Shown: in pieces, positions 1-64,000 of the stretch
How the letters are laid out: every line of letters begins with the position of its first letter
Position numbering within the stretch: position 1 is the stretch's first letter
From: Candidatus Poribacteria bacterium
GTDB lineage: Bacteria > Poribacteria > WGA-4E > WGA-3G
Length of the DNA stretch: 64,000 bases
NCBI GenBank assembly: GCA_965220065.1
Contig: OZ244804.1
Span: forward strand, 1,344,915-1,408,914
Reading direction: 5' to 3'
The notes under the pieces: generated by a model
What the model saw: the letters and a program-made list of their open reading frames with translations, nothing else
Databases searched by the model: none
Told to the model about the DNA's origin: nothing
Translations under genes and position numbers: made by a program

Positions 1-72
1 TTATGGCATGTCGCCGAACAGCAGTGGTTTGACACGCATCAGCGGGACACTGAAAGTCTTATTATAGGAAGA

Positions 73-1281
73 ATGGTCAAATCTCGCCAAGATGGCATCT
101 TCTCGGTAGGAGGATTGACGGGAGCAGGAATTGCTGATATTCAGCAGAAATGGATAACTTCAAATCAGATTGACAATCAATATTCAGCCTATCTCAATAA
201 GCACTCCTTTGATAAATTTTCGCCGTACATGTCCCAAACTGGTGGGCAGGGAATAGTTTTCAGTCTACTCGATAGACTGATTCCCCTATCACCTCAAATC
301 AAGTTATGGTCATTCTATGTGCTAACGGCGCTGCTCTCGGCAATCGCATTGACCGCGATTGTAGGCTGGTTCTATGAGGAGTTTGGCGGATGGGTCGCTA
401 TCTTCGTCGTAGGTTCGGCGGTACTCTCCCAATGGCTGACGGTCTTTGGTAAAAATCTGTGGTGGAGTCTGTGGGCGTTCTACCTGCCGATGATTGTCGT
501 CATGGTCCTCCTTAAACGCCACAGGGTTCCATCGAACCGTCAGTTTATCAGGTTTGGTATCCTCATCTTTATCTCGGTTCTCATTAAGTGTTTCATCAAC
601 GGTTTCGAGTACATTACGACTACGCTATTAATGATGATGACACCATGTATCTATTATGCCGTCCTTGACAGATGGAACAGGCACCAATACCTGAAATGGA
701 CGCTTGCAGCCGGACTCGGTTCGTGTGTCGCAATTTTTTTCAGTGTCGTAATATTATGTTTCCAGATCGGTGCTGCGAAGGATGGGTTCATGGACGGCGT
801 TGGGCATGTGCTCTGGTCTTTTGGTAAGCGCACTTATGCAGAACCCCAAGACTATCCGGAGGTGTATGCTGCCAGTCTTGAAGCCGGGACGATAGGAGTA
901 GTCATCACTTACGTGAACGGTATTTTCTTTGATCTCAATAACTATCTTTCTATAACGAACGCCTTCGTCTCTGACTTCCTATTGAAAATCCGCTATTATT
1001 ATCTGATAGTGCTGTTTATTGTGATGTCTGCACTGCTGTTTTGGCAGAGTAAAAAGATGATGGCAGAGCGACGACAACACTCTATTGCATTAATCTGGAC
1101 AACGTGGTTTTCGATTCTGGCACCGTTATCGTGGTTCGTTATTTTCAAGGCACATTCATATATTCATACGCACATGAGTTTTCTGCTGTGGCAGATGCCC
1201 TTTATGTTCTTCGGCTTTGCTGTGTTCGGATCTGTCGTTGTAGCATGGACGAAAAATAAAACTGAATCGAATCAAGGTTAG
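73..1281 (+). CDS. Polytopic integral membrane protein, hypothetical. The reading frame is open from window position 1 with no upstream in-frame stop, so the gene may start before the window.
   Basis: 402-aa ORF with about 9-10 hydrophobic segments. No recognisable catalytic motif. Confidence 0.45.
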   Translation: MVKSRQDGIFSVGGLTGAGIADIQQKWITSNQIDNQYSAYLNKHSFDKFSPYMSQTGGQGIVFSLLDRLIPLSPQIKLWSFYVLTALLSAIALTAIVGWFYEEFGGWVAIFVVGSAVLSQWLTVFGKNLWWSLWAFYLPMIVVMVLLKRHRVPSNRQFIRFGILIFISVLIKCFINGFEYITTTLLMMMTPCIYYAVLDRWNRHQYLKWTLAAGLGSCVAIFFSVVILCFQIGAAKDGFMDGVGHVLWSFGKRTYAEPQDYPEVYAASLEAGTIGVVITYVNGIFFDLNNYLSITNAFVSDFLLKIRYYYLIVLFIVMSALLFWQSKKMMAERRQHSIALIWTTWFSILAPLSWFVIFKAHSYIHTHMSFLLWQMPFMFFGFAVFGSVVVAWTKNKTESNQG

Positions 1282-1423
1282 GTGGCATTGAAGAGAAAGA
1301 AGAGGACCTTATTTGAAAGGTAAAGAACTTAATGTACTATCGATTTGTAAAATAAAACGCAAAAACAATTAGCACAAGTCGTTAATGTAACGCTGATATG
1401 GTGTGTGCGGAGATAGGTAAAAG

Positions 1424-3649
1424 ATGGCAAAACTTACATCAATTTTGGGAAGTGTGTTATTTCTCGTACATGCAGCTTTTGGGCAAACAACAGGCCAGAT
1501 TTTAGGAACTGTAACGGATGAAGCAACTCAGGAACCACTTGCTGGTGTCAAAATTGTTATCGTGGAAACCACATTGGAAACAATGACCGGTAAGGACGGT
1601 TCTTACAAGCTGATCGATGTCCCCCCTGGACAGTATGAAATCAAAATCAGTCGGATTGGATATGAATCGGTATCTTTAAGTGCCACCGTTTCTCTCAATG
1701 AAGGTGCCAAACTCGATATTTCCCTAAGTGAATCAATTATATCTATGCCCAAAGTCGTTGTGTCATCCGAAAAGTTAGCTGAGAGAACTTCTGTCAGTGA
1801 TATGGCACTGACGAAACGGATGTTGCAATCCAGACATGGCCTGATAGAGGACCCCATACGTGTCATTCAGACAATGCCAGGGGTAACGACACCGGGTGAT
1901 CTATTTTCACCTTCTCAAATTTACATCCGAGGAGGTGCTCCAGAGGAAAATCTTTTCATGCTTGATTGGGTTAGGGTGTACTGGCCCTGGTATTTTGGCG
2001 GGATGAAATCCATTTACAACACAGATATTGTGGAAACCGTTGAACTCTTGACGGGCGGTTTTCCTGCGAAATATGGTAACGCGCTTTCGTCGGTATTGAG
2101 TATAACCACCCGCGAGGGGAATCGGGAACGAATTTCTGGAGATTTTTCCTTCGGTTTTATAAATACTCACGGGCGCATAGAGGGACCCCTCACATCAAAG
2201 GCATCTTATCTCGTTACTGGTCGCCGCACCTACCTTGATCTAATACTCAAGGAAAGTGCTGAGTTTCCTGTACCATCTTTCGCCGACTTTAACTTCAAGT
2301 TCAGTTACGAACCAGCCGCTGGACATCACATTGACGTGAATGGTTTTCTATCCGAGGAAAATGTTGACTTTATCGCTGCCCATCCGGACCCAGGTTCACC
2401 GGATAGGATCCTAACAGATGGCAACTTAAATACCCAGAGCATTGAATGGAAGGCACTCTTCAACGCTAATCTTTACTCCAGGTTGTCCTTACTTCGAGCG
2501 CAGCCGACGTACAGTGTGGGAGTTGGGAGAAACCTTAATTTTCAGATTGATGGATCAACGATTGGAGTTCGAGAAGACTTGACCTGGGGACTTCATCCAA
2601 ATCACGAGTTAAAGACAGGTTTTGAACTAACACAGACGACATTTGAGACATCAGGGAACATCCCCCTGGACCCCTCGGAGATTGATCCAACAGATATCTC
2701 TGTCCAATTGACCTCCTACGATTTTTCACAAAACACATGGTCCGGCGGCGGCTATCTACAGGATTCATGGGAACTCCTTCCGGTGTTAATCTTGGCTGGA
2801 GGAGGGAGATTTGATTATTTTTCCCTCAACGAGAAGACAGACCTGTCTCCCAGGTTCTCCATACACTATAAACTGGATTCAAAAACTGCCCTGCGGGGAG
2901 CTTGGGGGTATTATTATCAATTTCCGAATTCGCAGGACATCAACAGAGCACCTGAGCTTCAATCCTCACTGGCGATTCATTATATCGTCGGAATTAGTCG
3001 TGAATTTAATAATGCATTTCACGGATGGGTTGAGGTTTACCAGAAGGACTATCAAAATTTGGTCGTGGTCAATACTCTGGAAGATTATTCAAACGATGGG
3101 CACGGATTTGCTAGAGGAATTGAATTTTTCCTACGAAAGAAAACCGGTTCACTCGTGGGTTGGCTGAGTTACGCCCTGTCGGTGGCAAAACGCAAGTGGT
3201 ACTTAGACACACAAGAATATGATTTCGACTTTGATCAACGGCATCTTTTATCATTAACACTTTCATACAATTTTTCCGAATCTTACAAGTCGAAGTGGTA
3301 TATGCCCGCTGTTATCGCATTAACATCTCGATATGCCAGTGGCCGTCCCTACACTCCTATTGTCTCTGCCGGAAGAAATCTAAACGGTGGATGGGTGCCG
3401 GTCAGAGGAGAAACCAACTCCCGTCGTTTTTCATCTTTCGAGAATCTCAATTTGAGAGTGGAATGGCAATTTTCGATGAGCCGTAAACTTCAAGCCACCT
3501 CCTTCATTGAGATATGGAATGTGTCTAATCGTAGAAATGTCCTCGGATTCAGTTATCAATATGGCGAGGAATATCTGAATAATGTAAACGCTCAACCCTA
3601 TTACACAACACCATTCCTACTGGCAGGTGGTTTCAGCATTGGGTTTTAA
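1424..3649 (+). CDS. TonB-dependent-receptor-like outer-membrane beta-barrel with an N-terminal carboxypeptidase-regulatory-like domain
   Basis: Signal peptide. N-terminal 'GQTTGQILGTVTDEATQEPLAGVKIVIVE...KDGSYKLIDVPPGQYEIKISRIGY' (CarbopepD_reg-like), followed by plug-like and barrel regions. The C-terminus ends '...GGFSIGF', i.e. a terminal aromatic residue typical of OMPs. Confidence 0.65.
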   Translation: MAKLTSILGSVLFLVHAAFGQTTGQILGTVTDEATQEPLAGVKIVIVETTLETMTGKDGSYKLIDVPPGQYEIKISRIGYESVSLSATVSLNEGAKLDISLSESIISMPKVVVSSEKLAERTSVSDMALTKRMLQSRHGLIEDPIRVIQTMPGVTTPGDLFSPSQIYIRGGAPEENLFMLDWVRVYWPWYFGGMKSIYNTDIVETVELLTGGFPAKYGNALSSVLSITTREGNRERISGDFSFGFINTHGRIEGPLTSKASYLVTGRRTYLDLILKESAEFPVPSFADFNFKFSYEPAAGHHIDVNGFLSEENVDFIAAHPDPGSPDRILTDGNLNTQSIEWKALFNANLYSRLSLLRAQPTYSVGVGRNLNFQIDGSTIGVREDLTWGLHPNHELKTGFELTQTTFETSGNIPLDPSEIDPTDISVQLTSYDFSQNTWSGGGYLQDSWELLPVLILAGGGRFDYFSLNEKTDLSPRFSIHYKLDSKTALRGAWGYYYQFPNSQDINRAPELQSSLAIHYIVGISREFNNAFHGWVEVYQKDYQNLVVVNTLEDYSNDGHGFARGIEFFLRKKTGSLVGWLSYALSVAKRKWYLDTQEYDFDFDQRHLLSLTLSYNFSESYKSKWYMPAVIALTSRYASGRPYTPIVSAGRNLNGGWVPVRGETNSRRFSSFENLNLRVEWQFSMSRKLQATSFIEIWNVSNRRNVLGFSYQYGEEYLNNVNAQPYYTTPFLLAGGFSIGF

Positions 3650-3687
3650 CCGACGAAGGAAACAGGAAAAAGTAGTATGGAGGATGT

Positions 3688-5508
3688 ATGAGCATTGCTA
3701 ATCGATTGGATCGGTGGGTTGGTAGAGACCGATTGCGTCCCAACGAAATAGATGACAATCGCTTTTTAAAAGCGGTGAGTCTCTTCGCAGATACGGCTAT
3801 ACAATACGGACGAGATAGGTACAGTGGTAAAGATATGCCGCTCTTTGCCGATTGCCTCCATACCGACCATTTGAAAGCACCCAGATCCATGACGTCTCAT
3901 CGCACCGGCACAGAGCCGAAACCAGCGGTCTGGAGTTTCTTTCAAAATCAGCAGAACCTAATGCGGTTGCTGGCTTCTTTAAGTCAGTTCACTGGGGATG
4001 GCAAATATGTCTACGCCGCCGGAGAAGCCGCCGAATACATGTTCAGCAATTACTGGTATCCAGAAAGTGGCGTTCTGCATTGGGGCGGACACGGCTATGT
4101 CGACTTAGTAACCGGGAATAGGTACGGGATGAAGGGTGTTGTCCACGAGATAGAGGACGTATACCCCTACTGGGAATTGCTGAGAGCCGTGAATCCTGAC
4201 CGGGGCGAGATGTTGATGAAAGGGATTTGGGAAGCGAATATCAAGGATTGGGATGCCTTACACTACAACCGACACGGCGATTTCAGAAAGCAGGTCGCTC
4301 ATGCCAAGACTTGGAACAGACCGTGGGATGGATACAAGGCACCCGAAATCAGTGCGGATCTCTCGTTTATCAGTGTGGCACTGGATCTGGCTTACGCCGC
4401 GTATAGCTTAGGTTATCAAAAGCAGGAGGAGGCACCGCGGATTTGGGGCGAACGCCTCTTAAATCTGATTATACAACAGCGGGATCCAGAGACCGGCATC
4501 TGGCCCAATCTGGTGCATCCGCAAAGTGACAAACGCGGGCTTAACATATTCGGCAGAAAATATCCGCAGGCGACCGAGCCGAGAGTCTATGTCGGCAATC
4601 AGTTGAACCACACCATCACCCAGATGATGGGTATGCTGACAATCGTAGAAAATGCCGAAAAGTATGGACGGATCGGCGAAATGGCGCACATCAAAGAGGC
4701 GGTTGAGCAACACATCATCGGTTTCCTAAACGCCTCCTACGATCCGAAAAACAACACGCTGAAAAGCATTGTTATTGATGGAACGGATCTGACAGGTTTT
4801 CGGATAAAGGGACCCTTCAGGATAGAGAAGCTTTACTTTGGCGCGAAAGAAGGCGGCGCATTTCTGCCGCAGAACATCACACCGCTCTTTACCGCCGTCT
4901 GTGCGCGTGGGTATCGGGTTTCTGGGGGAAAAAGTGCGTTCAGAGACTACCTACGCACGATGTTTAAAGCCTTCGGACTCGGGGACGTCGGTGCTGACAA
5001 AAATAGTCAACCGCTGTTGAACCTTGATACAACCGCCTTGGAACCCGCTTATATCTTCGCTCTGGTGGATCTGTACCGTATAGAGCCGAAGACAGAATTT
5101 CTGGCGATGGCGGAGCGAATCGGAGATAACCTACTTCAAGGTAGACAACACCCCGATAGCGGACTTTTTACACTCGAAGATGACTTTACTCTCTACAGCA
5201 AGATCATGGATAGACCGGAATTGCAGGAGGCTCATGAAGGAAAAACCGTGATTGAGATTTTGGAGGACAGTCATAAAACAGCGAATCTGGATGCAATGGA
5301 GCCGTTGGCACTGCTCAGCATCTACGCCGCACAAACCGGACGGTACGACATCATACCTGGATGGACAGCGGGTGGACTCTACCTCAAGGTGAGCAGTGTC
5401 GGCCATATTGTAGGCAAAGAGATACAGTTGTGGTTTGATAAGCCAGCACTCAAGCAATTTTACAAAGACAGTAATATCAACTGCACTTGGTCTATTGACG
5501 AAGAGTGA
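3688..5508 (+). CDS. Hypothetical 606-aa protein. It may be a glycan-active enzyme (lyase/hydrolase-like), but the family is not recognised.
   Basis: GGAGG RBS then ATG. Starts 39 bp after the OMP gene, so it is probably co-transcribed. No signal peptide. Motif 'HWGGHGYVDL'. Confidence 0.45.
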   Translation: MSIANRLDRWVGRDRLRPNEIDDNRFLKAVSLFADTAIQYGRDRYSGKDMPLFADCLHTDHLKAPRSMTSHRTGTEPKPAVWSFFQNQQNLMRLLASLSQFTGDGKYVYAAGEAAEYMFSNYWYPESGVLHWGGHGYVDLVTGNRYGMKGVVHEIEDVYPYWELLRAVNPDRGEMLMKGIWEANIKDWDALHYNRHGDFRKQVAHAKTWNRPWDGYKAPEISADLSFISVALDLAYAAYSLGYQKQEEAPRIWGERLLNLIIQQRDPETGIWPNLVHPQSDKRGLNIFGRKYPQATEPRVYVGNQLNHTITQMMGMLTIVENAEKYGRIGEMAHIKEAVEQHIIGFLNASYDPKNNTLKSIVIDGTDLTGFRIKGPFRIEKLYFGAKEGGAFLPQNITPLFTAVCARGYRVSGGKSAFRDYLRTMFKAFGLGDVGADKNSQPLLNLDTTALEPAYIFALVDLYRIEPKTEFLAMAERIGDNLLQGRQHPDSGLFTLEDDFTLYSKIMDRPELQEAHEGKTVIEILEDSHKTANLDAMEPLALLSIYAAQTGRYDIIPGWTAGGLYLKVSSVGHIVGKEIQLWFDKPALKQFYKDSNINCTWSIDEE

Positions 5509-5641
5509 GCCAAACAGGTCATTAAATTCCACACACATTCCCTTAGAATATCCAGCACAGCAGCAAAAAACTTGTAGGGCAAGCACTATACCTGAACCCT
5601 ACAAGTTTTAGTAAGCACTGCATCCAGAACGAAATCTATTT

Positions 5642-6052
5642 TCACTGTGAATAATCGTTCCGTTTTGCTGGATCCTCCGTGAAGTACTCGACGAATTCCC
5701 ATTCAAAACCATCCGCATCAATGAAATAGATCCGCTTTCGGTGGGGATGGGGTTCGACTTTGTAACCTTCTTTATATCCAGCAGCGAGCATACGCTCCCG
5801 AATACCTTCAGCGTCATCGACAGAAAAACCGAGATGGTTCACATAGGTCCCTTCCCGGTTACCTGTAAACGGATGCTTGCGGTCTGACAAGGCAATGTAA
5901 AAATCGTCAGTCCCAAGATGACACCATTTCGTTCCGTTCGCATTATCACCACCGCCCCTGACTCGGAAATCTGGAAAGGCAGTTGTTAGAAAATCGATCG
6001 CTTTTTCAAGGTCATTCACGCTCATGTTGGCGTGTTCGAGATAACGGTTCAT
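5642..6052 (-). CDS. VOC (glyoxalase / bleomycin-resistance / dioxygenase) family protein
   Basis: 'MNRYLEHANMSVNDLEKAIDFLTTAFPDFRVRGGG...' The start was reassigned to the ATG at 6052, which is preceded by GGAGGA. The ORF-track start at 6082 is a TTG. Confidence 0.7.
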   Translation of the reverse strand: MNRYLEHANMSVNDLEKAIDFLTTAFPDFRVRGGGDNANGTKWCHLGTDDFYIALSDRKHPFTGNREGTYVNHLGFSVDDAEGIRERMLAAGYKEGYKVEPHPHRKRIYFIDADGFEWEFVEYFTEDPAKRNDYSQ

Positions 6053-6090
6053 TTTTAAATCCTCCTGGAATTGAAAGTTCAATTGTATGC

Positions 6091-6108
6091 TATAGTTTGG
6101 ACAAATCC
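6091..6108. promoter_or_regulatory. 18-bp motif TATAGTTTGGACAAATCC (copy 1), about 40 nt upstream of the VOC start. Candidate operator shared with the Rieske gene.
   Basis: An exact 18-mer copy occurs at 8164-8181. The core TTTGTCCAAA is a 10-bp near-palindrome. Confidence 0.35.
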
Positions 6109-6235
6109 TTGGAAATTTTAGGGGTGCAATGAAGTTGGAAAATCTTCGACAATGTGAATTTTCAACGAATTTCCGTTCAACCCAACCTACGAAAGAAAAG
6201 TCGAACTCATGTTAGTGTATAATGCAAGAACGACA

Positions 6236-8077
6236 TCAATCGTCGTTGCGTTCACTTAGCAACTCGCCTCGTGCGAGCCGTTCTGCGTTTTCCGTAGACC
6301 ACAAGATATTCTTCATCAACTTCTGCGCAGTAATGTAGCGGGTCGCTGCCAATAGATGCATTCGCTGTTCTTCCACATCAACCGACAACTCATAATGTCG
6401 GAATGCGACTTCCAGTACTTGGAACATGTGCAGTTCTGCATCTTCGCGGAGTAGGATGTGTGAGAGTGCTTGCTTCAATGGCGTAATCTCATGTCCCTCT
6501 TCCAGATACTGATTCACCAGAATTTCTGCCTCATAGACTTTCTGGAAGTCCGCAAACTCTTGTAGCCTTTTCAGCATCTTATCAACGGAGTCATAGGTTT
6601 CATCAAGTCGCTGTCCCGGTTTCGGTATACGGGCAGCAGGCATGTTCAACCAACGCAGATATGACAAGAAAACGACACCGTGAAAAATACCACGCAGTAA
6701 GTGGGCACTCGGTGCATAATCAAAGGCGTGGTAAAGCGCGTGCGCGTAAGAGTAAATATTCGCTACATCGTGCCAATCGCCTTCGTTCTTTAGATGAAAA
6801 CGAGCCGTCCGAATCGCAGAAGCGTAGGTCATTGCTCGGCAGATGTCTCTCGGATTCACACCCGCACGAAGTTTTTCTTCGACAGCAACAACAATCGGCT
6901 CGAAATCGTCACCGAGGAGCGTCTGTGTAAACGCTGAAATATCGAGTTTTGCTTCGTTGGCTTGGTTGTCCTGCCAGATACTATCAAGTCGCTCAAAGAG
7001 AGATTCTAACACAGGCACGGCGTCTGCCCAACGTGAAGTCTCCTCATGGCGGGTTCGGCTCACCAGATCGACAATAATCGGGCGTAAAATTTCGTGTGCC
7101 CCTTGCCAGTCGACATAATCTAACGCCTCGAACATCTTGTTGGCAAAATCGAGGGCATGCCCATCGCCCGTAAAGTAGAAGTCGGTCGCCGCAGTGTAGA
7201 CGAAATCTGCGATCACCGATTTATCGTAGCCGCGGTCATTAAGTGTCAACAAAATGCGTTCTGCTGCCCCTGAATGCCGTTTATCCACAAAGTAGCGGAA
7301 CCATCGCTTGAGTGTTTCAAGGTTGTGTTCCTCACTCATTGCAGGGAATGGTGCACGATAAGGGCGAGAGCTTCCTGTTGTTCGACGACTAATCTGAGTT
7401 AAGCCGTGTACGAGAAATAGGTTGTGATCATTTGGGTCTACATCGTCCCATAAGTTTGCAGCCAAGGTAAGAATAGCGACACCAGACGACCATCCCTCGC
7501 TACTCTTGTGTGCGCCGTAGTGGAGTCCTTGATGAATAATTTCACTGGGTGCCGCGCCCGCGTCTCGAAGTGCAGTGACGGCTTTTGCGATAAAGAAGGT
7601 GCTGCGGTCTTTGAGTCCTCGTTCAAGTGCCCGCTTGCCGCGGTCAATGACACGTCGTTTTGCCGCCTCTCGCTCTCCTTTTGCCAATCCGACATATAGG
7701 TGACCGTCATCTCGCAGTTCGACGGGAAAGGCTTTGAGGTCATCGCCGAAAGCCTGAAAGCATCCGCCGGATTTGAGGTCAAATTCCCAGTGATGCCAGT
7801 GGCAGATCAGTACCCCATCTCGGATACTGCCTTTGGACATAGGATACCCCATGTGTGGGCATCGGTTATCAACAGCGTAAAATTTATCTTGGTATTTGAA
7901 AACAGCCAAGTGTGTGCCGTTGATATGGAATGGCTTACCTTCCACTTCTTGAAACTCATCAGGGCGACAGAGTTGATGGTATTCAAGCTCGGTTTTCTCT
8001 ACCACTTCTACGGGAAGTGGATCAAAGTGAATCGAACCGGCACCGGTTTCTTCAGGTGTAAAGGTTGAAGTACGCAC
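6236..8077 (-). CDS. Rieske [2Fe-2S] domain protein with a ~480-aa C-terminal helical domain of unknown function
   Basis: Rieske ligand motifs 'CPHMG...(17 aa)...CHWHHW'. GTG start preceded by GGAGG. No Rieske-oxygenase alpha-subunit catalytic domain. Confidence 0.7.
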   Translation of the reverse strand: MRTSTFTPEETGAGSIHFDPLPVEVVEKTELEYHQLCRPDEFQEVEGKPFHINGTHLAVFKYQDKFYAVDNRCPHMGYPMSKGSIRDGVLICHWHHWEFDLKSGGCFQAFGDDLKAFPVELRDDGHLYVGLAKGEREAAKRRVIDRGKRALERGLKDRSTFFIAKAVTALRDAGAAPSEIIHQGLHYGAHKSSEGWSSGVAILTLAANLWDDVDPNDHNLFLVHGLTQISRRTTGSSRPYRAPFPAMSEEHNLETLKRWFRYFVDKRHSGAAERILLTLNDRGYDKSVIADFVYTAATDFYFTGDGHALDFANKMFEALDYVDWQGAHEILRPIIVDLVSRTRHEETSRWADAVPVLESLFERLDSIWQDNQANEAKLDISAFTQTLLGDDFEPIVVAVEEKLRAGVNPRDICRAMTYASAIRTARFHLKNEGDWHDVANIYSYAHALYHAFDYAPSAHLLRGIFHGVVFLSYLRWLNMPAARIPKPGQRLDETYDSVDKMLKRLQEFADFQKVYEAEILVNQYLEEGHEITPLKQALSHILLREDAELHMFQVLEVAFRHYELSVDVEEQRMHLLAATRYITAQKLMKNILWSTENAERLARGELLSERNDD

Positions 8078-8163
8078 GATTTACCTCCTGACACGTAGTG
8101 TCCAATTCAAGGACATTCGGTGTAAAGTTTTTCATTCTTTATTTCGTCCTGACTATAATTATC

Positions 8164-8181
8164 TATAGTTTGGACAAATCC
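8164..8181. promoter_or_regulatory. 18-bp motif TATAGTTTGGACAAATCC (copy 2), about 85 nt upstream of the Rieske-protein start
   Basis: Identical to 6091-6108. A degenerate inverted partial copy lies at 8407-8432 (ATTGTCCAAAG...TATAG). Confidence 0.35.
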
Positions 8182-8287
8182 AATGAGGTTGCTGCCCGAT
8201 TCTCATGGCTTTTCTGATTTTTCTTCGGTTTCTATAGAAAACCCCAACTCGTGGAAAATAAACCTGAATCTGAAAGAGCGTCAGCCC

Positions 8288-8391
8288 CCGGTGAATGCCA
8301 TAGGGAACCTTCATACCGTTGATTCCGGGATGAAATGTGTGTAGAAACGCCCTGTCCCCCAAGGTCTAAGCCTCCGGTGAATGCCATAAGG
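8288..8391. promoter_or_regulatory. Pair of direct repeats CCGGTGAATGCCATA(G/A)GG spaced 86 bp apart, in the Rieske/bEBP divergent control region
   Basis: Copies at 8288-8305 and 8374-8391. A related palindromic variant CCGATGAATGCCACACGCGCATTC lies at 51006-51029. Confidence 0.3.
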
Positions 8392-8684
8392 TGTATCCCT
8401 CTAAAAATTGTCCAAAGCTTAGAATTGTATAGTCTAACTCAAATCGGGTTAGCTACCTTTTGCCTTACAATGGTAGAGCAAGTTTGATGCCAAGTGTTCA
8501 GGTTCCTATACAATTGAGATATATCAATGTTTTACAGGGCAAAATGAAATTTCAGATTTTACCGATATATTTCAAATCTGAAACAAAACCGGAGTTAATT
8601 GCTGAGGGAGCTTAGAAATAGGACTGACGCAAAATTGAATTGAAACGCCTATCTTCGGATAGCACAAAGGGTTCCTATCACGGG

Positions 8685-8713
8685 CCCGGTGTGGTTACAA
8701 ACCGCACCTACCA
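8685..8713. repeat. REP-like hairpin, family 2 (CCGGTGYGGTTNNNAACCGCACCTACC), copy 1
   Basis: Near-perfect 9-bp stem GGTGTGGTT/AACCGCACC. Related copies at 15096-15125 (inverted) and 54661-54690. Confidence 0.5.
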
Positions 8714-8785
8714 GCGGAGTATGTAAGTGTTAAAAATATAGGTTATTGCACAAATGAAACAATTTTCATTTATGAAACAAAATTC

Positions 8786-8814
8786 TTGACATTCGCTTTA
8801 TCCTGTGATAATCT
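8786..8814 (+). promoter_or_regulatory. Putative sigma-70 promoter for the Rieske-bEBP gene
   Basis: TTGACA (8786-8791), then a 15-17 nt spacer, then tgTGATAATCT, an extended -10-like box. About 45 nt upstream of the ATG at 8857. Confidence 0.35.
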
Positions 8815-8856
8815 GTAACCTATAGATAACGAATTCTATTCACGCGTGGAGGGAAA

Positions 8857-11022
8857 ATGGTGAAGTGGATTAATGTAGTTAAAACATCTGAAATTGAACC
8901 GGGACAGAATATCATCATCAAATTGGACAATGAAAACATTGCAATCTTTAACACGGGTACAGAATTTTACGCTATCAATAACACCTGTCCGCATCAGGGC
9001 GGACCGCTCAATGAGGGAACCCTGGCGGGTGAAGTCGTTACCTGTCCGTGGCACGGTTGGCAATACAATTTGAAAAGTGGATGCCCTATTACCACGCCGA
9101 ACCTCCGAACCTATCCGCTCCGACTTGATGGAGACACCCTTCAGATCGCAATCCCCCCTGAAGCACCAGCAAACAACACACCCGAAGATACCGTTTTTAA
9201 TCAAAGCATTGAAACTGATCAGGTCTATGGAATCCTTGAGCAGATTCAGCTTGGAAAGACACTCGATGAAGTGTTTGAGAATATCTACGCTGGACTTCAG
9301 AACATAGTGCCGCACAATCGATTAGGCATTGCACTCATTGATGAATCTTCCGGTGATTTAGTGCAGTGCAAAACGAAATCCAACAGAAAAATCTTGCTGG
9401 ACAACGGGTTTTCAGCAAAGATCAAAGGATCAAGCCTTGAGCCTATCCTCAATTCAGGTGAAGCCCGGATTATTGACGATTTTAAAGAAATTCTCGCAAG
9501 AAGACCGACGCACTGGACAAGATTGATGGTCCAAGAGGGGATGCGCTCCAATCTGACACTTCCACTCAAGGTACAGGGTAAACCCATTGGGGTCGTCTTT
9601 TTCACCAGTGAAAAACCCCGAGCATTCTCCGAAGTGCATATTGGGCGACTGAAACCCATTGCCGGACAACTCTCGATTCTGATTGAAAAAGGGAATTGGA
9701 CAGACGAACTTGCCGAAAACAACAGACGATACCGCACACTTTTTGAGATGTCCAACGACGCAATCTTCATTTGTCCATCACTAACAGAGGACTTCGTTAC
9801 CGTAAACGAAAATTTTTGTGCATGGCTTGGTTACACACATCAAGAACTCGCCAATCTATCCCTGTGTGACCTAATGCCTCCCGATGAATTTCAAAACACC
9901 CGCGAAACGCTCAAAGAACTCGACCAGCAGAACCCAATCACTTTCCAAACGGAACTGTCCCGTAAAAACAAAAACCGTTTATCCTTGGAAATTCGCGCCA
10001 TCCGAATTGCGCATGACGAAGGAGAATTCATCCAGGGGTTTGCGCGCGATCTCTCGGAGGTAAAGGCACTCAGTGCTCAACTGAAGGAACACCATTCGTT
10101 TGGGAACCTCATCGGGAAAAATCGGAAAATGCAGGAGATTTTCGGGTTAATTCAACTCGTCGCACCCATGAAAACGACCGTCCTAATTCAAGGTGAAAGC
10201 GGTACCGGCAAAGAACCGATCGCTCACGCAATCCACGACAATAGTGAGAGGGCAAAAAAGCCTTTTATCCGCGTCAATTGCGCTGGCTTGGTTGATAATT
10301 TATTGGAGAGTGAACTCTTTGGACATGTCAAAGGGGCATTTACTGATGCCATCGCAACGCGCGAAGGGCGATTCGCAGCTGCGGACGGGGGCACCCTTTT
10401 TCTTGATGAAATCGGTGAGTTAAGTCTCGGAACACAAGCAAAGTTGCTCCGCGTCTTGCAAGAGGGCGAATATGAAATGGTCGGTTCAACTGAGACAAAG
10501 AAAGTAGATGTCCGCATCATTGCAGCCACGAATCGAATCCTGAAAACAGAAATTGATGCTGGACGTTTCCGCGAGGATTTATACTACAGACTCAACGTCG
10601 TCCCGATTACCCCGCCTCCACTCCGTGAAAGACGCGATGACCTTCCACTCCTCGTTGAACACTTCATCGAAAAATTCAGTCAGCAGACACAGAAACCGAT
10701 TCATCGCACCTCACCCGATACTCTTGAAATCTTAATGGATTATGCCTACCCCGGCAACGTGCGGGAGTTGGAAAATATTATAGAGCACGCATTCGTTAAA
10801 TGTCAGGGTGGAAGCATTGAAAAGCAACATCTACCGCTCGATCTTATTTCTTCGAGAGACGATATTGTTACGCAGGCACTCAGGGAGAGCAACCCACTTG
10901 CGGCATTGGAACGTGAATTAGTTCAACGGGTTTTGGAGGAGTCTGATGGAAAGCCACAACTTGCTGCCCAACGTTTGGGGATTAGTCGGACAACCCTATG
11001 GCGCAAACTTAAGGCGGTATAG
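8857..11022 (+). CDS. Sigma-54-dependent transcriptional activator (bEBP) with N-terminal Rieske [2Fe-2S] domain, GAF and PAS sensor domains, AAA+ sigma-54-interaction domain and C-terminal Fis-type HTH
   Basis: Rieske 'CPHQGGPL...CPWHGWQY'. Walker A 'GESGTGKE'. 'GAFTDA', a variant of the GAFTGA sigma-54-contact motif. 'FLDEIGEL'. C-terminal 'LAAQRLGISRTTLWRKLK'. GGAGGG RBS. Confidence 0.8.
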   Translation: MVKWINVVKTSEIEPGQNIIIKLDNENIAIFNTGTEFYAINNTCPHQGGPLNEGTLAGEVVTCPWHGWQYNLKSGCPITTPNLRTYPLRLDGDTLQIAIPPEAPANNTPEDTVFNQSIETDQVYGILEQIQLGKTLDEVFENIYAGLQNIVPHNRLGIALIDESSGDLVQCKTKSNRKILLDNGFSAKIKGSSLEPILNSGEARIIDDFKEILARRPTHWTRLMVQEGMRSNLTLPLKVQGKPIGVVFFTSEKPRAFSEVHIGRLKPIAGQLSILIEKGNWTDELAENNRRYRTLFEMSNDAIFICPSLTEDFVTVNENFCAWLGYTHQELANLSLCDLMPPDEFQNTRETLKELDQQNPITFQTELSRKNKNRLSLEIRAIRIAHDEGEFIQGFARDLSEVKALSAQLKEHHSFGNLIGKNRKMQEIFGLIQLVAPMKTTVLIQGESGTGKEPIAHAIHDNSERAKKPFIRVNCAGLVDNLLESELFGHVKGAFTDAIATREGRFAAADGGTLFLDEIGELSLGTQAKLLRVLQEGEYEMVGSTETKKVDVRIIAATNRILKTEIDAGRFREDLYYRLNVVPITPPPLRERRDDLPLLVEHFIEKFSQQTQKPIHRTSPDTLEILMDYAYPGNVRELENIIEHAFVKCQGGSIEKQHLPLDLISSRDDIVTQALRESNPLAALERELVQRVLEESDGKPQLAAQRLGISRTTLWRKLKAV

Positions 11023-11181
11023 TTGAGGGTTCGGGGCAATCACTTTGTGGTGGACCTTAGAAGAAATCCGGGTGTTTGAAATCCAACCCCGACACGTTTT
11101 TCATTGACAACTTCATGGAAGTTAACATATCATATCCGATGAGCGTTGACCCGTTGCTATCGTTTAAAAGGAGTCGTAGAA

Positions 11182-11985
11182 ATGTCGAAAGCCCTCTCCC
11201 TTGTGGCACATAACGATTTAGAGAGCCAAGTTGAGGCATTGGAAAGAGATGGGTATGTCTATTTCCCCAACGTGCTTGATGCTGATGAAATCGCTGAATT
11301 GCGTGCAACCATGGATCGATTAGAGGCGATCCCAGAATCTCACGATCGGGACGAAACGCCTCAAAATGGCGACGCATTCCTCCACAAGCTCATTAGCAAC
11401 TCGTTTAATCGAGACCCGTTGTATCTCCAATTCCTTGACAGATCCCCCGTTTTTGAAGTCGCTGAGGCGGCGCACGGCGAGGATTTCCATTGCATCGGCA
11501 TGCATTCGTGGCTGACGGGACCCGGACGCCCGGATCAGGGGTTACACTCGGATTGGTTGCCGATCCGTCTACCGGCAGATGTTCGTTCCGATCCACGCGT
11601 CAAAATCCCGATCTTCATCACCACCGCCCATTACTATCTCAATGATATGTATGAAGAATTGGGACCGACGAAGTTTGTGCCGGGCAGTCACCTCTCTGGG
11701 GGTTCCCCAAATGGAGCAACAGAATGGAATAACCGAGGAGAGGAGAGTATCTTGTGCAATGCGGGGGACGTCGTGCTATTCCGTAGTGAAGTCTGGCATC
11801 GTGGCTCTGCCAATACCAGTGACGAAGTCCGTTATCTCATGCAGGTACACTATGCGCAGCGGATGATTACACAGAAGTATCCACCCTATCTGAACAAATT
11901 TCAGTTCAATACATCGATTCTCGCCCAAGCAACCCCTCGACAGAAGCGGCTCATGGGCGACCATCGACCGAGTAATTACGATTAA
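11182..11985 (+). CDS. Phytanoyl-CoA dioxygenase (PhyH) family Fe(II)/2-oxoglutarate oxygenase, paralog 1
   Basis: The start was moved to the internal ATG (MSKALSLVAHN...), which has an AAGGAG RBS, by alignment with the paralog at 15220. About 80% aa identity to that paralog. Confidence 0.8.
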   Translation: MSKALSLVAHNDLESQVEALERDGYVYFPNVLDADEIAELRATMDRLEAIPESHDRDETPQNGDAFLHKLISNSFNRDPLYLQFLDRSPVFEVAEAAHGEDFHCIGMHSWLTGPGRPDQGLHSDWLPIRLPADVRSDPRVKIPIFITTAHYYLNDMYEELGPTKFVPGSHLSGGSPNGATEWNNRGEESILCNAGDVVLFRSEVWHRGSANTSDEVRYLMQVHYAQRMITQKYPPYLNKFQFNTSILAQATPRQKRLMGDHRPSNYD

Positions 11986-12217
11986 ATATGAGAAGCAACG
12001 AAGGTTGCTTCTCAGTGAGAATGTCCATTCAGAATTATTAAGGAACCTTTCATAACCGTCTGAAGTTGGATTCTTATGCTTTTTCGATCTTTACTTTGAT
12101 TACAGTATAGGTCAATCTAATTATAGTGAATCCGATAATCTCACAAATCACAGTTCAGACAATATTTTTATTATCAAATTCACGTTAGAGTAAAAAACTT
12201 TAACAAAGGAGTTATCA

Positions 12218-12793
12218 ATGAAAACGCGTTTAATCTCCATCGGTGTAAAGTCCGTATTTCTTCTGCTGATAAGTATTTCTATCCTATTGATGGGGTGTGA
12301 GAGAATGCCCCAACAGCCAGGAATTCTTTCGGCTCCATCCGCAAAACAAGCAACCGCCATGATTGACGCATTGGGCGACAGTGGCGTAACGGGAATGGCA
12401 GTCTTCACACAAAACGGCGACCAAATTACGTTTATGGCTGAGATTCAGGGCGCGACGCCGGGTCTCCACGCCATTCATATCCACGCATACGGTGATTGTA
12501 GTGCGCCCGACGGTACATCCGCTGGTGGTCACTGGAATCCCACAGATGTTGCACACGGAAAATGGGGAGAAGGTGAGTTTCATCTCGGGGATATCGGCAA
12601 TATCACCGTCGGGGCAGATGGAACAGGTCGTATTACATTGACGACGGATCTTTGGGAAATCGGCACCGGTTCCGACATAGATGTTGTCGGCAAAGGTATC
12701 ATTGTCCATGCGGACGCGGATGATTTCGTTTCGCAACCTTCAGGTGCTGCAGGTGCACGTATCGGATGTGGTGTCATTGTATTGGTGGAATAA
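12218..12793 (+). CDS. sodC: Cu/Zn superoxide dismutase, lipoprotein-type
   Basis: Signal peptide plus lipobox 'LLMGC'. Metal-binding region 'HAIHIHAYGDC...GGHWNP...GDIGNI...IVHADADD...GARIGCGVI'. Confidence 0.85.
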   Translation: MKTRLISIGVKSVFLLLISISILLMGCERMPQQPGILSAPSAKQATAMIDALGDSGVTGMAVFTQNGDQITFMAEIQGATPGLHAIHIHAYGDCSAPDGTSAGGHWNPTDVAHGKWGEGEFHLGDIGNITVGADGTGRITLTTDLWEIGTGSDIDVVGKGIIVHADADDFVSQPSGAAGARIGCGVIVLVE

Positions 12794-12985
12794 CCCAAGT
12801 TGCTACTTATAAGATTTTAGGCATGTGGACCCCGCTTGTATTGCAAATCGTGGCGTATTTTCGGATTTTTGTAGCGTAAACTTTCAGTTTGCGCACGGAT
12901 ATGCACAATCTAAAAGATTATGCTACAAACTGGCAACTTCGGTCATTTAACCGCAATCCTCTGTCTGAAAAGGAGATATGAGCGC

Positions 12986-15028
12986 ATGAAAGTAAAAAGA
13001 ATGCTCCTTTTTACTTTAACGCTCCTAATAGTTTCGAGCGTCGGTATTCTTCCTGGGTTGGCGCAGTATGTCGCATATACCCAATTCAGTTTACCCGAGG
13101 GTGCCATCGCGCGTATCGGTAAAGGCAGTGTAGGAGCGGGAACATATTCTCCAGACGGTTCAACGTTTGCCGTAGGAAGCAGTATCGGTATATGGCTGTA
13201 TGATACCAAAACATTCCAAGAACTTGAGTTGATCAGGGGGCAGCGGAGTTGGTTCTCAAGCATAGCATTTAGTCCAGATGGTTCAACGCTTGCCACTGGA
13301 GGTGGGGATATGGATCGGACGGTGCGTTTGTGGGACGTTGCGACAGGTTCGATCAAAACCACACTCACCGGAGGGCATTGGGGCGGGATCTATAATATAG
13401 CGTTCAGTCCGGACGGTTCAACGCTTGCCAGTAGTGGGGGTAAGGGTATAGACGATACGGACGGAACCGCGTGTTTGTGGGACGTTTCAGCGGGCACCCT
13501 CAAATTCACACTCACCGGACATACGTATCATGTCAACATATCGCTCAGTCCGGACGGTTCAATGCTTGCCAGTGGGGATGGGTATAGGGCCGGAACGGTG
13601 CGTTTGTGGGATGTTTCAACGGGCACCCTCAAAGCGGAACTCACTGGGCACACGGAATATGTTTCAAGTGTATCGTTCAGTCCAGATGGCTCTACACTTG
13701 CCAGTGGGAGTGGGGATAACACAGTACGTTTGTGGGACGTTTCAACGGGCACCCTTAAATCCACACTCACCGAGCATGGATTCCTGGTCGGGCGTAGGTC
13801 CCAGGTCATCAGTGTATTGTTCAGTCCGGATGGCTCTACACTTGCCGGTGGGAATTGGGACGGTAGGATTCATTTATGGGACGTTGAGACGGGTGCTGTT
13901 AAATTTACACTCACCACGGGTAGGGCTTATAGTATAGCGTTCAGTCCAGATGGCACAATGCTTGCCAGTGGAAGTCAGGTGTGGGACGTTGCGACGGGCA
14001 CTCTTAAATCCAGACTCACCGGACATACGAGCGGTATCAATCGTATATCGTTTAGTCCGGCTGGTTCAACGCTTGTCTGCGGGCATGGAGGGAATACGAT
14101 TCGTTTGTGGGATGTTGCGACGGGCACTCTCAAATCCAGATTCATCGGACATACGGGTAGTGTATCGTTCCGCCCGGATGGCACAATGCTTGCCAGTAGA
14201 TATGAGGGTAACAAGATTCGTTTGTGGGACGTTACGACCGGTGCCGTCAAGGTGACGCTCACTGGGCATACGGACACAATCGATAGTGTATTGTTCAGTC
14301 CGGATGGTTCAACGCTTGCCAGTTGGAGTCCAGATGATAGGTTGCGTTTATGGGACGTTTCAGCGGGTGTACTCAAAGCGACACTCGACGGATATGGGGA
14401 TTGGAGTGGATGGGTATCGTTCAGTCCGGATGGCTCTACGTTTGTCACTGTGAGTCGGAGTTGGGACGGTCCGGTGCGTTTATGGGACGTTTCAACGGGT
14501 GCGGTCAAAGCGACACTCGAGGGGCATAGAGACCTCGTCGTAAGCGTATCGTTCAGTCCAGATGGCTCTATAATTGCCACTGGGAATGCTAATTCGTATG
14601 GCGGAACGGTGCGTTTATGGGACACTTCGACGGGTGCGGTCAAGGCGATACTCGCTGGACATACGACCGGGATCAGGAGTGTATTGTTCAGTCCAGATGG
14701 GTCTACACTCGCCAGTGGGAGTTCGGATCACACGATTCGTTTGTGGGATGTTTCAACGGGTGCCCTCAAATTCATACTCACTGGACATACAGGTGAAGTC
14801 GGGAGTGTGCTGTTCAGTCCGGATGGGGCTACGCTTATCAGTGGGAGTTCGGATCACACGATTCGTTTGTGGGATGTTTCAACGGGCACCCTCAAATTCA
14901 TACTCACCGGACATACAGGTGAAGTCAGGAGTGTATTGTTCAGTCCGGATGGGGCTATACTCGCCAGTGGGAGTTCGGACGGAACAGTCCTGTTGTGGGA
15001 CATCACGCCGAAAATCTCAGAACCGTAA
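12986..15028 (+). CDS. Secreted WD40-repeat protein with about 14 blades (two beta-propellers)
   Basis: Signal peptide MKVKRMLLFTLTLLIVSSVGILPGLA. Repeated 'FSPDGSTLASGS...VRLWDVSTGTLK' units. AGGAGA RBS, ATG at 12986. Confidence 0.8.
   Translation: MKVKRMLLFTLTLLIVSSVGILPGLAQYVAYTQFSLPEGAIARIGKGSVGAGTYSPDGSTFAVGSSIGIWLYDTKTFQELELIRGQRSWFSSIAFSPDGSTLATGGGDMDRTVRLWDVATGSIKTTLTGGHWGGIYNIAFSPDGSTLASSGGKGIDDTDGTACLWDVSAGTLKFTLTGHTYHVNISLSPDGSMLASGDGYRAGTVRLWDVSTGTLKAELTGHTEYVSSVSFSPDGSTLASGSGDNTVRLWDVSTGTLKSTLTEHGFLVGRRSQVISVLFSPDGSTLAGGNWDGRIHLWDVETGAVKFTLTTGRAYSIAFSPDGTMLASGSQVWDVATGTLKSRLTGHTSGINRISFSPAGSTLVCGHGGNTIRLWDVATGTLKSRFIGHTGSVSFRPDGTMLASRYEGNKIRLWDVTTGAVKVTLTGHTDTIDSVLFSPDGSTLASWSPDDRLRLWDVSAGVLKATLDGYGDWSGWVSFSPDGSTFVTVSRSWDGPVRLWDVSTGAVKATLEGHRDLVVSVSFSPDGSIIATGNANSYGGTVRLWDTSTGAVKAILAGHTTGIRSVLFSPDGSTLASGSSDHTIRLWDVSTGALKFILTGHTGEVGSVLFSPDGATLISGSSDHTIRLWDVSTGTLKFILTGHTGEVRSVLFSPDGAILASGSSDGTVLLWDITPKISEP
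13090..15000. repeat. Intragenic tandem ~126-bp DNA repeats encoding WD40 blades
   Basis: Recurrent 'ttcagtccggatgg(c/t)tc(t/a)ac(g/a)cttgccagtgg...gtgcgtttgtgggacgtt' units. The antisense ORFs in this span are artefacts of the repeat. Confidence 0.6.
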
Positions 15029-15095
15029 GCCTTACAGTGGATGTCAATTTACACACTCTGGGCACTTCCATCGGTAATATTTATTTTCCCCAGGT

Positions 15096-15125
15096 CCGGT
15101 AGGGCGGTTTGTAACCGCACCGGGC
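15096..15125. repeat. REP-like hairpin, family 2, copy 2 (inverted orientation)
   Basis: 'ccggtagggcggtttgtaaccgcaccgggcatcgg' is the reverse complement of the 8685 copy. Confidence 0.45.
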
Positions 15126-15219
15126 ATCGGTAAAAATTACCCGATTAAATTCTTAATCTTCATTAGGGGTGCGGCACTTTAGATGAACGATTTTCTATCG
15201 TCCGAAAGGAGTACTAAAA

Positions 15220-16023
15220 ATGGCGAAAGCTCTCTCACTGGTGGCACATAACGATTTAGAAAGCCGAGTTGAAGCACTCGAAAGGGATGGGTATGTCTAT
15301 TTCCCCAATGTGCTTGACGCTGAGGAAGTCGCCGAATTGCGAGCCACTATGGATCGGTTAGAAACGATCCCTGAATGTTTGGATCGACACCAAACACCTC
15401 AAAATGGCGGCGGATTCCTAAATAAAATCATTAACAACTCGTTTAATCGAGATCCGTTGTATCTCCAGTTCCTTGACAAATCACCGATTATTGAAGTTGC
15501 CGAAGCGACGCACGGCGAAGATTGTCATTGTATCGGTATGCAATCGTGGATAACAGGACCGGGACGTCCGGATCAGGGGTTACATACCGATTGGCTACCA
15601 ATCAGTCTACCGGCAGATGTTCGTTCCGATCCACGCGTCAAAGTTCCAATCTTCATCACCACCGCGCATTACTATCTCAACGATATGTATGAGGAATTGG
15701 GACCGACGAAGTTCGTGCCGGGTAGCCATTATTCCGGATGTTCTCCAAACGGACAAACCGAGTGGAAAGGCAGGACGGAAGAGAGTATCTTATGCAATGC
15801 TGGGGATGTGGTGCTCTTCCGTAGTGAAGTCTGGCATCGGGGTTCTGCGAATACGAGTGCTGATACCCGTTATCTCTTGCAGGTGCACTATGCCATGCGG
15901 ATGATTACACAGAAGTATCCGCCCTATCTGAATAAGTTTCAGTTCGATGCATCGATTCTCGCCCAAGTAAACCCTCAGCAGAGACGGCTCCTCGGCGACC
16001 ATCGACCGAGTAACTATGATTAA
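15220..16023 (+). CDS. Phytanoyl-CoA dioxygenase (PhyH) family oxygenase, paralog 2
   Basis: MAKALSLVAHNDLESRVEALERDGYVYFPNVLDAEE... Near-identical architecture to 11182-11985. Confidence 0.8.
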   Translation: MAKALSLVAHNDLESRVEALERDGYVYFPNVLDAEEVAELRATMDRLETIPECLDRHQTPQNGGGFLNKIINNSFNRDPLYLQFLDKSPIIEVAEATHGEDCHCIGMQSWITGPGRPDQGLHTDWLPISLPADVRSDPRVKVPIFITTAHYYLNDMYEELGPTKFVPGSHYSGCSPNGQTEWKGRTEESILCNAGDVVLFRSEVWHRGSANTSADTRYLLQVHYAMRMITQKYPPYLNKFQFDASILAQVNPQQRRLLGDHRPSNYD

Positions 16024-16139
16024 GGTTTTTTAACGATTAAATATGAGCGGCTGCGTCCGTTGTCCTTGCCGTATTTTAATTGTTGGAAATCCTTTTTAAA
16101 CCTAAAGCAGGTGCTTTAACAATATTCAATAGTTAAAAA

Positions 16140-16964
16140 ATGAACACACAACGGACGAGTGACCAGATTGAATTTTACCGTGAAAATGGATTCCTGATTA
16201 TTGACGATTTCCTGAAGGGTTCCGAGTTGTCATTATGGCGGGATGCTGTTGACGAGGCTGTCGCACAACATGTGAACCGTCCTGATGCCTATCACAATCA
16301 AAGCGGAGAAGACAACTACTACAAGAACGTCTTCGTTCAGTGCGTCAATTTGTGGAAGACCAGTGAGAAGATTAAACAGTTGATCCTTGACCCTCGGTTG
16401 GGTAAATTAGCGGCAGATCTCGCTGGCACTTCCGGTGTGCGATTGTATCACGACCACGCCATGGTTAAACAACCGTGGGCGAATCCGACGAACTTCCATG
16501 TCGATAATCCCTATGACCCGTTTTATTCGCATCAGGCAATCATGTTCTGGATAGCACTCGATGATGCAACCCTTCAGAACGGCTGTTTGTATTTTCTGCC
16601 CGGTACGCATAAGACGAGCAATTTTGAGGTTGGCGGAGTTCTCGGACAGGTTGGAATCGGCGAACTGTTCCATGAGTATCCAGAGTGGGCAGAGATTGAA
16701 CCCTACGCCGCTGAGATGAAAGCAGGTGCCGGTGTGTTCATCAGTGGGATGGTCGCGCACGCGGCAGGACCCAATATGACGACGCATCCCCGCCGTGCGT
16801 TTGCTATGCTCTTTATGCCGGAGGATGCCACGTTCAATGGGAAGAAAAGCGCGTTGCCCGATGAAGTGGTTGAGAAATTGAAGGTCGGCGATGTGTTAGC
16901 GGACGATGCGCATCTCCCATTGGTTTTCTCGTATCAAGGGGGAAGTACACTGTCAGGGACGTAG
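16140..16964 (+). CDS. PhyH-family dioxygenase (third, divergent member)
   Basis: 'ENGFLIIDDFL...' N-terminus and an H-x-D facial-triad-like 'FHVDNP'. Confidence 0.65.
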   Translation: MNTQRTSDQIEFYRENGFLIIDDFLKGSELSLWRDAVDEAVAQHVNRPDAYHNQSGEDNYYKNVFVQCVNLWKTSEKIKQLILDPRLGKLAADLAGTSGVRLYHDHAMVKQPWANPTNFHVDNPYDPFYSHQAIMFWIALDDATLQNGCLYFLPGTHKTSNFEVGGVLGQVGIGELFHEYPEWAEIEPYAAEMKAGAGVFISGMVAHAAGPNMTTHPRRAFAMLFMPEDATFNGKKSALPDEVVEKLKVGDVLADDAHLPLVFSYQGGSTLSGT

Positions 16965-17242
16965 TGTTTCATCCAGTTAATTTGAGAGTATGTTCGTAGT
17001 CGTGCGATTTCTCGCACTGCTTTGCAGTGAGAACCCGTCCCAAATGGGCATTGTCCCGCAAGTCCACACGCGACTGGCGCATGGTCTCCCTACTACAAAC
17101 AAAGTTCACCTCCAATTTCACGATAAACAAAGCAATAGATTGGGTTGAGGGCGAAAATCCAACGCTTATCCGCTATCAAAGGCGATAAGAATCTATCTAA
17201 TAGATTCACTTGTAGCGAAATACAGCGAAATCCAACACCTCT

Positions 17243-19315
17243 GTGTGCCTATGGCACTTGGGATTTATAAGAAAGTCCCTTCAAAACAGATCCGAAATGC
17301 CGCACACGAAACCGATCTTATCCCCATCAAGACCGTCCTCATCCGTCAGTTGGCGGTCTATAGCAATTGGACTTCTTCTCATCCCCATCAATTGTTATTG
17401 GATTACCTATATTGAACTGGTACAATATTCCGCACAGCCTACCATCGTCTCGCTTATTTTCACGGTCGTTTTCAATGTGCTTGTGCTGATCGGACTTAAC
17501 CAAGTATTCAAGCGGTTCCTACCTCGGTTCGCGCTATCTCAAGGTGAACTCCTTGTCATCTATGTCATGCTATCGGTCGCGTCCGCCACTGCCGGGCATA
17601 GCATGATGGAGATTTTGGTCTCCACATTGGGGCACGCTTTCTGGTTCGCAACACCAGAGAACGATTGGAAAGACCTATTTTGGCGGTATATCCCGAGCTG
17701 GCTTGCCGTGTCGGACAAGGGTGTGCTTTCGGGCTACTACGAGGGAGATTCTACGCTGTACACAAAGCAACATCTATTGGGTTGGCTAACACCTGTGCTG
17801 AATTGGTTCGCCTTTCTTTTCGTGATGCTGTTTGTTATGGTTTGTATCACTGTCATCGTACGAAGACCGTGGACGGAAGATGAGAAACTGGCATATCCGA
17901 TCATCCAACTTCCGGCTCGGATGACGAGCGACGGTTTCTTTACGAATCGGCTGATGTGGATCGGTTTTGGGCTTGTGGCAGCTTTCGATGTCGTTAATGG
18001 TCTCCATCACGTTTTCCCTGCGATACCCTCCGTCTACGAGAAAGCATACCGTTTCAGATTCACAGAAAAACCTTTCTCCGCAATGGAGTGGTTGCGATTA
18101 GGGATTTATCCCTTTGTTTTAGGCATCGGATTCCTAATTCCGTTGGATCTGTTATTTTCAACGTGGTTTTTCTTTTGGGTGTGGAAGGGACAACAGGTCA
18201 TTGGAAGCATGATGGGTTTAGAAGGGACGGGGTATCCTTACGTCAACTATCAGGGATTTGGCGCGTATATGGGCATCTTCCTAATTGCCTTGTGGAGGGG
18301 TCGGGGTTACCTTCAAGGTTTGCTGGAAGCGAAAACCGACTTTCTTAATGACAATAGTCCACAATTTGTAGCCCATAACGAAGTGGAGGGCGGATCTACG
18401 GGGGGTCCCGCGAATGCACACACCCGCCAGAACGAACCGCAAGGTATAATTAAAAAGCCGATGTCACCCTTGATCCTTGTCCTCGCATTGATTGCTGGTG
18501 TCGCGTTTCTAACCTTTTTCTGTTTAAGAGCGGGTATGTCCCTCTGGGCGATCCTCGTCTTTTTTGGACTCTATTTCGCTTTCTCAACGGCGGTTTCTCG
18601 GATGCGCGCTGAACTCGGATCACCAATGCACGACTTACACTATACCGGACCCGAACGGGTCATGATTGCAGCTGTAGGCACGCGTCCGCTGGGACCGAAT
18701 AATTTGTCGATGTTCTCTTTCTTCTGGTTTTTTACACGCACCTTCGATTCGCATCCGATGCCGCATCAACTTGAAGGGTTCAAACTCGCCTCAACATCGG
18801 GAATCCGGAGCCGTTTTATGCTATTTGCAATCCTTATTGCGCTGTGCGTCGGCATCCTCTCGCAATTTTGGGCACTTATATCCATACCTTACCGACTCGG
18901 TGCTTTACATGAGATGTCCCGCGTGCCAATCATATACGGGTCTGAACCGTGGACGCAGCTGCAAAGATGGTTAGCACATCCACTTGCGCCCGACTATTGG
19001 GCGTTGGGATTTACGGGAATGGGTTTACTGTTCGCGCTGTTCCTTATGTTGATGCGAATGAAGTTTTTTTGGTTCCCTTTTCATCCCGCAGCGTATGCCG
19101 CCGTGTGCGGGAGTTGGGCGGTCAACTACATCTGGTTTAGCTTGGGGATCGTGTGGGTACTGAAATTGCTTCTGTTGAAGTATGGCGGAAGAAATGCCCA
19201 TCGAAAGGCGATGCCGTTCTTTCTGGGATTGATATTGGGGCAATTTACCGTTGGGAGTCTATGGACAATATTGGGCATGGTGTTTAATATACCTGCTTAT
19301 GGAATTTGGCCGTAG
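17243..19315 (+). CDS. Large polytopic membrane protein (about 690 aa), hypothetical. The start is uncertain; an alternative ATG lies at 17297.
   Basis: More than 12 hydrophobic segments. No known motif recognised. Confidence 0.45.
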   Translation: MCLWHLGFIRKSLQNRSEMPHTKPILSPSRPSSSVSWRSIAIGLLLIPINCYWITYIELVQYSAQPTIVSLIFTVVFNVLVLIGLNQVFKRFLPRFALSQGELLVIYVMLSVASATAGHSMMEILVSTLGHAFWFATPENDWKDLFWRYIPSWLAVSDKGVLSGYYEGDSTLYTKQHLLGWLTPVLNWFAFLFVMLFVMVCITVIVRRPWTEDEKLAYPIIQLPARMTSDGFFTNRLMWIGFGLVAAFDVVNGLHHVFPAIPSVYEKAYRFRFTEKPFSAMEWLRLGIYPFVLGIGFLIPLDLLFSTWFFFWVWKGQQVIGSMMGLEGTGYPYVNYQGFGAYMGIFLIALWRGRGYLQGLLEAKTDFLNDNSPQFVAHNEVEGGSTGGPANAHTRQNEPQGIIKKPMSPLILVLALIAGVAFLTFFCLRAGMSLWAILVFFGLYFAFSTAVSRMRAELGSPMHDLHYTGPERVMIAAVGTRPLGPNNLSMFSFFWFFTRTFDSHPMPHQLEGFKLASTSGIRSRFMLFAILIALCVGILSQFWALISIPYRLGALHEMSRVPIIYGSEPWTQLQRWLAHPLAPDYWALGFTGMGLLFALFLMLMRMKFFWFPFHPAAYAAVCGSWAVNYIWFSLGIVWVLKLLLLKYGGRNAHRKAMPFFLGLILGQFTVGSLWTILGMVFNIPAYGIWP

Positions 19316-19379
19316 CATAATGTAGTTATATTTTCTTATCTCGCAAAAATCAATCAAACTAAAAGGAGAGAAAAATAGA

Positions 19380-20507
19380 ATGCAGATTCAAAAAATTCAG
19401 GCGTTTCCACTTGCCTACCCAGAACCACATTACAAGGGTATTGAACGTTACATCACGCTCGCTCGCGTGGAGAGCGACGACGGTCTCGTGGGCTGGGGGG
19501 AGTGTATCTCACAATTCCGAGAAGCGACACTCGCAACAAAGATAATTATTGATGAAGGATTTGCGCCGATGCTTACCGGTGAAGATGCTCTGGATGTGGA
19601 ACGGCACTGGCATAAAATGCTCGATCACATCTGGTGGTATGGTCCCGAAGGCATCGCCGCATTCGCTGTCAGTGCTGTGGACATGGCGTTGTGGGACTTA
19701 AAAGGCAAGGCACTCGGTCTGCCTGTCTGTCAACTCCTTGGGGGGCAACTCCATGACAAGATCGTTGCAATGGCATCCATTATCTTTGATATGGAAGACT
19801 TGGACTGGACGCTCAACGAATTTCGGTGGTTGCGAGAGCAAAACTACCGCGTCGTCAAGGGCGGTTGGGGGATGCGACCAGAGGCGGTATTCGGTCTTGA
19901 TCGCCAGCGTGATATTGAGATGATTCGTCGCGTGCGTGAGGTCATTGGAGACGAACTTGAGTTTGTCATTGATACACCCGGTCACCGTCGCATTTGGGAT
20001 GTCCCGACAGCGATTCAACGTTTCCGAGATCTTGAACCCTATCGGCTCAAATGGATTGAGCAACCCCTACCACCTCAAAACTTTGACGCGTATGCCCAAC
20101 TGCGGTCAGCAGTTATGACGCCCATCGGGACAGGTGAAGATGAATGGGATGTCGAAAGTTACAAACGGCTTATCCAGTCGGGTGGCGTCGATATCGTACA
20201 AATTGATCCGGGGCGTTGTCATGGACTCACCGGCAGCCGACACGTTATCAAACTCGTTGAGGCGGAGAACCTGCTGTTCAGTGCGCATTCGTGGAGCAGT
20301 GCTTTAAACACGGCGGCGAGTCTGCACATGCTCGCGAGTTCACCGCATGCGGATTGTACGGATTTCAAGCCTCACGAATCCCCGATGCAGCATGAATTGG
20401 TCAGTGATCCGTGGGAACAAGAGGACGGATATGTCACCATCCGAGACGTCCCCGGACTGGGTGTCACAGTGCGAGAAGATGTTGTAGAGAAATACGTGTT
20501 CGGATAA
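19380..20507 (+). CDS. Enolase-superfamily enzyme (mandelate racemase / muconate lactonizing enzyme family; sugar-acid dehydratase-like)
   Basis: '...VGWGECIS...' N-terminal capping domain and a C-terminal barrel with metal-ligand Asp/Glu pattern. AAGGAGAG RBS. Confidence 0.8.
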   Translation: MQIQKIQAFPLAYPEPHYKGIERYITLARVESDDGLVGWGECISQFREATLATKIIIDEGFAPMLTGEDALDVERHWHKMLDHIWWYGPEGIAAFAVSAVDMALWDLKGKALGLPVCQLLGGQLHDKIVAMASIIFDMEDLDWTLNEFRWLREQNYRVVKGGWGMRPEAVFGLDRQRDIEMIRRVREVIGDELEFVIDTPGHRRIWDVPTAIQRFRDLEPYRLKWIEQPLPPQNFDAYAQLRSAVMTPIGTGEDEWDVESYKRLIQSGGVDIVQIDPGRCHGLTGSRHVIKLVEAENLLFSAHSWSSALNTAASLHMLASSPHADCTDFKPHESPMQHELVSDPWEQEDGYVTIRDVPGLGVTVREDVVEKYVFG

Positions 20508-20642
20508 CCGAACCACAAGACAAATTAAAAGATCGAAATTTCCGTCTACTCAAGAATACGCGCAGCTCGTAATGAAATGGAGAGGGGATATACGGAAAAG
20601 AACGTTAAATACGAAACCCAACTGACCGAACCGCAAGGAAAA

Positions 20643-21575
20643 TTAAAAATTTGCCTTCACGACACCTTTGATGTAGCTTCCGTCTCCACCCGTTGCTTCT
20701 TTGAGGAGTGCTGGATAATCTTGCAACGGGACGATGTGCGTCACAAGCGGTCTTAGGTCGATGTGGCCACGCTCGAGGAGCCGAATCGCTGGCGGAAACG
20801 TATCCCGTATCTTCGCGCCCGGGGACGAACTCACCAAGTTAAACCCGCCGCCGTGCCACTCAGAACCGTTAATTGTGACTTCCTCTCGAACCCAACCGAA
20901 AAGATTGATATGTCCGCCTCTGCGAACAATCTTCGTCGCGAGATTTAACCCTTGCGGTTTGCCAGAACAGTCGAATATCACGTCAATTGTGCGTCCCTTC
21001 AGTTCTGATACCAGTTCGGCGGCATCGACTTCCGTTGGATTATACGCGAATTGCGCCCCAAGCGATTTCGCCAATTTCAGTCGATCTTCGACGATATCAA
21101 TAGCGATAAGGTCATGCGTGTAGAATTGGCTCAGTGCTTGGATGAACATAAGTCCCATAAAACCGCACCCGATGACTGCAACGTTGTCGGCGGGTAGCAA
21201 AGGTGCAGTGTCCAGCCCCGTTACAACGCATGAAACCGGTTCAACGATCCAATATTCGTCGGCGAGGTCTGATTCTGGGAGTACATACATACGGTCGGTT
21301 GTGCAATTCTTAATACCGTCGAATCCCAACCCCGCGCCTGTAACACGCATCCCTTCCTCAAAATCCCGGACACCACGCCCGACTTTTGTGATGTAGCCAA
21401 CACCTTCGTGCCCCGGTGGTGCCGTGCCACCGTCACGAAAGGTCGCTAAATCCCATGCACAGATCCCACAGGCGGCGCTCTGAATCTGCACTTCGCCAGC
21501 CTGCGGATCGGATACATCAATATCAATAATCTCGACTCCACCGTTTTCTCCATACTTAATCGTTTGTGTTTTCAT
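20643..21575 (-). CDS. Zinc-dependent medium-chain alcohol dehydrogenase (MDR) family
   Basis: 'GHEGVGYITKVGRGV' Zn motif. Rossmann fold 'VAVIGCGFMGLMFIQAL'. Start set at MKTQTIKYG (ATG 21575). Confidence 0.75.
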   Translation of the reverse strand: MKTQTIKYGENGGVEIIDIDVSDPQAGEVQIQSAACGICAWDLATFRDGGTAPPGHEGVGYITKVGRGVRDFEEGMRVTGAGLGFDGIKNCTTDRMYVLPESDLADEYWIVEPVSCVVTGLDTAPLLPADNVAVIGCGFMGLMFIQALSQFYTHDLIAIDIVEDRLKLAKSLGAQFAYNPTEVDAAELVSELKGRTIDVIFDCSGKPQGLNLATKIVRRGGHINLFGWVREEVTINGSEWHGGGFNLVSSSPGAKIRDTFPPAIRLLERGHIDLRPLVTHIVPLQDYPALLKEATGGDGSYIKGVVKANF

Positions 21576-22110
21576 TGGTCCGCCCCTCTTCAGTAATTTC
21601 CCATCCAATGCGCGGTGTATGCCTAACATATCCATCGTTATGAAGGTGACAAAGGATGCCCCAAACCAGTGAGTTACTTCTGGCAGTATCTCTGTAATCG
21701 ACCTTGGGTATACCGAGACGTTGCCTGATCTCTTCAAGTTGGATAGGTCCCTCACATTGTGCCTCGCGTAAAATATGCAGTACCGACTCCTTGAGATCAA
21801 ATAGAGCCATGTGTGCACACCGTTTGTTTGCCTCCACGTATGACCTAAGTATGGTGTTAATCTGTGCTTCGCAGTCAACATTACGGGCTTTGAACCACTT
21901 TAAGAGATCTGGATCAACGCTCATCAAATGAGAAGGAAGAGGTGCCGTTTCCCAAAAAGTTTTATCGGTGGGTTGGGCATCTTTATCACTGAGCGCGTCC
22001 TGATAAACTTCCTCATCGCTCATTGTATCAACTTTTTCCCAATCCGTTTCATCAGTGACATGTGTGAGTTCTTCACGCGTATATTTGACTAAAGTAGATT
22101 TGTCTTTCAT
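21556..22110 (-). CDS. brnA: BrnA-like antitoxin with a ~70-aa C-terminal winged-helix-like extension
   Basis: 'DPDLLKWFKARNVDCEAQINTILRSYVEANKR' matches the BrnA signature. The start overlaps brnT by 38 nt. The 3' end overlaps the ADH start by 20 nt. Confidence 0.55.
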   Translation of the reverse strand: MKDKSTLVKYTREELTHVTDETDWEKVDTMSDEEVYQDALSDKDAQPTDKTFWETAPLPSHLMSVDPDLLKWFKARNVDCEAQINTILRSYVEANKRCAHMALFDLKESVLHILREAQCEGPIQLEEIRQRLGIPKVDYRDTARSNSLVWGILCHLHNDGYVRHTPRIGWEITEEGRTNENTND

Positions 22111-22351
22111 CCTTAGTTGCCTTTCTTGCTGAAATAATACGACGCGTGTTGCCCCGCCACGTATAAATCACATACAAGAGACGACCCGCGCTTCGACCGA
22201 GGACAACAATTCTTTCTTCGCCGTAGTCGTATCGAACATCTACGCGCTCTATCCGATCAGGGTCATCAAAGACGAGGGAAGCGCGTTTAAAACTAATTCC
22301 ACGCTTTTGGATACATTCCTGATTTTTCTGTTCGTCCCATTCAAATTCCAT
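22073..22351 (-). CDS. brnT: BrnT toxin (DUF497, RelE-fold ribonuclease)
   Basis: 'MEFEWDEQKNQECIQKRGISFKRASLVFDDP...RIVVLGRS...LLYVIYTWRGNTRRIISARKATKDERQIY'. Confidence 0.7.
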   Translation of the reverse strand: MEFEWDEQKNQECIQKRGISFKRASLVFDDPDRIERVDVRYDYGEERIVVLGRSAGRLLYVIYTWRGNTRRIISARKATKDERQIYFSQIYA

Positions 22352-22466
22352 TATGGCAGATTTGAGGCGTGCCTTCTCCTAATCCTTACAAACTGTGTAC
22401 AGTATAACGTACTTTGTGTGGATAGTTAAGGGAAATTTAATAGGATAAAGTATTTTCGCAGTTAGA

Positions 22467-23627
22467 CTACCAGTTCGTGTGTGATCCGTCGCGTCGGCGA
22501 AGGTGAGGCGGTTCCGCGAATTTGAAGGTCTGTGACGTTACGAGTTCCTCATCAACGTCAACGCCCAAGCCGGGACCGTCCGGTACCGGTATAACCGCAC
22601 CTTCGAGTTGGTGTTGCACGGGAAATAGGTCTTCGTCATAGTGTCCTGATGCTTCTGTTGGAGAGACTCGGATTTCTAACCAAGCGAAATTGGGAACCGC
22701 CGCTGCCAGATGAACCGTCGCCGCCGTGCAAATGGGACCTAATGGGTTATGCGGCATCAGGTCGATGTAGTGCGTCTCAGCCAAGCCTGCAACCTTCATC
22801 GATTCCGTTAATCCACCGACGTTGCATACGTCAAGTCGGGCAAAATTCGTGATACCGCGCTCCAGATACGGAAGGAATTGCCACTTACTGGAAAATTCCT
22901 CGCCAATGGCGAATGGGACATCGACCATCGTCCGCAGGGATTCATACGCTTCGGGGGTCTCATCTCGGATCGGCTCCTCCAAAAAGTCAAGTGTGCCAGA
23001 AGGCATACGTTGGCAAAAAGATGCCGCTTCCGCAACGCTGAGCCGGTGATGATAGTCGATGCCGAGGACAGGTTCGGATCCGATGGCTTCTCGAAGTGCC
23101 GTCAACCACTCCGCCGCGAGACTGATGGACTCGCGTGGCTCAAAAATATTCTCCTCACCCGGCTTCGCACGATGCAACACGTTTGTTCGGATGACGTTCC
23201 ACCCGTTCTCAAGCAATAAATTCGCGTTCGCAATTAATTCCTCAACTGTAGCCGCGCCCGTCGTTGCGAAGCACGGAACAGCGTCGCGTTGCTTGCCACC
23301 GAGCAGTTGATAAACCGGCACGTTCAACGCCTTCCCGACAATATCATGGAGTGCAATGTCGATCGCTGAGATTGCTCCGGTCAATGCCCGACCGCCCTCA
23401 AAATACTGGCTCCGGTACATCTCCTGCCACAATCCACCGATCCGCATTGGATCGCGTCCAATCAGGAATTCACGATAGTGTTTAACCGCTCCCGCGACAG
23501 CCAATTCTCGACTCGAAAGTCCGGATTCGCCCCAACCATAGATGCCTTCATCGGTCTCCACTTTGACGATGTGTTGATTTCTGTGTCCCACCCAAACAGG
23601 GTACGGTTTGATGTCAGTAATTTTCAT
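22467..23627 (-). CDS. Enolase-superfamily dehydratase (D-galactonate / D-mannonate dehydratase-like MR subgroup)
   Basis: 'MKITDIKPYPVWVGHRNQHIVKVETDEGIYGWGESG...VPVYQLLGG'. Start set at the internal ATG 23627. Confidence 0.8.
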   Translation of the reverse strand: MKITDIKPYPVWVGHRNQHIVKVETDEGIYGWGESGLSSRELAVAGAVKHYREFLIGRDPMRIGGLWQEMYRSQYFEGGRALTGAISAIDIALHDIVGKALNVPVYQLLGGKQRDAVPCFATTGAATVEELIANANLLLENGWNVIRTNVLHRAKPGEENIFEPRESISLAAEWLTALREAIGSEPVLGIDYHHRLSVAEAASFCQRMPSGTLDFLEEPIRDETPEAYESLRTMVDVPFAIGEEFSSKWQFLPYLERGITNFARLDVCNVGGLTESMKVAGLAETHYIDLMPHNPLGPICTAATVHLAAAVPNFAWLEIRVSPTEASGHYDEDLFPVQHQLEGAVIPVPDGPGLGVDVDEELVTSQTFKFAEPPHLRRRDGSHTNW

Positions 23628-23667
23628 GATGTCTCTCCTACGCGGACTTTGTACTGGATTCCTAATC

Positions 23668-23696
23668 CTTATACCAAATTGCTTGGCACTTGTCAA
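23668..23696 (-). promoter_or_regulatory. Putative sigma-70 promoter for the enolase gene at 22467-23627
   Basis: Read on the minus strand: TTGACA, then a 17-nt spacer, then TATAAG. About 35 nt upstream of the ATG. Confidence 0.4.
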
Positions 23697-23783
23697 TTGG
23701 TTTTCGTATTTTTAAACATCAGCCATACTTGAATCAAACAAATAGATATGTTAAAATGGCAGAAACAGAAGGGAGGCATTCAG

Positions 23784-24626
23784 ATGGCTAACGATCACGT
23801 TAAAATCGCGGCATGTCAACTGCTCACAAGCGAAGACGTTTCCGCCAATACCGCAAAAGTGCTTCAGCAGATCGAAACGTGTGCAGAGATGGAGATCCAG
23901 ATTGCGGCGTTCCCCGAGGGGTGTCTGTTCGGTTACTGCTGTCGGACAGATTATTGGGAACATATCTCGCCACAGGTTTTTAAAGAGGCAGAGGCAAAAA
24001 TCGCCGAAGCCGCACGTCGGCACGGAATAGCCGTTATTGTCGGATCCGCGCATCACGATGGAGAAAATTGGCACAACGACCTTGCGATTTTCGATCAGCA
24101 AGGAACCCTCAAATACCGTTACGGCAAAACCTTTCTCGCAGGGGAAAAGTGGTGCACGAACAATCGCGGTCCGCTACCGATTGTGGAACTCGCTGGTGTT
24201 GCGTGTTGCTTTATCATCTGTCACGATGTACGTTATCCAGAGTTAGTTAAGTTACCCGCGGCGATGGGAGCACAACTCTGTATCTTCTGCTCTTGTGAGG
24301 CGGGGTTGCTATCGGAATATAAACTCTCTGCTTACCGCGCAATGCCGATCTCACGGGCGACGGAAAACGGTATCTATCTCCTGATGGCGAATACACCTGC
24401 AAACCCCGATGACATCCGTTCACCCGGATCGTCGCATGGCAACTCGAAGATCATCCATCCAGATGGTAATGTCATCAAGGAGGCAGGATTTTTCGGAGAT
24501 GACATCGTTTTGGCAACAATAGATCTCTCGCAGGCGACAGGTTCGCAGGCGAAACGGACCAGCAATGAAGACACTATCCTACGGGAATGGTTCCGACAGG
24601 GATGTGAATTTGTTGTAAAAGTCTGA
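23784..24626 (+). CDS. Carbon-nitrogen hydrolase (nitrilase superfamily)
   Basis: 'VKIAACQLL...AAFPEG' (catalytic Glu region) and 'CFIICHDVRYPE' (catalytic Cys). GAAGGGAGG RBS. Putative promoter TTGAAT-17-TAAAAT at about 23727-23755. Confidence 0.75.
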   Translation: MANDHVKIAACQLLTSEDVSANTAKVLQQIETCAEMEIQIAAFPEGCLFGYCCRTDYWEHISPQVFKEAEAKIAEAARRHGIAVIVGSAHHDGENWHNDLAIFDQQGTLKYRYGKTFLAGEKWCTNNRGPLPIVELAGVACCFIICHDVRYPELVKLPAAMGAQLCIFCSCEAGLLSEYKLSAYRAMPISRATENGIYLLMANTPANPDDIRSPGSSHGNSKIIHPDGNVIKEAGFFGDDIVLATIDLSQATGSQAKRTSNEDTILREWFRQGCEFVVKV

Positions 24627-24658
24627 AATCAGCAATACATTTATCAGGGATAGGATTC

Positions 24659-25912
24659 ATGCCAAATCACACTGTTCAAATCCGAGCCGCTCGGCTCATT
24701 GATGGGATAAGTACATACGCTAAAAACGACCAAGCGATTCTTGTGACCGATGGTCGGATTGATGCCGTTGGACATCACGAAGAGATTACGGAACAGACAC
24801 CACCGGATGCGGAAGTTATCGACCTTGGGGACGCGTACATCACGCCGGGACTCATCGATGGTCATACACATCTGAGCCTCGCAGGTGACGGTCGGAACTA
24901 CGTTCAGATGTTCTCGGAAACCGATGAGATGATGGTACTGACCGGTGCGATGAATCTGCAACGCCATCTCGCCGCAGGGATTACAACCCTTCGCGAACAC
25001 GGTGCGAGGAACAAGGTAGGATTTACACTCAAGGAAGGGCTTGAACGCGGTTATATTCCCGGTCCCCGCACCTTGGTGAGCGGACGACCGATCACTTGCA
25101 CAGGCGGGCATTTCCACATGTGTAACGAGACTGCAGATGGTGAAGCAGAGATGCGACGCTCAGTTCGTCGCTTGGTTCACGAAGGCGCAGATTACATCAA
25201 GATTATGGCATCGGGTGGAGGAACCGCCGGAACGATTCCCGGACGCGCCAGCTACTCAGTTGCTGAGTTGCATGCCGCCGTTCACGAGGCACACCATTTC
25301 CATCGGCTCACGGTGGCGCATTGTCGGGCGAAAGAATCGATGGTGCGAGCGGTTGAGGCAGGCATAGATCTGATGGAGCATGCGGAATTCCTCGACCCAG
25401 ATGGCGAACTCCGGTTTGATCCTAAAATTGCCGAGATGATGGCGGAATCCGGCATCTGGATTAGTCCAACCCTTCAAGCGTGGACAGGGTATCCGCGCAT
25501 TGTTGAACTCCGTGGAAAACGAGATGCCGATACGATTTCCCCTGATGAAGCAACCGAGTTGCAGCGACTTGAGGCACGGGCGGAAGTCCGTTTAGATGTG
25601 ATGAGACGCATGCTCGACTACGATCTGCGAGAACGGATCGTTCCCGGCACGGATTCAGGGGTTGGTAACCTTGCGTTTGGTCATCTCGATTATGACTTGC
25701 AACTACTTGTTGAAGTTGGATTTACACCGGCAGAGGCACTCATCTCAGCGACCCGTATTTCCGCTGAGGCAATCGGGATGGCGGATGAGATTGGGACGAT
25801 CGCACCGGGAAAAATCGCCGATCTCGTTGCATTCGAGAGCGATCCAACGAAGAATGTCGACGCGTTCAGCCGAGTGACGGCGGTATTTCAAGCGGGACAA
25901 CGGGTGAAATGA
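24659..25912 (+). CDS. Metal-dependent amidohydrolase superfamily protein
   Basis: 'ITPGLIDGHTHL' HxH metal-binding motif. TIM-barrel hydrolase length. Confidence 0.75.
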   Translation: MPNHTVQIRAARLIDGISTYAKNDQAILVTDGRIDAVGHHEEITEQTPPDAEVIDLGDAYITPGLIDGHTHLSLAGDGRNYVQMFSETDEMMVLTGAMNLQRHLAAGITTLREHGARNKVGFTLKEGLERGYIPGPRTLVSGRPITCTGGHFHMCNETADGEAEMRRSVRRLVHEGADYIKIMASGGGTAGTIPGRASYSVAELHAAVHEAHHFHRLTVAHCRAKESMVRAVEAGIDLMEHAEFLDPDGELRFDPKIAEMMAESGIWISPTLQAWTGYPRIVELRGKRDADTISPDEATELQRLEARAEVRLDVMRRMLDYDLRERIVPGTDSGVGNLAFGHLDYDLQLLVEVGFTPAEALISATRISAEAIGMADEIGTIAPGKIADLVAFESDPTKNVDAFSRVTAVFQAGQRVK

Positions 25913-26385
25913 AGCACAATATGCAGTCAAACATTGACCACGCCATCATTCAGGAGTTGTTGACTGATGCGGAAAAAGATGGCGTGCAAAAACTGGTAGT
26001 GGGCGCGGTCATCTCGAAAAATAATAAGTTCCTGCTTTTGGAGCGAGTGCTATCTGACTTCATGGGGGGATTTGTTGAAATTCCGAGTGGTACCGTGGAG
26101 GCGGGGGAGGATTTACTCACGGCACTCGCCCGGGAAGTCCAGGAAGAGACAGGACTTCTCGTAACATCAGTCCTTGAATACCTCGGATCCTTTGATTATA
26201 GATCCAGTTCTGGGAAAAAAACGAGACATTTCAACTTTATTGTTGAGGTCGAGGACAGTGAGGTCAAACTTAATCCAGCCGAACATCGAGCATACTACTT
26301 GGTTGCGTTGTCCGATGCGGCGTTTACAACGCTTAATATCTCAGACGCTACCAAGGGGATTCTCAAGACTGTAGCGCAACGATAA
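25909..26385 (+). CDS. NUDIX hydrolase
   Basis: Nudix box 'GGFVEIPSGTVEAGEDLLTALAREVQEETGL'. The start overlaps the upstream stop (ATGA). Confidence 0.75.
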   Translation: MKHNMQSNIDHAIIQELLTDAEKDGVQKLVVGAVISKNNKFLLLERVLSDFMGGFVEIPSGTVEAGEDLLTALAREVQEETGLLVTSVLEYLGSFDYRSSSGKKTRHFNFIVEVEDSEVKLNPAEHRAYYLVALSDAAFTTLNISDATKGILKTVAQR

Positions 26386-26402
26386 CGCGAGCATTAAACC
26401 GC

Positions 26403-27155
26403 TCAAAATTCGTAGATGTCTGCACGTCGTTTCGCTACCTTGTGTCGCACAAGTGCTTGGAGTTCCTCCGGCATTCGCTCAAACGTTTCAGGAAGAACGG
26501 GTTGATGACCGCCCTCACGCATAAGATTCCACCAAGGCGGATAGTAGGCGATATTCAGCGCCATACGGTGCTGGTCGTCGGTTGTGTTCTCGCCTTGCCC
26601 GTGCCACGCCCCACCGTGCCATAATAACACGGAACCCCGTCGTCCACAAACGGACACTGGATGACTCTCTGCAATATCGGATGCCGAAGGTCTCCGCCGG
26701 GCGCGATGACTGAATGGCACAACGAGGGTCGCACCGTTCTCAACAGTAAAGTCCGTTATCATCCAGATCGAATTAATCATCCACGGCGTTTCAGGTAGAC
26801 GCGCTGGCAAGTCGTGCGTTGAATCGGAATGGATACCGCCCTGTGGTGCACGGGGTTTGACCCATTTTGTACACGCCTCGCCCAATCGTAGGTTATCACC
26901 GAGAAAATGGCGGACGACTTGTAGCACCTGTGGATGTGCGATGCACTCCCAACACATCTCATCGAGATTAACCACGCCGAAAAGGGTTTGATACAAATCG
27001 TCGTTCGGATCCTGAAAAGTATGGCGATTCGCAGGATCTCGGTGGAGTTGGAAGTATTTCTCTGCCATCGTATCGGCTCGCGCTGTCGGAATTGCATCCT
27101 CAATCAGACAATAACCGAATGTTTCGAGATGTTCTATTGCGTCTTGTTGTGCCAT
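26403..27155 (-). CDS. PhyH-like Fe(II)/2OG dioxygenase (fourth family member)
   Basis: N-terminal 'FGYCLIEDAI' and a His-rich C-terminal half, 'HGGAWHGQGEN'. Confidence 0.55.
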   Translation of the reverse strand: MAQQDAIEHLETFGYCLIEDAIPTARADTMAEKYFQLHRDPANRHTFQDPNDDLYQTLFGVVNLDEMCWECIAHPQVLQVVRHFLGDNLRLGEACTKWVKPRAPQGGIHSDSTHDLPARLPETPWMINSIWMITDFTVENGATLVVPFSHRARRRPSASDIAESHPVSVCGRRGSVLLWHGGAWHGQGENTTDDQHRMALNIAYYPPWWNLMREGGHQPVLPETFERMPEELQALVRHKVAKRRADIYEF

Positions 27156-27428
27156 TTATGGAATTCCTACACTTTTTAGAGGATTCTTCAGTATCAGTGT
27201 GTCCTTATTGTGTCTAATTATTGAAGTAACCCATCAATGCCAAGGCGGGACTGGGAAGCGTGTTGGTATTTTACCACGCTTTATCATGTGAGAACAAGCG
27301 GAAAAATTACGAATTTTCAAAACTATATAGGATTTAAGTGGTTGGACATGTTCTGAGAATCCTTGCCCTGACTGAAATTGGCCGCTGGACACTGACGATA
27401 AAAATTCCATGAAAAGGAAATAAAATCC

Positions 27429-28232
27429 ATGAAAAAAGAAAATGAAGTCGAAACTGGTGAATGGAATCGGCTTGTAAAGGATGCTTATAACTCGCTGGAG
27501 TTTTTGGTCACAATGCATTACCTTCGGAAATACCTCCCTGAATCAGGTAGGATTTTAGATGCAGGGGGCGGACCAGGGCGTTATGCACTTGAACTCTGTC
27601 GGGCGGGGTATGATGTCGTCCTTTTGGATATTGACCCAACATACACGACTTTTGCTGCAGAAAACATCGAGTTGGAGCCGAAATCCGTTTCGAGACGATT
27701 GATAGCGTCAATTGTTGGGGATATACGCGACCTCTCAGATTTTAACACGAATGACTTTGATGCGGTGTTATGCCTCGGTGGTCCGCTAACGCACATCAGT
27801 GATGAACTTGAACGAACACAGGCAACCTCCGAATTGGTTCGGGTTGCCAAACCTGGGGCGATCGTTTGCATTGCAGTTGTGGGTTATCTTGCAATGCTGC
27901 GGACGGTTCTCAGTCGGTTCAGTTATGAACTGATAACACCCCCGTACTCGGAACTCATACAGGAAGGAAAAGGGAATAACCTTGTTGGTGGTAACCTATG
28001 GCACTTTTTTCGGGCTTCCGAACTTCAGCAACTCGCTGAATCGTGTGGGTTAATCACACTGGAAATGGTGGGGTGTGAGGGACTTTCAACGGGATTACCT
28101 GAAGTTACCAACACGGTGGCGGAAGATCCAGCAAAGTGGGAACGTTGGGTCGATTTGGTCTTGGAAACGGCAACGGAACCCTCTATTGTGGACATGGCTG
28201 CGCACATCTTGTACATTGGTCAGGCGGGCTAA
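27429..28232 (+). CDS. Class I SAM-dependent methyltransferase
   Basis: Motif I 'ILDAGGGPGRYALEL...DVVLLDIDP'. Confidence 0.75.
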   Translation: MKKENEVETGEWNRLVKDAYNSLEFLVTMHYLRKYLPESGRILDAGGGPGRYALELCRAGYDVVLLDIDPTYTTFAAENIELEPKSVSRRLIASIVGDIRDLSDFNTNDFDAVLCLGGPLTHISDELERTQATSELVRVAKPGAIVCIAVVGYLAMLRTVLSRFSYELITPPYSELIQEGKGNNLVGGNLWHFFRASELQQLAESCGLITLEMVGCEGLSTGLPEVTNTVAEDPAKWERWVDLVLETATEPSIVDMAAHILYIGQAG

Positions 28233-28235
28233 CCC

Positions 28236-29000
28236 TCATTTCTTTTTATTGCAGAACACCAACATAAATCTATTCTCTTCTATTTCCTCTACCGTTTCTA
28301 AAGCAAGGTGTTTCTCAATAATGTACTTGGCAAAGGCAATTGTCCAAAAGTACGTTGGATTCGCGTACACACCTTTGTCAGGAATTGCCCTGATTCCTCC
28401 TACCAAACCGGTCTGAACATCATAGCGATCTGGCAAGGTGTCCTCGCCCGCTCTTTTGATTAATTCATCGTGCATAATGACAACGAAAATACCGTTATCT
28501 GATAGAATCCGTTTAAGCTGAACTGTTAAACTCTCCAGCGTCTGATACGATAAGTAACCGTTATTTTGCGGCAGCAACGCGAGATCGAAAGAATTCTGTT
28601 TGTAGGGTAGAGCAGCTATATTCCCGATATTAAATTGACATCTGCTCTTTCTTTTTTCCGCAACCCTTTTGGCGTGGCGGAGTGGAATCTCTGCGAAGTC
28701 AATACCTGTCGCTATGGCTCCCATCTCTTCCATAGCAAAGGTATACCGCCCTGCATTGCATCCTAAATCTAAGGCGCGCATACCCGGCTTTATCAGTTTA
28801 GGTAGGTGGTTTTTGTATCTGTCAACGGCAAATTGTGATCTTGGATTATCAGGGTCAGTCGTCGGGTGGACACCAGATATATTATAGTGTTTCCGGGTCG
28901 CATCAAATATGTTCATATATTCTCTTCCTTGAAATATGGCTTGCATTGTATGGTGCTGTAGTGTAAATTGGTTAGGTAGAGCATACCAACATTTTGTCAT
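28236..29000 (-). CDS. Class I SAM-dependent methyltransferase
   Basis: 'MRALDLGCNAGRYTFAM...GIDFAE'. Convergent with the previous methyltransferase gene. Confidence 0.75.
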   Translation of the reverse strand: MTKCWYALPNQFTLQHHTMQAIFQGREYMNIFDATRKHYNISGVHPTTDPDNPRSQFAVDRYKNHLPKLIKPGMRALDLGCNAGRYTFAMEEMGAIATGIDFAEIPLRHAKRVAEKRKSRCQFNIGNIAALPYKQNSFDLALLPQNNGYLSYQTLESLTVQLKRILSDNGIFVVIMHDELIKRAGEDTLPDRYDVQTGLVGGIRAIPDKGVYANPTYFWTIAFAKYIIEKHLALETVEEIEENRFMLVFCNKKK

Positions 29001-29118
29001 AATTCATCACGTTGGACAAGAAAAATTTATTATATTGACGTGACTCAACCCTGTGACGGCACACGGAGTGTGCCTACTACCATTAATCGAATTCACGTTG
29101 TAGTAAGGAGTTCTGCAA

Positions 29119-30183
29119 ATGCTATCAACCGAAAACATGGGAGGCGTTGTCGTCACGCCAAGCCAATTAAGCGAGATGCAAGCGGGTGACTACATCTTAC
29201 ACGCCCGCGACGGTGTGCTGAACAAGGTAGAGGTGGAGAAAATTCGTATGCCTTTGGATCCACAGGCGCACTATCAAGGATTGAACTTCCTTCTGACTCC
29301 CGATAGCACCATCTATGCGGTGCAACAGACCATTATCTCCAAATCCACGGATGGCGGCAAGCGTTGGGAACATCTCAACAGAGATCCGTCTGCCTTCGGT
29401 TTCAACGGATGGTTGTTGCAAGCCAATAGACACGGGCAATTAATCAACGTAAATCAACAGGGTGAAGAATCGCCAATTACTGTCTGGCTATCTGATGATG
29501 AAGGTCAAACGTGGGAGCAAACGAGCGAAATAGATGTCACGCCGTTTAGAAAAACCGTCGCTGGTTCAAGTGTGACCCGACTGAGCGATGGCACGCTTCT
29601 CCTACCGATTAAAAGACGGGACGACCCATTCTATGAAGGGACGAACCCAACTTACGTCTTCGTTTCGGACGATGACGGACACACCTTCTCGAACCGCTTC
29701 TTCTTATCGGACTACGGCAACGAAGTCAACATTGCAGAACTATTCCCCGGAAGATTGTTGGCAGTTGTTCGGTATCAGCCGGGACCGCCAGATCAACCCC
29801 ACACGAACAAGACTGTTTTCCTCGCCGATTCGGTAGACGGTGGCGGCACATGGACAAATCTCCGTCAATTGACCAGCGTGCATGGACAATGCCACGGTGC
29901 GGCAGTTGGACTTTCCAATGACAGTGCTGTTGTGGCATACGACCACCGTTATCCCCGCGAACTCGGTAGTGGCAGGGCAATGGTAAGCGACGATAATGGC
30001 GAGAATTGGTCCGATGAAGTCTATTATCTCTGTCACGGGCATGTCGCTGGTTTCCCACGACACATTAGTTTAGACGGGGAAGAGATACTAACCTTCACCG
30101 GCTCTTGCTACGGCGATGTTAGCAAATGGGAAAATGCCACGGGAAACTCCCACTTCTGCGTCATCCGGTGGCGACCGGTTTAG
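29119..30183 (+). CDS. BNR/Asp-box repeat glycosidase-like protein (sialidase-fold), no signal peptide
   Basis: Five S-x-D-x-G-x-T-W boxes (SKSTDGGKRW, SDDEGQTW, SDDDGHTF, SVDGGGTW, SDDNGENW). Confidence 0.65.
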   Translation: MLSTENMGGVVVTPSQLSEMQAGDYILHARDGVLNKVEVEKIRMPLDPQAHYQGLNFLLTPDSTIYAVQQTIISKSTDGGKRWEHLNRDPSAFGFNGWLLQANRHGQLINVNQQGEESPITVWLSDDEGQTWEQTSEIDVTPFRKTVAGSSVTRLSDGTLLLPIKRRDDPFYEGTNPTYVFVSDDDGHTFSNRFFLSDYGNEVNIAELFPGRLLAVVRYQPGPPDQPHTNKTVFLADSVDGGGTWTNLRQLTSVHGQCHGAAVGLSNDSAVVAYDHRYPRELGSGRAMVSDDNGENWSDEVYYLCHGHVAGFPRHISLDGEEILTFTGSCYGDVSKWENATGNSHFCVIRWRPV

Positions 30184-30193
30184 GACCAAGATT

Positions 30194-31318
30194 ATGAAAA
30201 TTACTGGATTTGAGACGATACCGATTCAAGGTCGCGCAATGGTGCTGAAAATGTTCACCGACGCAGGGATCATCGGCTACGGTGAACCCATGAACTACGA
30301 GCATTGGCGCGTTGTCGCCCAAGCCGTGGATGACATGGCAGAATACCTTATCGGTAAAGACCCGCTACAGATTGAAGACCACTGGCAGGCGATGTATCGG
30401 TCAAGTTATAGCCGAAGTATGCCAGTGTTGGTCGGGGCACTGAGCGGTATTGAAATGGCGATGTGGGATGTATTCGGTAAAGTCGTCGGGATGCCGATAT
30501 GGAAACTGCTGGGAGGTTCAGTACGTGAACGGATCCGCGTCTATACCGGTATAGGAGGCACAACACCTGACGAGTGTGCAGAGAGTGCTAAGAATGCAGT
30601 TATGTCAGGATTCCGTGCGGTGAAGATGGGAGCTGCACCACAGCCCGTGCGGTTTGTGGACACATCGAAGACGATTGATGCGATGGTGGCGCGGATAGCG
30701 GCAGTCCGAACAGCAGTGGGTGACGAGGTGGACATCGCTGTTGACTTGCATCGGCGTTTAAGTCCGACGATGGGAATGATTTTGGTGAAGGAATTAGAAC
30801 CCTTCCGATTGTTGTTCGCTGAAGAGCCGTGCCATCCAGAAAACAACGAACCCTTGCTGACGCTGTCTCGATCAACGACCGTGCCGATCGCGACCGGTGA
30901 GCGACATTTGACACGATGGGGGTTTCGGGAGATAATTGAACGCGAGATGTGCGCAATTTTGCAACCGGATATCCGGCACTGCGGTGGGATATTGGAACTG
31001 AAAAAGATTTCAGCGATGGCGGAGATTCACAATATGGCGATCGCCCCACACAACGCCGCCGGTCCTATCGGCGTTGCCGCATCGGTACATGTAATGGCGA
31101 CTGTGCCGAATTTACTGATATGCGAGGGTGGACACCGACGTGGCGAAGGACTATTTTCGACCCCTTTGGTGTTCAAAGACGGATTCATTGAATTGCCGAC
31201 AGCCCCCGGTCTCGGTGTGGATATGGACGATGCCGCTATTGAAGCGATTCGAGATGAGACGTTTCGGTTACGTGGTATGTTCTGGCACTCAGACGACGGG
31301 GCTTTCGCTGATTATTAA
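30194..31318 (+). CDS. Enolase-superfamily enzyme (MR/MLE family)
   Basis: 'MKITGFETIPIQGRAMVLKMFTDAGIIGYGEP'. Start at the internal ATG 30194, immediately after the upstream stop. Confidence 0.8.
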   Translation: MKITGFETIPIQGRAMVLKMFTDAGIIGYGEPMNYEHWRVVAQAVDDMAEYLIGKDPLQIEDHWQAMYRSSYSRSMPVLVGALSGIEMAMWDVFGKVVGMPIWKLLGGSVRERIRVYTGIGGTTPDECAESAKNAVMSGFRAVKMGAAPQPVRFVDTSKTIDAMVARIAAVRTAVGDEVDIAVDLHRRLSPTMGMILVKELEPFRLLFAEEPCHPENNEPLLTLSRSTTVPIATGERHLTRWGFREIIEREMCAILQPDIRHCGGILELKKISAMAEIHNMAIAPHNAAGPIGVAASVHVMATVPNLLICEGGHRRGEGLFSTPLVFKDGFIELPTAPGLGVDMDDAAIEAIRDETFRLRGMFWHSDDGAFADY

Positions 31319-31335
31319 CACAATCGGCTCGCCTT

Positions 31336-31614
31336 TCATAACGTATTATCCCGATCGGTGGGACGTGTGGAGAGGTTCGTTTTTGGCGGTATGTCCCATG
31401 AGATATACCCGCAACGCGGACAGCGCATCTCAAGTTCAACGAGGTTTCTGACAGTACCCGTCCTTTCGGGCTTCCGTCGGGTTTGACATTGTGGACACCG
31501 AACAGCCCGGAATTCATCCACATCGCTTTTGCCGAAATAGGCACCTATCTTGAAGAGGACAAGCAGCAACACGAGAATAAAAACACATACAAAACTAAAG
31601 ATGAGAAAAGGCAT
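31336..31614 (-). CDS. Small membrane-anchored zinc-ribbon protein (hypothetical)
   Basis: N-terminal TM 'FLIFSFVCVFILVLLLVLF', then 'CPQC...(15 aa)...CPRC'. Confidence 0.35.
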   Translation of the reverse strand: MPFLIFSFVCVFILVLLLVLFKIGAYFGKSDVDEFRAVRCPQCQTRRKPERTGTVRNLVELEMRCPRCGYISWDIPPKTNLSTRPTDRDNTL

Positions 31615-31764
31615 TTTTAGGCTCTCGCCAAGCGTAAAACAGCGTTATTGGTTTAACAAGGGGCTTGGTATAAGGTCCGCATTGCGCCGTTGTTGCAATG
31701 CTGCTTGCATCCTGCAGAAATTAATTAAACTTTCGCAAGCGTGAAAGAAAATGAGCACAATTCT

Positions 31765-32334
31765 TTAATCTGTCAGCAGTATGAGTGGCTTAAGGGAGTC
31801 TCTACGAAAGGTTGCTTCTGTAACGGTATCCTCAAAGAACGGATCAAAAAACGCGTCGGCAGTGTCCAAAAACGCTGGTAGGTTGAGCCCCATATAATCC
31901 CCCGATACGTCGTCACATTCAATCACAACCTGCCGCAATTTATCGCGTCCGGCAGTAGAAAGCGTGCGTAGTGGACGCAGCATCCGAGTATGATACTTAA
32001 TAAAGGCTGCCGACACCTGAATTAACCCTTGAAGGAACAGGCGATAGGTGTCTTCTGCTTGGTGCCACAACCCTTCCCACGCCTCATGTGCCTCCCACCA
32101 ATAGGCAAAGTTGTAGAGATCTACACCGTACAGGTAATCTTCGTTCTGTCTCCACATCTCTGGCGACAAAGGTTCAGCATCGTGTTCCTCTTCCACCCCG
32201 TAACTATGTCCAAGTGGATCGCGAATCGGATGCGGCGTGACGCCCGGTATATGGCGATACGGTGGAAACGGCTTCTGCGGACAATACCGCTGCCAGTTTG
32301 CATCAAAAGGTTCGGGTTGTTTAATAACGTCCAT
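31765..32334 (-). CDS. DUF309-domain protein
   Basis: 'YNFAYWWEAHEAWEGLWHQ' signature. Confidence 0.55.
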   Translation of the reverse strand: MDVIKQPEPFDANWQRYCPQKPFPPYRHIPGVTPHPIRDPLGHSYGVEEEHDAEPLSPEMWRQNEDYLYGVDLYNFAYWWEAHEAWEGLWHQAEDTYRLFLQGLIQVSAAFIKYHTRMLRPLRTLSTAGRDKLRQVVIECDDVSGDYMGLNLPAFLDTADAFFDPFFEDTVTEATFRRDSLKPLILLTD

Positions 32335-32349
32335 ATCGTCAGCAACACT

Positions 32350-33729
32350 TTACATTCTGCCGATCCCGATGTAATGAAAGCCTGCCGCTCTCGCTTCTTC
32401 TGGGGAATAGACGTTGCGTCCATCAATGAGAATCGGAGTTTTCATCTGTTTAGCGAGCCTACGGAGTTCAAGTTTGTGGTAGAGTTCCCATTCGGTAACG
32501 AGCACGAGTGCATCGGCATCGTAAGGAAGTTCGTATACATCTTCCGTGAAAATCACTTTGTTATCTTCAGTTTCACTGTTCCCACTTAAGGCGCGGTGCG
32601 CATTTCCGATGGCGATCGGGTCGTGTGCCCGAACCGTCGCTCCCGCGGCAATCAGTTCACGGACAATGTCAAGTGCGGGTGCTTCTCGAATGTCATCCGT
32701 GTTTGGTTTGAAGGCGAGTCCGAGGATACCAATCGTCTTACCTTTGAGTGTGCCCAATGTGCTGCACAATTTTTCGATAACACGTTCCCGTTGGCGGAAG
32801 TTGATAGTGCGAGCGGCTTCCGTAATCGGCATCTCGTATCCAGACTGCGCGGCGACCCCTAACAAAGCGGCGGTATCTTTCGGATAACAACTACCACCCC
32901 ATCCGAGACCGGCTTGGAGGAACCGCTTCCCAATACGTTCGTCCAGTCCGATACCGCGTGCGACTTCTGTTACGTCTGCCGCAACCTCCTCACAAAGCCC
33001 CGCAATTTCATTGATAAAACTAATTTTAAGGGCGAGGAAGGTGTTCGCCGCGTATTTAATCATTTCGGCACTGTTCGGATCCGTTGTCATCATTGGAGGC
33101 AGATGGTAAGAGGATGGACGTGGAAACTCGCTCGGTGGGTCAAAGGTCTGTTCGAGGATCGGTTTATAGAGGCGACGCAAAGTATCAATCGCTGCATCGC
33201 TGTTTGCACCGACGACGATCCGATCTGGATAGAACGCACCCTGCAACGCCAACCCCTCTTGCAAAAATTCCGGGTTTGAAGCGATGGAAATGTTCCCTGG
33301 AATTCCACGTTCCGAAAATACCTCCGCCACAACTTCAGCGACACGTTGATTCGTACCTATTGGGACTGTGGATTTGACAACAAGTGTGTAGTGCCTATCC
33401 GGCAAGCAGACTTGGGCGACCTCCTTGGCGGCTTGTTCCACATGTTGCGTATCGGCTTCACCGTTCTTCTTCGGCGGTGTCCCCACAGCAATCAGAATCA
33501 GTTCTGCCTCCGGCACAACTTCAGCGACACTCGGTGTGAAACGAATCGTGTGCTGCACCTCTTCAAGAAGACTTTGGATGCCGGGTTCGTGAATCGGGCT
33601 TCTTCCGTCGTGCAAAAGGTTGAGTTTACTCTCGTCTTTGTCTACCGCAGCGACATCATGATTCAGGTAGGCAAGCACCACAGTCGTGGTCAAGCCGACG
33701 TATCCTGTTCCTATAATTGCAATTTTCAT
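32350..33729 (-). CDS. ugd: UDP-glucose 6-dehydrogenase
   Basis: 'MKIAIIGTGYVGLTTTVVLA' NAD-binding N-terminus. Catalytic Cys region 'GWGGSCYPKD'. Confidence 0.85.
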   Translation of the reverse strand: MKIAIIGTGYVGLTTTVVLAYLNHDVAAVDKDESKLNLLHDGRSPIHEPGIQSLLEEVQHTIRFTPSVAEVVPEAELILIAVGTPPKKNGEADTQHVEQAAKEVAQVCLPDRHYTLVVKSTVPIGTNQRVAEVVAEVFSERGIPGNISIASNPEFLQEGLALQGAFYPDRIVVGANSDAAIDTLRRLYKPILEQTFDPPSEFPRPSSYHLPPMMTTDPNSAEMIKYAANTFLALKISFINEIAGLCEEVAADVTEVARGIGLDERIGKRFLQAGLGWGGSCYPKDTAALLGVAAQSGYEMPITEAARTINFRQRERVIEKLCSTLGTLKGKTIGILGLAFKPNTDDIREAPALDIVRELIAAGATVRAHDPIAIGNAHRALSGNSETEDNKVIFTEDVYELPYDADALVLVTEWELYHKLELRRLAKQMKTPILIDGRNVYSPEEARAAGFHYIGIGRM

Positions 33730-34252
33730 ATTTTAAACTATCCAACAAAACGTATCTGTCATTTCCAGCACTTGGTGATCAACTTAGTGTTTTACAGTGT
33801 GTGATGGTATCAGAAGTGAAGCGTTTTCCGTTGGTTCAATTATTCCCTGCTCATTCTGCACAAGTGGAGTTGTACAAATTAAGGGCTCTTGGGGAATATC
33901 TATATGAGATTGGGATGGAAACCGTCCCTCTATTACCTTTAGAGCATCTTCAAAAAGCGAGATTTTACTGTCCAGTACTCGCAATATGGCAACCTGTGAA
34001 ATTGGCAGCGTTTTTGAATCATGACCAATCCGAACATGGAAGCGTTTTGGAATTTCAAATGGCTCGGCTATGAGATAATCAAGAAAGGAAGCTTGACGCA
34101 AAAATTCAAGTTTCTCTGCTAACGTTCCTGGGGTGTTTTAGAGTGCCAGTATGTTTTGTCAGCCTCATCCGCTTCCTCAAAAGAGGACAATACAGAAAAC
34201 GTTGCTTTATCCATTTTAAAAGTGTCAATTGCGCGCATAGGAAACCCTCCGA

Positions 34253-35284
34253 TTATTGAACAGGTGGGGGTTCGACGTTTTCCAACAATCTATTGATGAT
34301 ATCCAAACTCGTGATCCCGTCCGCTTCTGCGTTGAAATTCGTCAGAATTCGGTGGCGTAGCACAGGTACAGCGACTGCCTTAATATCCTCATAAGCGACA
34401 TGATAACGTCCTTGTAGAATAGCGCGCGCCTTGGCTCCCAACACGAGATACTGCGATGCCCGCGGTCCGGCACCCCACTGCACCCAATCCTGAATGAAAT
34501 CAAGCGCATCTGAATCAGGTCGTGTCTGCCGATTTAATTCCACTGCATAATCCACGATCGCTTCGGCAATCGGTACTTTCCGGACGACCTGTTGTATTCG
34601 CAAGACCTCTTCTCCTGTGATCACAGGTTCTATCTCCGGTTCATACGCCGCAGTTGTTGTCATCACAATCTCTTTTTCCGCAGTTTTATCGGGATAATCA
34701 AGTGTGATATGGAACATGAATCGGTCGAGCTGCGCTTCAGGTAGCGGGTAGGTGCCTTCCTGCTCGATCGGGTTCTGCGTCGCTAAAACAAAAAATGGGA
34801 GTTCCAATGGATATGTTCTGCCGCCTGCGGTGACTTGGTACTCTTGCATCGCTTGTAGAAGTGCGGCTTGCGTTTTAGGGGGTGTTCGGTTAATCTCATC
34901 AGCAAGAACGACGTTAGCAAAGACGGGTCCATTGATAAACCGGAAGGCACGTTTCCCTGCCTCACCCTCCTCAATAATATCGGTGCCAATGATGTCCGAT
35001 GGCATCAGATCCGGCGTAAATTGGATTCGATTGAAAGGAAGTTCCAGAATCCGCGCGAATGTACTGATGAGTAGTGTCTTTGCTAACCCCGGCACGCCCA
35101 CCAGTAAACAGTGTCCCTGTGAAAAGAGTGCGATGAGAAGTTGCTCAATTACTTCGTCTTGTCCAATGATTCGCTTTCTGAGTTGGTTTAAAATATTTTC
35201 CTTCGCCCCCTCGACTGATGAAGTCAAGGCTTCGGCGGCTTCTATATCTGTTCCGTTCTGTGTCGCTGAGATGTCGTTTTTCAT
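34253..35284 (-). CDS. MoxR-family AAA+ ATPase
   Basis: 'LLVGVPGLAKTLL' Walker A. 'FNRIQFTPDLMPSDIIGT'. Confidence 0.85.
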   Translation of the reverse strand: MKNDISATQNGTDIEAAEALTSSVEGAKENILNQLRKRIIGQDEVIEQLLIALFSQGHCLLVGVPGLAKTLLISTFARILELPFNRIQFTPDLMPSDIIGTDIIEEGEAGKRAFRFINGPVFANVVLADEINRTPPKTQAALLQAMQEYQVTAGGRTYPLELPFFVLATQNPIEQEGTYPLPEAQLDRFMFHITLDYPDKTAEKEIVMTTTAAYEPEIEPVITGEEVLRIQQVVRKVPIAEAIVDYAVELNRQTRPDSDALDFIQDWVQWGAGPRASQYLVLGAKARAILQGRYHVAYEDIKAVAVPVLRHRILTNFNAEADGITSLDIINRLLENVEPPPVQ

Positions 35285-35291
35285 AAGAAAT

Positions 35292-35325
35292 AGCCATCAG
35301 CCATCAGCAGTCAGCAATCAGCAAG
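35292..35325. repeat. Heptad microrepeat (CAGCNAT)x5, on the gene strand GCTGATN, abutting the MoxR start codon
   Basis: 'agccatcagccatcagcagtcagcaatcagcaag'. A similar run lies at 54738-54761. Confidence 0.4.
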
Positions 35326-35388
35326 AGAGGGTAGCTTCACCAGAAAATCTCTTTGCTAATGGTTTCCGAAAGCCGAAAGCCGTTCCTT

Positions 35389-36447
35389 TCAATCGCTTGA
35401 AACCTTCCACATTTGGATCCCGTCAAAATCAAAGTTAACATCAATGACCCGCGCGCCGGCTTCTTCCAGTTTCTGACGGACGCGATGTTCACGTGTAGGT
35501 TCGCAGTAAAATAGTAGGCATCCACCACCACCAGCACCACAAGCTTTCCCACCGATCGCACCGTGCGTCATTGCAATTTTAAAGAGGGATTCTATCTGTT
35601 CATTTGTGACAGAAGGGTGTAACTTCTTCTGATTCTGCCAATTTTGGGTGAGGAGTTCACCGAATTCGGTCAATCGACCGCGCATCAGTGCTATTTTTGT
35701 GGCTTCAGCAATGGCTTTGAGAGCTTCCAATGCGTTGCGGACACCCGGTTGCCCGCTTTTATAGGCATCGGTTACGTTCTGATGTATATTACCAGAGAGG
35801 CGAGATTTTCCGGTATAACAGAGGACAAGATTCTTTTCAAGTTCACAACGGATGTGGGGTGGAAATTTCAATGGTGAGGTCTTCACCTCTTCCCCTTGAA
35901 ACTCCATAAAATGGATTCCGCCGATTGCACTGGCGTAGTGATCTTGCTTTCCGCCGAGGATACCGAGTTCATGGCGTTCAATATTGCTCGCGAGATCCGC
36001 ATACTCATAAGGCAGATAGGTCGCTTCCTTAAGTGCCCCGAGCACACCAACGAGTGCGACTCCCATTGCGGCGGAAGTGCCTAATCCACTTCCCGGCGGT
36101 GCGGTAGACTGCGTAATCAGGTCGAAACCGCCAATCTGTATGGACATGCGTCGCACAGCTGCCTTGACTAAATCAATGTTCCCATCATATTCAAGCTGAC
36201 GTATATCGTCGGCTTCAATGAATGTGTCAAAATCCGCAGAATAGATACGGATGCTTTTATCCAGAACGCGCTGGAGTTCAACAGAATCGTCGTCTGCGAC
36301 TTGGCGTTCACAGCGGAGGGTCGCATAGGCGTATCGGTTAATTGCCCCATTGACGACAAACCCTTTTGACTGTTCGGTAAAGAGGGCTACATCGCTCCAT
36401 CCGCCAGCAAAGTCGATGCGGACTGGGGCTCTCGTTCGGATTAACAT
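35389..36447 (-). CDS. GHMP-family sugar kinase
   Basis: 'PPGSGLGTSAAMGVALVGVL' GHMP motif. Start set at ATG 36447 (MLIRTRAPVRIDFAGGWSD). Confidence 0.7.
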   Translation of the reverse strand: MLIRTRAPVRIDFAGGWSDVALFTEQSKGFVVNGAINRYAYATLRCERQVADDDSVELQRVLDKSIRIYSADFDTFIEADDIRQLEYDGNIDLVKAAVRRMSIQIGGFDLITQSTAPPGSGLGTSAAMGVALVGVLGALKEATYLPYEYADLASNIERHELGILGGKQDHYASAIGGIHFMEFQGEEVKTSPLKFPPHIRCELEKNLVLCYTGKSRLSGNIHQNVTDAYKSGQPGVRNALEALKAIAEATKIALMRGRLTEFGELLTQNWQNQKKLHPSVTNEQIESLFKIAMTHGAIGGKACGAGGGGCLLFYCEPTREHRVRQKLEEAGARVIDVNFDFDGIQMWKVSSD

Positions 36448-36747
36448 GATGAGTCTCCTGACATCAAATTTTAACCAACGCGCTCGGAAGGCGTACCTGT
36501 GATATAAATGATACAGACAAAAGAATGGAAAGGGCACCTACAAACAATATAAGCAAAAAATTGTGTCAATAACTGCAGGCGATCGCGTGGTGTTGGAATA
36601 TGTTGTGAAGGTGGTTTCCGTTATGGAAAAATCCACAGAGACTTTTGTCGATAGGGGTAACGTGAAAAAGCCGCAGGCATCCCTCAATAAAAAAAGGAGG
36701 CACAGCCCGGCGGCTTTTCCAGAAACTGAGCGAAAGGACAGCCAGTT

Positions 36748-37029
36748 TTAGCCGGTAGCGTCGCGAAGTTTCTTACCAGCTTTAAAGACAGGGACTGTCT
36801 TCTCTGGAATATCAATTGGTTCGCCAGTCTGCGGGTTGCGACCTGTGCGAGCTGGACGGTTTTTGGCTTCGAATGTTCCAAAACCAATTAATCCAACAGA
36901 GTCGCCATTACTCAAAGCGTCGCAGATAGTCGCAGCAAAAGCATCGACAGCGGCGTTCGCATCTTTCTTGCTAAGGTCTGTTGATTCTACGATACTGTCG
37001 ACAACATCGCTTTTCATTAATTTTGCCAT
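36748..37029 (-). CDS. hup: HU-family nucleoid protein
   Basis: '...GFGTFEAKNRPARTGRNPQTGEPIDIPEKTVPVFKAGKKLRDA'. Confidence 0.85.
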   Translation of the reverse strand: MAKLMKSDVVDSIVESTDLSKKDANAAVDAFAATICDALSNGDSVGLIGFGTFEAKNRPARTGRNPQTGEPIDIPEKTVPVFKAGKKLRDATG

Positions 37030-37487
37030 GTCAAATGTTCCTCTAATTTTTAGTCCGATTCAGAAAATACTACGTTTTCCAAACAGTTCAAAAAACGAGA
37101 TTCTCACACCTCGAACTCAAAATGGATTTAACAAAAAACTAACAGTAATTATATTATACTATACAAATATAGATATGTCAAGATAAAATTTGGTTAACGC
37201 CGAGAAAGTTAACCTGGATTATAGGAAAAAGCCTATGCTCAACCCTAAATGACTCTATTAGAGATAGAGAAGACCTAACACGGTTAACTTGACATAATAT
37301 ATAGATCCTTTAATTTTAATACCACAGACTTCAGTATTTGTCAAGTTTTTTCTGTTTTTAGGCAACTAATTCCGCTCTAACACGGCATTCTTTCCTGAAA
37401 TATTTGCTTAAAGGGTGTGTTTGTGGTAAAATTATACAAACCTTACTACATCCTGCTTAAACAACATAATAGAGGAAAACATCAGAA

Positions 37488-38486
37488 ATGAGTGAGAGTT
37501 ATCGTGTTGCGGTTGTAGGTGCAACGGGTGCTGTCGGTAACACCCTGTTGCAACTTCTTGAAGAGCGATCGTTCCCAATTGCGTCCCTGAAACTTTTAGC
37601 ATCGCACCGCTCTGCCGGTGAAATTCTATCCTTTAAAGATGATCCCATTATCATTGAGGAACTGACACACGACTCGTTTGAGGATGTCGACGTGGTGTTC
37701 TCATCAGCAGGCGCGTCTGTCAGTCGCGAGTTCATTCCTACAGCTATAAAAAAAGGGGCGCTCGTCATTGACAATACAAGCGCCTTTCGCATGGACCCGG
37801 AAACACCTCTTGTTGTCCCAGAAGTCAATATGGATGCTGCTCGCGCGCATAATGGACTCATCGCCAACCCAAACTGCTCTACCATCCAAATGATGGTAGC
37901 ACTTAAACCGATCTACGACCTTGTCGGCATCAAACGGGTCGTTGTTTCCACCTATCAAAGTGTTTCTGGTAAGAGTGGACGTGCCGTTATGGAACTGGTT
38001 CAGCAAACGACTGAAGCACTCGAAGGCAAGCCCATCACCTTAGATAAATTTCCACATCAGATGGCATTCAACGTCGCATTCGATTGGCCCTTCTTAGACA
38101 GCGGTGACAACGAAGAAGAAGTGAAAATGATAAATGAGACACGGAAGATACTCGCAGACGACACGATTGGTGTCTCCGCTACAACCGTCCGAGTCCCAGT
38201 CTTCTTCGCGCATTCTGAATCGATAAACCTTGAAACACACGAGAACCTCACAGCAGCCCAGGCGAGAGAGTGCCTCGCCACTGCTCCCGGTGTAAAAGTT
38301 GTGGACGATCCCGACAACCAGCAATATCCACTCGCTGTTGATGTCGCAGGGAAAGATGAGGTTTACGTAGGTAGAATTCGCGATGATGCTTCCATAGAAA
38401 ACGGTTTGAACCTCTGGGTAGTAGCAGACAACCTCCGAAAGGGTGCTGCGCTGAATGCTATCCAAATCGCCGAAAGTCTGTTGTAA
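37488..38486 (+). CDS. asd: Aspartate-semialdehyde dehydrogenase
   Basis: 'VAVVGATGAVG' and active-site 'NPNCSTIQMMVAL'. Confidence 0.9.
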   Translation: MSESYRVAVVGATGAVGNTLLQLLEERSFPIASLKLLASHRSAGEILSFKDDPIIIEELTHDSFEDVDVVFSSAGASVSREFIPTAIKKGALVIDNTSAFRMDPETPLVVPEVNMDAARAHNGLIANPNCSTIQMMVALKPIYDLVGIKRVVVSTYQSVSGKSGRAVMELVQQTTEALEGKPITLDKFPHQMAFNVAFDWPFLDSGDNEEEVKMINETRKILADDTIGVSATTVRVPVFFAHSESINLETHENLTAAQARECLATAPGVKVVDDPDNQQYPLAVDVAGKDEVYVGRIRDDASIENGLNLWVVADNLRKGAALNAIQIAESLL

Positions 38487-38501
38487 GGCTGTCAGAAAGA
38501 T

Positions 38502-39641
38502 ATGGAACTCGATCTTGCCATGCTGCCGGACTACCTACGTCAACGACATGCTGAGATCGGCATGTTTGAATCGGAGACGGAACTCTGTATAGAAGAGATT
38601 GGCGATGGTAATCTAAATACAGTCTATCGCGTCTCGGACGTTGTGAATTCGAAGCGTTCGATCGTCTTGAAACACGCGCCACCCTACATTAAGATATTAG
38701 GACCCGAGTATCCATTATCCATCGAGCGTTTGACTTACGAGTCCCGTGCCCTGGACATTTACAACCAGTTCGCAAGTGGAATCGTCCCTGAACTGTACGA
38801 CTTTGATGCTGAAACCGCTGTCATAGCAATGGAGGATCTCCGGGATGCTCAGGTCTTGCGTGCCGACTTAATCGCAGGCAGAGTCAACACCGACATTGCC
38901 GAACAGGTTGGGCGATTTATGGGTACCGTACATAGTCACACCTATATCAAGAACCTTGACAGTACAACCGCACAGCATTATAGACAGCAATTTGCGAACA
39001 CTACCATGCAGTCGATAACTGCCGATTACGTGTTCACTTTTCCGTACACCGAACATGAAACGAATTTCTGGACCCCAGGATTAGAGCCTGATGTCCAGCG
39101 ATTAAAAGCGGATACGGACTTTCTACAGCAGGCAGAAGACCTCAAACAGATTTTTTTAACGGCACAGCAAGCCGTAACCCACGGCGACCTCCATACAGGA
39201 AGCATTCTCGTCCAGAACAACACAGCGAAAGTGATTGATGCCGAGTTTGCCTTTTATGGTCCCGTAGGATTTGACCTCGGATTGTATTGGGCGAACTATC
39301 TCTTATCCTATTTTTCGCATCAAGACACCGTGAGCGTGCAGTCCGCACTCAAAACAGCGATTGCCAAGACGTGGCACACCTACACGCTCGAATTCAGAAC
39401 AATTGATGAGGCGTTGAAAGAACAGATGTTGCAACGAATCTTCCACGAAGCAGTAGGGTTTGCGGGACTGGAAATGCTTCGCCGTCTTGTCGGTGCCGCA
39501 CACGTCAAAGATATAGAGGGTATTACTGATATATCCAGAAAACTACGTGTAGAAAGGGCGGCACTTCAATTCGGATCAACGCTTGTTAAACAGCACCAGT
39601 CCTTACGAGATATGCCAGCGATCCTCGCTATGCTTTTTTAA
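38502..39641 (+). CDS. APH-fold kinase, methylthioribose-kinase (MtnK)-like
   Basis: '[12 protein letters not shown]' catalytic loop. 'GNLNTVYRV' N-lobe. Confidence 0.5.
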
Positions 39642-39702
39642 TCAGGATGGTGCGTCGGTCCCATTATTTGTTGGTAAAGCGGTTTTTGTTAATCCCAAAC
39701 GC

Positions 39703-39790
39703 GTAGCCTGCAACATCGGCGCAGGCAGATTTCGGGAACGCCTGTCAAAATCCAAGCGTCCGTTGTTCCTCCGCAAGGTAAAATTAAAAA
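39703..39790 (+). repeat. REP-like element family 1, degenerate copy (hairpin GCCTGCAACATCGGCGCAGGC plus tail) abutting the cbpA-like start
   Basis: Shares the palindrome and a 'cgttgtt...ccgcaagg...aatta' tail with the copies at 48281, 52290 and 52410. Confidence 0.4.
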
Positions 39791-39792
39791 AT

Positions 39793-40662
39793 ATGAGAGA
39801 CTACTACGAAATCCTCGGCGTCAACCGAGGTGCAACTCCAGAGGAGATCAAAAAAGCCTATCGCAAACTCGCAGTCCAGTATCATCCGGACAAAAATCCG
39901 GGCGACCAGGTGGCAGAAGAGAAATTTAAAGAGGCATCGAACGCGTATTCAGTCCTTTCCGATCCCGAAAAGCGACGTATGTATGATATCCGTGGGCACG
40001 CAGGCGTTGAGGGTATGGGTTTTGAAGGTTACCGAAATATGGACGACATCTTCAGACATATCAATCTCGACGATATCTTCGGACGCGGCGGATTCGGTGG
40101 GTTCGGTGGATTTGGCGATGCATTTGGTGATGCGTTCGGACAGCGGCGCACGGCTGCCCCGCCTCGCGGACGCGACATTCGGATGAACGTCAGTGTCCCT
40201 TTCGAGGATGCCGTGTTAGGCAGCATGAAAGAGGTCAATGTCCAAGGGAAGCCTCTCCGGCTCAAAATTCCGCCGGGGATCCAGGATGAAAAAACGTTAC
40301 GTATTCGGGGTCATGGAGAATCTCTCGGCAGCGGCATTTCGGGCGATCTGTTGGTGACGGTTTCTGTTCAACCGCATCCGACACTGACCCGCGAAGGGGC
40401 AGATCTGTTGACGGATGTAAAGGTCTCTATGACGACAGCGACGTTGGGCGGTTCTGTTCGGGTCCAAACGCTAACGGGGGATGTGGACCTGAAAATCCCG
40501 TCTGGAGCGCAACCTGGACAGCAATTCCGCTTACGGGGACGTGGTGGGGTAGACACCTCCGGTAGAAAAGGCGACTTGCGGGTGCGGTTGGTGGTGGAAA
40601 TTCCGAAATCTTTATCTCGTAAGCAGCGGAATCTGTTGAAAGAATTCGATAAGACTTTATAA
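39793..40662 (+). CDS. cbpA: DnaJ-like co-chaperone lacking the Zn-finger (CbpA-type)
   Basis: J-domain 'DYYEILGV...YHPDKNP'. Gly/Phe-rich '[14 protein letters not shown]'. No CxxCxGxG repeats. Confidence 0.8.
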
Positions 40663-40754
40663 AAAAGTGTGTCTTGGGAAACAACTTTAACAATCGGCGC
40701 AAAAGGCACAGAATTGCAGACGAACTCAAAAAACCGATTTACAAAGGAGAACGA

Positions 40755-41942
40755 ATGATCTCATTATCAGAACGGAGTCAAAACGTAACGCCATCGTCCA
40801 CTTTGGCGATCACCGCGGCAATCAACGCGTTGATCGCAGATGGCGTAGATGTCGTCAAATTCGGGGCAGGCGAACCCGATTTTGACACACCCGATTATAT
40901 CAAAGATGCCGCAATCGCCGCACTCAATGCGGGATTCACGAAATACACCCCTGTCCCCGGCACCCCCGAGCTCCGAGAGGCAATCACAGAGAAATTCAAA
41001 CGAGACAACGGGCTGAGTTACAAACCTTCCGAAGTTATCGTTTCGTGTGGTGCCAAACACACCATCTATAACATCTTTCAAGCCATCTGTGATCCGGGCG
41101 ACGAGGTCATCTTCGCCGCACCCTATTGGGTAAGCTACCCAGAGCAGGTCAAACTCGCCGGGGCAGTGCCGAGCGTCATTGAGACGACACCGGTGCAAAA
41201 CTTCTGCATGGCACCCGATCAGGTCGAAGCAGCTATCACCCCAAAGACGAAAGCGATCCTCGTTAACAGTCCAAGCAATCCGACAGGCACAACCTACGAT
41301 CTGGATACACTCAAGGCAATCGCCGACCTCGCTGTCAAGCACCAAGTCTACCTCATCTCCGATGAAATCTACGAGGCGTTGCTCTACGATGGAGCGACAC
41401 ATCAGAGTCCTGCTTCCTTCAACGAAGAGACCAAAGCGATCACCTTTGTTGTCAACGGGATGTCCAAAGCCTACTCGATGACAGGATGGCGGATCGGATA
41501 CACCGCCGGTCCTGAAGACGCTGTTTCGGCGATGTCGCGTATCCAATCACACAGCACTTCAAATCCGACATCCATTGCACAGAAAGCCGCTGTTGTCGCA
41601 CTCAATGAGCCACAAGATGCTGTTGAAGAGATGCGAAAAGCGTTTGAGGAACGCCGAGATGTGATCTGTCAACGTTTTGATGAGATTGAGGGAGTCAGTT
41701 ATGCCAGACCCCAAGGCGCGTTCTATATCTTCCCCGATTTTTCTGCGCATTACGGTAGAACGCTTGGCGGGCAGAAGATCAAAAATTCAATGGACATAAC
41801 CGATTATCTGCTAAATTCGGCAGGTGTCGGTGTTGTGCCGGGAGACGGTTTCGGTGCGGATAATTATTTGCGACTCTCCTTTGCGACTTCATTGGAAGAG
41901 ATTCATCGAGGACTGGATCGTATCAAAAAGGCGTTAGCATAA
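40755..41942 (+). CDS. aspC: Aspartate aminotransferase (PLP-dependent, class I)
   Basis: PLP-Lys region 'NGMSKAYSMTGWRIGY'. AGGAGA RBS. Confidence 0.85.
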   Translation: MISLSERSQNVTPSSTLAITAAINALIADGVDVVKFGAGEPDFDTPDYIKDAAIAALNAGFTKYTPVPGTPELREAITEKFKRDNGLSYKPSEVIVSCGAKHTIYNIFQAICDPGDEVIFAAPYWVSYPEQVKLAGAVPSVIETTPVQNFCMAPDQVEAAITPKTKAILVNSPSNPTGTTYDLDTLKAIADLAVKHQVYLISDEIYEALLYDGATHQSPASFNEETKAITFVVNGMSKAYSMTGWRIGYTAGPEDAVSAMSRIQSHSTSNPTSIAQKAAVVALNEPQDAVEEMRKAFEERRDVICQRFDEIEGVSYARPQGAFYIFPDFSAHYGRTLGGQKIKNSMDITDYLLNSAGVGVVPGDGFGADNYLRLSFATSLEEIHRGLDRIKKALA

Positions 41943-42049
41943 ACATTTTTTAACTACGACTTATAGCATTATTGACGTTTCGGACGTTATAGACACGCCT
42001 CCAGAGAACTGGCAGGCGTGTCTTTTAGGGACACATAGGAGATAGAATC

Positions 42050-43780
42050 GTGGCAGAACAGACGACACCGAACCTCGTTTTCGTTATTACGGATGACCAA
42101 GGTTACGGCGATTTGGGGTGCACCGGAAACCCCGTTATCAACACACCGAACCTGGATGCACTCGCCGCAGAGAGTGTGCAACTACAGAATCTGCACGTCG
42201 GTCCCACCTGTTCACCGACCCGAGCGGGGATTATGACGGGGCATTATTGCAACTCCACGGGGGTATGGCATACCATTGGCGGACGCTCGCTGCTCCGTAG
42301 CGACGAGGTCACAATGGCAGACATCTTCCGACGCAACGGCTATAAGACCGGTATGTTCGGGAAATGGCATCTCGGCGACAATTACCCGTTCCGTCCACAC
42401 GACAGAGGGTTCGATGAAGCACTCTACCACGGTGGCGGTGGCATCAGTCAAACCCCCGACTATTGGGGCAACGACTATTTCGACGATACCTATTTCCGCA
42501 ACGGTTCAGAACAACCGTTTGACGGTTATTGTACGGATGTCTGGTTTCAGGAAGCAATGGCATTCATTGAGAGGCAGGCTGAAGGCGATCAGAACCGTCC
42601 GTTTTTCTGCTACCTCTCCACCAACGCACCGCACGGTCCATTCCGTGTCCCCGATGCCTACGGTGAGGTATACCGACGGAAAGGCGTGGAAGGCGATCGC
42701 GCGAATTTTTGGGGAATGGTCACCAATATCGACGACAACATGGCGAGACTCCGGCACCACCTCCGAGTCTTGGGGATTGAGGAAAACACGATCCTCATCT
42801 TCATGACCGATAACGGGTCCGCAATGGGATGCGACTTGGATGCCCAGCAGTTTGTCAGAGCTGGTTACAACGCCGGAATGCGCGGTAAGAAAGGATCGCC
42901 GTATGAAGGTGGACACCGTGTGCCGCTCTTTATGCATTGGCCCAGTGGTGGTTTCACTGAAAAGCACGAGGTGCATGAACTCACCGCAAATATTGACCTA
43001 CTCCCGACGCTGATAGATCTTTGCGATCTTGAAGTCTCCTCAAACGCACCCTTCCACGGCACCAGTATCGCACCGTTGCTGAGAAATGAAACGGAGACGT
43101 GGGAAGAACGGGTGATCGTCACCGATTCGCAGCGCGTTGAAAATCCGATTAAGTGGAAAGACAGCGCGACGATGTCGCAACAGTGGCGGCTTATCAATGG
43201 AACTGAGCTCTACGATATACAAGCCGATCCCGGACAACAGCACGACATCGCTGACGAACATCCGGAAGTCGTCGCGGAACTGCGTGAACATTATGAAGCG
43301 TGGTGGAAACTGGTTTCGGAGCGGTTTGATGAGGATTGTCCGATCGTCATTGGGACACAAAACGAACCCGTCACATGCATCACGACCCACGATTGGCACG
43401 GAGAAGGGCAGGCATGGAATCACGGGATGATTCGCCGAGGTTTGGAATGCAACGGCTATTGGGCAATTGAGATCCCTGAAGATGGAGAGTACAGTTTCGA
43501 GTTGCGTCGGTGGCCCCTCGCTGAAAATAGGGCGATAACGGACGGCATTCCGGGTGAGCATATCGATCTCTACAACGGTGGGAAGGCTCTGGCATTCACA
43601 GCGGCAAAAATCCGCGTCGGAGACGAGACTGCAACAAAAGTGATTCCACCGGATGCGAAGGGTGTAACGTTTACGTTCAATCTCACCGCCGGTCAGACGC
43701 GCATGCATACCGAGTTCGCCGACGAAACCGGTGAGTTGGCAATTGGGGCGTATTATGTGTATGCGAAACGGGTAATTTGA
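42050..43780 (+). CDS. Sulfatase (formylglycine-dependent arylsulfatase family), apparently cytoplasmic
   Basis: 'VFVITDDQGYGDLG...CSPTRAGIMTG' (C-x-P-x-R). GTG start with AGGAGA RBS. No signal peptide. Confidence 0.8.
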   Translation: MAEQTTPNLVFVITDDQGYGDLGCTGNPVINTPNLDALAAESVQLQNLHVGPTCSPTRAGIMTGHYCNSTGVWHTIGGRSLLRSDEVTMADIFRRNGYKTGMFGKWHLGDNYPFRPHDRGFDEALYHGGGGISQTPDYWGNDYFDDTYFRNGSEQPFDGYCTDVWFQEAMAFIERQAEGDQNRPFFCYLSTNAPHGPFRVPDAYGEVYRRKGVEGDRANFWGMVTNIDDNMARLRHHLRVLGIEENTILIFMTDNGSAMGCDLDAQQFVRAGYNAGMRGKKGSPYEGGHRVPLFMHWPSGGFTEKHEVHELTANIDLLPTLIDLCDLEVSSNAPFHGTSIAPLLRNETETWEERVIVTDSQRVENPIKWKDSATMSQQWRLINGTELYDIQADPGQQHDIADEHPEVVAELREHYEAWWKLVSERFDEDCPIVIGTQNEPVTCITTHDWHGEGQAWNHGMIRRGLECNGYWAIEIPEDGEYSFELRRWPLAENRAITDGIPGEHIDLYNGGKALAFTAAKIRVGDETATKVIPPDAKGVTFTFNLTAGQTRMHTEFADETGELAIGAYYVYAKRVI

Positions 43781-43785
43781 AGGAG

Positions 43786-44277
43786 TTACTGATAGACAGG
43801 AGAGGTTGCAACGCGGGAAAATAGGTGGGCGAGTTCATCCATCGACACACCAAGACTCTCTTCAAGGTTCTTTTGCGTTAACCTAAGTTGTTGGACACCG
43901 AGGCTCTCTTTAAATTCTTCCTGCGTCAACCCAAAGTCACGATAACCCTGAATGATGGTTTTTAGGTACCATTTTGAAGGTGCTTCAATATCTTTCTCAT
44001 ACGACTCGCGCATCCTGTAAAACATGACCCCGTCTTGGTAATACTTACCGTAATAGTCGGGATAACCTTCGTAGATATCAAGTGCCTCTTCGTGGACCTC
44101 TGTAATCTCCCAGAGTCCGCCGTGGACTGTACACTCCTCTGCACGGATAATATCAGCGTGGTATTTGAAAACAAGGCGAAACCCATCAAGTTGAAACTTC
44201 CCTACGTGTGTTACACCCGGACACCGCTGTTGCATGTGAGAGAGGTTCATGTTGGACCCGTATGCGAAATATATCAT
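43786..44277 (-). CDS. Gamma-glutamylcyclotransferase-like (AIG2/GGCT fold)
   Basis: 'MIYFAYGSNMN'. Confidence 0.7.
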   Translation of the reverse strand: MIYFAYGSNMNLSHMQQRCPGVTHVGKFQLDGFRLVFKYHADIIRAEECTVHGGLWEITEVHEEALDIYEGYPDYYGKYYQDGVMFYRMRESYEKDIEAPSKWYLKTIIQGYRDFGLTQEEFKESLGVQQLRLTQKNLEESLGVSMDELAHLFSRVATSPVYQ

Positions 44278-44325
44278 AGGTTTGCTTCTGCGGGGTAAGG
44301 TCCCTCTGCAAAACAGGGCTTATCC

Positions 44326-45084
44326 TCAAGGTTGTAGGGACTGTCCCTTTAATCTTCCCCACAACACAGGGAGTTTACCTGACGGCTCCACGGCAAAGGC
44401 TGTGTGATAGATGCCATCATTCATAATGCCCTGAACTTCGTCTTCGGTGAGTCCATCGTTGAAGAGTCCGACCTCGTCCATAATAGTCGCAGAGAGGAAA
44501 CCGGTCCCTTTGTCAGTCGCGAGCCACGCCGTCTGATCCTGATCTTGGAGTTGGAACTTCGGCACCTTTTGTGAGACTTTCTCTTCGCCGTTGATGTAGA
44601 TCGTACAGTTGTCTCCGTCGTAGACATTGGCGACATGATACCAGGTTCCATCTTTGACCGTCACGCCACTGGCGACATCCCAAGTGTTCGTCCAACTACG
44701 TAGGAGGTTGCCACCATTTTTGTAAGGGACATAGCGGTTGTTACTCTGATCCCATATCGAGAAGTAGTTTTGTTGACCACCGATGTCGGTGAAGTTTATC
44801 CAGAGGGTGAAGGTCACTTTGTCTTCGATAATACCTTTACCGAGCGGAATAGTGACCGTCCCGCCCTTCTTAATTTCAAGGGCACCATCGACCTTACCCT
44901 TTGCCCATTCGCCTCGCGTAATCGTGCCTTTACGTCCGTTTTCAGAGATGTCTTCAGCGACATCGCCCTTACCTTCGTCCATCAACCAGATACCGACAAT
45001 CCTATCCGGATCAATCTCGGCTTGACTATAACTGATGACCAGACTTAATGCGAGTATCGTGCAGACAAATACTCTTGTTTTCAT
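44326..45084 (-). CDS. Secreted DUF1080/LamG-like jellyroll protein (3-keto-disaccharide hydrolase-like)
   Basis: Signal peptide after ATG 45084 (AAGGAG RBS). C-terminal strand '...LWGRLK'. Confidence 0.6.
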   Translation of the reverse strand: MKTRVFVCTILALSLVISYSQAEIDPDRIVGIWLMDEGKGDVAEDISENGRKGTITRGEWAKGKVDGALEIKKGGTVTIPLGKGIIEDKVTFTLWINFTDIGGQQNYFSIWDQSNNRYVPYKNGGNLLRSWTNTWDVASGVTVKDGTWYHVANVYDGDNCTIYINGEEKVSQKVPKFQLQDQDQTAWLATDKGTGFLSATIMDEVGLFNDGLTEDEVQGIMNDGIYHTAFAVEPSGKLPVLWGRLKGQSLQP

Positions 45085-45233
45085 GGGTTGCGCTCCTTTT
45101 TTGGTCCAGAGAATCATGACCCTAAATTGTTTCTACTGGCAGAAATACAATCGGTATGCTAATTACATTAGACTGATCAAGTATATTGCAAGTTTAATCC
45201 GATTTCCTGTTGTTCTGTTTCCGGGAATATAAT

Positions 45234-45262
45234 TTGACAACGGATGGAAATTAGAGTATACT
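45234..45262 (+). promoter_or_regulatory. Sigma-70 promoter of tRNA-Leu
   Basis: TTGACA (45234-45239), then a 17-nt spacer, then TATACT (45257-45262). The tRNA 5' end is 10 nt downstream. Confidence 0.55.
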
Positions 45263-45272
45263 ATAATTGCTT

Positions 45273-45358
45273 GCCGGGATGCTGAAATTTGGTAGACAGG
45301 CTAGGTTCAGGATCTAGTGTGCATTATGCGCGTAAGGGTTCGAGTCCCTTTCCCGGCA
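45273..45358 (+). tRNA. tRNA-Leu, anticodon CAG
   Basis: Acceptor stem GCCGGGA/TCCCGGC plus A73. D-loop 'AATTTGGTAGA'. Anticodon stem CTAGG/TCTAG with loop TTCAGGA. Long variable arm (class II tRNA). T-arm GGGTTCGAGTCCC. Confidence 0.8.
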
Positions 45359-45437
45359 TTTTCTTTAATTGTGCCTTGCGATTAAACGACGGGGGTTTGT
45401 GCTTTGACGTTTTTCGCTCAAGAGTCGCCTGTTCGCT

Positions 45438-46616
45438 TCATTCTCTTTGCAACGTCTCCGGGACCCACCGCAGGAAGATGGTCACCGCGAGATAACCAAT
45501 GCCCCCCAACGCAAAACCGGAATAACTCAATCCGAACAGATCGGCAAGATTACCGACGATAACCGGTCCTGCCGAACCGCCAAAATCTCCCGTAAGCCGC
45601 CACAAACCTAAAAATTCTCCAGTCCCCTCGCGGGGTGCCAAGTCTGCACCGAGCGTCATCATCGTTCCCGAAGCGATGCCGTTGCCCATACGCATGAAGG
45701 TTGCGGCGAGTAGTAACCACGTAAATGTCCCTGTAAAGGGCATCAACACCATCCCCGTGGCAAAGATACAAATCCCCGGCACTGTCGCATATCTCCGACC
45801 GAACCGATCCATCATATAGCCAGCGATTGGAAACATTGACATATCTACCGCTGAGGAGATCATGACGACCGAGCGAACCTGTTGCGTCGTTAACCCGACC
45901 ACCTCATCCGCATAGAGTGGAATGATGATATTGCACCCGCGGCGCAACGTCTGTACGCACACCTGCCCTATCCCCGCAGTTGCCAGGAGACGCGCATGCT
46001 GGCGCGAGATCTCAAGAAGTTGTTTTAGGTAAGGAGCCCTCTTACCTGCTACTTCGGTTGTGGCGCGCTGCGTCTCGGGAATAAAGAAAAAACAGAGGAA
46101 AAGGTTCAGAATTACGATGCCAGCATAAATGAAAAAGGGGAGACGAAGGTTCACTCCAAGAAAGATAGAGCAGAACTGCCCCGCAAAGGTGCCCATCCTG
46201 TTCACGCCGCCGAACAGTGCAAGCGCTCTCCCACGATTTGCTATTGGGATCACATCCGTCATATATGCATGCCGCGCGAGCATCCACAATGCGTATCCAA
46301 TGCCACCCAGTAGTTGTGCACCGATGAGTTGGAAGAAATTCCTCGCCATTCCCATACCCAGTGTTGATAGTCCTATCAGGACTAAACCGAGCAACATTGA
46401 TGGTTTGCGACCGAGTCTTTCCACTAAAATACCAGCAGGAATATTTCCAAGCACACCAACAGCAAGGACAACCGTCGTCAACGTATAGGATAACTCAAAC
46501 GATTTAACGTAAATCGAGAGCGTTGGTGAGACAATGCCGCCTCCTATTGCCAATAGGAACGCTGGAATATAGATAGGGAGGATTAGCGAGACTCGGCTAA
46601 AGTTACGATTGTTCAA
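45438..46616 (-). CDS. MFS transporter
   Basis: 12 TM helices. 'LGRKPSMLLGLVLIG' MFS motif-A-like. Confidence 0.8.
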   Translation of the reverse strand: MNNRNFSRVSLILPIYIPAFLLAIGGGIVSPTLSIYVKSFELSYTLTTVVLAVGVLGNIPAGILVERLGRKPSMLLGLVLIGLSTLGMGMARNFFQLIGAQLLGGIGYALWMLARHAYMTDVIPIANRGRALALFGGVNRMGTFAGQFCSIFLGVNLRLPFFIYAGIVILNLFLCFFFIPETQRATTEVAGKRAPYLKQLLEISRQHARLLATAGIGQVCVQTLRRGCNIIIPLYADEVVGLTTQQVRSVVMISSAVDMSMFPIAGYMMDRFGRRYATVPGICIFATGMVLMPFTGTFTWLLLAATFMRMGNGIASGTMMTLGADLAPREGTGEFLGLWRLTGDFGGSAGPVIVGNLADLFGLSYSGFALGGIGYLAVTIFLRWVPETLQRE

Positions 46617-46819
46617 TTTGGATAACTTTCAATTTTTAAACAATGAATTCTTGGGTATCGTTCCACGCGCCTCCGCAGTGTCCCTTTCCGGTAACGGGCT
46701 GGAACCTTAGACGAAGGCCCGGTATCAAGTGAAGTCAGAAACCGTGGATTTTCTGAAGCGGGTTAACTTCACCGAAAACCACTGCGTAATGTAATGGAGC
46801 AGTGCCCAGGAGCCCATAG

Positions 46820-47356
46820 TTAAAAAAACGCGTCCGTATAGCATGTATACGTCGCTTCATCAAACAGAACAAACTGAATGGAGGCTGGTGCGGTGTTGCT
46901 CTGTTCCACGAAACTTCTCACCGCGGTCAGTGCAACAAGTGCGGCTTTCTCTGTCGGGTAGCCAAAGATACCGGTACTAATAGAAGGGAAAGCGATGCTC
47001 TGAACGTCGTTTTCTACAGCAAGTCGGAGGCTTTCTTGATAACAACTCGCAAGCAGTTCAGGTTCACCAGAATTCCCGTCTTGCCAAACGGGTCCCACGG
47101 TGTGAATCACGTATTTTGCGTGAAGTTCGCCGCCCGTTGTAATAACCGCTTTGCCGGTAGGACAGCCACCCTCACGTGCGCGAATCTCCGCACAGGCTTG
47201 CTCGATTGCATCACCACCTGCGCGGCGTATTGCACCATCCACACCACCACCACCGACCAGCGCATTGTTCGCCGCGTTCACGATGGCATCAACCTGCGCT
47301 TTGGTTATATCACCTTGGATGAGTTCTAAGTCGGTTTGGGCAATCTGTGCTTTCAT
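46820..47356 (-). CDS. Macro-domain protein (ADP-ribose / O-acetyl-ADP-ribose processing)
   Basis: 'DAIVNAANNALVGGGGVDGAI' and 'GIFGYP'. Confidence 0.8.
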   Translation of the reverse strand: MKAQIAQTDLELIQGDITKAQVDAIVNAANNALVGGGGVDGAIRRAGGDAIEQACAEIRAREGGCPTGKAVITTGGELHAKYVIHTVGPVWQDGNSGEPELLASCYQESLRLAVENDVQSIAFPSISTGIFGYPTEKAALVALTAVRSFVEQSNTAPASIQFVLFDEATYTCYTDAFF

Positions 47357-47376
47357 GTGATTACTTCCTTATTTTC

Positions 47377-48276
47377 TTAACGATTTCTCTGGATAAAACC
47401 GGCTCTGTGGAGTTCCTGTAAAATAAAGGGTTCTACAGGCATATCACTTTGTAGTTGTGCATAGCCAATCCCTTGGTCGGTACAGAAACGTTGCAGTGTT
47501 TCACAAAATGTCTGTTGCTGATTCTGGTATTGTGAGAGCGTTTCGGGATTAATTGTGATGGCTCTCGTTTCACCGGTTTCGGCATCCTCTACCAACCAGT
47601 CTCCTCCTGTAGGTGTGTTTTCCAAGTATACCTGTGGGTTTATCTCCTCTGGACTTGTCAGATGAATGGCTGTGAGTGAGAAGCCGCGTCCTGTAAGCAG
47701 TTTGAAGCCCTGTTCGTAACCATTTGGGTCTAAAAAGTCGGAAAGGACGGCGACCGCGCACGGGTGGCGTTGATACATTGGGAGTTGCCTGAGACATTCC
47801 GTCAGCCGCGTTTGCCCATGTGTTGCAATTGTGTTCAAAACCTGTGTGAGACGTGAAAATTGTGATGTGCTCGATGCGGGTGGCAGTGCCGCCGAGAGCC
47901 GTTCGGCGCAAGTATAGACAGCAATACTATCCGCGTGTCCTAAAGCGATATAGCCTAACGCCGCAGCGATCTGTTTGGCACACGTTAACTTGGTTGGTGA
48001 GCCAAACTCCATAGAACGACTGTTATCAATGAGGAGGGCAAGCGGTAATCCCTCGTCGGCGTGGAAGAGTTTGATGAAGAGTTTCCCTAAGCGGGCGTAG
48101 ATGTTCCAATCGACATGCCGTAGGTCGTCGCCGGGTTCATAAACCCGATAATCGGCGAACTCCATACCTACACCACGGTTCGGACTCCGTCGTTCGCCCC
48201 TGAATTTACCTCGAAATGAACGGTTAGATCGGATATGGAAGGGTTCAAGTTGCTTCAGGAATTGCGGTGTAAGCAT
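47377..48276 (-). CDS. DUF58 (vWA-like) protein
   Basis: 'DYRVYEPGDDLRHVDWNIYAR'. Confidence 0.75.
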   Translation of the reverse strand: MLTPQFLKQLEPFHIRSNRSFRGKFRGERRSPNRGVGMEFADYRVYEPGDDLRHVDWNIYARLGKLFIKLFHADEGLPLALLIDNSRSMEFGSPTKLTCAKQIAAALGYIALGHADSIAVYTCAERLSAALPPASSTSQFSRLTQVLNTIATHGQTRLTECLRQLPMYQRHPCAVAVLSDFLDPNGYEQGFKLLTGRGFSLTAIHLTSPEEINPQVYLENTPTGGDWLVEDAETGETRAITINPETLSQYQNQQQTFCETLQRFCTDQGIGYAQLQSDMPVEPFILQELHRAGFIQRNR

Positions 48277-48280
48277 TTTT

Positions 48281-48362
48281 TGATAATTCGCAAGGCGTTA
48301 AATGAAGGGGTTAGAGCATTGACGTGCTTATGTGCAGAGTCGCCTGCGCCGTTGTTGCAGGC
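48281..48362. repeat. REP-like element family 1 copy (tail then hairpin GCCTGCGCCGTTGTTGCAGGC), abutting the DUF58 start codon
   Basis: Reverse complement 'gcctgcaacaacggcgcaggc...ccccttcatttaacgccttgcgaattat' matches the 52290-52510 units. Confidence 0.5.
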
Positions 48363-48497
48363 TTGCGTCTCCAGCTATAAGGTATTTGACACAATTATCG
48401 GAAATAGGTTTATATGAGTTGGATTTATTCTAAAGGTGATTTAACTTTCAGTGGTAAGTCGCGACTGGGAGGTGGTTCCTACAAGGATGCTACCGTG

Positions 48498-49325
48498 TTA
48501 GCGCAAACGGTCAATAGTCTTTCGATAGCGGGCTTCCATCTCGGATCCTTGAGACTGTAAGTACACCTGTTCGGACCGGCGCGCCGCCTCGGTTGAAGGG
48601 AGAACTGGGATATCAATGTCTGCTGTACTGATTTGGTCGTTGCCCCATTTGTAGGTGACAATTTCACCTTTACTGATGATGAGGTTCATCCCGACATTCG
48701 CCTCTACGATCGGCACACCATTTTCACGCGCTCTGGCGAGCACGGCGTGATTCTGTGACTTGCCCTTTGAACCGTACGACGGAATTAAGAGGAATTGGGC
48801 ACCGTCTAAAACCAGTGTGCGCGCTATCAGCGGATTCCACCTGTCGTTGCAGATTAAAATGCCGGCACGTCCGAAAGGCGTATCAAACGCACGAATCGTT
48901 TCGCCGATGCAATTGAAGTTCCACGACGGATGCGTCCCTTCAGCGAACTGGGTTTTGTGATAGGTGCCGCAGATGTCTCCACTGGTATCAATAAACACGG
49001 CGGAATTATAGACGGAAGAGGTCCCACACCGTTCAGCGAACCCGAAACAGAGACAGGTTTTGAGTTGACGTGCCAATCGACGGAATCGACGGATATACGC
49101 GCCATCAATCGGCTCTGCAATTTCAAGCATCGCCTCTGGTGTGGCTTTGCCTTCAATGACATCCATCACGACGTAGCCCTCCAAAACACCCTCTGTTGCC
49201 AAAATCAACTGTGGAGCGTCCTTAGCGGCTTCAACGAAGAAAGCCTCCAGTTTCTCAGCGTTGGAGGCTTTATCCCATTTGGTAGGTTTCAACGAAATTG
49301 CGGAGACCTTGATTGATTGGTACAT
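48498..49325 (-). CDS. Carbon-nitrogen hydrolase family protein
   Basis: 'LILATEG' (Glu) and 'ILICNDRW' (Cys) catalytic regions. Confidence 0.65.
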   Translation of the reverse strand: MYQSIKVSAISLKPTKWDKASNAEKLEAFFVEAAKDAPQLILATEGVLEGYVVMDVIEGKATPEAMLEIAEPIDGAYIRRFRRLARQLKTCLCFGFAERCGTSSVYNSAVFIDTSGDICGTYHKTQFAEGTHPSWNFNCIGETIRAFDTPFGRAGILICNDRWNPLIARTLVLDGAQFLLIPSYGSKGKSQNHAVLARARENGVPIVEANVGMNLIISKGEIVTYKWGNDQISTADIDIPVLPSTEAARRSEQVYLQSQGSEMEARYRKTIDRLR

Positions 49326-49376
49326 AAAATTAGAAATGTCTGTGAGTCAGATTGCCCCATACGGGTCAATGTAACA

Positions 49377-49619
49377 TGTAGGTTGGGTTGAACGGAATTG
49401 AAAGTTCTATCTTGCATTCCAAACGCCTCTCAAATATGATTCCCTGTTGTATACTATCAAGGACGCAGTGAAACCCAACTTCAGACCGTTAGATCTTAAG
49501 AAGCCACACAGGAAAAACGTTGGGTTTCACTCATTATCTCTGACACAGTAGATATATAACTCAAAGACTATTTTTTTAGATGCTGACGTTTCGTTCCGAT
49601 CCGTTCAACCCAACCTACG
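49377..49619. mobile_element. MITE-like non-autonomous element, 243 bp, with perfect 19-bp terminal inverted repeats and a nested internal inverted repeat
   Basis: Left TIR TGTAGGTTGGGTTGAACGG (49377-49395). Right TIR CCGTTCAACCCAACCTACG (49601-49619). Internal IR AGTGAAACCCAAC (49462-49474) / GTTGGGTTTCACT (49519-49531). A solo TIR-like copy lies at 6150-6190. Confidence 0.45.
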
Positions 49620-49680
49620 ATAGATTCCTGTAGGCGAGGTTTGAAACCTCCCCAGTGGGAAAATATGGAATAGATTAGAC

Positions 49681-50787
49681 TTATTTCGGATAGGCGGTGT
49701 CCAGAGAGAGAATCGCGTAACTGGTTGCTAGGACAGGTAGTGCCTCCATCCAACGACTCTCATCGTTTACCCAGAACCCATCGGGTTTCTGGACCCCGAT
49801 CAGTTTCTCTGCGAGTTCTCGGTACCAATCGTGCGAGATGCCTTTTGCGTCCATAAGAACGGGTTCACCGTAGAGTCGTAACGCCTTTGCCATCGTGTGA
49901 TAGTTGTAGTATAGACCCTGTGCGCCCATGCCGTAGTTTTCTTCCGTTGTGAAATTTTGTTTGATCCACTCGACAGCCGCCTGGACGCGTTCATCGTTCT
50001 TATCTACATTGGCATAGATGAAACTCAACAACCCGGCATACGTCATACTGGCATAGGAGCGCGGGCTTCCCGCGGCATCCGTGCCGGCTTTGCTCTCACC
50101 GTCAGGCGAATAGATAAATCCACCATCGTTGCCTGCCCACGACTGATCATTGCTCTCGCTCCGATTCTGTGTGCGTTCCAGAAACTTAATCGCCTTGTCC
50201 CAAACTTCTTGGTCGTCGGAACCGCTCTCTTTTAGTGCTTGGATGGCAAGGTTCAGGTTGGACAGATCGTGCACGGTTTCACGGCTTCCGTAACCGATCC
50301 CACCGTAATAGACGCTCTCCTCATCTGTGACCTGCAGACTTTTCAGGAAACCTTGTGCCCTTTCAATAATAGATGCATATTCCGAGTTACCGGTTGAGGA
50401 AAGTGCCATTACCGAGATAGCGGTATTGTAATTCGGAAGTGCGGGTTGCATCTCGATATTATAGATCGCACCGTTGGGTTGTTGCATCCCAATCAACTGC
50501 TGAAGTCCCTTCTGGATAAACGGATGTTCTGCCTCCGAGTATTTGTTCTGAGGATGCCGCAAAAAAGCGGTGAGTGCGAGAGCCGTTATTCCCGGATGAT
50601 TGGCAAATAGTCCATCTTCGGCTTGTTGTCCCTTCAACCACACCAACCCACGGTCAATGCTTGCAATGACCTGTTCATTTAGTTCGTGATATTCCGATGC
50701 GCCTGTCTCATGATGTGCAGTTATACCGTTCTGTACGACCGCAAATGTGAGGAATAACACCAGTATCAATCCATGTTGCATTTTCAT
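49681..50787 (-). CDS. Secreted alpha/alpha-toroid protein (prenyltransferase / squalene-oxidase-repeat-like)
   Basis: Signal peptide MKMQHGLILVLFLTFAVV. Repeated 'G..W' / 'QxxDG' toroid-like segments. Confidence 0.45.
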   Translation of the reverse strand: MKMQHGLILVLFLTFAVVQNGITAHHETGASEYHELNEQVIASIDRGLVWLKGQQAEDGLFANHPGITALALTAFLRHPQNKYSEAEHPFIQKGLQQLIGMQQPNGAIYNIEMQPALPNYNTAISVMALSSTGNSEYASIIERAQGFLKSLQVTDEESVYYGGIGYGSRETVHDLSNLNLAIQALKESGSDDQEVWDKAIKFLERTQNRSESNDQSWAGNDGGFIYSPDGESKAGTDAAGSPRSYASMTYAGLLSFIYANVDKNDERVQAAVEWIKQNFTTEENYGMGAQGLYYNYHTMAKALRLYGEPVLMDAKGISHDWYRELAEKLIGVQKPDGFWVNDESRWMEALPVLATSYAILSLDTAYPK

Positions 50788-51049
50788 TCTGTCTCTCCCT
50801 TTCGGCAAGTTGTTAGTACAGTGTTAGCAAATCCGATGCCAATGCTGAAAGCCTATTTTCGCGTGAATTCTCGGAATTCAGCGGAAGATTGCGTCAAAAA
50901 CTGAACGCCACTGTCCATAATCTGAACAATTTTTAATTATTCCTTGCGGTTCGGTCGGTTGGGTTTGGGCTTTTATCGGTCTCTCCGTATATCTGGGGGA
51001 AACACCCCGATGAATGCCACACGCGCATTCAGCGTTGATTCGCAAAAAC

Positions 51050-51068
51050 CCTGCGCCGTTGTTGCAGG
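51050..51068. repeat. REP-like family 1 hairpin (CCTGCGCCGTTGTTGCAGG), truncated copy
   Basis: Flanked by 'ttgattcgcaaaaac' and by the GAATGCCACACGCGCATTC palindrome at 51010-51028. Confidence 0.45.
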
Positions 51069-51174
51069 CTACGTTTTTTGATGCTATCCCAAGAGGGTCC
51101 CTGTGTTAAAGGAAAACCTCTTAACTGATAACTGACAACTGGTAACGGTTTTGAAACTCACGAGCAAAACGCGT

Positions 51175-52209
51175 CTATAGCCGCACGGTTTCGCCCGTAT
51201 CGGCAGATTGCATCGCCGCGTCATAGACCTGCATGAGCTTGCGGATCTCCTCAGGTTTGACAACCAGTTCCACACCCTTGTTCAGCACGTCCGAGATGTT
51301 CTGATAGTAGGATTTCCATGTCGTTTGGACGCTTTCAATGACGAGTTCTCTGTTCTCGCCACCCGCTTCTGTCCAGACCTTGGCATAGTTTTCGGGATCC
51401 TGCTGCGCGGCGTCGATATTGCCGGCTACCATCGGTCCCTCCTGCGGGTCCAAGCCGTATTTCACCAGTCCACCGAGATCCCCGACGATATACCAGCGCG
51501 GTTTCTCCGCTTTGGCGAGGTTGCCAATCTCAATCTGATACCGCACGTCGTTTTGAAACTTAATGATGAGGTTAGCGTAGTTGCCGATATCGATATCCCA
51601 TCTCGAATTATAGTGAACGTCACAGTACACAGATTCAACAGGTGCCGTTACGAGTTGTAGTGCCTGATCCACGAAGTGTGCGGGCCAATCGTAAAGGATG
51701 CCGCCGCTTTGACGCTTGACCCCGCGCCAGCCGCGAGGCGGTCCGTATCGCATAATTGCGACCTGAAAGAGGTAAGGCCTTCCGAGTAGACCGTCGTCAA
51801 TAATCTTTTTGACGGTGTTGTAGTCCCAATCCCATCGGCGATTATGAAAGACACTAAGCAGGACGTTGTTCTGTTCACTCGCGGCAATCATCGTGTCCGC
51901 TTCGGCGGTGTTCATCGACATGATTTTGTCTGTGACGACGTGCTTACCGGCATCCATTGCCTTGATGGAGAGTTCAGCATGTGTGTCATGCGGTGTCGCT
52001 AATACAACGAGGTCAACGGCGTCATCTGCGATGACTTCGTCGATCGTTTGATACATCCGTACGTTTGGGTATGCCTCGCGTGCCGCTTCACGGCGTTCGG
52101 CATCCCGTGTCGCAACCGCATAAAGATTCAGCCCATCCGCCAAACCGACGAGATAGGTATGAAATGCGCGTCCCGCATATCCGTAGCCAATAACGGCTGT
52201 ATTCACCAT
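51175..52209 (-). CDS. Gfo/Idh/MocA-family NAD(P)-dependent oxidoreductase
   Basis: 'MVNTAVIGYGYAGRAFH' Rossmann N-terminus. Confidence 0.85.
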   Translation of the reverse strand: MVNTAVIGYGYAGRAFHTYLVGLADGLNLYAVATRDAERREAAREAYPNVRMYQTIDEVIADDAVDLVVLATPHDTHAELSIKAMDAGKHVVTDKIMSMNTAEADTMIAASEQNNVLLSVFHNRRWDWDYNTVKKIIDDGLLGRPYLFQVAIMRYGPPRGWRGVKRQSGGILYDWPAHFVDQALQLVTAPVESVYCDVHYNSRWDIDIGNYANLIIKFQNDVRYQIEIGNLAKAEKPRWYIVGDLGGLVKYGLDPQEGPMVAGNIDAAQQDPENYAKVWTEAGGENRELVIESVQTTWKSYYQNISDVLNKGVELVVKPEEIRKLMQVYDAAMQSADTGETVRL

Positions 52210-52289
52210 TTTTTAAACGATTAGCCTCCATGTTTTTTAAGTTATCAAATCTGGTTACCGTCGCTCCAGATTTCGGTGCTTTTCTCTTA

Positions 52290-52510
52290 AGAGTGAATGA
52301 TGGTAGCCTGCAACAACGGCGCAGGCGGTCAGTACCAAAAAATCGTTGTTGAACCAAACCAGTCATTTTACGCCTTGCGAATTATTGTGATTGCAGCATT
52401 CACGAAAAATGTATGATGGTAGCCTGCAACAACGGCGCAGGCGGTCAGTACGAAAAAACCGTTGTTAGACCAACCCCTTCATTCTACGCTTTGCGAATTA
52501 TTAAAAAAAT
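52290..52510. repeat. Tandem duplication (2 units of ~116 bp) of REP-like family 1 element, each containing the hairpin GCCTGCAACAACGGCGCAGGC
   Basis: Unit 1 is about 52290-52405 and unit 2 about 52406-52510. Hairpins at 52306-52326 and 52422-52442. Shared tail '...cattttacgccttgcgaattatt'. Confidence 0.55.
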
Positions 52511-53297
52511 CGTTCAGGGTCCAATCGTAGTCCAAATAGCGAAGCTTAACATCCGTCGATTCCAAATATTCTGCGTCTTCAGGTGGTAGATAATCGGCGA
52601 GAAAATCCGCCACATCGTCGTACCCCACCTCGAAATCGTCTTCATACCATTTGAAAATTTTCGAGACGTAGACGCGGCGTTTTGAACGATCAATCCGAAC
52701 CTGTTCAGGATTCCGAATGAAGTTAAGCGTTGCGGTTTCAAGACGCTCCTCAAGCGTCTCGGCAGTATAAGCGCGGTTCCATAGAGGTGGGCAACTGCTC
52801 GAAGCGCATACAAGCACGAAGTGCACACGCGGATCCACAAACTCTGTGCGGATGATGTCGTGCTCAATCTGATCGAGTGTATACATCTTACCCGCAGCTT
52901 GGAATTTCAGCCGAGAGAAAAAACCGTTGAAGAGTTTAACCTTTCGGACACTTGTTATCGGGTAGTGGTTAACGACCCCTTTAATGACGAGTGCATTGTA
53001 AGCGTTAATCCAGAACGTCAGTCGTTCATTATAGGACAACTCCTCTGGATTCGCAAAAGCCAACAGGTCCAGATACGCTATCAGTTTTTCAGGGTTCGCC
53101 TTCAGTTTTGTATAATTGACGCGTCCCTTTTCATCGACATGCTCCCGCAAAACCTGATCGAACAGTTCATGCGAAAATGAAGCATTATCCATCGGTTGCT
53201 GGCTGCGAGAATCCGCTTCGACGCGGAAGTGGTAGAGGAAGAGGACGCTACATACGGATAAAAGTAAGAGGCATACAATTAAAATTCGTTTTTTCAT
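52479..53297 (-). CDS. DUF547-domain protein, secreted
   Basis: Signal peptide. 'LTFWINAYNALVIKG' DUF547 signature. Confidence 0.7.
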   Translation of the reverse strand: MKKRILIVCLLLLSVCSVLFLYHFRVEADSRSQQPMDNASFSHELFDQVLREHVDEKGRVNYTKLKANPEKLIAYLDLLAFANPEELSYNERLTFWINAYNALVIKGVVNHYPITSVRKVKLFNGFFSRLKFQAAGKMYTLDQIEHDIIRTEFVDPRVHFVLVCASSSCPPLWNRAYTAETLEERLETATLNFIRNPEQVRIDRSKRRVYVSKIFKWYEDDFEVGYDDVADFLADYLPPEDAEYLESTDVKLRYLDYDWTLNDFFNNSQSVE

Positions 53298-53412
53298 TTT
53301 TTTAGTGATTGTTAGTTGTAGGTTGTCGGTTATCAGTTATAACAAAACCATAATTACGAATACATGTAAAAAGGCGAGGTTAGGAAACCTCGCCAGCGAA
53401 AGCGCGGTGTTC

Positions 53413-54492
53413 TTATGCGTACTGTTCTAATACGTTTCGGTTGATATCAATACCTAATCCGGGTGCCTGGGGAACGTCAACGTATCCATCAACGGCATTT
53501 ATCGGTTGCTGTGCCAACGCCGTACGGAGACGGTTCTCGGTCATATCGAATTCCAACAGCGAAGGGATCGGGTTGAGTGCTTGGGGTGCATCTGGAAGTG
53601 TAGCTTGCCAGTGCAGCGTCGCCGCGAGGCGGATACTACCGCCCCACATGTGGGGCAATACCCGAACATAGTTCGCACTCGCCATAGCCGCGATTTTTCG
53701 GCACTCCGTAAAACCGCCTGCAATGCTCAGATCGGGTTGCACAATATCCAATCCCCGTTCCTGTAGCAGGTCTCGGAACGCCCAACGTCCCTTCAGCATC
53801 TCGCCACCAGCAATTCTCACCTTCAGTGCGTGTCGAATCTCCCGATAGCCTGTCACATCGTCACTCGTAATCGGTTCCTCATACCAGAAGAGGTCGGAGT
53901 CCAGAAGTTTCTGTCCGACATCAATCGCAGTCCCGACATCGTAGCCACAATTGGCGTCGACAGCGAAGAGGGTATCGTCCCCAATGGCGCGTCGAACCGC
54001 GGCAACGTTCTTCACATCGTAAGCCTCACCGAAACCGACTTTCATCTTGACAGCGGGGAATCCTGCATCGACGTAGCCTTTCGCTTCGTCCATCAACGCT
54101 TGAGTTATGTCGGGTTTGTCTTTCTTGAAGAGTCCACTGGCGTAAGCCGGGATTTTTGATCGAAACGCGCCACCGAGGAGTTGATAGATCGGCATATCAA
54201 GTGCCTTGCCCATGATGTCCCAGAGTGCGATGTCTATCCCGCTCAGCGCGCCGATATCACCGCGCATCGCCTCCCAAATCCGTTCCGTTTCAAAAGGCGA
54301 TTGTCCGATCAGGTGTGCTTCAACTGCTGAGGGGGACGGAACGCTCACACCTTCACCCCAGCCGGTAATGCCAGCATCTGTGCGAATTTCGACAACGATG
54401 GCGGTTCGCGCGTTCGTCCAACCGCGTGAGTTCGCGAAGGGTTCAATGAGTGGATAGCGTAAGTTGTATGTTTTAACGTCGGTGATTTTCAT
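53413..54492 (-). CDS. Enolase-superfamily enzyme (MR/MLE family)
   Basis: 'MKITDVKTYNLRYPLIEPFANSRGWTNARTAIVVEIRTDAGITGWGEG'. Confidence 0.8.
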   Translation of the reverse strand: MKITDVKTYNLRYPLIEPFANSRGWTNARTAIVVEIRTDAGITGWGEGVSVPSPSAVEAHLIGQSPFETERIWEAMRGDIGALSGIDIALWDIMGKALDMPIYQLLGGAFRSKIPAYASGLFKKDKPDITQALMDEAKGYVDAGFPAVKMKVGFGEAYDVKNVAAVRRAIGDDTLFAVDANCGYDVGTAIDVGQKLLDSDLFWYEEPITSDDVTGYREIRHALKVRIAGGEMLKGRWAFRDLLQERGLDIVQPDLSIAGGFTECRKIAAMASANYVRVLPHMWGGSIRLAATLHWQATLPDAPQALNPIPSLLEFDMTENRLRTALAQQPINAVDGYVDVPQAPGLGIDINRNVLEQYA

Positions 54493-54660
54493 AACGTCGG
54501 TATTTGCGATGTGGTTCTAAAGCGTCCTTTGTGTCGTGTTGGTACCTACAATGTCCTTCTATTTTACCACATTTTCACATTTTTTGCAGAAAAAATGGAA
54601 ATAGGATCAGGGTCATTCAGTTTTAAGAAATTATTGGATTTTACGCCTATTTTTCAGGAT

Positions 54661-54690
54661 CCGGTGCGGTTAGAAACCGCACCTACCGGG
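54661..54690. repeat. REP-like hairpin, family 2, copy 3 (perfect stem GGTGCGGTT/AACCGCACC)
   Basis: 'ccggtgcggttagaaaccgcacctaccggg'. Confidence 0.5.
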
Positions 54691-54895
54691 ATGGTTGCTC
54701 AAAATCTTTCTAAAAAACGGAAAACTAAATAGCCCTAAAATAGGATAGCAATCAGAGGTCAGCAGTCAGCCCCAAAGAGGCAACAGGGGCATAATCCAAA
54801 TGGACGGAGTCGGCGTTGGAAACCTCTCCCACAGCGGAAGATTTGTAATTCTGGGAAAGTCGCGATCGGGAGATCGCTCCTACAGAAGAGGGTTA

Positions 54896-55660
54896 TCAGC
54901 GGCCGGCAGTCAGTTTTAGGTTGCCCCATGTTGTTGTGAGTTTGCCGCTAGGTGTTATGGCAAATCCACCACTGTTCGGAATGCTATCGCCAGTGACAGT
55001 TATGTTATCAAAGCGTGCCGTGTAATTCGCAAGACCGAAACCTACACCCCCTGTCAAGAAGTCGGGAAATTCATCAAAATTAAATTCCTCATGTTGAACC
55101 CCCCTGAGGACCAGAAGTTCCGTGGGTTCCATCACTTGCTTTTCATCGATCCAGAAGGTAACGATGTTATCCTGAACGCCTAACTTTAGATGTGCCCACT
55201 TATTCAACCTTAAAAGCGGGTGAGGTTCAGCATGAAGGCGTACAAATATTACATCGTGAAAATTGCCATAGTTGCAATATACCCCTTCCTCAGGGATGCC
55301 CTCACCATCAACCAGTACTACCGTATCAGCAATGCGGCAGGAAACTACCCACGTCCCGTTCACGCGCGCGGCAATCGCGATAGCCCCGATACCGTGTTTT
55401 TTGAGCGGCTTGACATCAAATTCTATAGTATAATCCTCCCACGTTTTATCACCTGTTGTGAGTAAACGCATAGCCGGATCAGGACTTACGGCGTGGAGTT
55501 CATCATTGACAATCTCCCAAGAACCGGGTGCTTCCTTCAACTGGACAAGCTCCCGCCATCCGTCCAATTTCTTGCCATCAAAGGTTTCCAGAAATGTGCC
55601 TGACCAGCCGGAAAAGGGCAAGAGAAAAAGAACAGTGACAATACACATGAATTTCATCAT
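54896..55660 (-). CDS. Secreted DUF1080 (3-keto-disaccharide hydrolase-like) protein
   Basis: Signal peptide. 'GTFLETFDGKKLDGWRE...WEIVNDELH'. C-terminal '...TTWGNLKL'. Confidence 0.7.
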   Translation of the reverse strand: MMKFMCIVTVLFLLPFSGWSGTFLETFDGKKLDGWRELVQLKEAPGSWEIVNDELHAVSPDPAMRLLTTGDKTWEDYTIEFDVKPLKKHGIGAIAIAARVNGTWVVSCRIADTVVLVDGEGIPEEGVYCNYGNFHDVIFVRLHAEPHPLLRLNKWAHLKLGVQDNIVTFWIDEKQVMEPTELLVLRGVQHEEFNFDEFPDFLTGGVGFGLANYTARFDNITVTGDSIPNSGGFAITPSGKLTTTWGNLKLTAGR

Positions 55661-55717
55661 AAGTCTCCTTTAATTTGTGATTAGAAAGTAAATTTTGAGT
55701 GTCGGAAACCACAACTA

Positions 55718-58618
55718 CTATAGTTTTTCGAGGGGGATGTGAAACATCTTGCCATGCCGAGTAGCAATATAAAGTTTATCGTTGCTGACAACAAGAGAAC
55801 CGACCTCATCTGGAACACTTGGGGAAATCTGATGCCATCTCTGACGGTCATTCAAACGATAGACCCCTGTATCACCAGCACCATAAACGTTGGTATGATC
55901 GACAGCGAGTCTATCGATGACGAGACGTTCACCCATTTCATCGGTGAGCACACGCCAGTGTTCGCCGTTCTGTGAAGCCAAGACGCCTTCGTCCGTTGCG
56001 ACATAAACCGTTGATCCCACAAAGACTATCTCTTTGAAATCGATAAAATGGAGCGGAAGGATCGGTGTGAGGTCTTTCCAACTGTTTCCTTCATCAAGTG
56101 ATTGAAACAGTTTACCATTCCGTTTACCGACGTAGACGGTTTCTCCTGAAACTGCTAACTTAAAGCCTTTATCGGATCTGTCATTAAGCGATCCACTGGT
56201 ATCTATTAACCCGGTATCTGTCCATTCCGAGTCGCCGGGTTTCCACCTGAAGAGCCGGTGCTTCCATTCGGCGTAGAACGTCTGTCCACTGACTGCGAAC
56301 CCGCCAATTCGGCTATAGTCTGTAACTAAGGACGCTACTACTTCTGGAAAGTCCTCGTTTCCTTCACTATTACCTGACAGAAGTCCCTGTGTGAGTGCTT
56401 CTGTCCATGCCACCAACTCAGTAGACGAGAGTTCCCGTTCAAAAGTGGGCGCCCTTTGAACCGGGACAAATGTGTTGTCACCTACAGATAATTGAAAAAG
56501 GCGTAGGTTGTCTTTTCCAGGAGCAATTCCATAAAGAGCGTCTCCAGCAGTTTCTAACTGTGAAGCGAGAGAGAAATGAAGCGGAGAAAACTCTTCTTCT
56601 ATCCCTTCACGCTTCTGTTTAGGTGTCTCAATTCCAACGGTTTCCCACACCTCACCCCCGTCAACTGACTGGACGATTCCTCTATCGGTACGTGCATAAA
56701 GTCTATTGTTGACCGTAACGAGATCCTGTATTGTCGTTTCCGTTATCCCATTCGTAAATGGGTGCCATGATTTGCCGCCATCGGTTGTGCGATGAACACC
56801 AAATGAACCGCCCTTGTAAAAAGTGTTCTTGTTTGTCGTTACGACTCCTTGTGGTAAAAACGTTTCGCCGGTGTGCACCAGAGTTACCGCACCAAGTGCT
56901 GTACTCCTAAAGGGGGATTCATTTCCGTGCGTTATTTCAGTCCACGATGCTCCTAAGTCGGTTGAGTGGAAAACCCTCTCTAAATTTGGGCTGTCCGTGA
57001 TGTGTATCTGTACTGTAATATTTTCAATATTTTCGCTTGATTCGAGAAACTTCCATCTTGATGGCTCAGGTCCCGTTACAACATAGAGATTATTTTCAAA
57101 AACGGTTAGAGACAGGATGGCGTGTTGGGACGGATGAACCGATAATCGCTCCCAGATATCTGAATTGAGGCGATAGAGTCCCTTGTTTGTACCAGCAAAT
57201 ATTGTGTTTCCAACCGCGGCTACTGCGTAAACAGTTTCGTCTGTGAGTCCATTTTCCAAAAGATTCCACTGGGCACCAGCATCTGTGGATCGGAAAACAC
57301 CTTTGGTTTGAAGGCCGAGATACATTACAGGACGTGGTTGTGAGTTATATTTATCTGTTTCATTCATGACGATAAGTCCAACGGCATGTCCCTCTGGTCG
57401 GGAGCAAAGGACCTTCCACGTTTCACCATTATTCGTTGAAGCGAATATTTTGTCGGTGGAAACAATATAGAGGGTGTCGGCATGTTCTGCCATTGGCATC
57501 CGGAACCGTCCGCTTGGTATACTCGTATTGATGCGCGTCCATGTGGTTGCGTCCGATGCGAGTCTATAGATACCCGTCGGTGCAGCAGCGTAAAGGACAC
57601 TTTCAGACGTAACGAAAAGATCCAGGACGGTACCTCCGTAGGGTCCATTTGTTTGTGTCCATTGTGAAGTGGAGAACTTAGCGGAATCCTCCTGTGTATT
57701 GGGTGCTAAAACCGTCTCGGTGATTTGTTGACCGATCCCTCTGCTTTCACTCGGAATAGCGGCATGCCCGACCTGACGCCGCACAGCAGGCTTTGAATCA
57801 ACATTAAGCACAATAGGGGCATCAACGATTTCAATTGTGGGTTCAGATTGTGCCTCAAAACTGTAGGGCTTCTGAAAACGGGTAATGTATTGATTGCTTG
57901 CACCCAGCAGCAACAAAACCACGATGACAGTCGCGCCAAAAGCCGTCCACGGGAGCAGGGGTTTCCCAACAGGAGGCGGTGTCGGTTTCAGGTCAGCGAC
58001 CTGCTGCATGATGTTCTCAGTTAGGCTGGTGGGTAATTGGACACCGCCGAGTACATCGCTCACCAAAAGTTCCTCTTTCTCTTGCAAACGCTTTCGTGCC
58101 CGATGCAGTCGACTGTGAATCGTCTTCACAGACACACCCAAGAATTTACCGATTTCCTTCGCGTTCATTTCGCCGAGGTAGTAAAGCGTCACGACCGTGC
58201 GTTCGCTCTCCGGCAGTCTGGCGAGAAGTTTTTTGACGATTTCACTGCGGCGTTCAGAGGTTTCTGTCTCGCGCTGCTCCGATACATAACGGATATAGGA
58301 GAATTTCTCTATTTCTTCCGTAGATGTCCCATCCAGCGATTGCATCGTGGGTTTCTTCTTCCGGATCCAATTCAGGCAAAGTCTATTTGCGATGACATAG
58401 AGCCACCCCGCAAACTGGTTCAGATCCTTGAGTGTTGAGAGTTTTTTGTATGCCTGAAGGAAGGTATCTTGTGTGATTTCTTCAGCGTGATGAAAGTCAC
58501 CAATCTTCCGCCACGCAAGGGCATGGACACTTTTTCTGTATTTCTGAACCAAGGTGCTAAACGCGGTGTCGTCGCCTGACAAAACACTGCGAATCAGTTG
58601 AACATCATCTCTTTCCAT
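55718..58618 (-). CDS. ECF sigma-70 factor fused in one polypeptide to a TM helix and a ~720-aa extracytoplasmic BNR/Asp-box beta-propeller domain
   Basis: Sigma region 2, 'HHAEEITQDTFLQAYKK'. Region 4 HTH, 'AKEIGKFLGVSVKTIHSRLHRARKRL'. TM 'LLPWTAFGATVIVVLLLLGA'. Six or more S-x-D-x-G-x-x-W boxes (STNNGETW, STDAGAQW, STDLGASW, TTDGGKSW, SVDGGEVW, SLDEGNSW). Confidence 0.75.
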   Translation of the reverse strand: MERDDVQLIRSVLSGDDTAFSTLVQKYRKSVHALAWRKIGDFHHAEEITQDTFLQAYKKLSTLKDLNQFAGWLYVIANRLCLNWIRKKKPTMQSLDGTSTEEIEKFSYIRYVSEQRETETSERRSEIVKKLLARLPESERTVVTLYYLGEMNAKEIGKFLGVSVKTIHSRLHRARKRLQEKEELLVSDVLGGVQLPTSLTENIMQQVADLKPTPPPVGKPLLPWTAFGATVIVVLLLLGASNQYITRFQKPYSFEAQSEPTIEIVDAPIVLNVDSKPAVRRQVGHAAIPSESRGIGQQITETVLAPNTQEDSAKFSTSQWTQTNGPYGGTVLDLFVTSESVLYAAAPTGIYRLASDATTWTRINTSIPSGRFRMPMAEHADTLYIVSTDKIFASTNNGETWKVLCSRPEGHAVGLIVMNETDKYNSQPRPVMYLGLQTKGVFRSTDAGAQWNLLENGLTDETVYAVAAVGNTIFAGTNKGLYRLNSDIWERLSVHPSQHAILSLTVFENNLYVVTGPEPSRWKFLESSENIENITVQIHITDSPNLERVFHSTDLGASWTEITHGNESPFRSTALGAVTLVHTGETFLPQGVVTTNKNTFYKGGSFGVHRTTDGGKSWHPFTNGITETTIQDLVTVNNRLYARTDRGIVQSVDGGEVWETVGIETPKQKREGIEEEFSPLHFSLASQLETAGDALYGIAPGKDNLRLFQLSVGDNTFVPVQRAPTFERELSSTELVAWTEALTQGLLSGNSEGNEDFPEVVASLVTDYSRIGGFAVSGQTFYAEWKHRLFRWKPGDSEWTDTGLIDTSGSLNDRSDKGFKLAVSGETVYVGKRNGKLFQSLDEGNSWKDLTPILPLHFIDFKEIVFVGSTVYVATDEGVLASQNGEHWRVLTDEMGERLVIDRLAVDHTNVYGAGDTGVYRLNDRQRWHQISPSVPDEVGSLVVSNDKLYIATRHGKMFHIPLEKL

Positions 58619-58647
58619 CAGGATTCTCCATAATTAACGTTTTCGGT

Positions 58648-60072
58648 TCAAATATCCAACCTAAAGAATTTCAGAAACGCCACGGTTGTTAACGCTGCCG
58701 CAAAGAAGCAGAGCAGCAAAACATCCACTATAGACCGGCGCAACGTTTCACCTAAGGAAGTTACGACCAAATTCGGCGGTGGCGCGATTTTTTCCTCACT
58801 TGACTCAGATGGATTCATGCGAACTGCTATTTGCATTATCTGTGCAAAGGGATCATCTGAGATATGAGAGAAATAATCTGTATTGAGTTGTGCATAGTAG
58901 GATTCACCGGTTTGGAAGTAGGTATTCCTTTTGAGTTTTCCTGTCTGCGTTAAGTTCATGACGAGAAAGGTTAAGGAAGACGTGGGTGTGATTCGGGAAA
59001 GCGTCTCGCCCACGGATTCTTGCCTCAATTTTTCACGTTGATAGGCTCTATCAATCTTGTTCGCTTGATCCTCAAATTTCAGCCGATATTCCTTCTCAAT
59101 AGGTTCGCGGAGTTCTTGTAAAGTATCCTCGCCATCTGTTCTTATCTCAAGGCGGCCTCCTGTGGCATCCATAATTTTTTTTGTGATCTTCTCATCCTTC
59201 TCTGCATTGAGATTGTTGCGGACTGCTGTCTTTTCCATATAGACACTCTGTACTGTTCGAGTGGGTGCGATGAGTTTCGCGGTAACAAAACCAGCCCGTG
59301 GTGCAATCAACACAGCAAATACCCAGAGCGTAAAAGCGACGATGAGTGCCGTTTTGGAATCGTCCAGATAGGTGGAGATCACCGTTCCTATCGCAAAAAA
59401 CACCGCAATATAGAGCATTGAAGCTCCTGTTAGGCTGAGTACCCGTGGAAAAACGTCGGGCTCACCCAATGGGAACCCTTGCCAGACAAGCACGAGTAAA
59501 CCGAACAGGAATGAGACTAAGAACGGGATGACGAAGACGATGTATCCGCCGATCAACTTACTCCATAGAAAAAGATCGCGCGGTAACGCATTTGCTAAGG
59601 TAATTCGCAGTGTCCCGGCTTCTCTTTCCCCTGCAACGGCGTCAAACGTAAACAGGAGGGCGAGCAAACTGAAAACGGTGCTGACGACAAACAGAAAGTC
59701 AAGATGTCCTAAAGCATAAGAAAGTGGTGCTTCCGCCAATGTTGTTGAACCCCGTCTGACACCATTACGGGTCATTCCAAGATAGGTAGGGAGTGCTTCC
59801 TCTAACCCGTTCGCGAAGACGCTCAACGGCGTGGGGTTGAGATATAGTTTGGAAACCTCCTTATCTGGATCCTGGGCATTTGGCGGATCCTCTTTCGCTT
59901 TAGCATTTGCGCGTTTAACTGCCTCCTGATAGTCTACCTGATTCTGACGATAGTGTCGATAATTGATAGAAAGCGTGAGCGGTATGAGCAGGACACACAT
60001 CAAAAGGAGCGCGACGAACCGGACGCTCAAAATGTGATGCATCATTTCTTTCTGAATTAAGGTCATTAACAT
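58648..60072 (-). CDS. Permease-like polytopic membrane protein (ABC-2-permease-like N-terminus, coiled-coil region, C-terminal TM), paralog A
   Basis: Start set at MLMTLIQKEMMHH by homology with paralog B. GGAGA RBS. The conserved upstream 110 bp is shared with 63840-63940. Confidence 0.5.
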   Translation of the reverse strand: MLMTLIQKEMMHHILSVRFVALLLMCVLLIPLTLSINYRHYRQNQVDYQEAVKRANAKAKEDPPNAQDPDKEVSKLYLNPTPLSVFANGLEEALPTYLGMTRNGVRRGSTTLAEAPLSYALGHLDFLFVVSTVFSLLALLFTFDAVAGEREAGTLRITLANALPRDLFLWSKLIGGYIVFVIPFLVSFLFGLLVLVWQGFPLGEPDVFPRVLSLTGASMLYIAVFFAIGTVISTYLDDSKTALIVAFTLWVFAVLIAPRAGFVTAKLIAPTRTVQSVYMEKTAVRNNLNAEKDEKITKKIMDATGGRLEIRTDGEDTLQELREPIEKEYRLKFEDQANKIDRAYQREKLRQESVGETLSRITPTSSLTFLVMNLTQTGKLKRNTYFQTGESYYAQLNTDYFSHISDDPFAQIMQIAVRMNPSESSEEKIAPPPNLVVTSLGETLRRSIVDVLLLCFFAAALTTVAFLKFFRLDI

Positions 60073-60415
60073 TAAGGTGTCTCCGTTTCCAAATCGGGAT
60101 ATGATACGCTTCAACTAATAAAGACACAATTTTAGAGGAAAAACTTGCATAATCTGAAAAAATCAGAGGAATTAAGATTTTAAGGTAAATGGGACTTATA
60201 CGATGGTTTAAAATTGTCTGATACACTGATATTATGAAAACATTAACCCTTTCTGAAAAGAGACAACTGCTATTAGTGGATTATAGCCAATTTCTATTAG
60301 CAAGTTTCCATAACTTCACGCACATCTACTCTGCAACACATACCCGGGATGGAATCATAATCAACTTAATCGGTTTCTGCGACTAGAACACCTTCTCGTC
60401 TGCGAATTCTAATAC

Positions 60416-61171
60416 CTAAAACTTCTTCAACTGTCCCCAAATCATTGCAAGTTTCGATTGAGGTAATACCGATAACCCACCCTTATTTGGAATATTGTTA
60501 CCAATGATGGTGATATTGTCGAATCTTGCCGTGTAATTAGCGAGACCGAAACCGGCACCGCCTGCTGGGTGGTTCGCGATGTTTCCTACCTTTAACATGA
60601 GTTCTTTACCGTCATGTAGGAAGATAAAGGGATCTCCTGTTTCCATAATTTTTCTTCCATTTATCGAAAAAATGAAATGATCTCCTCTAACGCTCAACTT
60701 GAGTTTAGACCATTTATTTGATTTTAAAAGCCGGTGAGGTTTTATTGACAGTGCTTCACCTATGTTTCCAGCAAAATCACGACTGCTACACATCGCTTTT
60801 GATTCAGGGTCGTTTAAGAAGAGATCAGAAATCGTACACCAAACTGTCCGGCTTCTTTCAACCCGTGCGACAATACTGATATTTCCGGGACCGCGTTTTT
60901 CAAGAGGCTTGACGTTAACCTCAATACTATAATCTTGCCATGTTTCATCACCTGTCGTAAAAAAGCGGGCGCCTCCTCCAGGGTTTGTCATCTCGAGTTC
61001 ACCATCAACAATTTCCCATGAACCGGGTGCAGCATCATGCGCGTTAAGTTCCCTCCAATCTTTTAAAGCATCCTCATCAAAAGTTTCCACGAATGTACCT
61101 GCCCAAACAGAGGAGGTGAGGAGAAGTATACCTAATCCAATGCTTAACACTTTCATAATGTTACCTTTCAT
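60416..61171 (-). CDS. Secreted DUF1080 protein
   Basis: Paralog of 54896-55660: 'GTFVETFDEDALKDWRE...WEIVDGELE', with C-terminal '...MIWGQLKKF'. Confidence 0.7.
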   Translation of the reverse strand: MKGNIMKVLSIGLGILLLTSSVWAGTFVETFDEDALKDWRELNAHDAAPGSWEIVDGELEMTNPGGGARFFTTGDETWQDYSIEVNVKPLEKRGPGNISIVARVERSRTVWCTISDLFLNDPESKAMCSSRDFAGNIGEALSIKPHRLLKSNKWSKLKLSVRGDHFIFSINGRKIMETGDPFIFLHDGKELMLKVGNIANHPAGGAGFGLANYTARFDNITIIGNNIPNKGGLSVLPQSKLAMIWGQLKKF

Positions 61172-61468
61172 AGGACTTACACAATATTGATAGAAATAGC
61201 AGGTTTATGAAGTTGTTGTCGTATGTAATGATCGAGTAAACTTTCTTTGAGTTGATAAATCGTTTGACCGACGGTACGGGCGACACGCGTCAAACTCACC
61301 ACCGCTCCGTTGGCTGCGAACGAGTTGAATCGCTTTAGCATACGGTTTTGCCACGACGGTATCGTTAAAAAGGAGGTATCCCTGGGGATGAAAGTCTATG
61401 TCATTTTCCACCGAGCACCAGTGGTGTCTAAGACTCCCTATAATCTGCGAAATCTGCGATTCAGACAC

Positions 61469-62293
61469 CTAAAACGCCTTCCGTTTAATATTGCCCCATG
61501 TCGTAGCGACCTTATCTTTCGGCGAAACCGAGAGCAAGGGACCCCGCATTGTCTTCCTGACTTCATCTTCACTGAGCGCACGATTCCATATCGCGACTTC
61601 ATCGATGGAACCGTCTTCAAAGGCGGACTGTGGCTTATTCTTCACACAACCAATCCGCAAATCCTCTTCATTGACGCCCTTGAAATTAATGTTAGCTTTG
61701 TCTATAGGTTGGATTATAATCTCTCCGTCAAGATACATCTTCACACCTCTACGCTCACAGACCCCCACAATGTGATGCCACTTTTTATCCTCCATTGTAT
61801 TATCAACCATATGGAGTTGCTGGACTTCACCGGTCCCTAATACAATTCCAATACCGGAGTCCCTCTTAAACAATCCAGCACCACCAAGTTCCTTCTCATC
61901 AAAGACTGCCATACCGTATACACTATGGGGGTCCCCGCCACGAGTCCCTTTATCAAACCACTGCGAAGAACGTCCCTTCCAATTCTCGTGATACACCCAT
62001 GCCATCATCGTGATTTCCTCAGTGATTTCTAATTTATGGGAGGCTGGCACATTCACACAATCTTCAGTTTCGCCAGTGATACGGATCGCATTCCCGTATT
62101 TACCCTCGACAAATTTAGCATTTTTGATCACTTCAGCATCCAGACCGTTCCCGGATTCATCAAGGATCTGCTTGCCATTAACGTTGTCAAACGTGAAGTA
62201 AACAACAAGCCCTTCAGTGAGATCTGCTGTAGTATATCTTGCTGTGATAAATATCAAAACAAATAATAAAAGTTGGAGAAATACATGTCTCAT
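61469..62293 (-). CDS. Secreted LamG/DUF1080-like jellyroll protein
   Basis: Start ATG 62293 with a perfect GGAGG RBS. Signal peptide. 'GNGLDAEVIKNAKFVEGKYGNAIRI' LamG-like. C-terminal '...TTWGNIKRKAF'. Confidence 0.6.
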   Translation of the reverse strand: MRHVFLQLLLFVLIFITARYTTADLTEGLVVYFTFDNVNGKQILDESGNGLDAEVIKNAKFVEGKYGNAIRITGETEDCVNVPASHKLEITEEITMMAWVYHENWKGRSSQWFDKGTRGGDPHSVYGMAVFDEKELGGAGLFKRDSGIGIVLGTGEVQQLHMVDNTMEDKKWHHIVGVCERRGVKMYLDGEIIIQPIDKANINFKGVNEEDLRIGCVKNKPQSAFEDGSIDEVAIWNRALSEDEVRKTMRGPLLSVSPKDKVATTWGNIKRKAF

Positions 62294-62408
62294 TTTTGTC
62301 CTCCTATTGGATTTTCCAAACAAAAAGCCTCAATAAACCGAAGTAGAATAAAATAGAGTTTGAAGGCAATTAAATTCCCTCATAATTCCAAACTCTGACG
62401 TTTTCCGC

Positions 62409-63839
62409 TCAAATATCTGTGCGGAAGAATTTCAGAAATGCCACGGTTGTTAGCGCAATTGCGAAGAAACAGAGTAGTATCGCGTCCACAACCGATCGAC
62501 GGAATGTCTCTCCTAAGGGCGTTATCTCTAAAGGGGAGGGTTGTGTGATTTTGACACCCGCATGGTGATGTCCCTTATAGGTATGGTCTGAAATTTTGCT
62601 GAACACCTCCGTGTCAAGTCTATCCCAGTAGCGATTTCCTGCTTGCAAGTAGTTGCTTCTTTTTCCCTTTCCGGTTTGTGTCAAGTTCGTCGCGAGATAG
62701 ATTAAAGAAGATGTGGGTGTCATTCGGGAGAGCGTCTCACCGATTTGCTCTTGTCGTTCTGTTTCACGTTTGTAATCGCGGTCGAGTTTATCAGAGTGGT
62801 TTTGGAATTTTAAGCGATATTCCTCTTCAAGCGGTGCCATGTGCGCATCGATTTTTTCCGCGTTTTTTCCACCCGGCATGATGAACGTGATCCTGCGTCC
62901 CATCTCATCCGTTATCTCGTCCCATTCGAGCTGAGACATTATTTTCTTTTTTTCCTTTTCGAGGGTTGTATTGAAATCTTCTCGCATCGCTGTTTTCTCC
63001 ATATAGACGCTCTGCGGCGTTCGTGTCGGGGCAATGAGTTTGGCTGCCAGAAACCCAACGCGTGGTGTAATCAGTACGGCAAACACCCAAACAGTAAAGG
63101 CAACGATGAGTGCCGTCTTGGCACTATCGAGGTAGATGGAAATCACCGTCCCTATCGCGAAAAACACGGCGATATAAAGTAAGGAGACGAGGGTTAAACT
63201 GAGTACTCGTGGAAAAATGTCGGACTCACCGAGCGGAAACCCTTGCCAAACGATTAAGAGTAAACCGAAGATAAACGACACCAAGAAGGGAACAACAAAC
63301 ACAAGGTATCCGCCGATCAACTTGCTCCATAGGAATACGTCGCGCGGGAGGGCGTTCGCTAAAGTAATCCGCAACGTCCCTGCTTCTCTTTCCCCGGCAA
63401 CGGCATCGAACGTAAACAGCAACGCAAGCAGACTAAAAACTGTCCCGACCACAAAGAGAAAATCGAGATGCCCCAGCAGATAGGAAAGTGGTGAGGCAAT
63501 TAAAGCATCGGGTCCCTGTGTAATCCCATTGCGTGTTATACCCAGATAACTCGGGAGCACGTTTTCGAGTCCGTTTGCGAAAACGCTCAAAGGTGTCGGT
63601 TTGAGAAAGAGTTTGGAAACTTCCTGTTCCGGTTTAGGGGGTGAGTTCGGATTCACTTCCGCCTCTTCAAGGTTTGCCCGTTTAATGGCTTCTTGATAGT
63701 CCACTAAATTTTGGCGATAATTGCCGTAATTGATATGCAAGGTAAGCGGAACAAGCAACAGACACATCAAAAGGAGCGCGACGAACCGGACGCTGAGAAT
63801 ATGATGCATCATTTCTTTCTGAATTAAGGTCATTAACAT
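62409..63839 (-). CDS. Permease-like membrane protein, paralog B (about 70% aa identity to paralog A)
   Basis: The N-terminus, TM core and C-terminal TM align with 58648-60072. Confidence 0.5.
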   Translation of the reverse strand: MLMTLIQKEMMHHILSVRFVALLLMCLLLVPLTLHINYGNYRQNLVDYQEAIKRANLEEAEVNPNSPPKPEQEVSKLFLKPTPLSVFANGLENVLPSYLGITRNGITQGPDALIASPLSYLLGHLDFLFVVGTVFSLLALLFTFDAVAGEREAGTLRITLANALPRDVFLWSKLIGGYLVFVVPFLVSFIFGLLLIVWQGFPLGESDIFPRVLSLTLVSLLYIAVFFAIGTVISIYLDSAKTALIVAFTVWVFAVLITPRVGFLAAKLIAPTRTPQSVYMEKTAMREDFNTTLEKEKKKIMSQLEWDEITDEMGRRITFIMPGGKNAEKIDAHMAPLEEEYRLKFQNHSDKLDRDYKRETERQEQIGETLSRMTPTSSLIYLATNLTQTGKGKRSNYLQAGNRYWDRLDTEVFSKISDHTYKGHHHAGVKITQPSPLEITPLGETFRRSVVDAILLCFFAIALTTVAFLKFFRTDI

Positions 63840-63930
63840 TAAGGTGTCTCCACTTCCAAATCGGGATATGATACGCTTCAGTTAATAAAGACACAATTTT
63901 GAGGGCAAAACTTGCATAATCTGAAAAATA

Positions 63931-64000
63931 TCAAATATCTGTGTGGAAGAATTTCAGAAATGCCACGGTTGTTAGCGCAATTGCGAAGAAACAGAGCAGT
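63931..64000 (-). CDS. Permease-like membrane protein, paralog C (3' end only; truncated by the window edge)
   Basis: 63941-64000 is about 95% identical to 62411-62470. It encodes '...LLCFFAIALTTVAFLKFFHTDI*'. Confidence 0.4.
   Translation of the reverse strand, partial: LLCFFAIALTTVAFLKFFHTDI

Follow-up and report, generated by a model that had tools for sequence, protein, structure and literature searches.

We analysed a 64-kb window of a Candidatus Poribacteria contig, and all coordinates below count from the first letter of this window. A gene on the plus strand (8857-11022) encodes a 721-aa sigma-54 activator (bEBP), and two genes on the minus strand, for a 613-aa Rieske fusion protein (6236-8077) and a 136-aa VOC/glyoxalase-family protein (5642-6052), diverge from it. 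Pfam annotation and alignment A1 bear out the Rieske-GAF-PAS-AAA+-Fis HTH architecture that an earlier note, made from the sequence alone, had proposed for the activator. The Rieske [2Fe-2S] domain (8863-9156, aa 3-100) matches PF00355 over aa 3-84 (E 2e-19). It is followed by a variable linker (9157-9231, aa 101-125), a GAF domain (9256-9687; GAF_2 match at aa 134-277, E 1.1e-12) and a PAS domain (9727-10065, aa 291-403; PAS_9 match at aa 301-401, E 3e-12, with the PAS_4 and PAS models also matching). The AAA+ sigma-54 interaction domain and its lid (10108-10860) match Sigma54_activat (PF00158, aa 418-584, E 8.8e-70) over profile positions 1-167 of 168 and AAA_lid_14 (PF25601, aa 590-668, E 2e-26), and a Fis-type HTH_8 DNA-binding domain (10897-11016; PF02954, aa 681-720, E 1.9e-11) ends the protein. 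Thus the activator combines the PF00158 domain and a Walker A motif (GESGTGKE) with a GAFTGA-type L1 loop, the sigma-54 contact, and a C-terminal HTH, as expected of a bEBP. The L1 loop is GAFTDA in the clade of the window and GAFTGA or GAYTGA in other family members; GAFTDA is a natural variant listed as compatible with activity (PMC4641369).

An identical activator protein is present on three contigs, and the HTH_8 domain is 98-100% identical between close orthologues. ATG is absent at the codon before 8860 in loci L003 and L008, and for this reason the conserved start of the activator is probably the GTG at 8860, which would give a protein of 720 aa. The AF2 model of the full-length activator, built from 19 sequences, is poor (pLDDT 63, pTM 0.33), and therefore no contacts between the Rieske domain and the GAF or AAA+ domain are read from it.

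More than 20 independent assemblies contain full-length orthologues, with contigs of 3.5-5.9 Mb among them. Because the same fusion recurs in these assemblies, it is no frameshift artefact, and a separate upstream Rieske ORF, which the earlier note had named as a possible refutation, is excluded. The fusion family is tiny. It has one full-length representative in a collapsed set of 1.84 billion, and it was found at six loci among 185,579 species genomes, all of them Candidatus Poribacteria, and at one locus in JGI metagenomes. No description of a Rieske domain joined to a bEBP was found in the literature, which, together with this extreme rarity in sequence space, agrees with the earlier suggestion of an undescribed bEBP input module. 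An RpoN box was found neither within the 64-kb window nor in any orthologous locus retrieved, and literature searches yielded nothing on rpoN.

All four [2Fe-2S] ligands are present in the activator (C44-P-H46, 16 residues, C63-P-W-H66), in agreement with the pattern C-x-H-x(15-17)-C-x-x-H. Of 18 homologues with identities reaching down to 47% (alignment A1), 17 keep the ligands; in the orthologue P0014, Tyr replaces the fourth ligand, His66. The top three PDB matches of aa 1-100 are all Rieske ferredoxins, the closest being CarAc (1.4e-14) and the NDO ferredoxin (1.4e-13), and they rank above the first oxygenase subunit, NdmA (3e-11), and above b6f (1e-4). The matches to the CarAc, NDO and BphA3 ferredoxins span E 1e-14 to 4e-11. 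The CPHQGG and CPWHGW loops contain no extra Cys that could form a disulfide. These matches and the intact ligands answer the question of ferredoxin-type or oxygenase-type Rieske that had been raised before: judged by sequence, the domain is of the ferredoxin (low-potential) type and is predicted to bind a cluster. It shares its C-x-H ... C-x-x-H ligands and its lack of disulfide cysteines with the Rieske ferredoxins CarAc, NDO and BphA3, but these are free-standing electron carriers of about 105 aa, whereas the activator carries its domain as a fused part of a transcription factor.

The degree of conservation along the N-terminal half bears on which domain receives the signal. On one reading, the effector that matters, perhaps an aromatic compound or quinone on which the target enzyme acts, is bound by GAF, PAS or both; the Rieske domain would then be an accessory that serves O2 or iron gating, stability or oligomerisation and does not set the response. 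GAF and PAS are established bEBP input domains beyond NorR. Among the three sensor domains, GAF shows the strongest conservation in most pairwise comparisons, and it is an established bEBP input domain in NorR (PMC2941729). The Rieske-GAF linker is 11-60% identical, has a dN/dS of 0.45-0.56 in closer pairs and a pLDDT below 50 in the AF2 model, so the Rieske domain sits on a variable and probably flexible tether, and P0014 tolerates the change of His66 to Tyr. On the other hand, the Rieske domain has a dN/dS of 0.09-0.20 against the 0.45-0.56 of the linker, and domain and ligands are under purifying selection across the family. Every intact full-length member keeps the Rieske domain; P0023, the sole relative found without it, is a copy that a transposase insertion has split. 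We regard an accessory Rieske domain as rather unlikely.

The minus-strand gene at 6236-8077, target gene 1, encodes a Rieske part (about 7688-7975; aa 35-108, E 5.5e-17 in Pfam) followed by an all-alpha domain (about 6239-7675). Pfam finds the Rieske domain only, and this holds up the earlier description of a second Rieske protein with an extra domain of about 480 aa and no oxygenase alpha subunit. The remaining residues have no Pfam match even at E<=10, and no catalytic domain of a canonical ring-hydroxylating oxygenase alpha-subunit was matched. Solved Rieske oxygenases align with just about 110 residues, which are the Rieske part. A profile search of the C-terminal domain against the PDB returned nothing beyond the Rieske domain, and the best 50 Foldseek matches of the 613-aa model in the PDB cover the Rieske part alone. 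The C-terminal domain is predicted from its model to share the all-alpha fold of the non-haem-iron dioxygenases BTG13/PaD (DUF4243); this is a likeness to BTG13 at the level of fold only, at 8% identity and with no PF14027 match. Many His and Lys residues are invariant in alignment A2, as a pattern of conservation and not as a residue-level superposition on the iron site of four His and a carboxy-Lys. The 613-aa protein, which has more than 1,000 homologues, may be a hydroquinone-cleaving dioxygenase. The described enzymes BTG13, GedK and PaD differ from it in having no Rieske domain, and a review of them is silent on Rieske.

The VOC gene, probable target gene 2, lies on the same strand 183 nt after the 613-aa gene and matches the Glyoxalase/VOC family (PF00903, 2.6e-10), as the earlier note had read it. 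Its ORF spans 5642-6082; the likely start is the ATG at 6052, as called in L001.

The earlier note had found no convincing TGGCAC-N5-TTGC promoter by eye. This view was overturned by a sigma-54 (-24/-12) promoter, TGGCATCAAACTTGCT, at 8477-8492 on the minus strand, which faces the 613-aa gene and is preceded by palindromes. It forms an invariant block in alignment A4. Ten distinct loci (the window, L003, L006-L011, L090 and L094) have TGGCA[CT]-N5-TTGC at the aligned position and facing the same way, 250-365 bp from the regulator start codon, and the spacer around it has diverged to 53% mean column identity. Between this promoter and the 613-aa gene lies a lineage-specific insertion (8151-8434), bounded by 27-nt inverted repeats (I1), which extends the leader of the gene to about 400 nt. 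L011 and L090 lack it and have leaders of 198 and 93 nt, and a 19-nt repeat of the insertion occurs at 6090-6108. The direct repeats at 8283-8305 and 8369-8391 were rejected as operator sites because they are inside this insertion, downstream of the promoter. An Rfam search of the intergenic region gave no match, and the intergenic ORFs of 51 and 42 aa called in L001 show no conservation and were rejected as genes.

Family-specific palindromes, GTTTCA-N3/4-TGAAAC, precede the sigma-54 promoter. UAS1 (TTTCAAATCTGAAAC, 8570-8584), 78 bp upstream of the -24 element, and UAS2 (TTTCATTTATGAAAC, 8764-8778), which is conserved in all loci, are the candidate activator-binding sites, and they are the only two occurrences of the pattern in the window (0.2 expected). 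A degenerate copy of UAS2 is seen at 8746-8760. Across the Poribacteria loci, 21 palindromes fall in 2,986 bp of promoter-to-gene spacers versus 2 in 239,864 bp elsewhere, an enrichment of about 800-fold. The distant homologues L005 and L092 carry palindromes 74-127 bp upstream of the regulator gene with no sigma-54 promoter nearby, and this placement suggests that it is the regulator that binds them. Where a copy of the 613-aa gene has no regulator next to it, promoter and palindromes are both missing; the palindromes track the regulator gene and not the 613-aa gene. The regulator is thus the most likely binder of these candidate sites, and the -24/-12 promoter is putatively under its control.

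Two further elements were seen in this spacer. A possible IHF-like bending site, TATCAATGTTTTA, lies at 8522-8534 between UAS1 and the promoter. It matches the textbook IHF consensus WATCAANNNNTTR, is only partially conserved even within the close clade, and is weak evidence for bending. Closer to the activator gene, a putative sigma-70-like promoter on the plus strand (8786-8812) consists of TTGACA, a 15-nt spacer and the extended -10 element TGTGATAAT; its TTGACA is invariant in 8 loci (alignment A4), and it would serve the activator gene.

The -24/-12 element and the palindromes could instead serve other factors, with the activator acting on targets elsewhere and the adjacency being inherited synteny. 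The link between protein and sites is putative, L005 and L092 have sites with no adjacent sigma-54 promoter, and these loci contain about 0.19 sigma-54-like matches per kb with a score of at least 18.5. Against this stand the invariance of the promoter block amid a diverged spacer, an orientation kept in ten distinct loci even where the downstream gene differs, palindromes that follow the regulator gene rather than the 613-aa gene, and a gene pairing that is still present in a different lineage whose regulator is 58% identical. We therefore judge that service to other factors is very improbable, and the conserved DNA signals indicate that the activator would switch on the neighbouring oxygenase-like gene.

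The regulator and a 613-aa-family gene remain divergently paired where the regulator is 72%, 67% and 58% identical, and this pairing recurs in several Poribacteria lineages and in one non-Poribacteria metagenome lineage, where the regulator is 58% identical. This depth of conservation upholds the idea of a dedicated module of the activator and the divergent Rieske protein. The make-up of the regulon varies, because in one subclade the 613-aa gene is absent beside the regulator. In L003 and L006-L008 the VOC gene still diverges from the activator and lies behind the same promoter, which in this subclade faces either VOC or an M24/creatinase-like gene and then VOC. Downstream of the activator, Pfam matches verified the reported PhyH, sodC (Sod_Cu) and WD40 genes, the last a WD40-like repeat ORF, and two further PhyH genes follow. 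The synteny of PhyH, sodC and WD40 is limited to close relatives, no sigma-54 promoter or palindrome was found for them, and PhyH has its own sigma-70-like promoter. Their place in the regulon was rejected as unsupported, and they are probably mere neighbours.

The pairing also bears on a reading in which the Rieske domain is a ferredoxin-like dock that binds, or swaps electrons with, a reductase or the dioxygenase-like domain of the target, so that the regulator would read enzyme turnover or electron flux and not a free chemical. The closest matches of the domain are Rieske ferredoxins, which shuttle electrons and dock on oxygenases, the target enzyme has a Rieske domain of its own, and the two genes are found together in lineages far apart. 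In L094 an insertion splits the regulator, and the neighbouring 613-aa-family gene is called as two ORFs. However, the Rieske domains of the activator and the 613-aa protein are only 26-35% identical, below the 44% that the activator domain shares with stand-alone Rieske proteins, the module has no reductase gene, and the regulator persists at loci where the 613-aa gene is absent. Sensing through a partner thus seems to us decidedly unlikely. The same identities led us to reject a local duplication from the neighbouring gene as the origin of the activator Rieske domain.

We favour, with slightly more confidence than doubt, a one-component Rieske-GAF-PAS sigma-54 activator that takes a redox signal from its cluster and opens the divergent promoter of the 613-aa gene. 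The ferredoxin-type Rieske domain would head the regulatory module, tethered by the flexible linker to GAF and then PAS. The activator most likely binds GTTTCA-N3/4-TGAAAC between its own gene and the -24/-12 promoter and, when the sensor module is in its permissive state, most likely opens the promoter using ATP. The promoter would drive the 613-aa enzyme and, in this genome, probably the VOC-family enzyme too. The response is probably to the redox state of the cell. As the signal we consider most likely the oxidation state of the Rieske cluster, or its integrity, through which the activator would monitor oxidants, redox cyclers of the quinone type, O2 or reducing power; a small molecule may act as a further input through GAF and PAS. 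Like GAF in NorR, the N-terminal module would keep the AAA+ domain repressed until it receives the signal. We infer both the role of the Rieske cluster as sensor and the sign of the response.

XylR/DmpR-type bEBPs are encoded beside the oxygenase genes that they control, and their palindromic sites lie about 100-200 bp from the -24/-12 promoter. The activator resembles them as a sigma-54 activator encoded next to an oxygenase-type target with palindromic upstream sites, but they sense an aromatic effector directly through V4R/XylR_N and have no metal cluster. A MobR model matches the activator over the AAA+/HTH part alone. NorR, the NO-responsive bEBP of E. coli and Ralstonia, is likewise a one-component sigma-54 activator with several upstream sites between divergent genes, and its N-terminal iron sensor domain represses AAA+ until the iron centre is modified (see PMC2941729). 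It differs in having a mononuclear non-haem iron inside GAF, whereas in the activator a Rieske [2Fe-2S] domain stands apart, ahead of GAF and PAS, and the NorR NCBIfam model matches the AAA+/HTH part alone (aa 390-719) at 341 bits versus a cut-off of 476. VnfA and AnfA, the bEBPs of the alternative nitrogenases of Azotobacter, are reported to have an Fe-S cluster in the sensor region that possibly senses reactive oxygen (PMC9542535). Their cluster was reconstituted as [Fe3-S4] on a Cys motif in the N-terminus of GAF, in contrast to the two Cys and two His of a discrete Rieske fold. The activator's GAF domain has no conserved Cys motif, its single Cys171 being replaced in P0018, P0020 and P0022, and the activator lacks the metal centre ligated inside GAF that marks the NorR/VnfA type.

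SoxR, a [2Fe-2S] activator of the MerR family, switches transcription according to the oxidation state of its cluster, which redox cyclers such as quinones set. A narrower form of the redox reading, which we hold to be unlikely, places this logic on a sigma-54 chassis. The Rieske cluster would sense quinone-type redox cyclers directly, its oxidation would release AAA+ and induce an oxygenase whose Rieske domain supplies a BTG13-like (DUF4243-fold) iron centre that cleaves the matching hydroquinones, and the VOC protein would process the product. The quinones would be environmental and, for sponge-associated Poribacteria, possibly host-derived. The likeness to SoxR is a functional analogy only, since SoxR belongs to another family, has an all-Cys cluster, distorts a sigma-70 promoter and has no AAA+ domain. 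If true, the SoxR-like reading would reveal a previously unrecognised oxygenase class.

Modular reception of signals is a textbook trait of bEBPs, and the known role of Rieske domains is to carry electrons, not to serve as sensors in transcription factors. With a Rieske input, sigma-54 control would gain a new class of cofactor, and sequence analysis gives a complete, testable circuit of regulator, probable operator, promoter and target gene. In addition, the 613-aa protein seems to combine a Rieske domain with a dioxygenase fold so far known from BTG13-related natural-product enzymes, and such a combination of Rieske with the DUF4243 fold would make a 'Rieske oxygenase' of a non-canonical kind. 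Activator and target were both observed in the Poribacteria, an uncultivated phylum whose regulation is almost uncharacterised.

The 721-aa product of the ORF at 8857-11022 (+) matches, in this order, the Pfam families Rieske (residues 3-84, 2e-19), GAF_2, PAS_9, Sigma54_activat (9e-70), AAA_lid_14 and HTH_8. This agrees with the Rieske-GAF-PAS-AAA+-HTH enhancer-binding protein (bEBP) proposed in the earlier note, whose ORF positions also correspond to the ORF calls. No NCBIfam equivalog attained its cut-off against the regulator, and NifA, NorR, AtoC and other NCBIfam models align with its AAA+/HTH part only. The identical protein is present on three contigs, one of them 5.39 Mb long, and full-length orthologues occur in many assemblies (80-92% over an N-terminal 411-aa query), one being labelled Candidatus Poribacteria by NCBI. 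The conserved start is probably the GTG at 8860, because the homologous loci L003 and L008 lack the ATG one codon earlier. The sigma-54 contact loop reads GAFTDA instead of GAFTGA in the clade of the window, and GAFTGA or GAYTGA elsewhere in the family; GAFTDA is listed among the variants expected to retain activation (PMC4641369). The structure model of the regulator was of too poor quality for use.

The Rieske ligands C44, H46, C63 and H66 are retained in 17 of the 18 domain-bearing sequences among 19 aligned homologues, which include the truncated, Rieske-less P0023. The exception, P0014, has Tyr at position 66. This protein, otherwise 89% identical, reads CPWYGW and was found in NCBI, ENA and Logan assemblies; it is either a natural variant with no cluster or an altered ligand, or an assembly error. 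dN/dS is 0.09-0.20 in the Rieske domain versus 0.45-0.56 in the 25-aa linker after it. Judged from these comparisons, the Rieske-bEBP fusion is real and selected. No additional cysteines adjoin the Rieske ligands in the homologue alignment, and such absence marks the low-potential, ferredoxin-type Rieske class. The closest solved structures are likewise Rieske ferredoxins (CarAc, 1.4e-14; NDO ferredoxin, 1.4e-13), which outrank oxygenase alpha subunits and b6f. A domain of this type might dock like a ferredoxin and sense a partner or flux; we regard this alternative as improbable. Among the nearest relatives of the domain (~44% identity) are small Rieske proteins that stand alone. Other proteins carry small Rieske domains of the regulator's subfamily: P0031 (434 aa) has one joined to a protoglobin domain, and among P0047-P0120 ferric-reductase-like transmembrane domains (PF01794) are a very frequent partner, with FMN-reductase or NAD-binding domains in other cases. 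This diversity of fusion partners means that Rieske domains of this type have been reused widely as a module.

A word-indexed search of 5.8 billion proteins found the Rieske plus Sigma54_activat architecture in P0001-P0022 only, a HMMER scan of 1.84 billion cluster representatives found one full-length representative (P0242, 54% identical and with identical Pfam architecture) and three fragments, and the JGI metagenomes gave one locus, L095; these counts rest on similarity to this regulator, and independent Rieske-AAA+ fusions would escape such searches. Among 185,579 species-representative genomes, six loci match Rieske plus GAF, all in Candidatus Poribacteria, and the remaining matches cover the ~100-aa Rieske domain alone. 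The family thus appears small by each search route. The open-access literature on Rieske domains with bEBPs or sigma-54 gave nothing relevant, in line with the earlier claim that such a regulator had not been described.

A sigma-54 (-24/-12) promoter, which had escaped the first reading by eye, is present at 8477-8492 (-), TGGCATCAAACTTGCT. When up to three mismatches are allowed, sigma-54-like matches are as frequent as chance predicts, and high-scoring ones occur at ~0.19 per kb; the promoter is convincing because it is conserved, the match alone being unremarkable. The spacers of the orthologous loci L003 and L006-L011 have TGGCAC/T-N5-TTGC at the corresponding alignment position with unchanged orientation, four of them with a perfect consensus, and mean column identity falls to 53% in the remainder of the spacer. 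L090 and L094 likewise carry the aligned promoter. This conservation is indirect evidence for the use of sigma-54. A second near-consensus element, TGGCATCGGATTTGCT, lies at 50826-50841 (-), 18 nt upstream of an ORF (49681-50808) that weakly matches the squalene-hopene-cyclase C-terminal domain. GTTTCA/TGAAAC palindromes were not noticed near this element, and it would therefore need a different activator.

TTTCA-N4-TGAAAC occurs exactly twice in the 64-kb window (8570-8584 and 8764-8778), versus 0.2 expected. In the Poribacteria loci, whose relatedness makes the counts non-independent, the spacers between promoter and regulator (2,986 bp) contain 21 palindromes and the other 239,864 bp contain 2; in unrelated loci, 1.56 Mb contains 9. 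The first palindrome is 77-91 bp from the promoter's -24 end and the others are at 135-165 bp, and the window's second lies at 272 bp because of a ~115-bp insertion. This insertion (~8610-8730), between both candidate activator sites, is specific to the window lineage and contains a short hairpin-like repeat, …CGGTGTGGTTACAAACCGCACC…, that recurs in intergenic regions at 15104-15125 and 54661-54687 and resembles a REP element. The distal palindrome is followed, 7 bp on, by an invariant TTGACA (8786) and an extended -10, which we read as the putative sigma-70 promoter of the regulator gene. In L005 and L092 (regulators 53-54% identical), palindromes lie 74-127 bp upstream of the regulator gene without an adjacent sigma-54 promoter, and 613-aa-family genes without an adjacent regulator (L086-L088) have neither palindromes nor promoter. 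The palindromes track the regulator, not the target, a distribution expected of an operator that the regulator itself would bind. Other factors might use a sigma-54-type element and palindromes such as these, which is very unlikely in our judgment given that distribution.

The 8477-8492 promoter is oriented toward the divergent gene for a 613-aa protein (6236-8077, -). The leader of this gene measures ~400 nt in the window, as against 93 nt (L090) and 198 nt (L011), because of an insertion with inverted repeats. The inserted element (~284 bp, 8151-8434) has 27-nt inverted repeats at its boundaries, contains 23-nt direct repeats (8283-8305 and 8369-8391) and is missing in orthologous loci; it resembles insertions of the MITE type. 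Nineteen nucleotides from its end, GGATTTGTCCAAACTATAG, are repeated exactly at 6090-6108, just upstream of the gene at 5642-6082 (-), which belongs to the VOC/glyoxalase family as previously claimed. A 613-aa-family gene is divergent from the regulator in the window, L090, L011 (regulator 72% identical), L009, L010, L094 and L004/L095. The neighbour in L009 and L010 (regulator 67% identical) is a 39-43% paralogue, and L004/L095 represents a non-Poribacteria metagenome lineage (regulator 58%, target 36% identical). The 613-aa gene is absent from the L003, L006-L008 subclade, where the same promoter faces a VOC gene ~100 bp away in L006, and an M24/creatinase-like gene followed by VOC in L003. 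The module therefore consists of the regulator and the promoter: the 613-aa gene is its ancestral cargo, and VOC often travels along. L094 (2384-7668) is a natural regulator knock-out, in which ~3 kb including a DDE transposase gene lies between the parts encoding residues 1-217 and 193-720; it still has the sigma-54 promoter, two palindromes and a divergent 613-aa-family gene, called as two ORFs. The split explains the seemingly Rieske-less P0023.

The 613-aa protein has a Pfam Rieske domain at residues 35-108, and its ~480 further residues are unmatched in Pfam up to E<=10. An AF2 model from 30 sequences (pLDDT 81, pTM 0.78) predicts an all-alpha domain after the Rieske domain; Foldseek on the model was uninformative. 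The DUF4243 non-haem-iron dioxygenases related to BTG13 have a centre of four His and a carboxy-Lys, and hydroquinones are the substrates that BTG13, GedK and PaD cleave (PMC12173810, PMC11371914). The likeness of the 613-aa protein to them is at the fold level alone, with 8% identity and no Pfam match. The earlier description of an unknown domain lacking an oxygenase alpha-subunit holds as regards Pfam, but the predicted fold suggests that the protein is probably an oxygenase. The family is large (1,396 matches), and if the BTG13-like fold holds, its members would be non-canonical oxygenases fused to a Rieske domain. In L088 (3896-8718), a 75% identical copy with no regulator nearby lies upstream of a ThuA-like gene and diverges from one PhyH gene, beyond which there is another; PhyH therefore recurs near this family in a second, independent context.

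Downstream of the activator, PhyH, Cu/Zn-SOD and WD40-like repeat genes and then two more PhyH genes are present as reported. Synteny of PhyH, sodC and WD40 is limited to close relatives, they lack sigma-54 promoter and palindrome signals, and PhyH has its own TTGACA-18-TATCAT promoter; these genes are probably bystanders. The PhyH genes at 11146-11985 and 15220-16023 are close paralogues, and PhyH order and number vary by genome (PhyH-sodC-PhyH in L003; three tandem PhyH without sodC in L007), which indicates that genes downstream of the regulator were recently duplicated and rearranged. The WD40-like gene (12920-15028, 702 aa) was called as 544 aa in L001 (14130-15764) versus 680 aa in L002 (14130-16172), assemblies that are otherwise near-identical, suggesting repeat-number variation or assembly repeat collapse. 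Elsewhere in the window, an ECF-type sigma-70 factor (regions 2 and 4) and BNR/Sortilin-like beta-propeller repeats are combined in the 966-aa product of 55718-58618 (-), an unusually long sigma-factor fusion.

The best-supported reading is that the regulator acts as a one-component sigma-54 activator of the divergent promoter. It would bind the palindromes and activate the 8477-8492 promoter, and its Rieske/GAF/PAS module would gate the AAA+ domain. We infer that the cluster may be the sensor, with one of its states the active one, and that GAF/PAS may receive a ligand input. The nearest functional analogy for switching by [2Fe-2S] oxidation state is SoxR, in which the oxidation state of the cluster acts as the switch. 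In logic, the closest known relatives are NorR, where non-haem iron in the GAF domain represses AAA+ (PMC2941729), and VnfA, whose GAF domain contains an Fe-S cluster (PMC9542535). The regulator belongs to neither type, because its own GAF lacks a conserved Cys motif in the homologue alignment. GAF/PAS might nevertheless be the true sensor, as GAF is in NorR; with the Rieske ligands so widely retained, we consider this possible but unlikely. The observation and most of the interpretation in the earlier note stand, with three changes: there is a promoter, the divergent neighbour is probably an oxygenase, and the downstream genes are probably bystanders. The proposed circuit is complete and testable, and its Rieske input would be a variant on the known bEBP plan.

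Follow-up and report, generated by a model that had tools for sequence, protein, structure and literature searches.

A GTAG-outside doublet of long REP units in an intergenic spacer of a Candidatus Poribacteria genome, probably spread by a REP-associated tyrosine transposase

Within the window, the 64-kb stretch of Candidatus Poribacteria DNA analyzed here, the segment 49378–49618 is in all likelihood a dimer of two inverted REP units with their GTAG tags on the outside, which is REPIN/BIME-like in its layout and would be mobilized by a RAYT. RAYTs are domesticated transposases that copy REPs, small palindromic elements, around bacterial genomes, and REP-RAYT systems are usually described as vertically inherited. 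The assignment is carried by the anatomy of the element, the dispersal of its family, the linkage of the repeat to RAYT genes, compensatory changes in the stem, the lack of target-site duplications and the presence or absence of the doublet at the orthologous site.

Each unit follows the same plan: a 5'-GTAG, the 8-nt stem half GTTGGGTT, GAACGG, an insert of about 70 nt, (G)AGTGA and the second stem half AACCCAAC (Table 1). A sequence-only reading had described a MITE-like element with perfect 19-bp terminal repeats and a second, nested inverted repeat. In the present reading, GTAGGTTGGGTTGAACGG, the proposed 'terminus', makes up the 5' half of a REP hairpin with a GTAG tag (GTAG + GTTGGGTT ... 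AACCCAAC), the 19-bp 'terminal inverted repeat' represents the two facing heads and the nested 13-bp repeat the two tails. A perfect 19-bp inverted repeat, GTAGGTTGGGTTGAACGGA, is indeed present, but it lies one base further inside than proposed (49378–49396 and 49600–49618), where it forms a stem of 19 pairs in the folding. Between the arms as first proposed, TGTAGGTTGGGTTGAACGG at 49377–49395 and CGTAGGTTGGGTTGAACGG at 49601–49619 on the minus strand, the outermost base is mismatched. The nested repeat is exact over 13 bp (AGTGAAACCCAAC at 49467–49479 and GTTGGGTTTCACT at 49519–49531), however, it is not an independent second repeat, since it consists of the tails, which are the 3' halves of the REP hairpins.

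Table 1. Positions of the REP units, their parts and the flanking genes in the window
Feature	Position	Strand	Remarks
REP unit A	49378..49479	+	102 nt; placed with family A by the alignment
Unit A, head	49378–49395	+	GTAG + GTTGGGTT + GAACGG
Unit A, insert			71 nt, variable; between head and tail
Unit A, tail	49467–49479	+	AGTGA + AACCCAAC
Linker between both tails	49480..49518	.	39 nt; spacer of the GTAG-outside ('HH') REP dimer
REP unit B	49519..49618	-	100 nt; placed near family B by the alignment
Unit B, head	49601–49618	-
Unit B, insert		-	69 nt
Unit B, tail	49519–49531	-
Compact GTAG-tagged palindrome GTAGGCGAGGTTTGAAACCTCCCC	49630..49653	+	separate; 11 nt outside the B head
CN-hydrolase gene	48498–49325	-	one flank of the doublet spacer
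SQHop_cyclase-like gene	49681–50808	-	other flank of the doublet spacer
Decayed REP remnant	6068..6190	-	head 6173–6190, then A-type interior, 5-nt insertion

Allowing up to three mismatches, the 19-mer occurs three times in the window, compared to 0.01 occurrences expected from shuffled sequences. All three heads in the window, as well as every head in the loci that were fetched, start with GTAG. With 102 and 100 nt, both units lie far outside the size of 20–40 nt of classical REPs. The doublet folds far better than shuffled sequences, with z-scores of -6.2 for RNA and -4.7 for DNA, and the thermodynamically favored pairing joins head with head (19 bp) and tail with tail (13 bp).

The doublet fills most of a 355-bp intergenic spacer between two minus-strand genes, which confirms the non-coding nature proposed earlier for the 243-bp segment. 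The compact palindrome next to unit B is also found at the orthologous site of a close relative (L199, 96% identity of the CN-hydrolase), where two tandem copies are present and the doublet is absent. A scan for other compact GTAG hairpins in the window with perfect stems of at least 7 bp, which misses imperfect ones such as that at 49630–49653, returned few and unrelated matches. The earlier statement that the window lacks a transposase was upheld for Y1 and RAYT transposases, for which tblastn gave no match in the 64 kb. The orthologues of the CN-hydrolase form a graded series, in which some carry the name Candidatus Poribacteria, and other proteins encoded in the window match Poribacteria loci with up to 85% identity.

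A third copy of the terminus, located near 6 kb, had been described as a solo terminus. The head is present there on the minus strand, and a 20-mer at 6171–6190 is common to this copy and the left arm of the 49-kb element. However, more than a terminus is preserved: local alignment of the remnant with the 49-kb doublet scored 73.5 in comparison to 39.6 +/- 5.6 for shuffled sequences, with the best fit to the A-type unit. Furthermore, the 14-mer GGAATTGAAAGTTC is present in inverted orientation at 6068–6081, where it adjoins the ribosome-binding site of the downstream gene. The same 14 nt open the A interior at 49394–49407, next to the A head. No recognizable tail was found in the 6-kb remnant. 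This copy is thus read as a decayed and rearranged unit of the A type that has lost its tail.

The distribution of the family was followed by a scan of species-representative genomes in 8-kb tiles with the 18-mer head, for which the figures refer to the matches listed. The exact 18-mer is present in at least 117 tiles. From those listed, 87 belong to Candidatus Poribacteria MAGs, and the remaining ones mostly to cyanobacteria (Nostoc, Calothrix, Okeania, Stigonema and others) plus one Caldilineaceae MAG. The density in the Poribacteria tiles is roughly estimated, from the matches listed, at about 10 further exact-head sites per Mb, and two sites are found in the 64-kb window. The copies are intergenic and scattered, and their neighboring genes are unrelated from locus to locus.

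The unit occurs in a long and a compact form. In Poribacteria, the tail starts 80–100 nt after the start of the head for 89 of the 108 heads among the matches listed, with a modal distance of 88–92 nt between both starts in the long units, and only three of these 108 heads are compact. Outside the Poribacteria the compact form is found for 28 of 32 heads (again among the matches listed) and represents a hairpin of about 31 nt, in which AGTGAAACCCAAC follows 3–8 nt after the head, resulting in the layout GTAG + GTTGGGTT, a loop of 11–15 nt and AACCCAAC. GAACGG and (G)AGTGA beside the stem are strictly conserved in both forms, which makes them candidate contacts of the enzyme. The inserts of the Poribacteria units, about 70–75 nt long, form over 20 clusters when grouped at 50% identity and can nevertheless be aligned nearly without gaps.

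Doublets of 223–255 bp, with GTAG outside and the tails inside, account for 44 heads, which is about half of the long units, and single units for 40 heads (among the matches listed). The window element is one such doublet. Doublets that combine A with B were found in at least 10 MAGs, and the A and B interiors of one doublet belong to different families, which are unrelated in sequence and mutually non-complementary. The linker is partly conserved and measures 33–43 nt in all but one of the 14 aligned doublets of the A+B type, the exception being L042 with 26 nt. A small co-varying hairpin within the linker was considered and rejected, since it is hinted at in some copies but is inconsistent by eye across the 14 doublets.

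The hairpin of the single unit is visible in the covariation of its stem. Applied to all 91 units as well as to five sub-families, RNAalifold recovers a single consensus helix, the 8-bp stem GTTGGGTT/AACCCAAC. Compact relatives of the repeat beside more distant RAYTs display at least 10 compensatory stem variants with an invariant GTAG, for example GTCGGGTT/AACCCGAC, GGTGGATT/AATCCACC and GATGGGTG/CACCCATC, as well as GTTGGGCA/TGCCCAAC and GGTGCGTT/AACGCACC. Within the long form covariation is scarce because heads and tails are almost invariant. Here, the Poribacteria locus L204 contains two long units beside its RAYT gene with the head GTCGGGTT and the tail AACCCGAC 89 nt downstream, whereas the partner unit in the same doublet retains GTTGGGTT/AACCCAAC. 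The pairing within the unit is kept and the pairing between the units is broken, which is expected if the REP hairpin of each unit is selected. When the long units were searched for further compensatory changes of head and tail, the L204 pair was the only genuine case, and all other matches were tandem compact REPs. Support for the head–tail stem in the long form by this one independent compensatory event is real but thin. Several changes confined to the tail preserve G-T/G-U pairing.

The link to a mobilizing enzyme comes from loci in which the 18-mer lies next to a RAYT gene. Using the RayT of E. coli as query, tblastn identified such genes in one Poribacteria locus (L038) and one Caldilineaceae locus (L060). 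The encoded proteins score 199 and 206 bits, respectively, on the NCBIfam model NF047646 'REP-associated tyrosine transposase', for which the cutoff is 80 bits, and both pass the Pfam model Y1_Tnp (PF01797) with 27–28 bits at a cutoff of 23. The RAYT of L038 matches TnpAREP of PDB entry 4ER8 with an E-value of 1.3e-39 and about 46% identity by tblastn. In the alignment of both, the HUH motif reads HLHCIW to HMHCIW and the region of the catalytic tyrosine YIHYNPVKHG to YIYINPVKHG. The RAYT gene of L060 is flanked on both sides by compact REPs. In five Poribacteria genomes (L038 and L203–L206), long units or doublets are located at most 150 nt from the RAYT gene in a 'REPtron' layout, where L203–L206 have units upstream and downstream of the gene and L038 has them upstream only.

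This linkage was extended to 80 metagenomic loci harboring relatives of the L038 RAYT, in which the head GTAGGTTGGGTT was searched for with at most one mismatch within 200 bp of the gene. The head was found at 19 of 20 loci whose RAYT is 60% or more identical to that of L038, at 13/19 loci with 55–59% identity, at 6/31 with 50–54%, and at one of the 10 loci below 50%; away from a RAYT gene the background of this head is 0.08 per kb. At the usual locus, a head on the plus strand lies 40–100 bp upstream and a head on the minus strand about 30–40 bp downstream of the gene. The RAYTs that are at least 71% identical to that of L038 include every match that the sources name Poribacteria. Those with 64–70% identity are named mostly cyanobacteria, plus an Anaerolineae MAG, and the 18-nt head is shared by these groups as well. 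That three phyla (Poribacteria, Cyanobacteria and Chloroflexota) have an identical 18-nt head together with RAYTs of 64–70% identity might be explained by horizontal transfer of the whole REP-RAYT system. Judging from the other Poribacteria, the cognate RAYT of the window doublet is most plausibly encoded elsewhere in the genome and would act in trans.

The junctions and the orthologous sites provide information on mobility. In 14 doublets, the longest direct repeat at the junctions is 2 bp or less, so that a target-site duplication was found in none of the 14. Such junctions speak against a DDE-type MITE and are in line with the single-strand chemistry of HUH/Y1 enzymes. The orthologous loci keep the gene order found around the window doublet (GFO_IDH_MocA, SQHop-like, CN_hydrolase, DUF58, Macro), but the spacer before the CN-hydrolase varies. 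It was compared with that of six relatives, whose CN-hydrolases are 88–99% identical to that of the window. Here, the spacer measures 355 bp in the window, where the doublet is present, while all six relatives lack the doublet and have spacers of 177 bp (L207, 99% identity of the CN-hydrolase), 166 bp (L199, 96%), 224 bp (L208, 94%), 14 bp (L200, 93%), 369 bp (L201, 91%) and 30 bp (L202, 88%). The absence in relatives this close indicates a recent, lineage-specific gain. In the spacers of the relatives, only the final ~20 nt ahead of the start codon can be aligned, and neither an exact boundary of the insertion nor an excision footprint is discernible from them.

Mechanistically, a model can be drawn from the published work on TnpAREP. 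The enzymes of E. coli, Stenotrophomonas and Marinomonas bind the folded single strand via the GTAG and the foot of the stem, cleave at a nearby dinucleotide (CT in these three systems) and rejoin the strands, by which a REP or a doublet spreads (PMC8266576; PMC6006769). By analogy, a RAYT/TnpAREP of the HUH/Y1 type, which is related to the TnpA of IS200, would recognize the GTAG tag and the 8-bp foot stem on single-stranded DNA. This RAYT would be supplied from a gene elsewhere in the genome that is itself flanked by the same repeats. It would then cut and rejoin single strands beside the hairpin, and the doublet would be copied to new intergenic sites without creating a target-site duplication. 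Both the cleavage chemistry and the mobilization in trans are transferred here from the biochemistry of the E. coli and other TnpAREP proteins. The same applies to the tolerance of the RAYT toward the long insert, which appears plausible in the light of these published studies.

Several other explanations have to be considered for a short non-coding segment with inverted repeats. The sequence-only reading had proposed a non-autonomous MITE mobilized in trans, which in its classical form would be the deletion derivative of an IS, with 19-bp terminal inverted repeats recognized by a DDE transposase and with target-site duplications. Parts of this proposal were retained: the element is a non-autonomous dispersed repeat with copies beside unrelated genes, it is absent at the orthologous site in relatives, and a short non-coding segment is enclosed by perfect inverted repeats of 19 bp. 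The kind of element has to be revised. The ends are GTAG-tagged REP feet and form a hairpin with an internal, co-varying partner, one-headed single units are about as common as doublets (40 vs. 44 heads among the matches listed), and none of the 14 doublets is flanked by a target-site duplication. An IS with matching ends, which the proposal would predict, is not found among the neighbors of the repeat in the 117 listed loci, nor is any recurrent transposase-like neighbor; the only gene that is recurrently bracketed by the repeat encodes the RAYT (NF047646). A classical MITE is therefore very unlikely. Closer in mechanism would be a PATE, a palindrome-associated element derived from IS200/IS605 and moved by an IS200-type TnpA instead of a RAYT, since the enzymes belong to the same superfamily, both RAYTs pass Y1_Tnp and the single-strand hairpin logic is the same. 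However, the adjoining genes reach 199–206 bits on the RAYT equivalog, whereas from L038 and L060 only the latter matches the IS200 model, with 21 bits at a cutoff of 55. The 5' GTAG tag is a signature of REPs, and no IS200 or TnpB genes are located beside the repeats in the loci compared, which makes a PATE extremely improbable.

A structured non-coding or regulatory RNA, for example a stabilizer of the mRNA or a terminator within an operon, with the two inverted repeats as its helices, would be in line with the position between two co-directional genes, the tail changes that maintain G-T/G-U pairs and the low folding energy. Furthermore, REPs of E. coli affect mRNA stability and termination (PMC3733652). 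The folding energy, however, is low because two inverted repeats give this automatically. The sequence-only reading itself had named a structured RNA conserved in unrelated genomes as an observation that would speak against it; the repeat does occur in cyanobacteria and Chloroflexota, but as a REP and not as an RNA gene. No Rfam family is matched at gathering thresholds, at which one tRNA is the only match in the whole window, and a relaxed Rfam search of 49250–49750 gave one miRNA match of 22.5 bits at a cutoff of 99. RNAalifold detected no conserved structure in the ~70-nt interiors, neither in any family nor overall, the orientation to the nearest genes differs between the window and the loci L011 and L025, and no terminator was found, together with one sigma-70-like match, which is no more than expected by chance. 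An RNA element as the primary identity is thus quite unlikely, although an RNA role could exist as a secondary, exapted function of the doublet. The motifs GTTGGGT and ACCCAAC also fit the GTTRRRY / RYYYAAC cores of integron attC sites, and these 7-nt cores presumably agree with the degenerate attC consensus. Against this, the copies are scattered in both orientations between unrelated, mostly housekeeping-type genes without forming cassette arrays, no integrase is present among the recurrent neighbors in the 117 listed loci, and the invariant GTAG and the RAYT linkage already account for the conservation. An attC-like site is hence scarcely credible.

As a REP dimer, the window element can be placed among known systems. 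GTAG REPs, their GTAG-outside dimers ('HH' in the nomenclature of Di Nocera) and heterodimers with different loops have been described (Di Nocera et al., 2013, PMC3733652). According to this survey, HH dimers have conserved spacers of 20–100 bp, the hosts include Cyanobacteria, Chloroflexi and PVC bacteria, and the loops measure 2–15 nt, with a maximum of 27 bp; Poribacteria lie outside of it. The window family is similar to these REPs in its 5' GTAG at the foot of an 8-bp stem, its intergenic and dispersed copies and its frequent HH dimers. In contrast, the stem halves in Poribacteria are about 80 nt apart, the conserved GAACGG and AGTGA included. The nearest known family is probably the large-loop GTAG-15 of cyanobacteria, a likeness that refers to its description and not to a consensus sequence.

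The concepts of the REPIN-RAYT system and the REPtron (PMC5581495; PMC6006769) also apply. As in the former, two inverted REPs are the apparent replicating unit and no target-site duplication is created (Bertels and Rainey, 2011; PMC5581495), and as in the latter, one RAYT gene is flanked by its cognate repeats (Ton-Hoang, 2012; PMC6006769). In both cases, as here, the copies have diverged within and between genomes, which suggests a long persistence. However, the arms of REPINs are complementary nearly throughout and form one long hairpin, whereas in the Poribacteria doublet only the heads (19 bp) and the tails (13 bp) are. In addition, the REPIN and REPtron papers deal mostly with Proteobacteria and stress vertical inheritance, while the RAYT clade and the head described here are common to three phyla. 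With the BIMEs of E. coli, which are mosaics of y and z REPs, and their TnpAREP the system shares the match of its RAYT to 4ER8, the alternating orientation of the REPs and the conserved linkers. The REPs of E. coli, on the other hand, are 29–37 nt long with a bulge in the stem, compared to about 102 nt for the Poribacteria units, and the linker of BIME-1 contains an IHF site. MITEs of DDE-type IS elements, such as Nezha of cyanobacteria and Correia of Neisseria, are similar in size (~240 bp), terminal inverted repeats, lack of coding capacity and dispersal, but different in that the Poribacteria doublet has no target-site duplication or parent IS, ends in GTAG hairpins and occurs as many single half-units. 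Literature searches with the sequence strings of the repeat retrieved unrelated primer matches only, and those on repeats or transposases of Poribacteria nothing relevant. New relative to the cited REP literature are the unit of ~102 nt, the non-complementary interiors, the Poribacteria host and the identical 18-nt head in three phyla.

REP and REPIN-RAYT systems rank with the most abundant repeats of bacteria, but have been studied almost solely in Proteobacteria. Here, a well-supported REP-RAYT system is placed in an uncultivated phylum of sponge symbionts and tied to a head of Cyanobacteria and Chloroflexota, which bears on the question of whether such systems cross phyla. The lineage-wide form in Poribacteria, a hairpin with an insert of ~70 nt, bears on the features of a REP that are read by the transposase. 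It is possible, although doubtful, that the REP hairpin in Poribacteria serves as a carrier, with a module of fixed length (~70–75 nt) and free sequence in nearly every loop being copied along by the RAYT. If the constraint on the length of the insert reflects a function, the family would be the first case of REPs that carry a cargo, and the cargo might act as a protein-binding or DNA-bending segment, as a promoter or 5'-UTR module, or as a spacer for the enzyme on the dimer. It would also imply that the GTAG foot alone is needed for the recognition by TnpAREP. The window element itself is an ordinary selfish or domesticated repeat.

The result also helps the annotation of Poribacteria MAGs, in which intergenic spacers turn over very fast among closely related genomes owing to such repeats and to others. 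At the site of the window doublet, the turnover of the CN-hydrolase spacer is extreme, and in some relatives other repeat families occupy it. An A-run lies 13–16 nt outside the B head in eight of the 14 doublets, and an A-run is also found in front of the RAYT gene of L038.

Both intergenic spacers flanking the CN-hydrolase gene differ wholly in length and content between window positions 48277-49680 and six relatives (L199-L202, L207 and L208), while the encoded protein is 88-99% identical. Across the window and these relatives, upstream spacer lengths run from 14 to 369 bp; on the downstream side, where the DUF58 neighbour is retained, the spacer measures 30 to 513 bp. What chiefly distinguishes these genomes, which are otherwise syntenic, is the insertion of repeats.

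Intergenic spacers of the window contain five copies of a second GTAG-headed palindrome family, GTAGCCTGCAACAACGGCGCAGGC. It has a 6-bp stem (GCCTGC/GCAGGC), looks like another REP family and is, within the window, commoner than the REP family forming the inverted doublet at 49378-49618. Sequence related to it occupies the orthologous CN-hydrolase spacer in L207 and L208. A compact GTAG palindrome, GTAGGCGAGGTTTGAAACCTC(G/C)CC, lies next to the right-hand (B) unit of the doublet. At the same site in L199, the relative with a 96% identical CN-hydrolase, this palindrome is found as two tandem 52-nt units (1380-1490). Since each of these units terminates in ...TATCGTA(T/G), the window doublet starts exactly at the GTAG closing the GTAGGCGAGGTTTGAAACCTC repeat.

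Repeats and duplicated segments in the window
Feature	Position	Strand	Remark
GTAGCCTGCAACAACGGCGCAGGC palindrome	39703-39726	+	
GTAGCCTGCAACAACGGCGCAGGC palindrome	52303-52326	+	
GTAGCCTGCAACAACGGCGCAGGC palindrome	52419-52442	+	
GTAGCCTGCAACAACGGCGCAGGC palindrome	48341-48363	-	
GTAGCCTGCAACAACGGCGCAGGC palindrome	51050-51072	-	
GTAGCCTGCAACAACGGCGCAGGC family, larger tandem copies	52289-52386 and 52405-52502		
GTAGGCGAGGTTTGAAACCTC(G/C)CC palindrome	49630-49653	+	11 nt outside B head
~65-nt repeat	18393-18456		ends directly at start codon
~65-nt repeat	20587-20653		
~65-nt repeat	50927-50993		~120 nt upstream of a start codon
~65-nt repeat, possible copies	19680-19744 / 54170-54234		
Diverged duplicated segments, pair 1	58637-60161 vs 62398-63928		~3.8 kb apart
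Diverged duplicated segments, pair 2	11154-11507 vs 15192-15545		~4.0 kb apart

On the B side, the mobile unit may reach past the head, because 8 of the 14 aligned doublets (L002, L011, L025, L041, L055, L059, L073 and L099) have an A-run resembling TTAGAAAAAAC 13-16 nt beyond that head, and one is also present in L038 (3085-3110), where it sits between the B head and the start codon of the RAYT gene. The window doublet has no such A-run outside its B head. Furthermore, Poribacteria loci contain several more GTAG-tagged palindrome families, e.g., GTAGGTTCGGTTTGCAACCGAAC, GTAGGGAACAACGATCGTTGTTCCCTAC and GTAGGTCGGGCA... (L023, L099, L102; L079, L083; L020, L056, L091). Such variety points to more than one REP family in each genome, and possibly to more than one RAYT.

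An additional dispersed repeat of ~65 nt has CCGAACCGCAAGG and then A/T-rich sequence at its end, e.g., AATTAAAAA. In L201, L207 and L208 it is located immediately before the CN-hydrolase ATG, ending directly at the start codon, and it may represent a mobile 5'-UTR or ribosome-binding-site module. The repeat contains GGTTGGGTT internally, which could reflect either coincidence or a relationship.

At ~13150-15040 of the window, a coding region contains diverged direct repeats of ~126 nt (42 codons), arranged in a long array. Judged by its period, the encoded product is probably a WD40-type repeat protein; eukaryote-like repeat proteins are reported for Poribacteria (PMC3909097). Both duplicated-segment pairs have diverged (71-85% identity between partners) and are consistent with tandem paralogous genes.

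Follow-up and report, generated by a model that had tools for sequence, protein, structure and literature searches.

Release of a fused sigma factor by the proteases Prc and RseP has been shown experimentally only for IutY of Pseudomonas putida (ECF243) (PMC5411451, PMC8999054). Within one polypeptide, IutY runs from an N-terminal ECF sigma factor through one transmembrane (TM) helix to a periplasmic regulatory domain. It bears a FecR-type anti-sigma/pro-sigma region and a FecR periplasmic domain, and is signalled to via the TonB-dependent receptor IutA. The ECF57 sigma factors of the Planctomycetes have WD40-like C-terminal extensions and occur at approximately 5.3 copies per genome (PMC7826278, PMC8999054); a protein-interaction mechanism has been proposed for them, and two conserved Cys residues link their sigma-2 and sigma-4 regions. 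In the actinobacterial groups ECF48, ECF52 and ECF53, an ECF sigma factor is joined to C-terminal TM helices and an extracytoplasmic part, which in the representative SCO4117 has a carbohydrate-binding domain, with activation predicted to occur by proteolysis (PMC8999054). The extensions of these three groups contain a ZAS-type zinc-finger anti-sigma domain and reach at most approximately 400 aa.

SigW-RsiW of Bacillus subtilis (ECF30) and sigma-E-RseA of Escherichia coli are classic cases of regulated intramembrane proteolysis; in both, the class I anti-sigma domain belongs to a distinct anti-sigma protein. The Bacteroides HTCS sensors BT4663, BT4673 and BT3049 are anchored in the inner membrane and sense through a tandem beta-propeller of approximately 700 aa, which in BT4663 binds heparin or heparan sulfate; on the output side they have a histidine kinase, receiver and AraC module. 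GH74 xyloglucanases (2cn2, 5fkq and others) likewise consist of two propeller lobes with Asp-box repeats.

The window analysed here is a stretch of 64,000 nucleotides from Candidatus Poribacteria, a sponge symbiont, and encodes a protein in which an ECF sigma factor and a tandem propeller are joined across the membrane. The features of this protein are as follows.

55718..58618, minus strand: sigma-propeller fusion ORF, complete, 966 aa (ECF sigma, linker helix, TM helix, juxtamembrane motif, tandem BNR propeller)
58352..58552, minus strand: sigma-70 region 2 (aa 23-89), Pfam PF04542, E = 1.3e-13
58076..58243, minus strand: sigma-70 region 4 (aa 126-181), Pfam PF08281, E = 2e-15, plus PF04545
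57989..58036, minus strand: conserved cytoplasmic linker helix (aa 195-210, LPTSLTENIMQQVADL), then the Pro-rich segment KPTPPPVGKP
57896..57958, minus strand: single TM helix (aa 221-241), by hydropathy
57809..57880, minus strand: conserved periplasmic juxtamembrane motif (aa 247-270, RFQKPYSFEAQSEPTIEIVDAPIV)
56624..57664, minus strand: first beta-propeller lobe (approximately aa 319-665), Asp-boxes at aa 394, 444, 552, 611 and 651; AF2 and Foldseek
55721..56623, minus strand: second beta-propeller lobe (approximately aa 666-966), Asp-box at aa 840; AF2, Foldseek and Pfam

The ORF begins with an ATG, 7 nt downstream of a GGAG ribosome-binding site, and both the ORF listing and the 966-aa translation were free of internal stops. 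The first-pass annotation had described a single polypeptide in which an ECF sigma factor, a TM helix and a BNR propeller occupy one unbroken ORF, and the translation, the Pfam matches and the relatives of the protein all bear this out. Its sigma-70 regions 2 and 4 were likewise placed by Pfam within aa 23-181, and its single TM helix was recovered by hydropathy at aa 221-241 alone (peak of 2.19 at aa 221, with no further segment above 1.6 in the fusion protein).

Pfam matches to Sigma70_r2 (aa 23-89), Sigma70_r4_2 (aa 126-178) and Sigma70_ECF (aa 7-181), with no match to r3 or r1, give the domain composition of an ECF (group 4) sigma factor, and the NCBIfam model TIGR02937 (sigma70-ECF) scored 107.1 bits (cut-off, 42.9). 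Comparison of orthologues revealed sigma-4 to be the most conserved part of the fusion protein (93% mean identity), with 87% for sigma-2 and 65-67% for the propellers; the sigma domain is thus the most tightly constrained part, which is what a functional output domain would be expected to show. It was modelled confidently by AF2 (pLDDT of 80-93 in sigma-2), and its nearest solved structures were SigW (5wuq, E = 7.6e-29) and sigma-E (1or7, E = 1.8e-19). It is nonetheless not a SigW orthologue of the ECF30 type, since the NCBIfam SigW equivalogs scored below their curated cut-offs (NF007223, 120 versus 209 bits; TIGR02948, 108 versus 243 bits).

The overall layout is that of IutY, yet neither a FecR nor an anti-sigma domain (ASD) signal was obtained for the window protein, no TonB-dependent receptor is encoded next to it, its BNR sensor spans approximately 650 aa and its sigma domain is SigW/sigma-E-like rather than FecI-like; with ABC-2, DUF1080 and LamG genes as its neighbours and no FecR match, the ECF243 type of cell-surface signalling was rejected. 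With ECF57 it shares restriction to one lineage, multiple copies (at least 3-7) and a long, beta-propeller-rich C-terminal extension, but its repeats are BNR/Asp-box (Kelch in paralogues) rather than WD40, the extension is made extracytoplasmic by the TM helix, and C81 is the only Cys of its sigma part, which sets it apart from ECF57 as published. Assignment to ECF48, ECF52 or ECF53 was also rejected, as there is no ZAS match or linker Cys/His that would indicate a zinc-binding anti-sigma domain before the TM helix, and the extension beyond the sigma domain is far longer at approximately 745 aa.

The protein had further been termed a covalent sigma/anti-sigma pair, which overstates the case. 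The stretch from sigma-4 to the TM helix measures only approximately 40 aa; no ASD, ZAS, FecR, zf-HC2 or RskA match was obtained with Pfam at E<=1 in the fusion protein, there was no ASD signal in NCBIfam, and aa 182-220 contain neither Cys nor His, hence no zinc finger (H-x3-C-x2-C) between sigma-4 and the TM helix. The linker helix appears in both AF2 models at low confidence, with pLDDT below 40 past residue 183 and no docking on the sigma domain. It is conserved across paralogues as GGxQLPxxLTExIM. Conserved or invariant helix-breaking residues (P223, G228, G239 and N242) mark the TM region, and the juxtamembrane motif, at 85% identity among orthologues, exceeds the propellers in conservation and is shared by every subfamily, by the sigma-Kelch fusions and by paralogues lacking the sigma domain; it is a candidate site-1 processing or docking element.

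Beyond the membrane, the sensor is not the single sialidase- or Ycf48-type propeller initially suggested but, according to AF2 and Foldseek, a GH74-like tandem double propeller of approximately 650 aa. Both AF2 propellers are confident (pLDDT mostly 75-90 in the first lobe). At least six Asp-boxes had been claimed, a count that holds when two relaxed copies (aa 394 and 611) are admitted, whilst only four (aa 444, 552, 651 and 840) satisfy the strict S-x-D-x-G-x-x-W motif; shuffles of the same residues gave expectations of 0.003 strict and 0.10 relaxed. Pfam matches to DUF6242, Sortilin-Vps10, BNR and HVO_0234 extend over aa 389-958, that to HVO_0234 lying in the second lobe (aa 871-958), and together with the Asp-boxes and the predicted fold they identify BNR/Asp-box repeats. 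The top Foldseek matches of the AF2 sensor were the two-lobed GH74 xyloglucanases 2cn2 and 5fkq (E of approximately 1e-22), a structural resemblance over approximately 800 aligned columns with a TM-score of approximately 0.47 and 13-17% identity. The periplasmic sensors of BT4663, BT4673 and BT3049 were also retrieved (E of 1e-15 to 1e-17), although at identities of 10-11% and TM-scores of 0.2-0.3 their likeness is one of fold class only; the output here is a sigma factor. The modelled fold is compatible with glycan binding, and there is no indication of enzymatic activity.

The surroundings of the fusion gene in the window comprise the following features.

58648..60072, minus strand: ABC2a, ABC-2-type permease (Pfam ABC2_membrane_2, E = 4.5e-32), six TM helices and a large loop
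62409..63839, minus strand: ABC2b, ABC-2 permease paralogue, 67% identical to ABC2a
63931..64000, minus strand: third ABC-2 permease, C-terminal end, cut at the window edge
61469..62323, minus strand: secreted LamG/concanavalin-like protein (Laminin_G_3, E = 1e-18), N-terminal hydrophobic segment
60416..61171, minus strand: secreted DUF1080/3-keto-disaccharide-hydrolase protein, copy b, signal-peptide-like N-terminus
54896..55660, minus strand: secreted DUF1080-family protein, copy a, 57 nt downstream of the sigma fusion
60119..60149, minus strand: ECF-type promoter TGCAAGTTTT-N6-AAAATTGTGTCTTTA, 46 nt upstream of the ABC2a ATG, putatively autoregulatory
63886..63916, minus strand: second copy of the family promoter, 46 nt upstream of the ABC2b ATG

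The neighbourhood is therefore as the first-pass annotation had it, with two DUF1080 genes, one LamG gene, two ABC-2 paralogues and the end of a third; the orthologous locus L003 shows a matching arrangement with three ABC-2 genes. The ABC2a start is probably the ATG at 60072, judging from the ABC2b alignment and the promoter position, and its stop lies 29 nt from the sigma ATG with no promoter motif between them. Copy a of DUF1080 is probably on the fusion transcript, the same gene order being repeated in loci L003 and L060, and the LamG gene is possibly co-transcribed with ABC2b. The proposed analogy to the ECF/anti-sigma/SusC systems of Bacteroidetes is not borne out by the gene neighbourhood: the sigma operon contained no TonB-dependent or SusC-like receptor, none recurred in 84 related loci, and the only TonB-dependent receptor of the window (1424-3649) is 52 kb away. 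No site-1 or site-2 protease genes were present in the window or recurrent in the loci.

A family-wide promoter was recovered from the loci of relatives, the window having been excluded from motif derivation. A bipartite motif, TGCA(A/C)..TTT-N12/13-GTNTC, was found de novo in 25 sequences versus at most seven in shuffles, and the refined PWM gave 149 matches in 2.66 Mb of loci (the surroundings of fusions) versus none on the reversed-sequence control. Nearly all matches were on the strand of the fusion, with 70 immediately preceding a fusion and 15 preceding an ABC-2 gene; only 54 of 89 evaluable fusions had a strong motif upstream. The motif resembles the promoter type of SigW and sigma-E, whose consensus has an AAC-containing -35 and a CGT/GTC -10 element, here with a spacer of approximately 16 nt. 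In the window the exact pattern occurs twice (0.00 expected), once upstream of each of the two ABC-2 paralogues. Both copies are located in blocks of approximately 100 nt that are near-identical between the paralogues, and hence their identity may stem from duplication or gene conversion rather than from independent constraint.

Since the promoter precedes ABC2a, which is co-transcribed with the sigma gene across the 29-nt gap, the sigma factor is probably autoregulated through an ABC2a-sigma operon; its presumed recognition of this promoter is suggested by position and by family-wide co-occurrence. The genes behind family promoters encode ABC-2 permeases and ATPases, DUF1080 proteins (four loci), LamG proteins (L001, L002 and L007), PD40/WD40 propellers, a MacB/FtsX permease, a peroxiredoxin-like protein, a glycosyltransferase and a trypsin-TPR protein, with no glycoside hydrolases among them in the fetched loci. 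The putative regulon thus consists of envelope and secreted proteins, has no SusC/D-like system, and gives no pointer to a particular glycan ligand.

Together these observations support a genuine and conserved one-component trans-membrane signalling unit. The mechanism we favour, with confidence slightly better than even, is that the tethered sigma factor is freed by regulated proteolysis from its membrane-anchored propeller sensor and then transcribes the family promoters, for which IutY, cut by Prc and RseP (PMC5411451, PMC8999054), would be the best precedent and model. The cytoplasmic SigW/sigma-E-type sigma factor would be tethered by the linker of approximately 40 aa and the TM helix to the periplasmic propeller and, with no signal, be held at the membrane so that no free holoenzyme forms. 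Ligand binding or partner loss at the propeller would expose the juxtamembrane segment to a site-1 protease, after which a site-2 protease would cut within the Pro-, Gly- and Asn-rich TM helix. The single-pass N-in/C-out topology and residues P223, G228, G239 and N242 are compatible with such a substrate, although the cleavage is a prediction and no cleavage site is readable from the fusion sequence. The freed sigma factor would use family ECF promoters with a -35 of GCAAGTT/GCAACCT, a 16-nt spacer and a -10 with a GTC core, the putative target of the sigma domain (aa 1-190) being TGCAAGTTTT-N6-AAAATTGTGTC. Its targets would include the ABC2a-sigma(-DUF1080) operon from which it is itself expressed, creating a positive feedback loop, as well as the paralogous ABC2b(-LamG-DUF1080) unit.

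Because no anti-sigma domain is detectable, none of these results accounts for the presumed inactivity of the tethered sigma factor, and it could instead work while anchored. ToxR and CadC are membrane-tethered transcription factors that are active without release; similarly, the propeller could act via conformation or oligomerisation with no proteolysis, on a largely cis-proximal regulon whose DNA is held near the membrane by co-translational insertion of membrane and secreted products. The conservation of the linker of approximately 40 aa in both sequence and length is in keeping with this, as is the lack of a protease gene consistently associated with the loci, and motif-bearing targets lie within a few kb of fusions, on the same strand, and encode mostly membrane or secreted products. 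However, this proximity is biased, because only sequence around fusions was scanned, a tether of 40 aa might sterically hinder the assembly of holoenzyme, and our literature search yielded no sigma factor reported to be active while anchored. IutY, the only characterised fused example, requires RseP cleavage (PMC5411451), and we regard an anchored, active sigma factor as unlikely.

Two further sources of control were considered, each of which we judge to be distinctly improbable. The linker helix (aa 195-210) could itself serve as a minimal internal anti-sigma element, covering sigma-2 or sigma-4, with activation by conformational change, with or without proteolysis, and with the sigma-less paralogues serving as trans-acting anti-sigma or decoy receptors. 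Known class I anti-sigma domains are far longer than this single helix of approximately 16 aa, which gave no ASD signal in Pfam or NCBIfam and no docked pose in AlphaFold. Nevertheless, the helix is conserved family-wide, and it forms the entire cytoplasmic part of the sigma-less paralogues, which start exactly at the helix and whose genes, in three contigs, follow a complete fusion at a distance of 22 nt; the C-terminal extensions of ECF41 and ECF42, which contact the sigma core, provide a regulatory precedent (PMC7826278, PMC8999054).

Alternatively, the co-transcribed ABC-2 permease may be the real sensor or regulator, by BceAB-type flux sensing or as a polytopic anti-sigma partner gripping the linker or TM helix, leaving the propeller as a scaffold or secondary input. 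Anti-sigma factors are usually co-transcribed with their sigma factor, and in B. subtilis sigY shares a transcript with the ABC transporter genes yxlFG. SigY is regulated by the anti-sigma proteins YxlC and YxlD (PMC7826278). An ABC-2 gene was located upstream in all orthologues checked, down to approximately 60% identity (L001-L007, L015, L017 and L060), and was directly adjacent in most (L001-L003, L006, L007, L015, L017 and L060), with the promoter common to both genes. Across the whole family, however, ABC-2 genes were within 3 kb upstream of only 28 of 89 fusions (adjacent in 12), so the permease is no general requirement; elsewhere, ABC-2 genes and ATPases stand behind promoter copies of their own, as outputs, and the large propeller is retained in every member.

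Very little credence is given to the protein being a membrane-anchored periplasmic glycosidase, GH74- or sialidase-like, with a degenerate relic of a sigma factor at its N-terminus. Its best structural matches are GH74 enzymes, and a sub-threshold NCBIfam match to 'F510_1955 family glycosylhydrolase' was obtained (102.6 bits versus a cut-off of 175), but phmmer at E<=0.01 returned no GH74 chain and the structural matches are at 13-17% identity. Furthermore, the sigma domains surpass the rest of the protein in conservation and score above the ECF family threshold, the ECF-type promoter co-occurs with the fusions, and Kelch can replace the propeller whilst the sigma module stays.

That a missed stop or frameshift had fused a conventional sigma/anti-sigma pair in assembly or annotation is effectively refuted, despite a few split or truncated MAG forms (L052, with a sigma ORF of 262 aa and a propeller ORF of 642 aa, L041, and L001 at 17311-18225), because over 120 protein clusters and 115 genes of the 84 fetched loci have an unbroken fusion, many of them in long-read, chromosome-level assemblies, the linker is in-frame and conserved at the amino-acid level, and the approximately 40 aa between sigma-4 and the TM helix are too short to accommodate a stop codon, intergenic sequence and the N-terminus of an anti-sigma factor. 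The clusters share 62-100% identity, are each 956-1008 aa long with both sigma and propeller Pfam domains, and many sit on contigs of 5-6 Mb; the 115 intact fusions (896-1075 aa) compare with 12 shorter sigma ORFs. The integrity of the sigma/TM junction was thereby settled through comparison with relatives rather than from reads.

At least 582 relatives of the fusion were retrieved from species-representative genomes, the best 80 loci being full-length and all from Poribacteria; every named source of the fusion clusters was Candidatus Poribacteria, and each genome carries at least 3-7 paralogues. The module of linker helix, TM helix and juxtamembrane motif is also paired with Kelch propellers, besides its occurrence in sigma-less paralogues. 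Whilst the general design of a fused sigma factor is already known from other bacteria, the protein described here is one member of a large, undescribed, Poribacteria-specific paralogous family with a promoter signature of its own.

The open reading frame at 55718..58618 on the minus strand begins with ATG, is preceded by a GGAG ribosome-binding site 7 nt upstream, and was translated into 966 amino acids without any internal stop (ORF listing). Pfam located Sigma70_r2 at aa 23-89, Sigma70_r4_2 at aa 126-178 and Sigma70_ECF at aa 7-181, together with DUF6242, Sortilin-Vps10, BNR and HVO_0234-type propeller models across aa ~389-958, and a hydropathy scan identified one transmembrane (TM) segment at aa ~221-241, in agreement with the single uninterrupted sigma-TM-propeller polypeptide proposed in the first-pass annotation. 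The same annotation had counted at least six Asp-boxes; four conform strictly to S-x-D-x-G-x-x-W (aa 444, 552, 651 and 840; 0.003 in residue shuffles), and six are reached only by adding two relaxed copies (aa 394 and 611; 0.10 in residue shuffles). Among NCBIfam models the general ECF model TIGR02937 was passed with 107 bits (cut-off 42.9), whilst the best specific models, the SigW equivalogs, scored 120 bits against a threshold of 209, placing the protein well outside SigW proper.

Only ~40 residues separate the end of sigma-4 (~181) from the start of the TM segment (~221), comprising one helix, LPTSLTENIMQQVADL, and a Pro-rich stretch. This linker contains neither Cys nor His and gave no anti-sigma Pfam signal; as no classical anti-sigma domain is recognisable in the protein, the earlier label of a covalent sigma/anti-sigma fusion is too strong. 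Conservation among orthologues was highest in sigma-4 (93%), followed by sigma-2 (87%), a periplasmic juxtamembrane motif at aa 242-270 (RFQKPYSFEAQSEPTIEIVDAPIV; 85%) and the cytoplasmic linker helix (77%), and was lowest in the propellers (65-67%) and the spacer at aa 271-318 (61%); P223, G228, G239 and N242 are the conserved residues of the TM helix. A gradient of this kind is what one would expect if a diversifying sensor were attached to a conserved output and transmitter. The gene very probably encodes a functional fused sigma-sensor.

In a full-length AlphaFold2 prediction the propellers were confident (pLDDT mostly 75-90, aa ~320-966) and the sigma and linker regions were of low confidence. 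Prediction of aa 1-330 alone, from a more diverse alignment, raised sigma-2 to pLDDT 80-93 and sigma-4 to 71-86, with all residues after 183 below 40. Foldseek searches of the PDB returned GH74 xyloglucanases as top matches (E ~1e-22, ~800 aligned columns, TM ~0.47, 13-17% identity), followed by the tandem-propeller periplasmic sensors of the Bacteroides hybrid two-component systems BT4663, BT4673 and BT3049, and also PorZ. The ectodomain is therefore a two-lobed, GH74-like propeller by its predicted fold, rather than the single sialidase- or Ycf48-type propeller first suggested. At the sequence level, the propeller searched against the PDB gave no GH74 match, 3b7f alone being retrieved at the level of the Asp-boxes. 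That the protein is solely an enzyme is a very improbable reading and effectively excluded.

A search of a 5.8-billion-protein collection retrieved more than 120 clusters, with identities of 62-100%; every one is 956-1008 aa long and carries both sigma and propeller Pfam domains, many lie on contigs of 5-6 Mb, and all named sources are Candidatus Poribacteria. When the extracytoplasmic part alone (aa 246-966) was used in HMMER, 509 representatives fell below 1e-30; among the best 150 of these, 51 had an N-terminal sigma domain and a TM helix at ~216-221, with identity down to ~34%, and the remainder were mostly fragments or giant multi-BNR proteins. A scan of GTDB, with one genome per species, matched at least 594 stretches, of which at least 582 were confirmed relatives. 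The best 80 loci of these relatives showed full-length coverage in 80 of 80 instances and carried a Poribacteria title for all but two, which are 'uncultured bacterium' MAGs; several chromosomes gave 3-4 loci each. Within the fetched loci (designated L001-L084), ORF calling with phmmer annotation recovered 115 fusions that were intact and 896-1075 aa long, many of them arrayed in tandem groups of 2-4 (four in L070), against only 12 shorter sigma-containing ORFs. One locus of 90% identity, L003, reproduced the gene order of the window exactly (ABC2-ABC2-LamG-DUF1080-ABC2-fusion-DUF1080-MR_MLE-DUF547-GFO). As the fusion is intact across clusters, loci and this gene order, the missed stop against which the first-pass annotation had cautioned is excluded for practical purposes, leaving next to no weight on an assembly artefact. 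The window protein thus belongs to a large family of modular paralogues, so far found only in Poribacteria.

The modularity of the family was evident from exchanged sensors. Two loci encode sigma-TM-Kelch fusions of 655-669 aa (L002 19846-21855 and L007 14587-16554) in which sigma, linker helix, TM segment and juxtamembrane motif are almost the same as in the window protein and a Kelch propeller replaces the BNR lobes; because this cassette is shared, the sensor domain has been swapped. A further gene at L001 17311-19243 resembles a frameshifted or split version of the sigma-Kelch form. A search with P0215 as the query revealed a second poribacterial subfamily of ~900-925 aa, among which are relatives of ~735-796 aa that lack sigma. 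Three independent contigs each carry a sigma-less paralogue of 739-746 aa, whose gene lies downstream of a full sigma-TM-BNR fusion at a distance of 22 nt:

Sigma-less paralogues downstream of full fusions
L082, 5001-7226
L083, 5001-7241
L084, 5001-7220

These proteins begin exactly at the linker helix (MIEETLGGFQLPPTLTQEIMRRIP...) and retain the TM segment, juxtamembrane motif and propellers. Since the helix-TM-motif-propeller unit is found with and without sigma, it constitutes an autonomous module; this hints that the linker helix has a function of its own, for instance in sigma binding or dimerisation, and the sigma-less paralogues may be co-receptors or decoys.

A candidate promoter for the family was derived by enumerating bipartite k-mers in 129 regions upstream of fusion and ABC-2 permease genes. 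GCAACCTTT-N14-CGTCA and related pairs occurred in 14-25 sequences, compared with no more than 7 in shuffles. Refinement from the loci only, leaving out the window sequence, yielded the matrix ATGCA(A/C)C.TTT-N~12-AAAT..(C/T)GT.TC(A/T)TTA, with an AAC-type -35, a spacer of ~16 nt and a CGTC, GTATC or GTGTC -10; an AAC-type -35 and a CGTC-like -10 at this spacing are the classic ECF layout. When 81 loci (2.66 Mb) were scanned in both orientations, 149 matches reached at least 18 bits and reversed sequences yielded none; almost every match lay on the same strand as the fusion gene. Generic sigma-70 promoter and terminator scans of 53-64 kb in the window performed no better than shuffles.

Genes downstream of the 149 motif matches
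Sigma fusions, directly: 70
ABC-2 permeases: 15
DUF1080 genes: 4
Other genes: 27
Without a called ORF of 100 aa or more: 32

The other genes included 244-aa ABC ATPases (L029, L039 and L067; assigned by Pfam and missed by an LSGGQ plus Walker A regular expression), an ABC fusion protein, a MacB/FtsX permease, LamG genes, PD40 and WD40 propellers (L027 and L015), a glycosyltransferase, an AhpC/TSA-domain protein and a Trypsin_2-TPR protein. In L029 the motif is duplicated, at 432-464 and 521-553, 89 nt apart, upstream of a 581-aa family-1 glycosyltransferase. A strong motif preceded the fusion's own unit in 54 of 89 evaluable fusions. Sigma domains sharing a -35 class had an identity of 0.68, and those of different classes 0.60, which is suggestive of promoter class tracking sigma subfamily; the contrast is confounded by phylogeny, and hence insulated specificity is not claimed.

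Within the window, the fusion lies among the neighbours that had been reported, namely two DUF1080, one LamG and two ABC-2 permease genes, with the tail of a third permease:

Neighbours of the sigma fusion in the window
54896-55660, DUF1080/3-keto-disaccharide-hydrolase gene
58648-60114, ABC-2 permease directly upstream of the fusion (ABC2a), 67% identical to ABC2b
60416-61171, DUF1080/3-keto-disaccharide-hydrolase gene
61469-62323, LamG gene
62409-63839, ABC-2 permease paralogue (ABC2b)
63931-64000, minus strand, third ABC-2 permease, cut at the window edge, C-terminal end ...LTTVAFLKFFHTDI followed by the stop

No ABC ATPase homologue was found within the window. The matrix gave two strong matches there, both on the minus strand (60119-60151 and 63886-63918), and elsewhere one weak match of 10 bits; the exact pattern TGCAAGTTTT-N6-AAAATTGTGTCTTTA occurred twice, with 0.00 expected. 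In each case the motif is followed, after 46 nt, by the ATG of an ABC-2 paralogue, which implies that ABC2a probably starts at the ATG at 60072 (MLMTLIQ...) and not at the TTG at 60114. The gap between the ABC2a stop and the sigma ATG spans 29 nt and is free of the motif, and the simplest reading is therefore that the fusion stands second in a P(ECF)-ABC2a-sigma(-DUF1080) operon. It is probably positively autoregulated, as is usual for ECF sigmas. The leaders of ABC2a and ABC2b (60072-60160 and 63839-63927, minus strand) are nearly identical through promoter, 46-nt 5'UTR and the first ~26 codons, whereas the whole proteins share only 67% identity, suggesting gene conversion or strong constraint on the leader. 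Because ~100 nt upstream are almost identical as a block, the likeness of the two promoters may reflect duplication or gene conversion, and the independent evidence for a promoter here is the match of the window copies to the consensus from other loci. In L003, three ABC-2 genes in the window's arrangement each stand behind their own copy of the motif.

The window is otherwise rich in sugar-acid and glycan catabolism genes. These features, and others of the region, were as follows:

Other genes in the window
73-1281, plus strand, 402-aa ORF with no Pfam match at E<=1e-5
1424-3649, TonB-dependent receptor
3688-5508, periplasmic pectate lyase
6236-8077, minus strand, 613-aa divergent neighbour of the next gene, likewise starting with a Rieske domain
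8857-11022, plus strand, sigma-54 enhancer-binding protein (GAF-PAS-AAA+-HTH_8) with an N-terminal Rieske [2Fe-2S] domain
11146-11985, 15220-16023, 16140-16964 and 26403-27155, four PhyH-family (phytanoyl-CoA dioxygenase-like) paralogues
12920-15028, plus strand, WD40-repeat protein of 702 aa (at least 11 repeats) that lacks a sigma domain
17243-19315, plus strand, 690-aa protein with DUF6785 and DUF6784 (E 9e-154)
19380-20507, 22467-23696, 30116-31318 and 53413-54492, four mandelate racemase/muconate lactonizing enzyme (enolase superfamily) paralogues
29119-30183, BNR_2 sialidase-like protein
34253-35284, minus strand, MoxR-type AAA+ ATPase
42050-43780, sulfatase
47377-48276, minus strand, DUF58/VWA protein

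A Rieske domain is, to our knowledge, unusual as the sensor of an enhancer-binding protein. The MoxR ATPase and DUF58/VWA protein are parts of a MoxR-vWA type system, yet lie 12 kb apart. A matrix scan found no promoter motif at the WD40 gene.

The nearest solved relatives of the sigma part were B. subtilis SigW (E 7.6e-29) and then E. coli sigma-E, both of which are set free when a single-pass anti-sigma factor undergoes regulated intramembrane proteolysis. To date IutY of P. putida is the sole characterised sigma that is both fused and membrane-spanning; its activation requires first Prc and next RseP, the latter acting after the periplasmic part has been trimmed to ~50 residues (PMC5411451; PMC8999054). 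By analogy, the tethered sigma would be inactive, a signal at the propeller, from a putative ligand, would let a site-1 protease cut within or close to the conserved juxtamembrane segment, a site-2 protease would then cut the TM helix bearing the conserved residues, and the freed sigma would drive the family promoter. We regard proteolytic release as the somewhat favoured mechanism. Trypsin_2 genes stand behind the motif in two loci, that of L021, scanned in detail, being the trypsin-TPR protein; as they do not recur beside fusions, these matches are not evidence for a dedicated site-1 protease.

A broader reading, which we consider less likely than not, takes these proteins as plug-and-play 'sigma receptors' and a distinct mode of ECF signalling, in which one sigma-helix-TM-juxtamembrane cassette is combined with interchangeable BNR or Kelch propellers in many paralogues per genome, each with its own variant of the family promoter, accompanied by sigma-less decoys or co-receptors, and without a classical anti-sigma domain. 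It adds that sigma might act whilst still anchored, on neighbouring genes for envelope proteins. Membrane-anchored activity in the manner of ToxR is an unlikely alternative to proteolytic release. Less probable still is the ABC-2 permease as co-sensor or regulator: an ABC-2 gene is upstream of every orthologue checked, down to ~60% identity, but family-wide in only 28 of 89 fusions, and adjacent in 12. Similarly improbable is the linker helix as a minimal built-in anti-sigma element; the start of the sigma-less paralogues at this helix speaks for it, and the lack of anti-sigma Pfam signal in the linker speaks against it.

Among the ways in which ECF sigmas are regulated, fused regulatory extensions rank second in frequency and occur in 19 groups (PMC7826278). 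Membrane-spanning fused sigmas comprise IutY in ECF243, the actinobacterial ECF48, ECF52 and ECF53, with a ZAS domain and 1-2 TM helices (and in SCO4117 also a carbohydrate-binding domain), and ECF263, with 5-7 TM helices; ECF57, present at ~5.3 copies per genome in Planctomycetes, has extensions that are WD40-like (PMC7826278, PMC8999054). Unlike IutY, the window protein has neither a FecR domain nor a partner TonB-dependent receptor; it lacks the ZAS motif of ECF48/52/53, and in contrast to ECF57 its repeats are BNR and not WD40, with only one Cys in the sigma part. Compared by description of the groups, it shares the fused-sigma concept and fails the defining features of each group tested. 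The proposed analogy with Bacteroidetes ECF/anti-sigma/SusC systems was not borne out, in that no SusC/TonB-dependent receptor, SusD or glycoside hydrolase recurred behind the promoter in the scanned loci, and the window's only TonB-dependent receptor is 52 kb away. The tandem-propeller periplasmic domain of the Bacteroides hybrid two-component systems is the better structural analogy for the sensor.

The design principle of a sigma with a fused sensor is already known, and such sigmas form a recognised class, at times termed 'one-component systems of the sigma world', of which IutY is the only membrane-spanning one studied experimentally. As far as the accessible literature shows, the domain combination, family expansion, sensor swapping, sigma-less paralogues and predicted cognate promoter are undescribed, and our literature search found no paper linking Poribacteria with ECF sigma factors. 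The poribacterial family offers a second, very different fused case, without a recognisable anti-sigma domain and with a large swappable propeller sensor resembling the type used by Bacteroides for glycan sensing. Its clear predicted cognate promoter makes reporter assays possible at once, and a sigma with its own transmembrane sensor and a defined promoter could serve synthetic biology as a compact orthogonal sensor chassis. Within this uncultivated phylum of sponge symbionts the family is abundant: genomes have at least 3-7 copies each, a lower bound counted from the fetched loci alone, and species-representative genomes gave at least 582 matches. The signals to which it responds, once known, would be relevant to the way in which Poribacteria perceive the extracellular matrix of the sponge and, were the sigma-receptor reading true, these proteins would possibly be the main route by which uncultivated sponge symbionts sense the host matrix.
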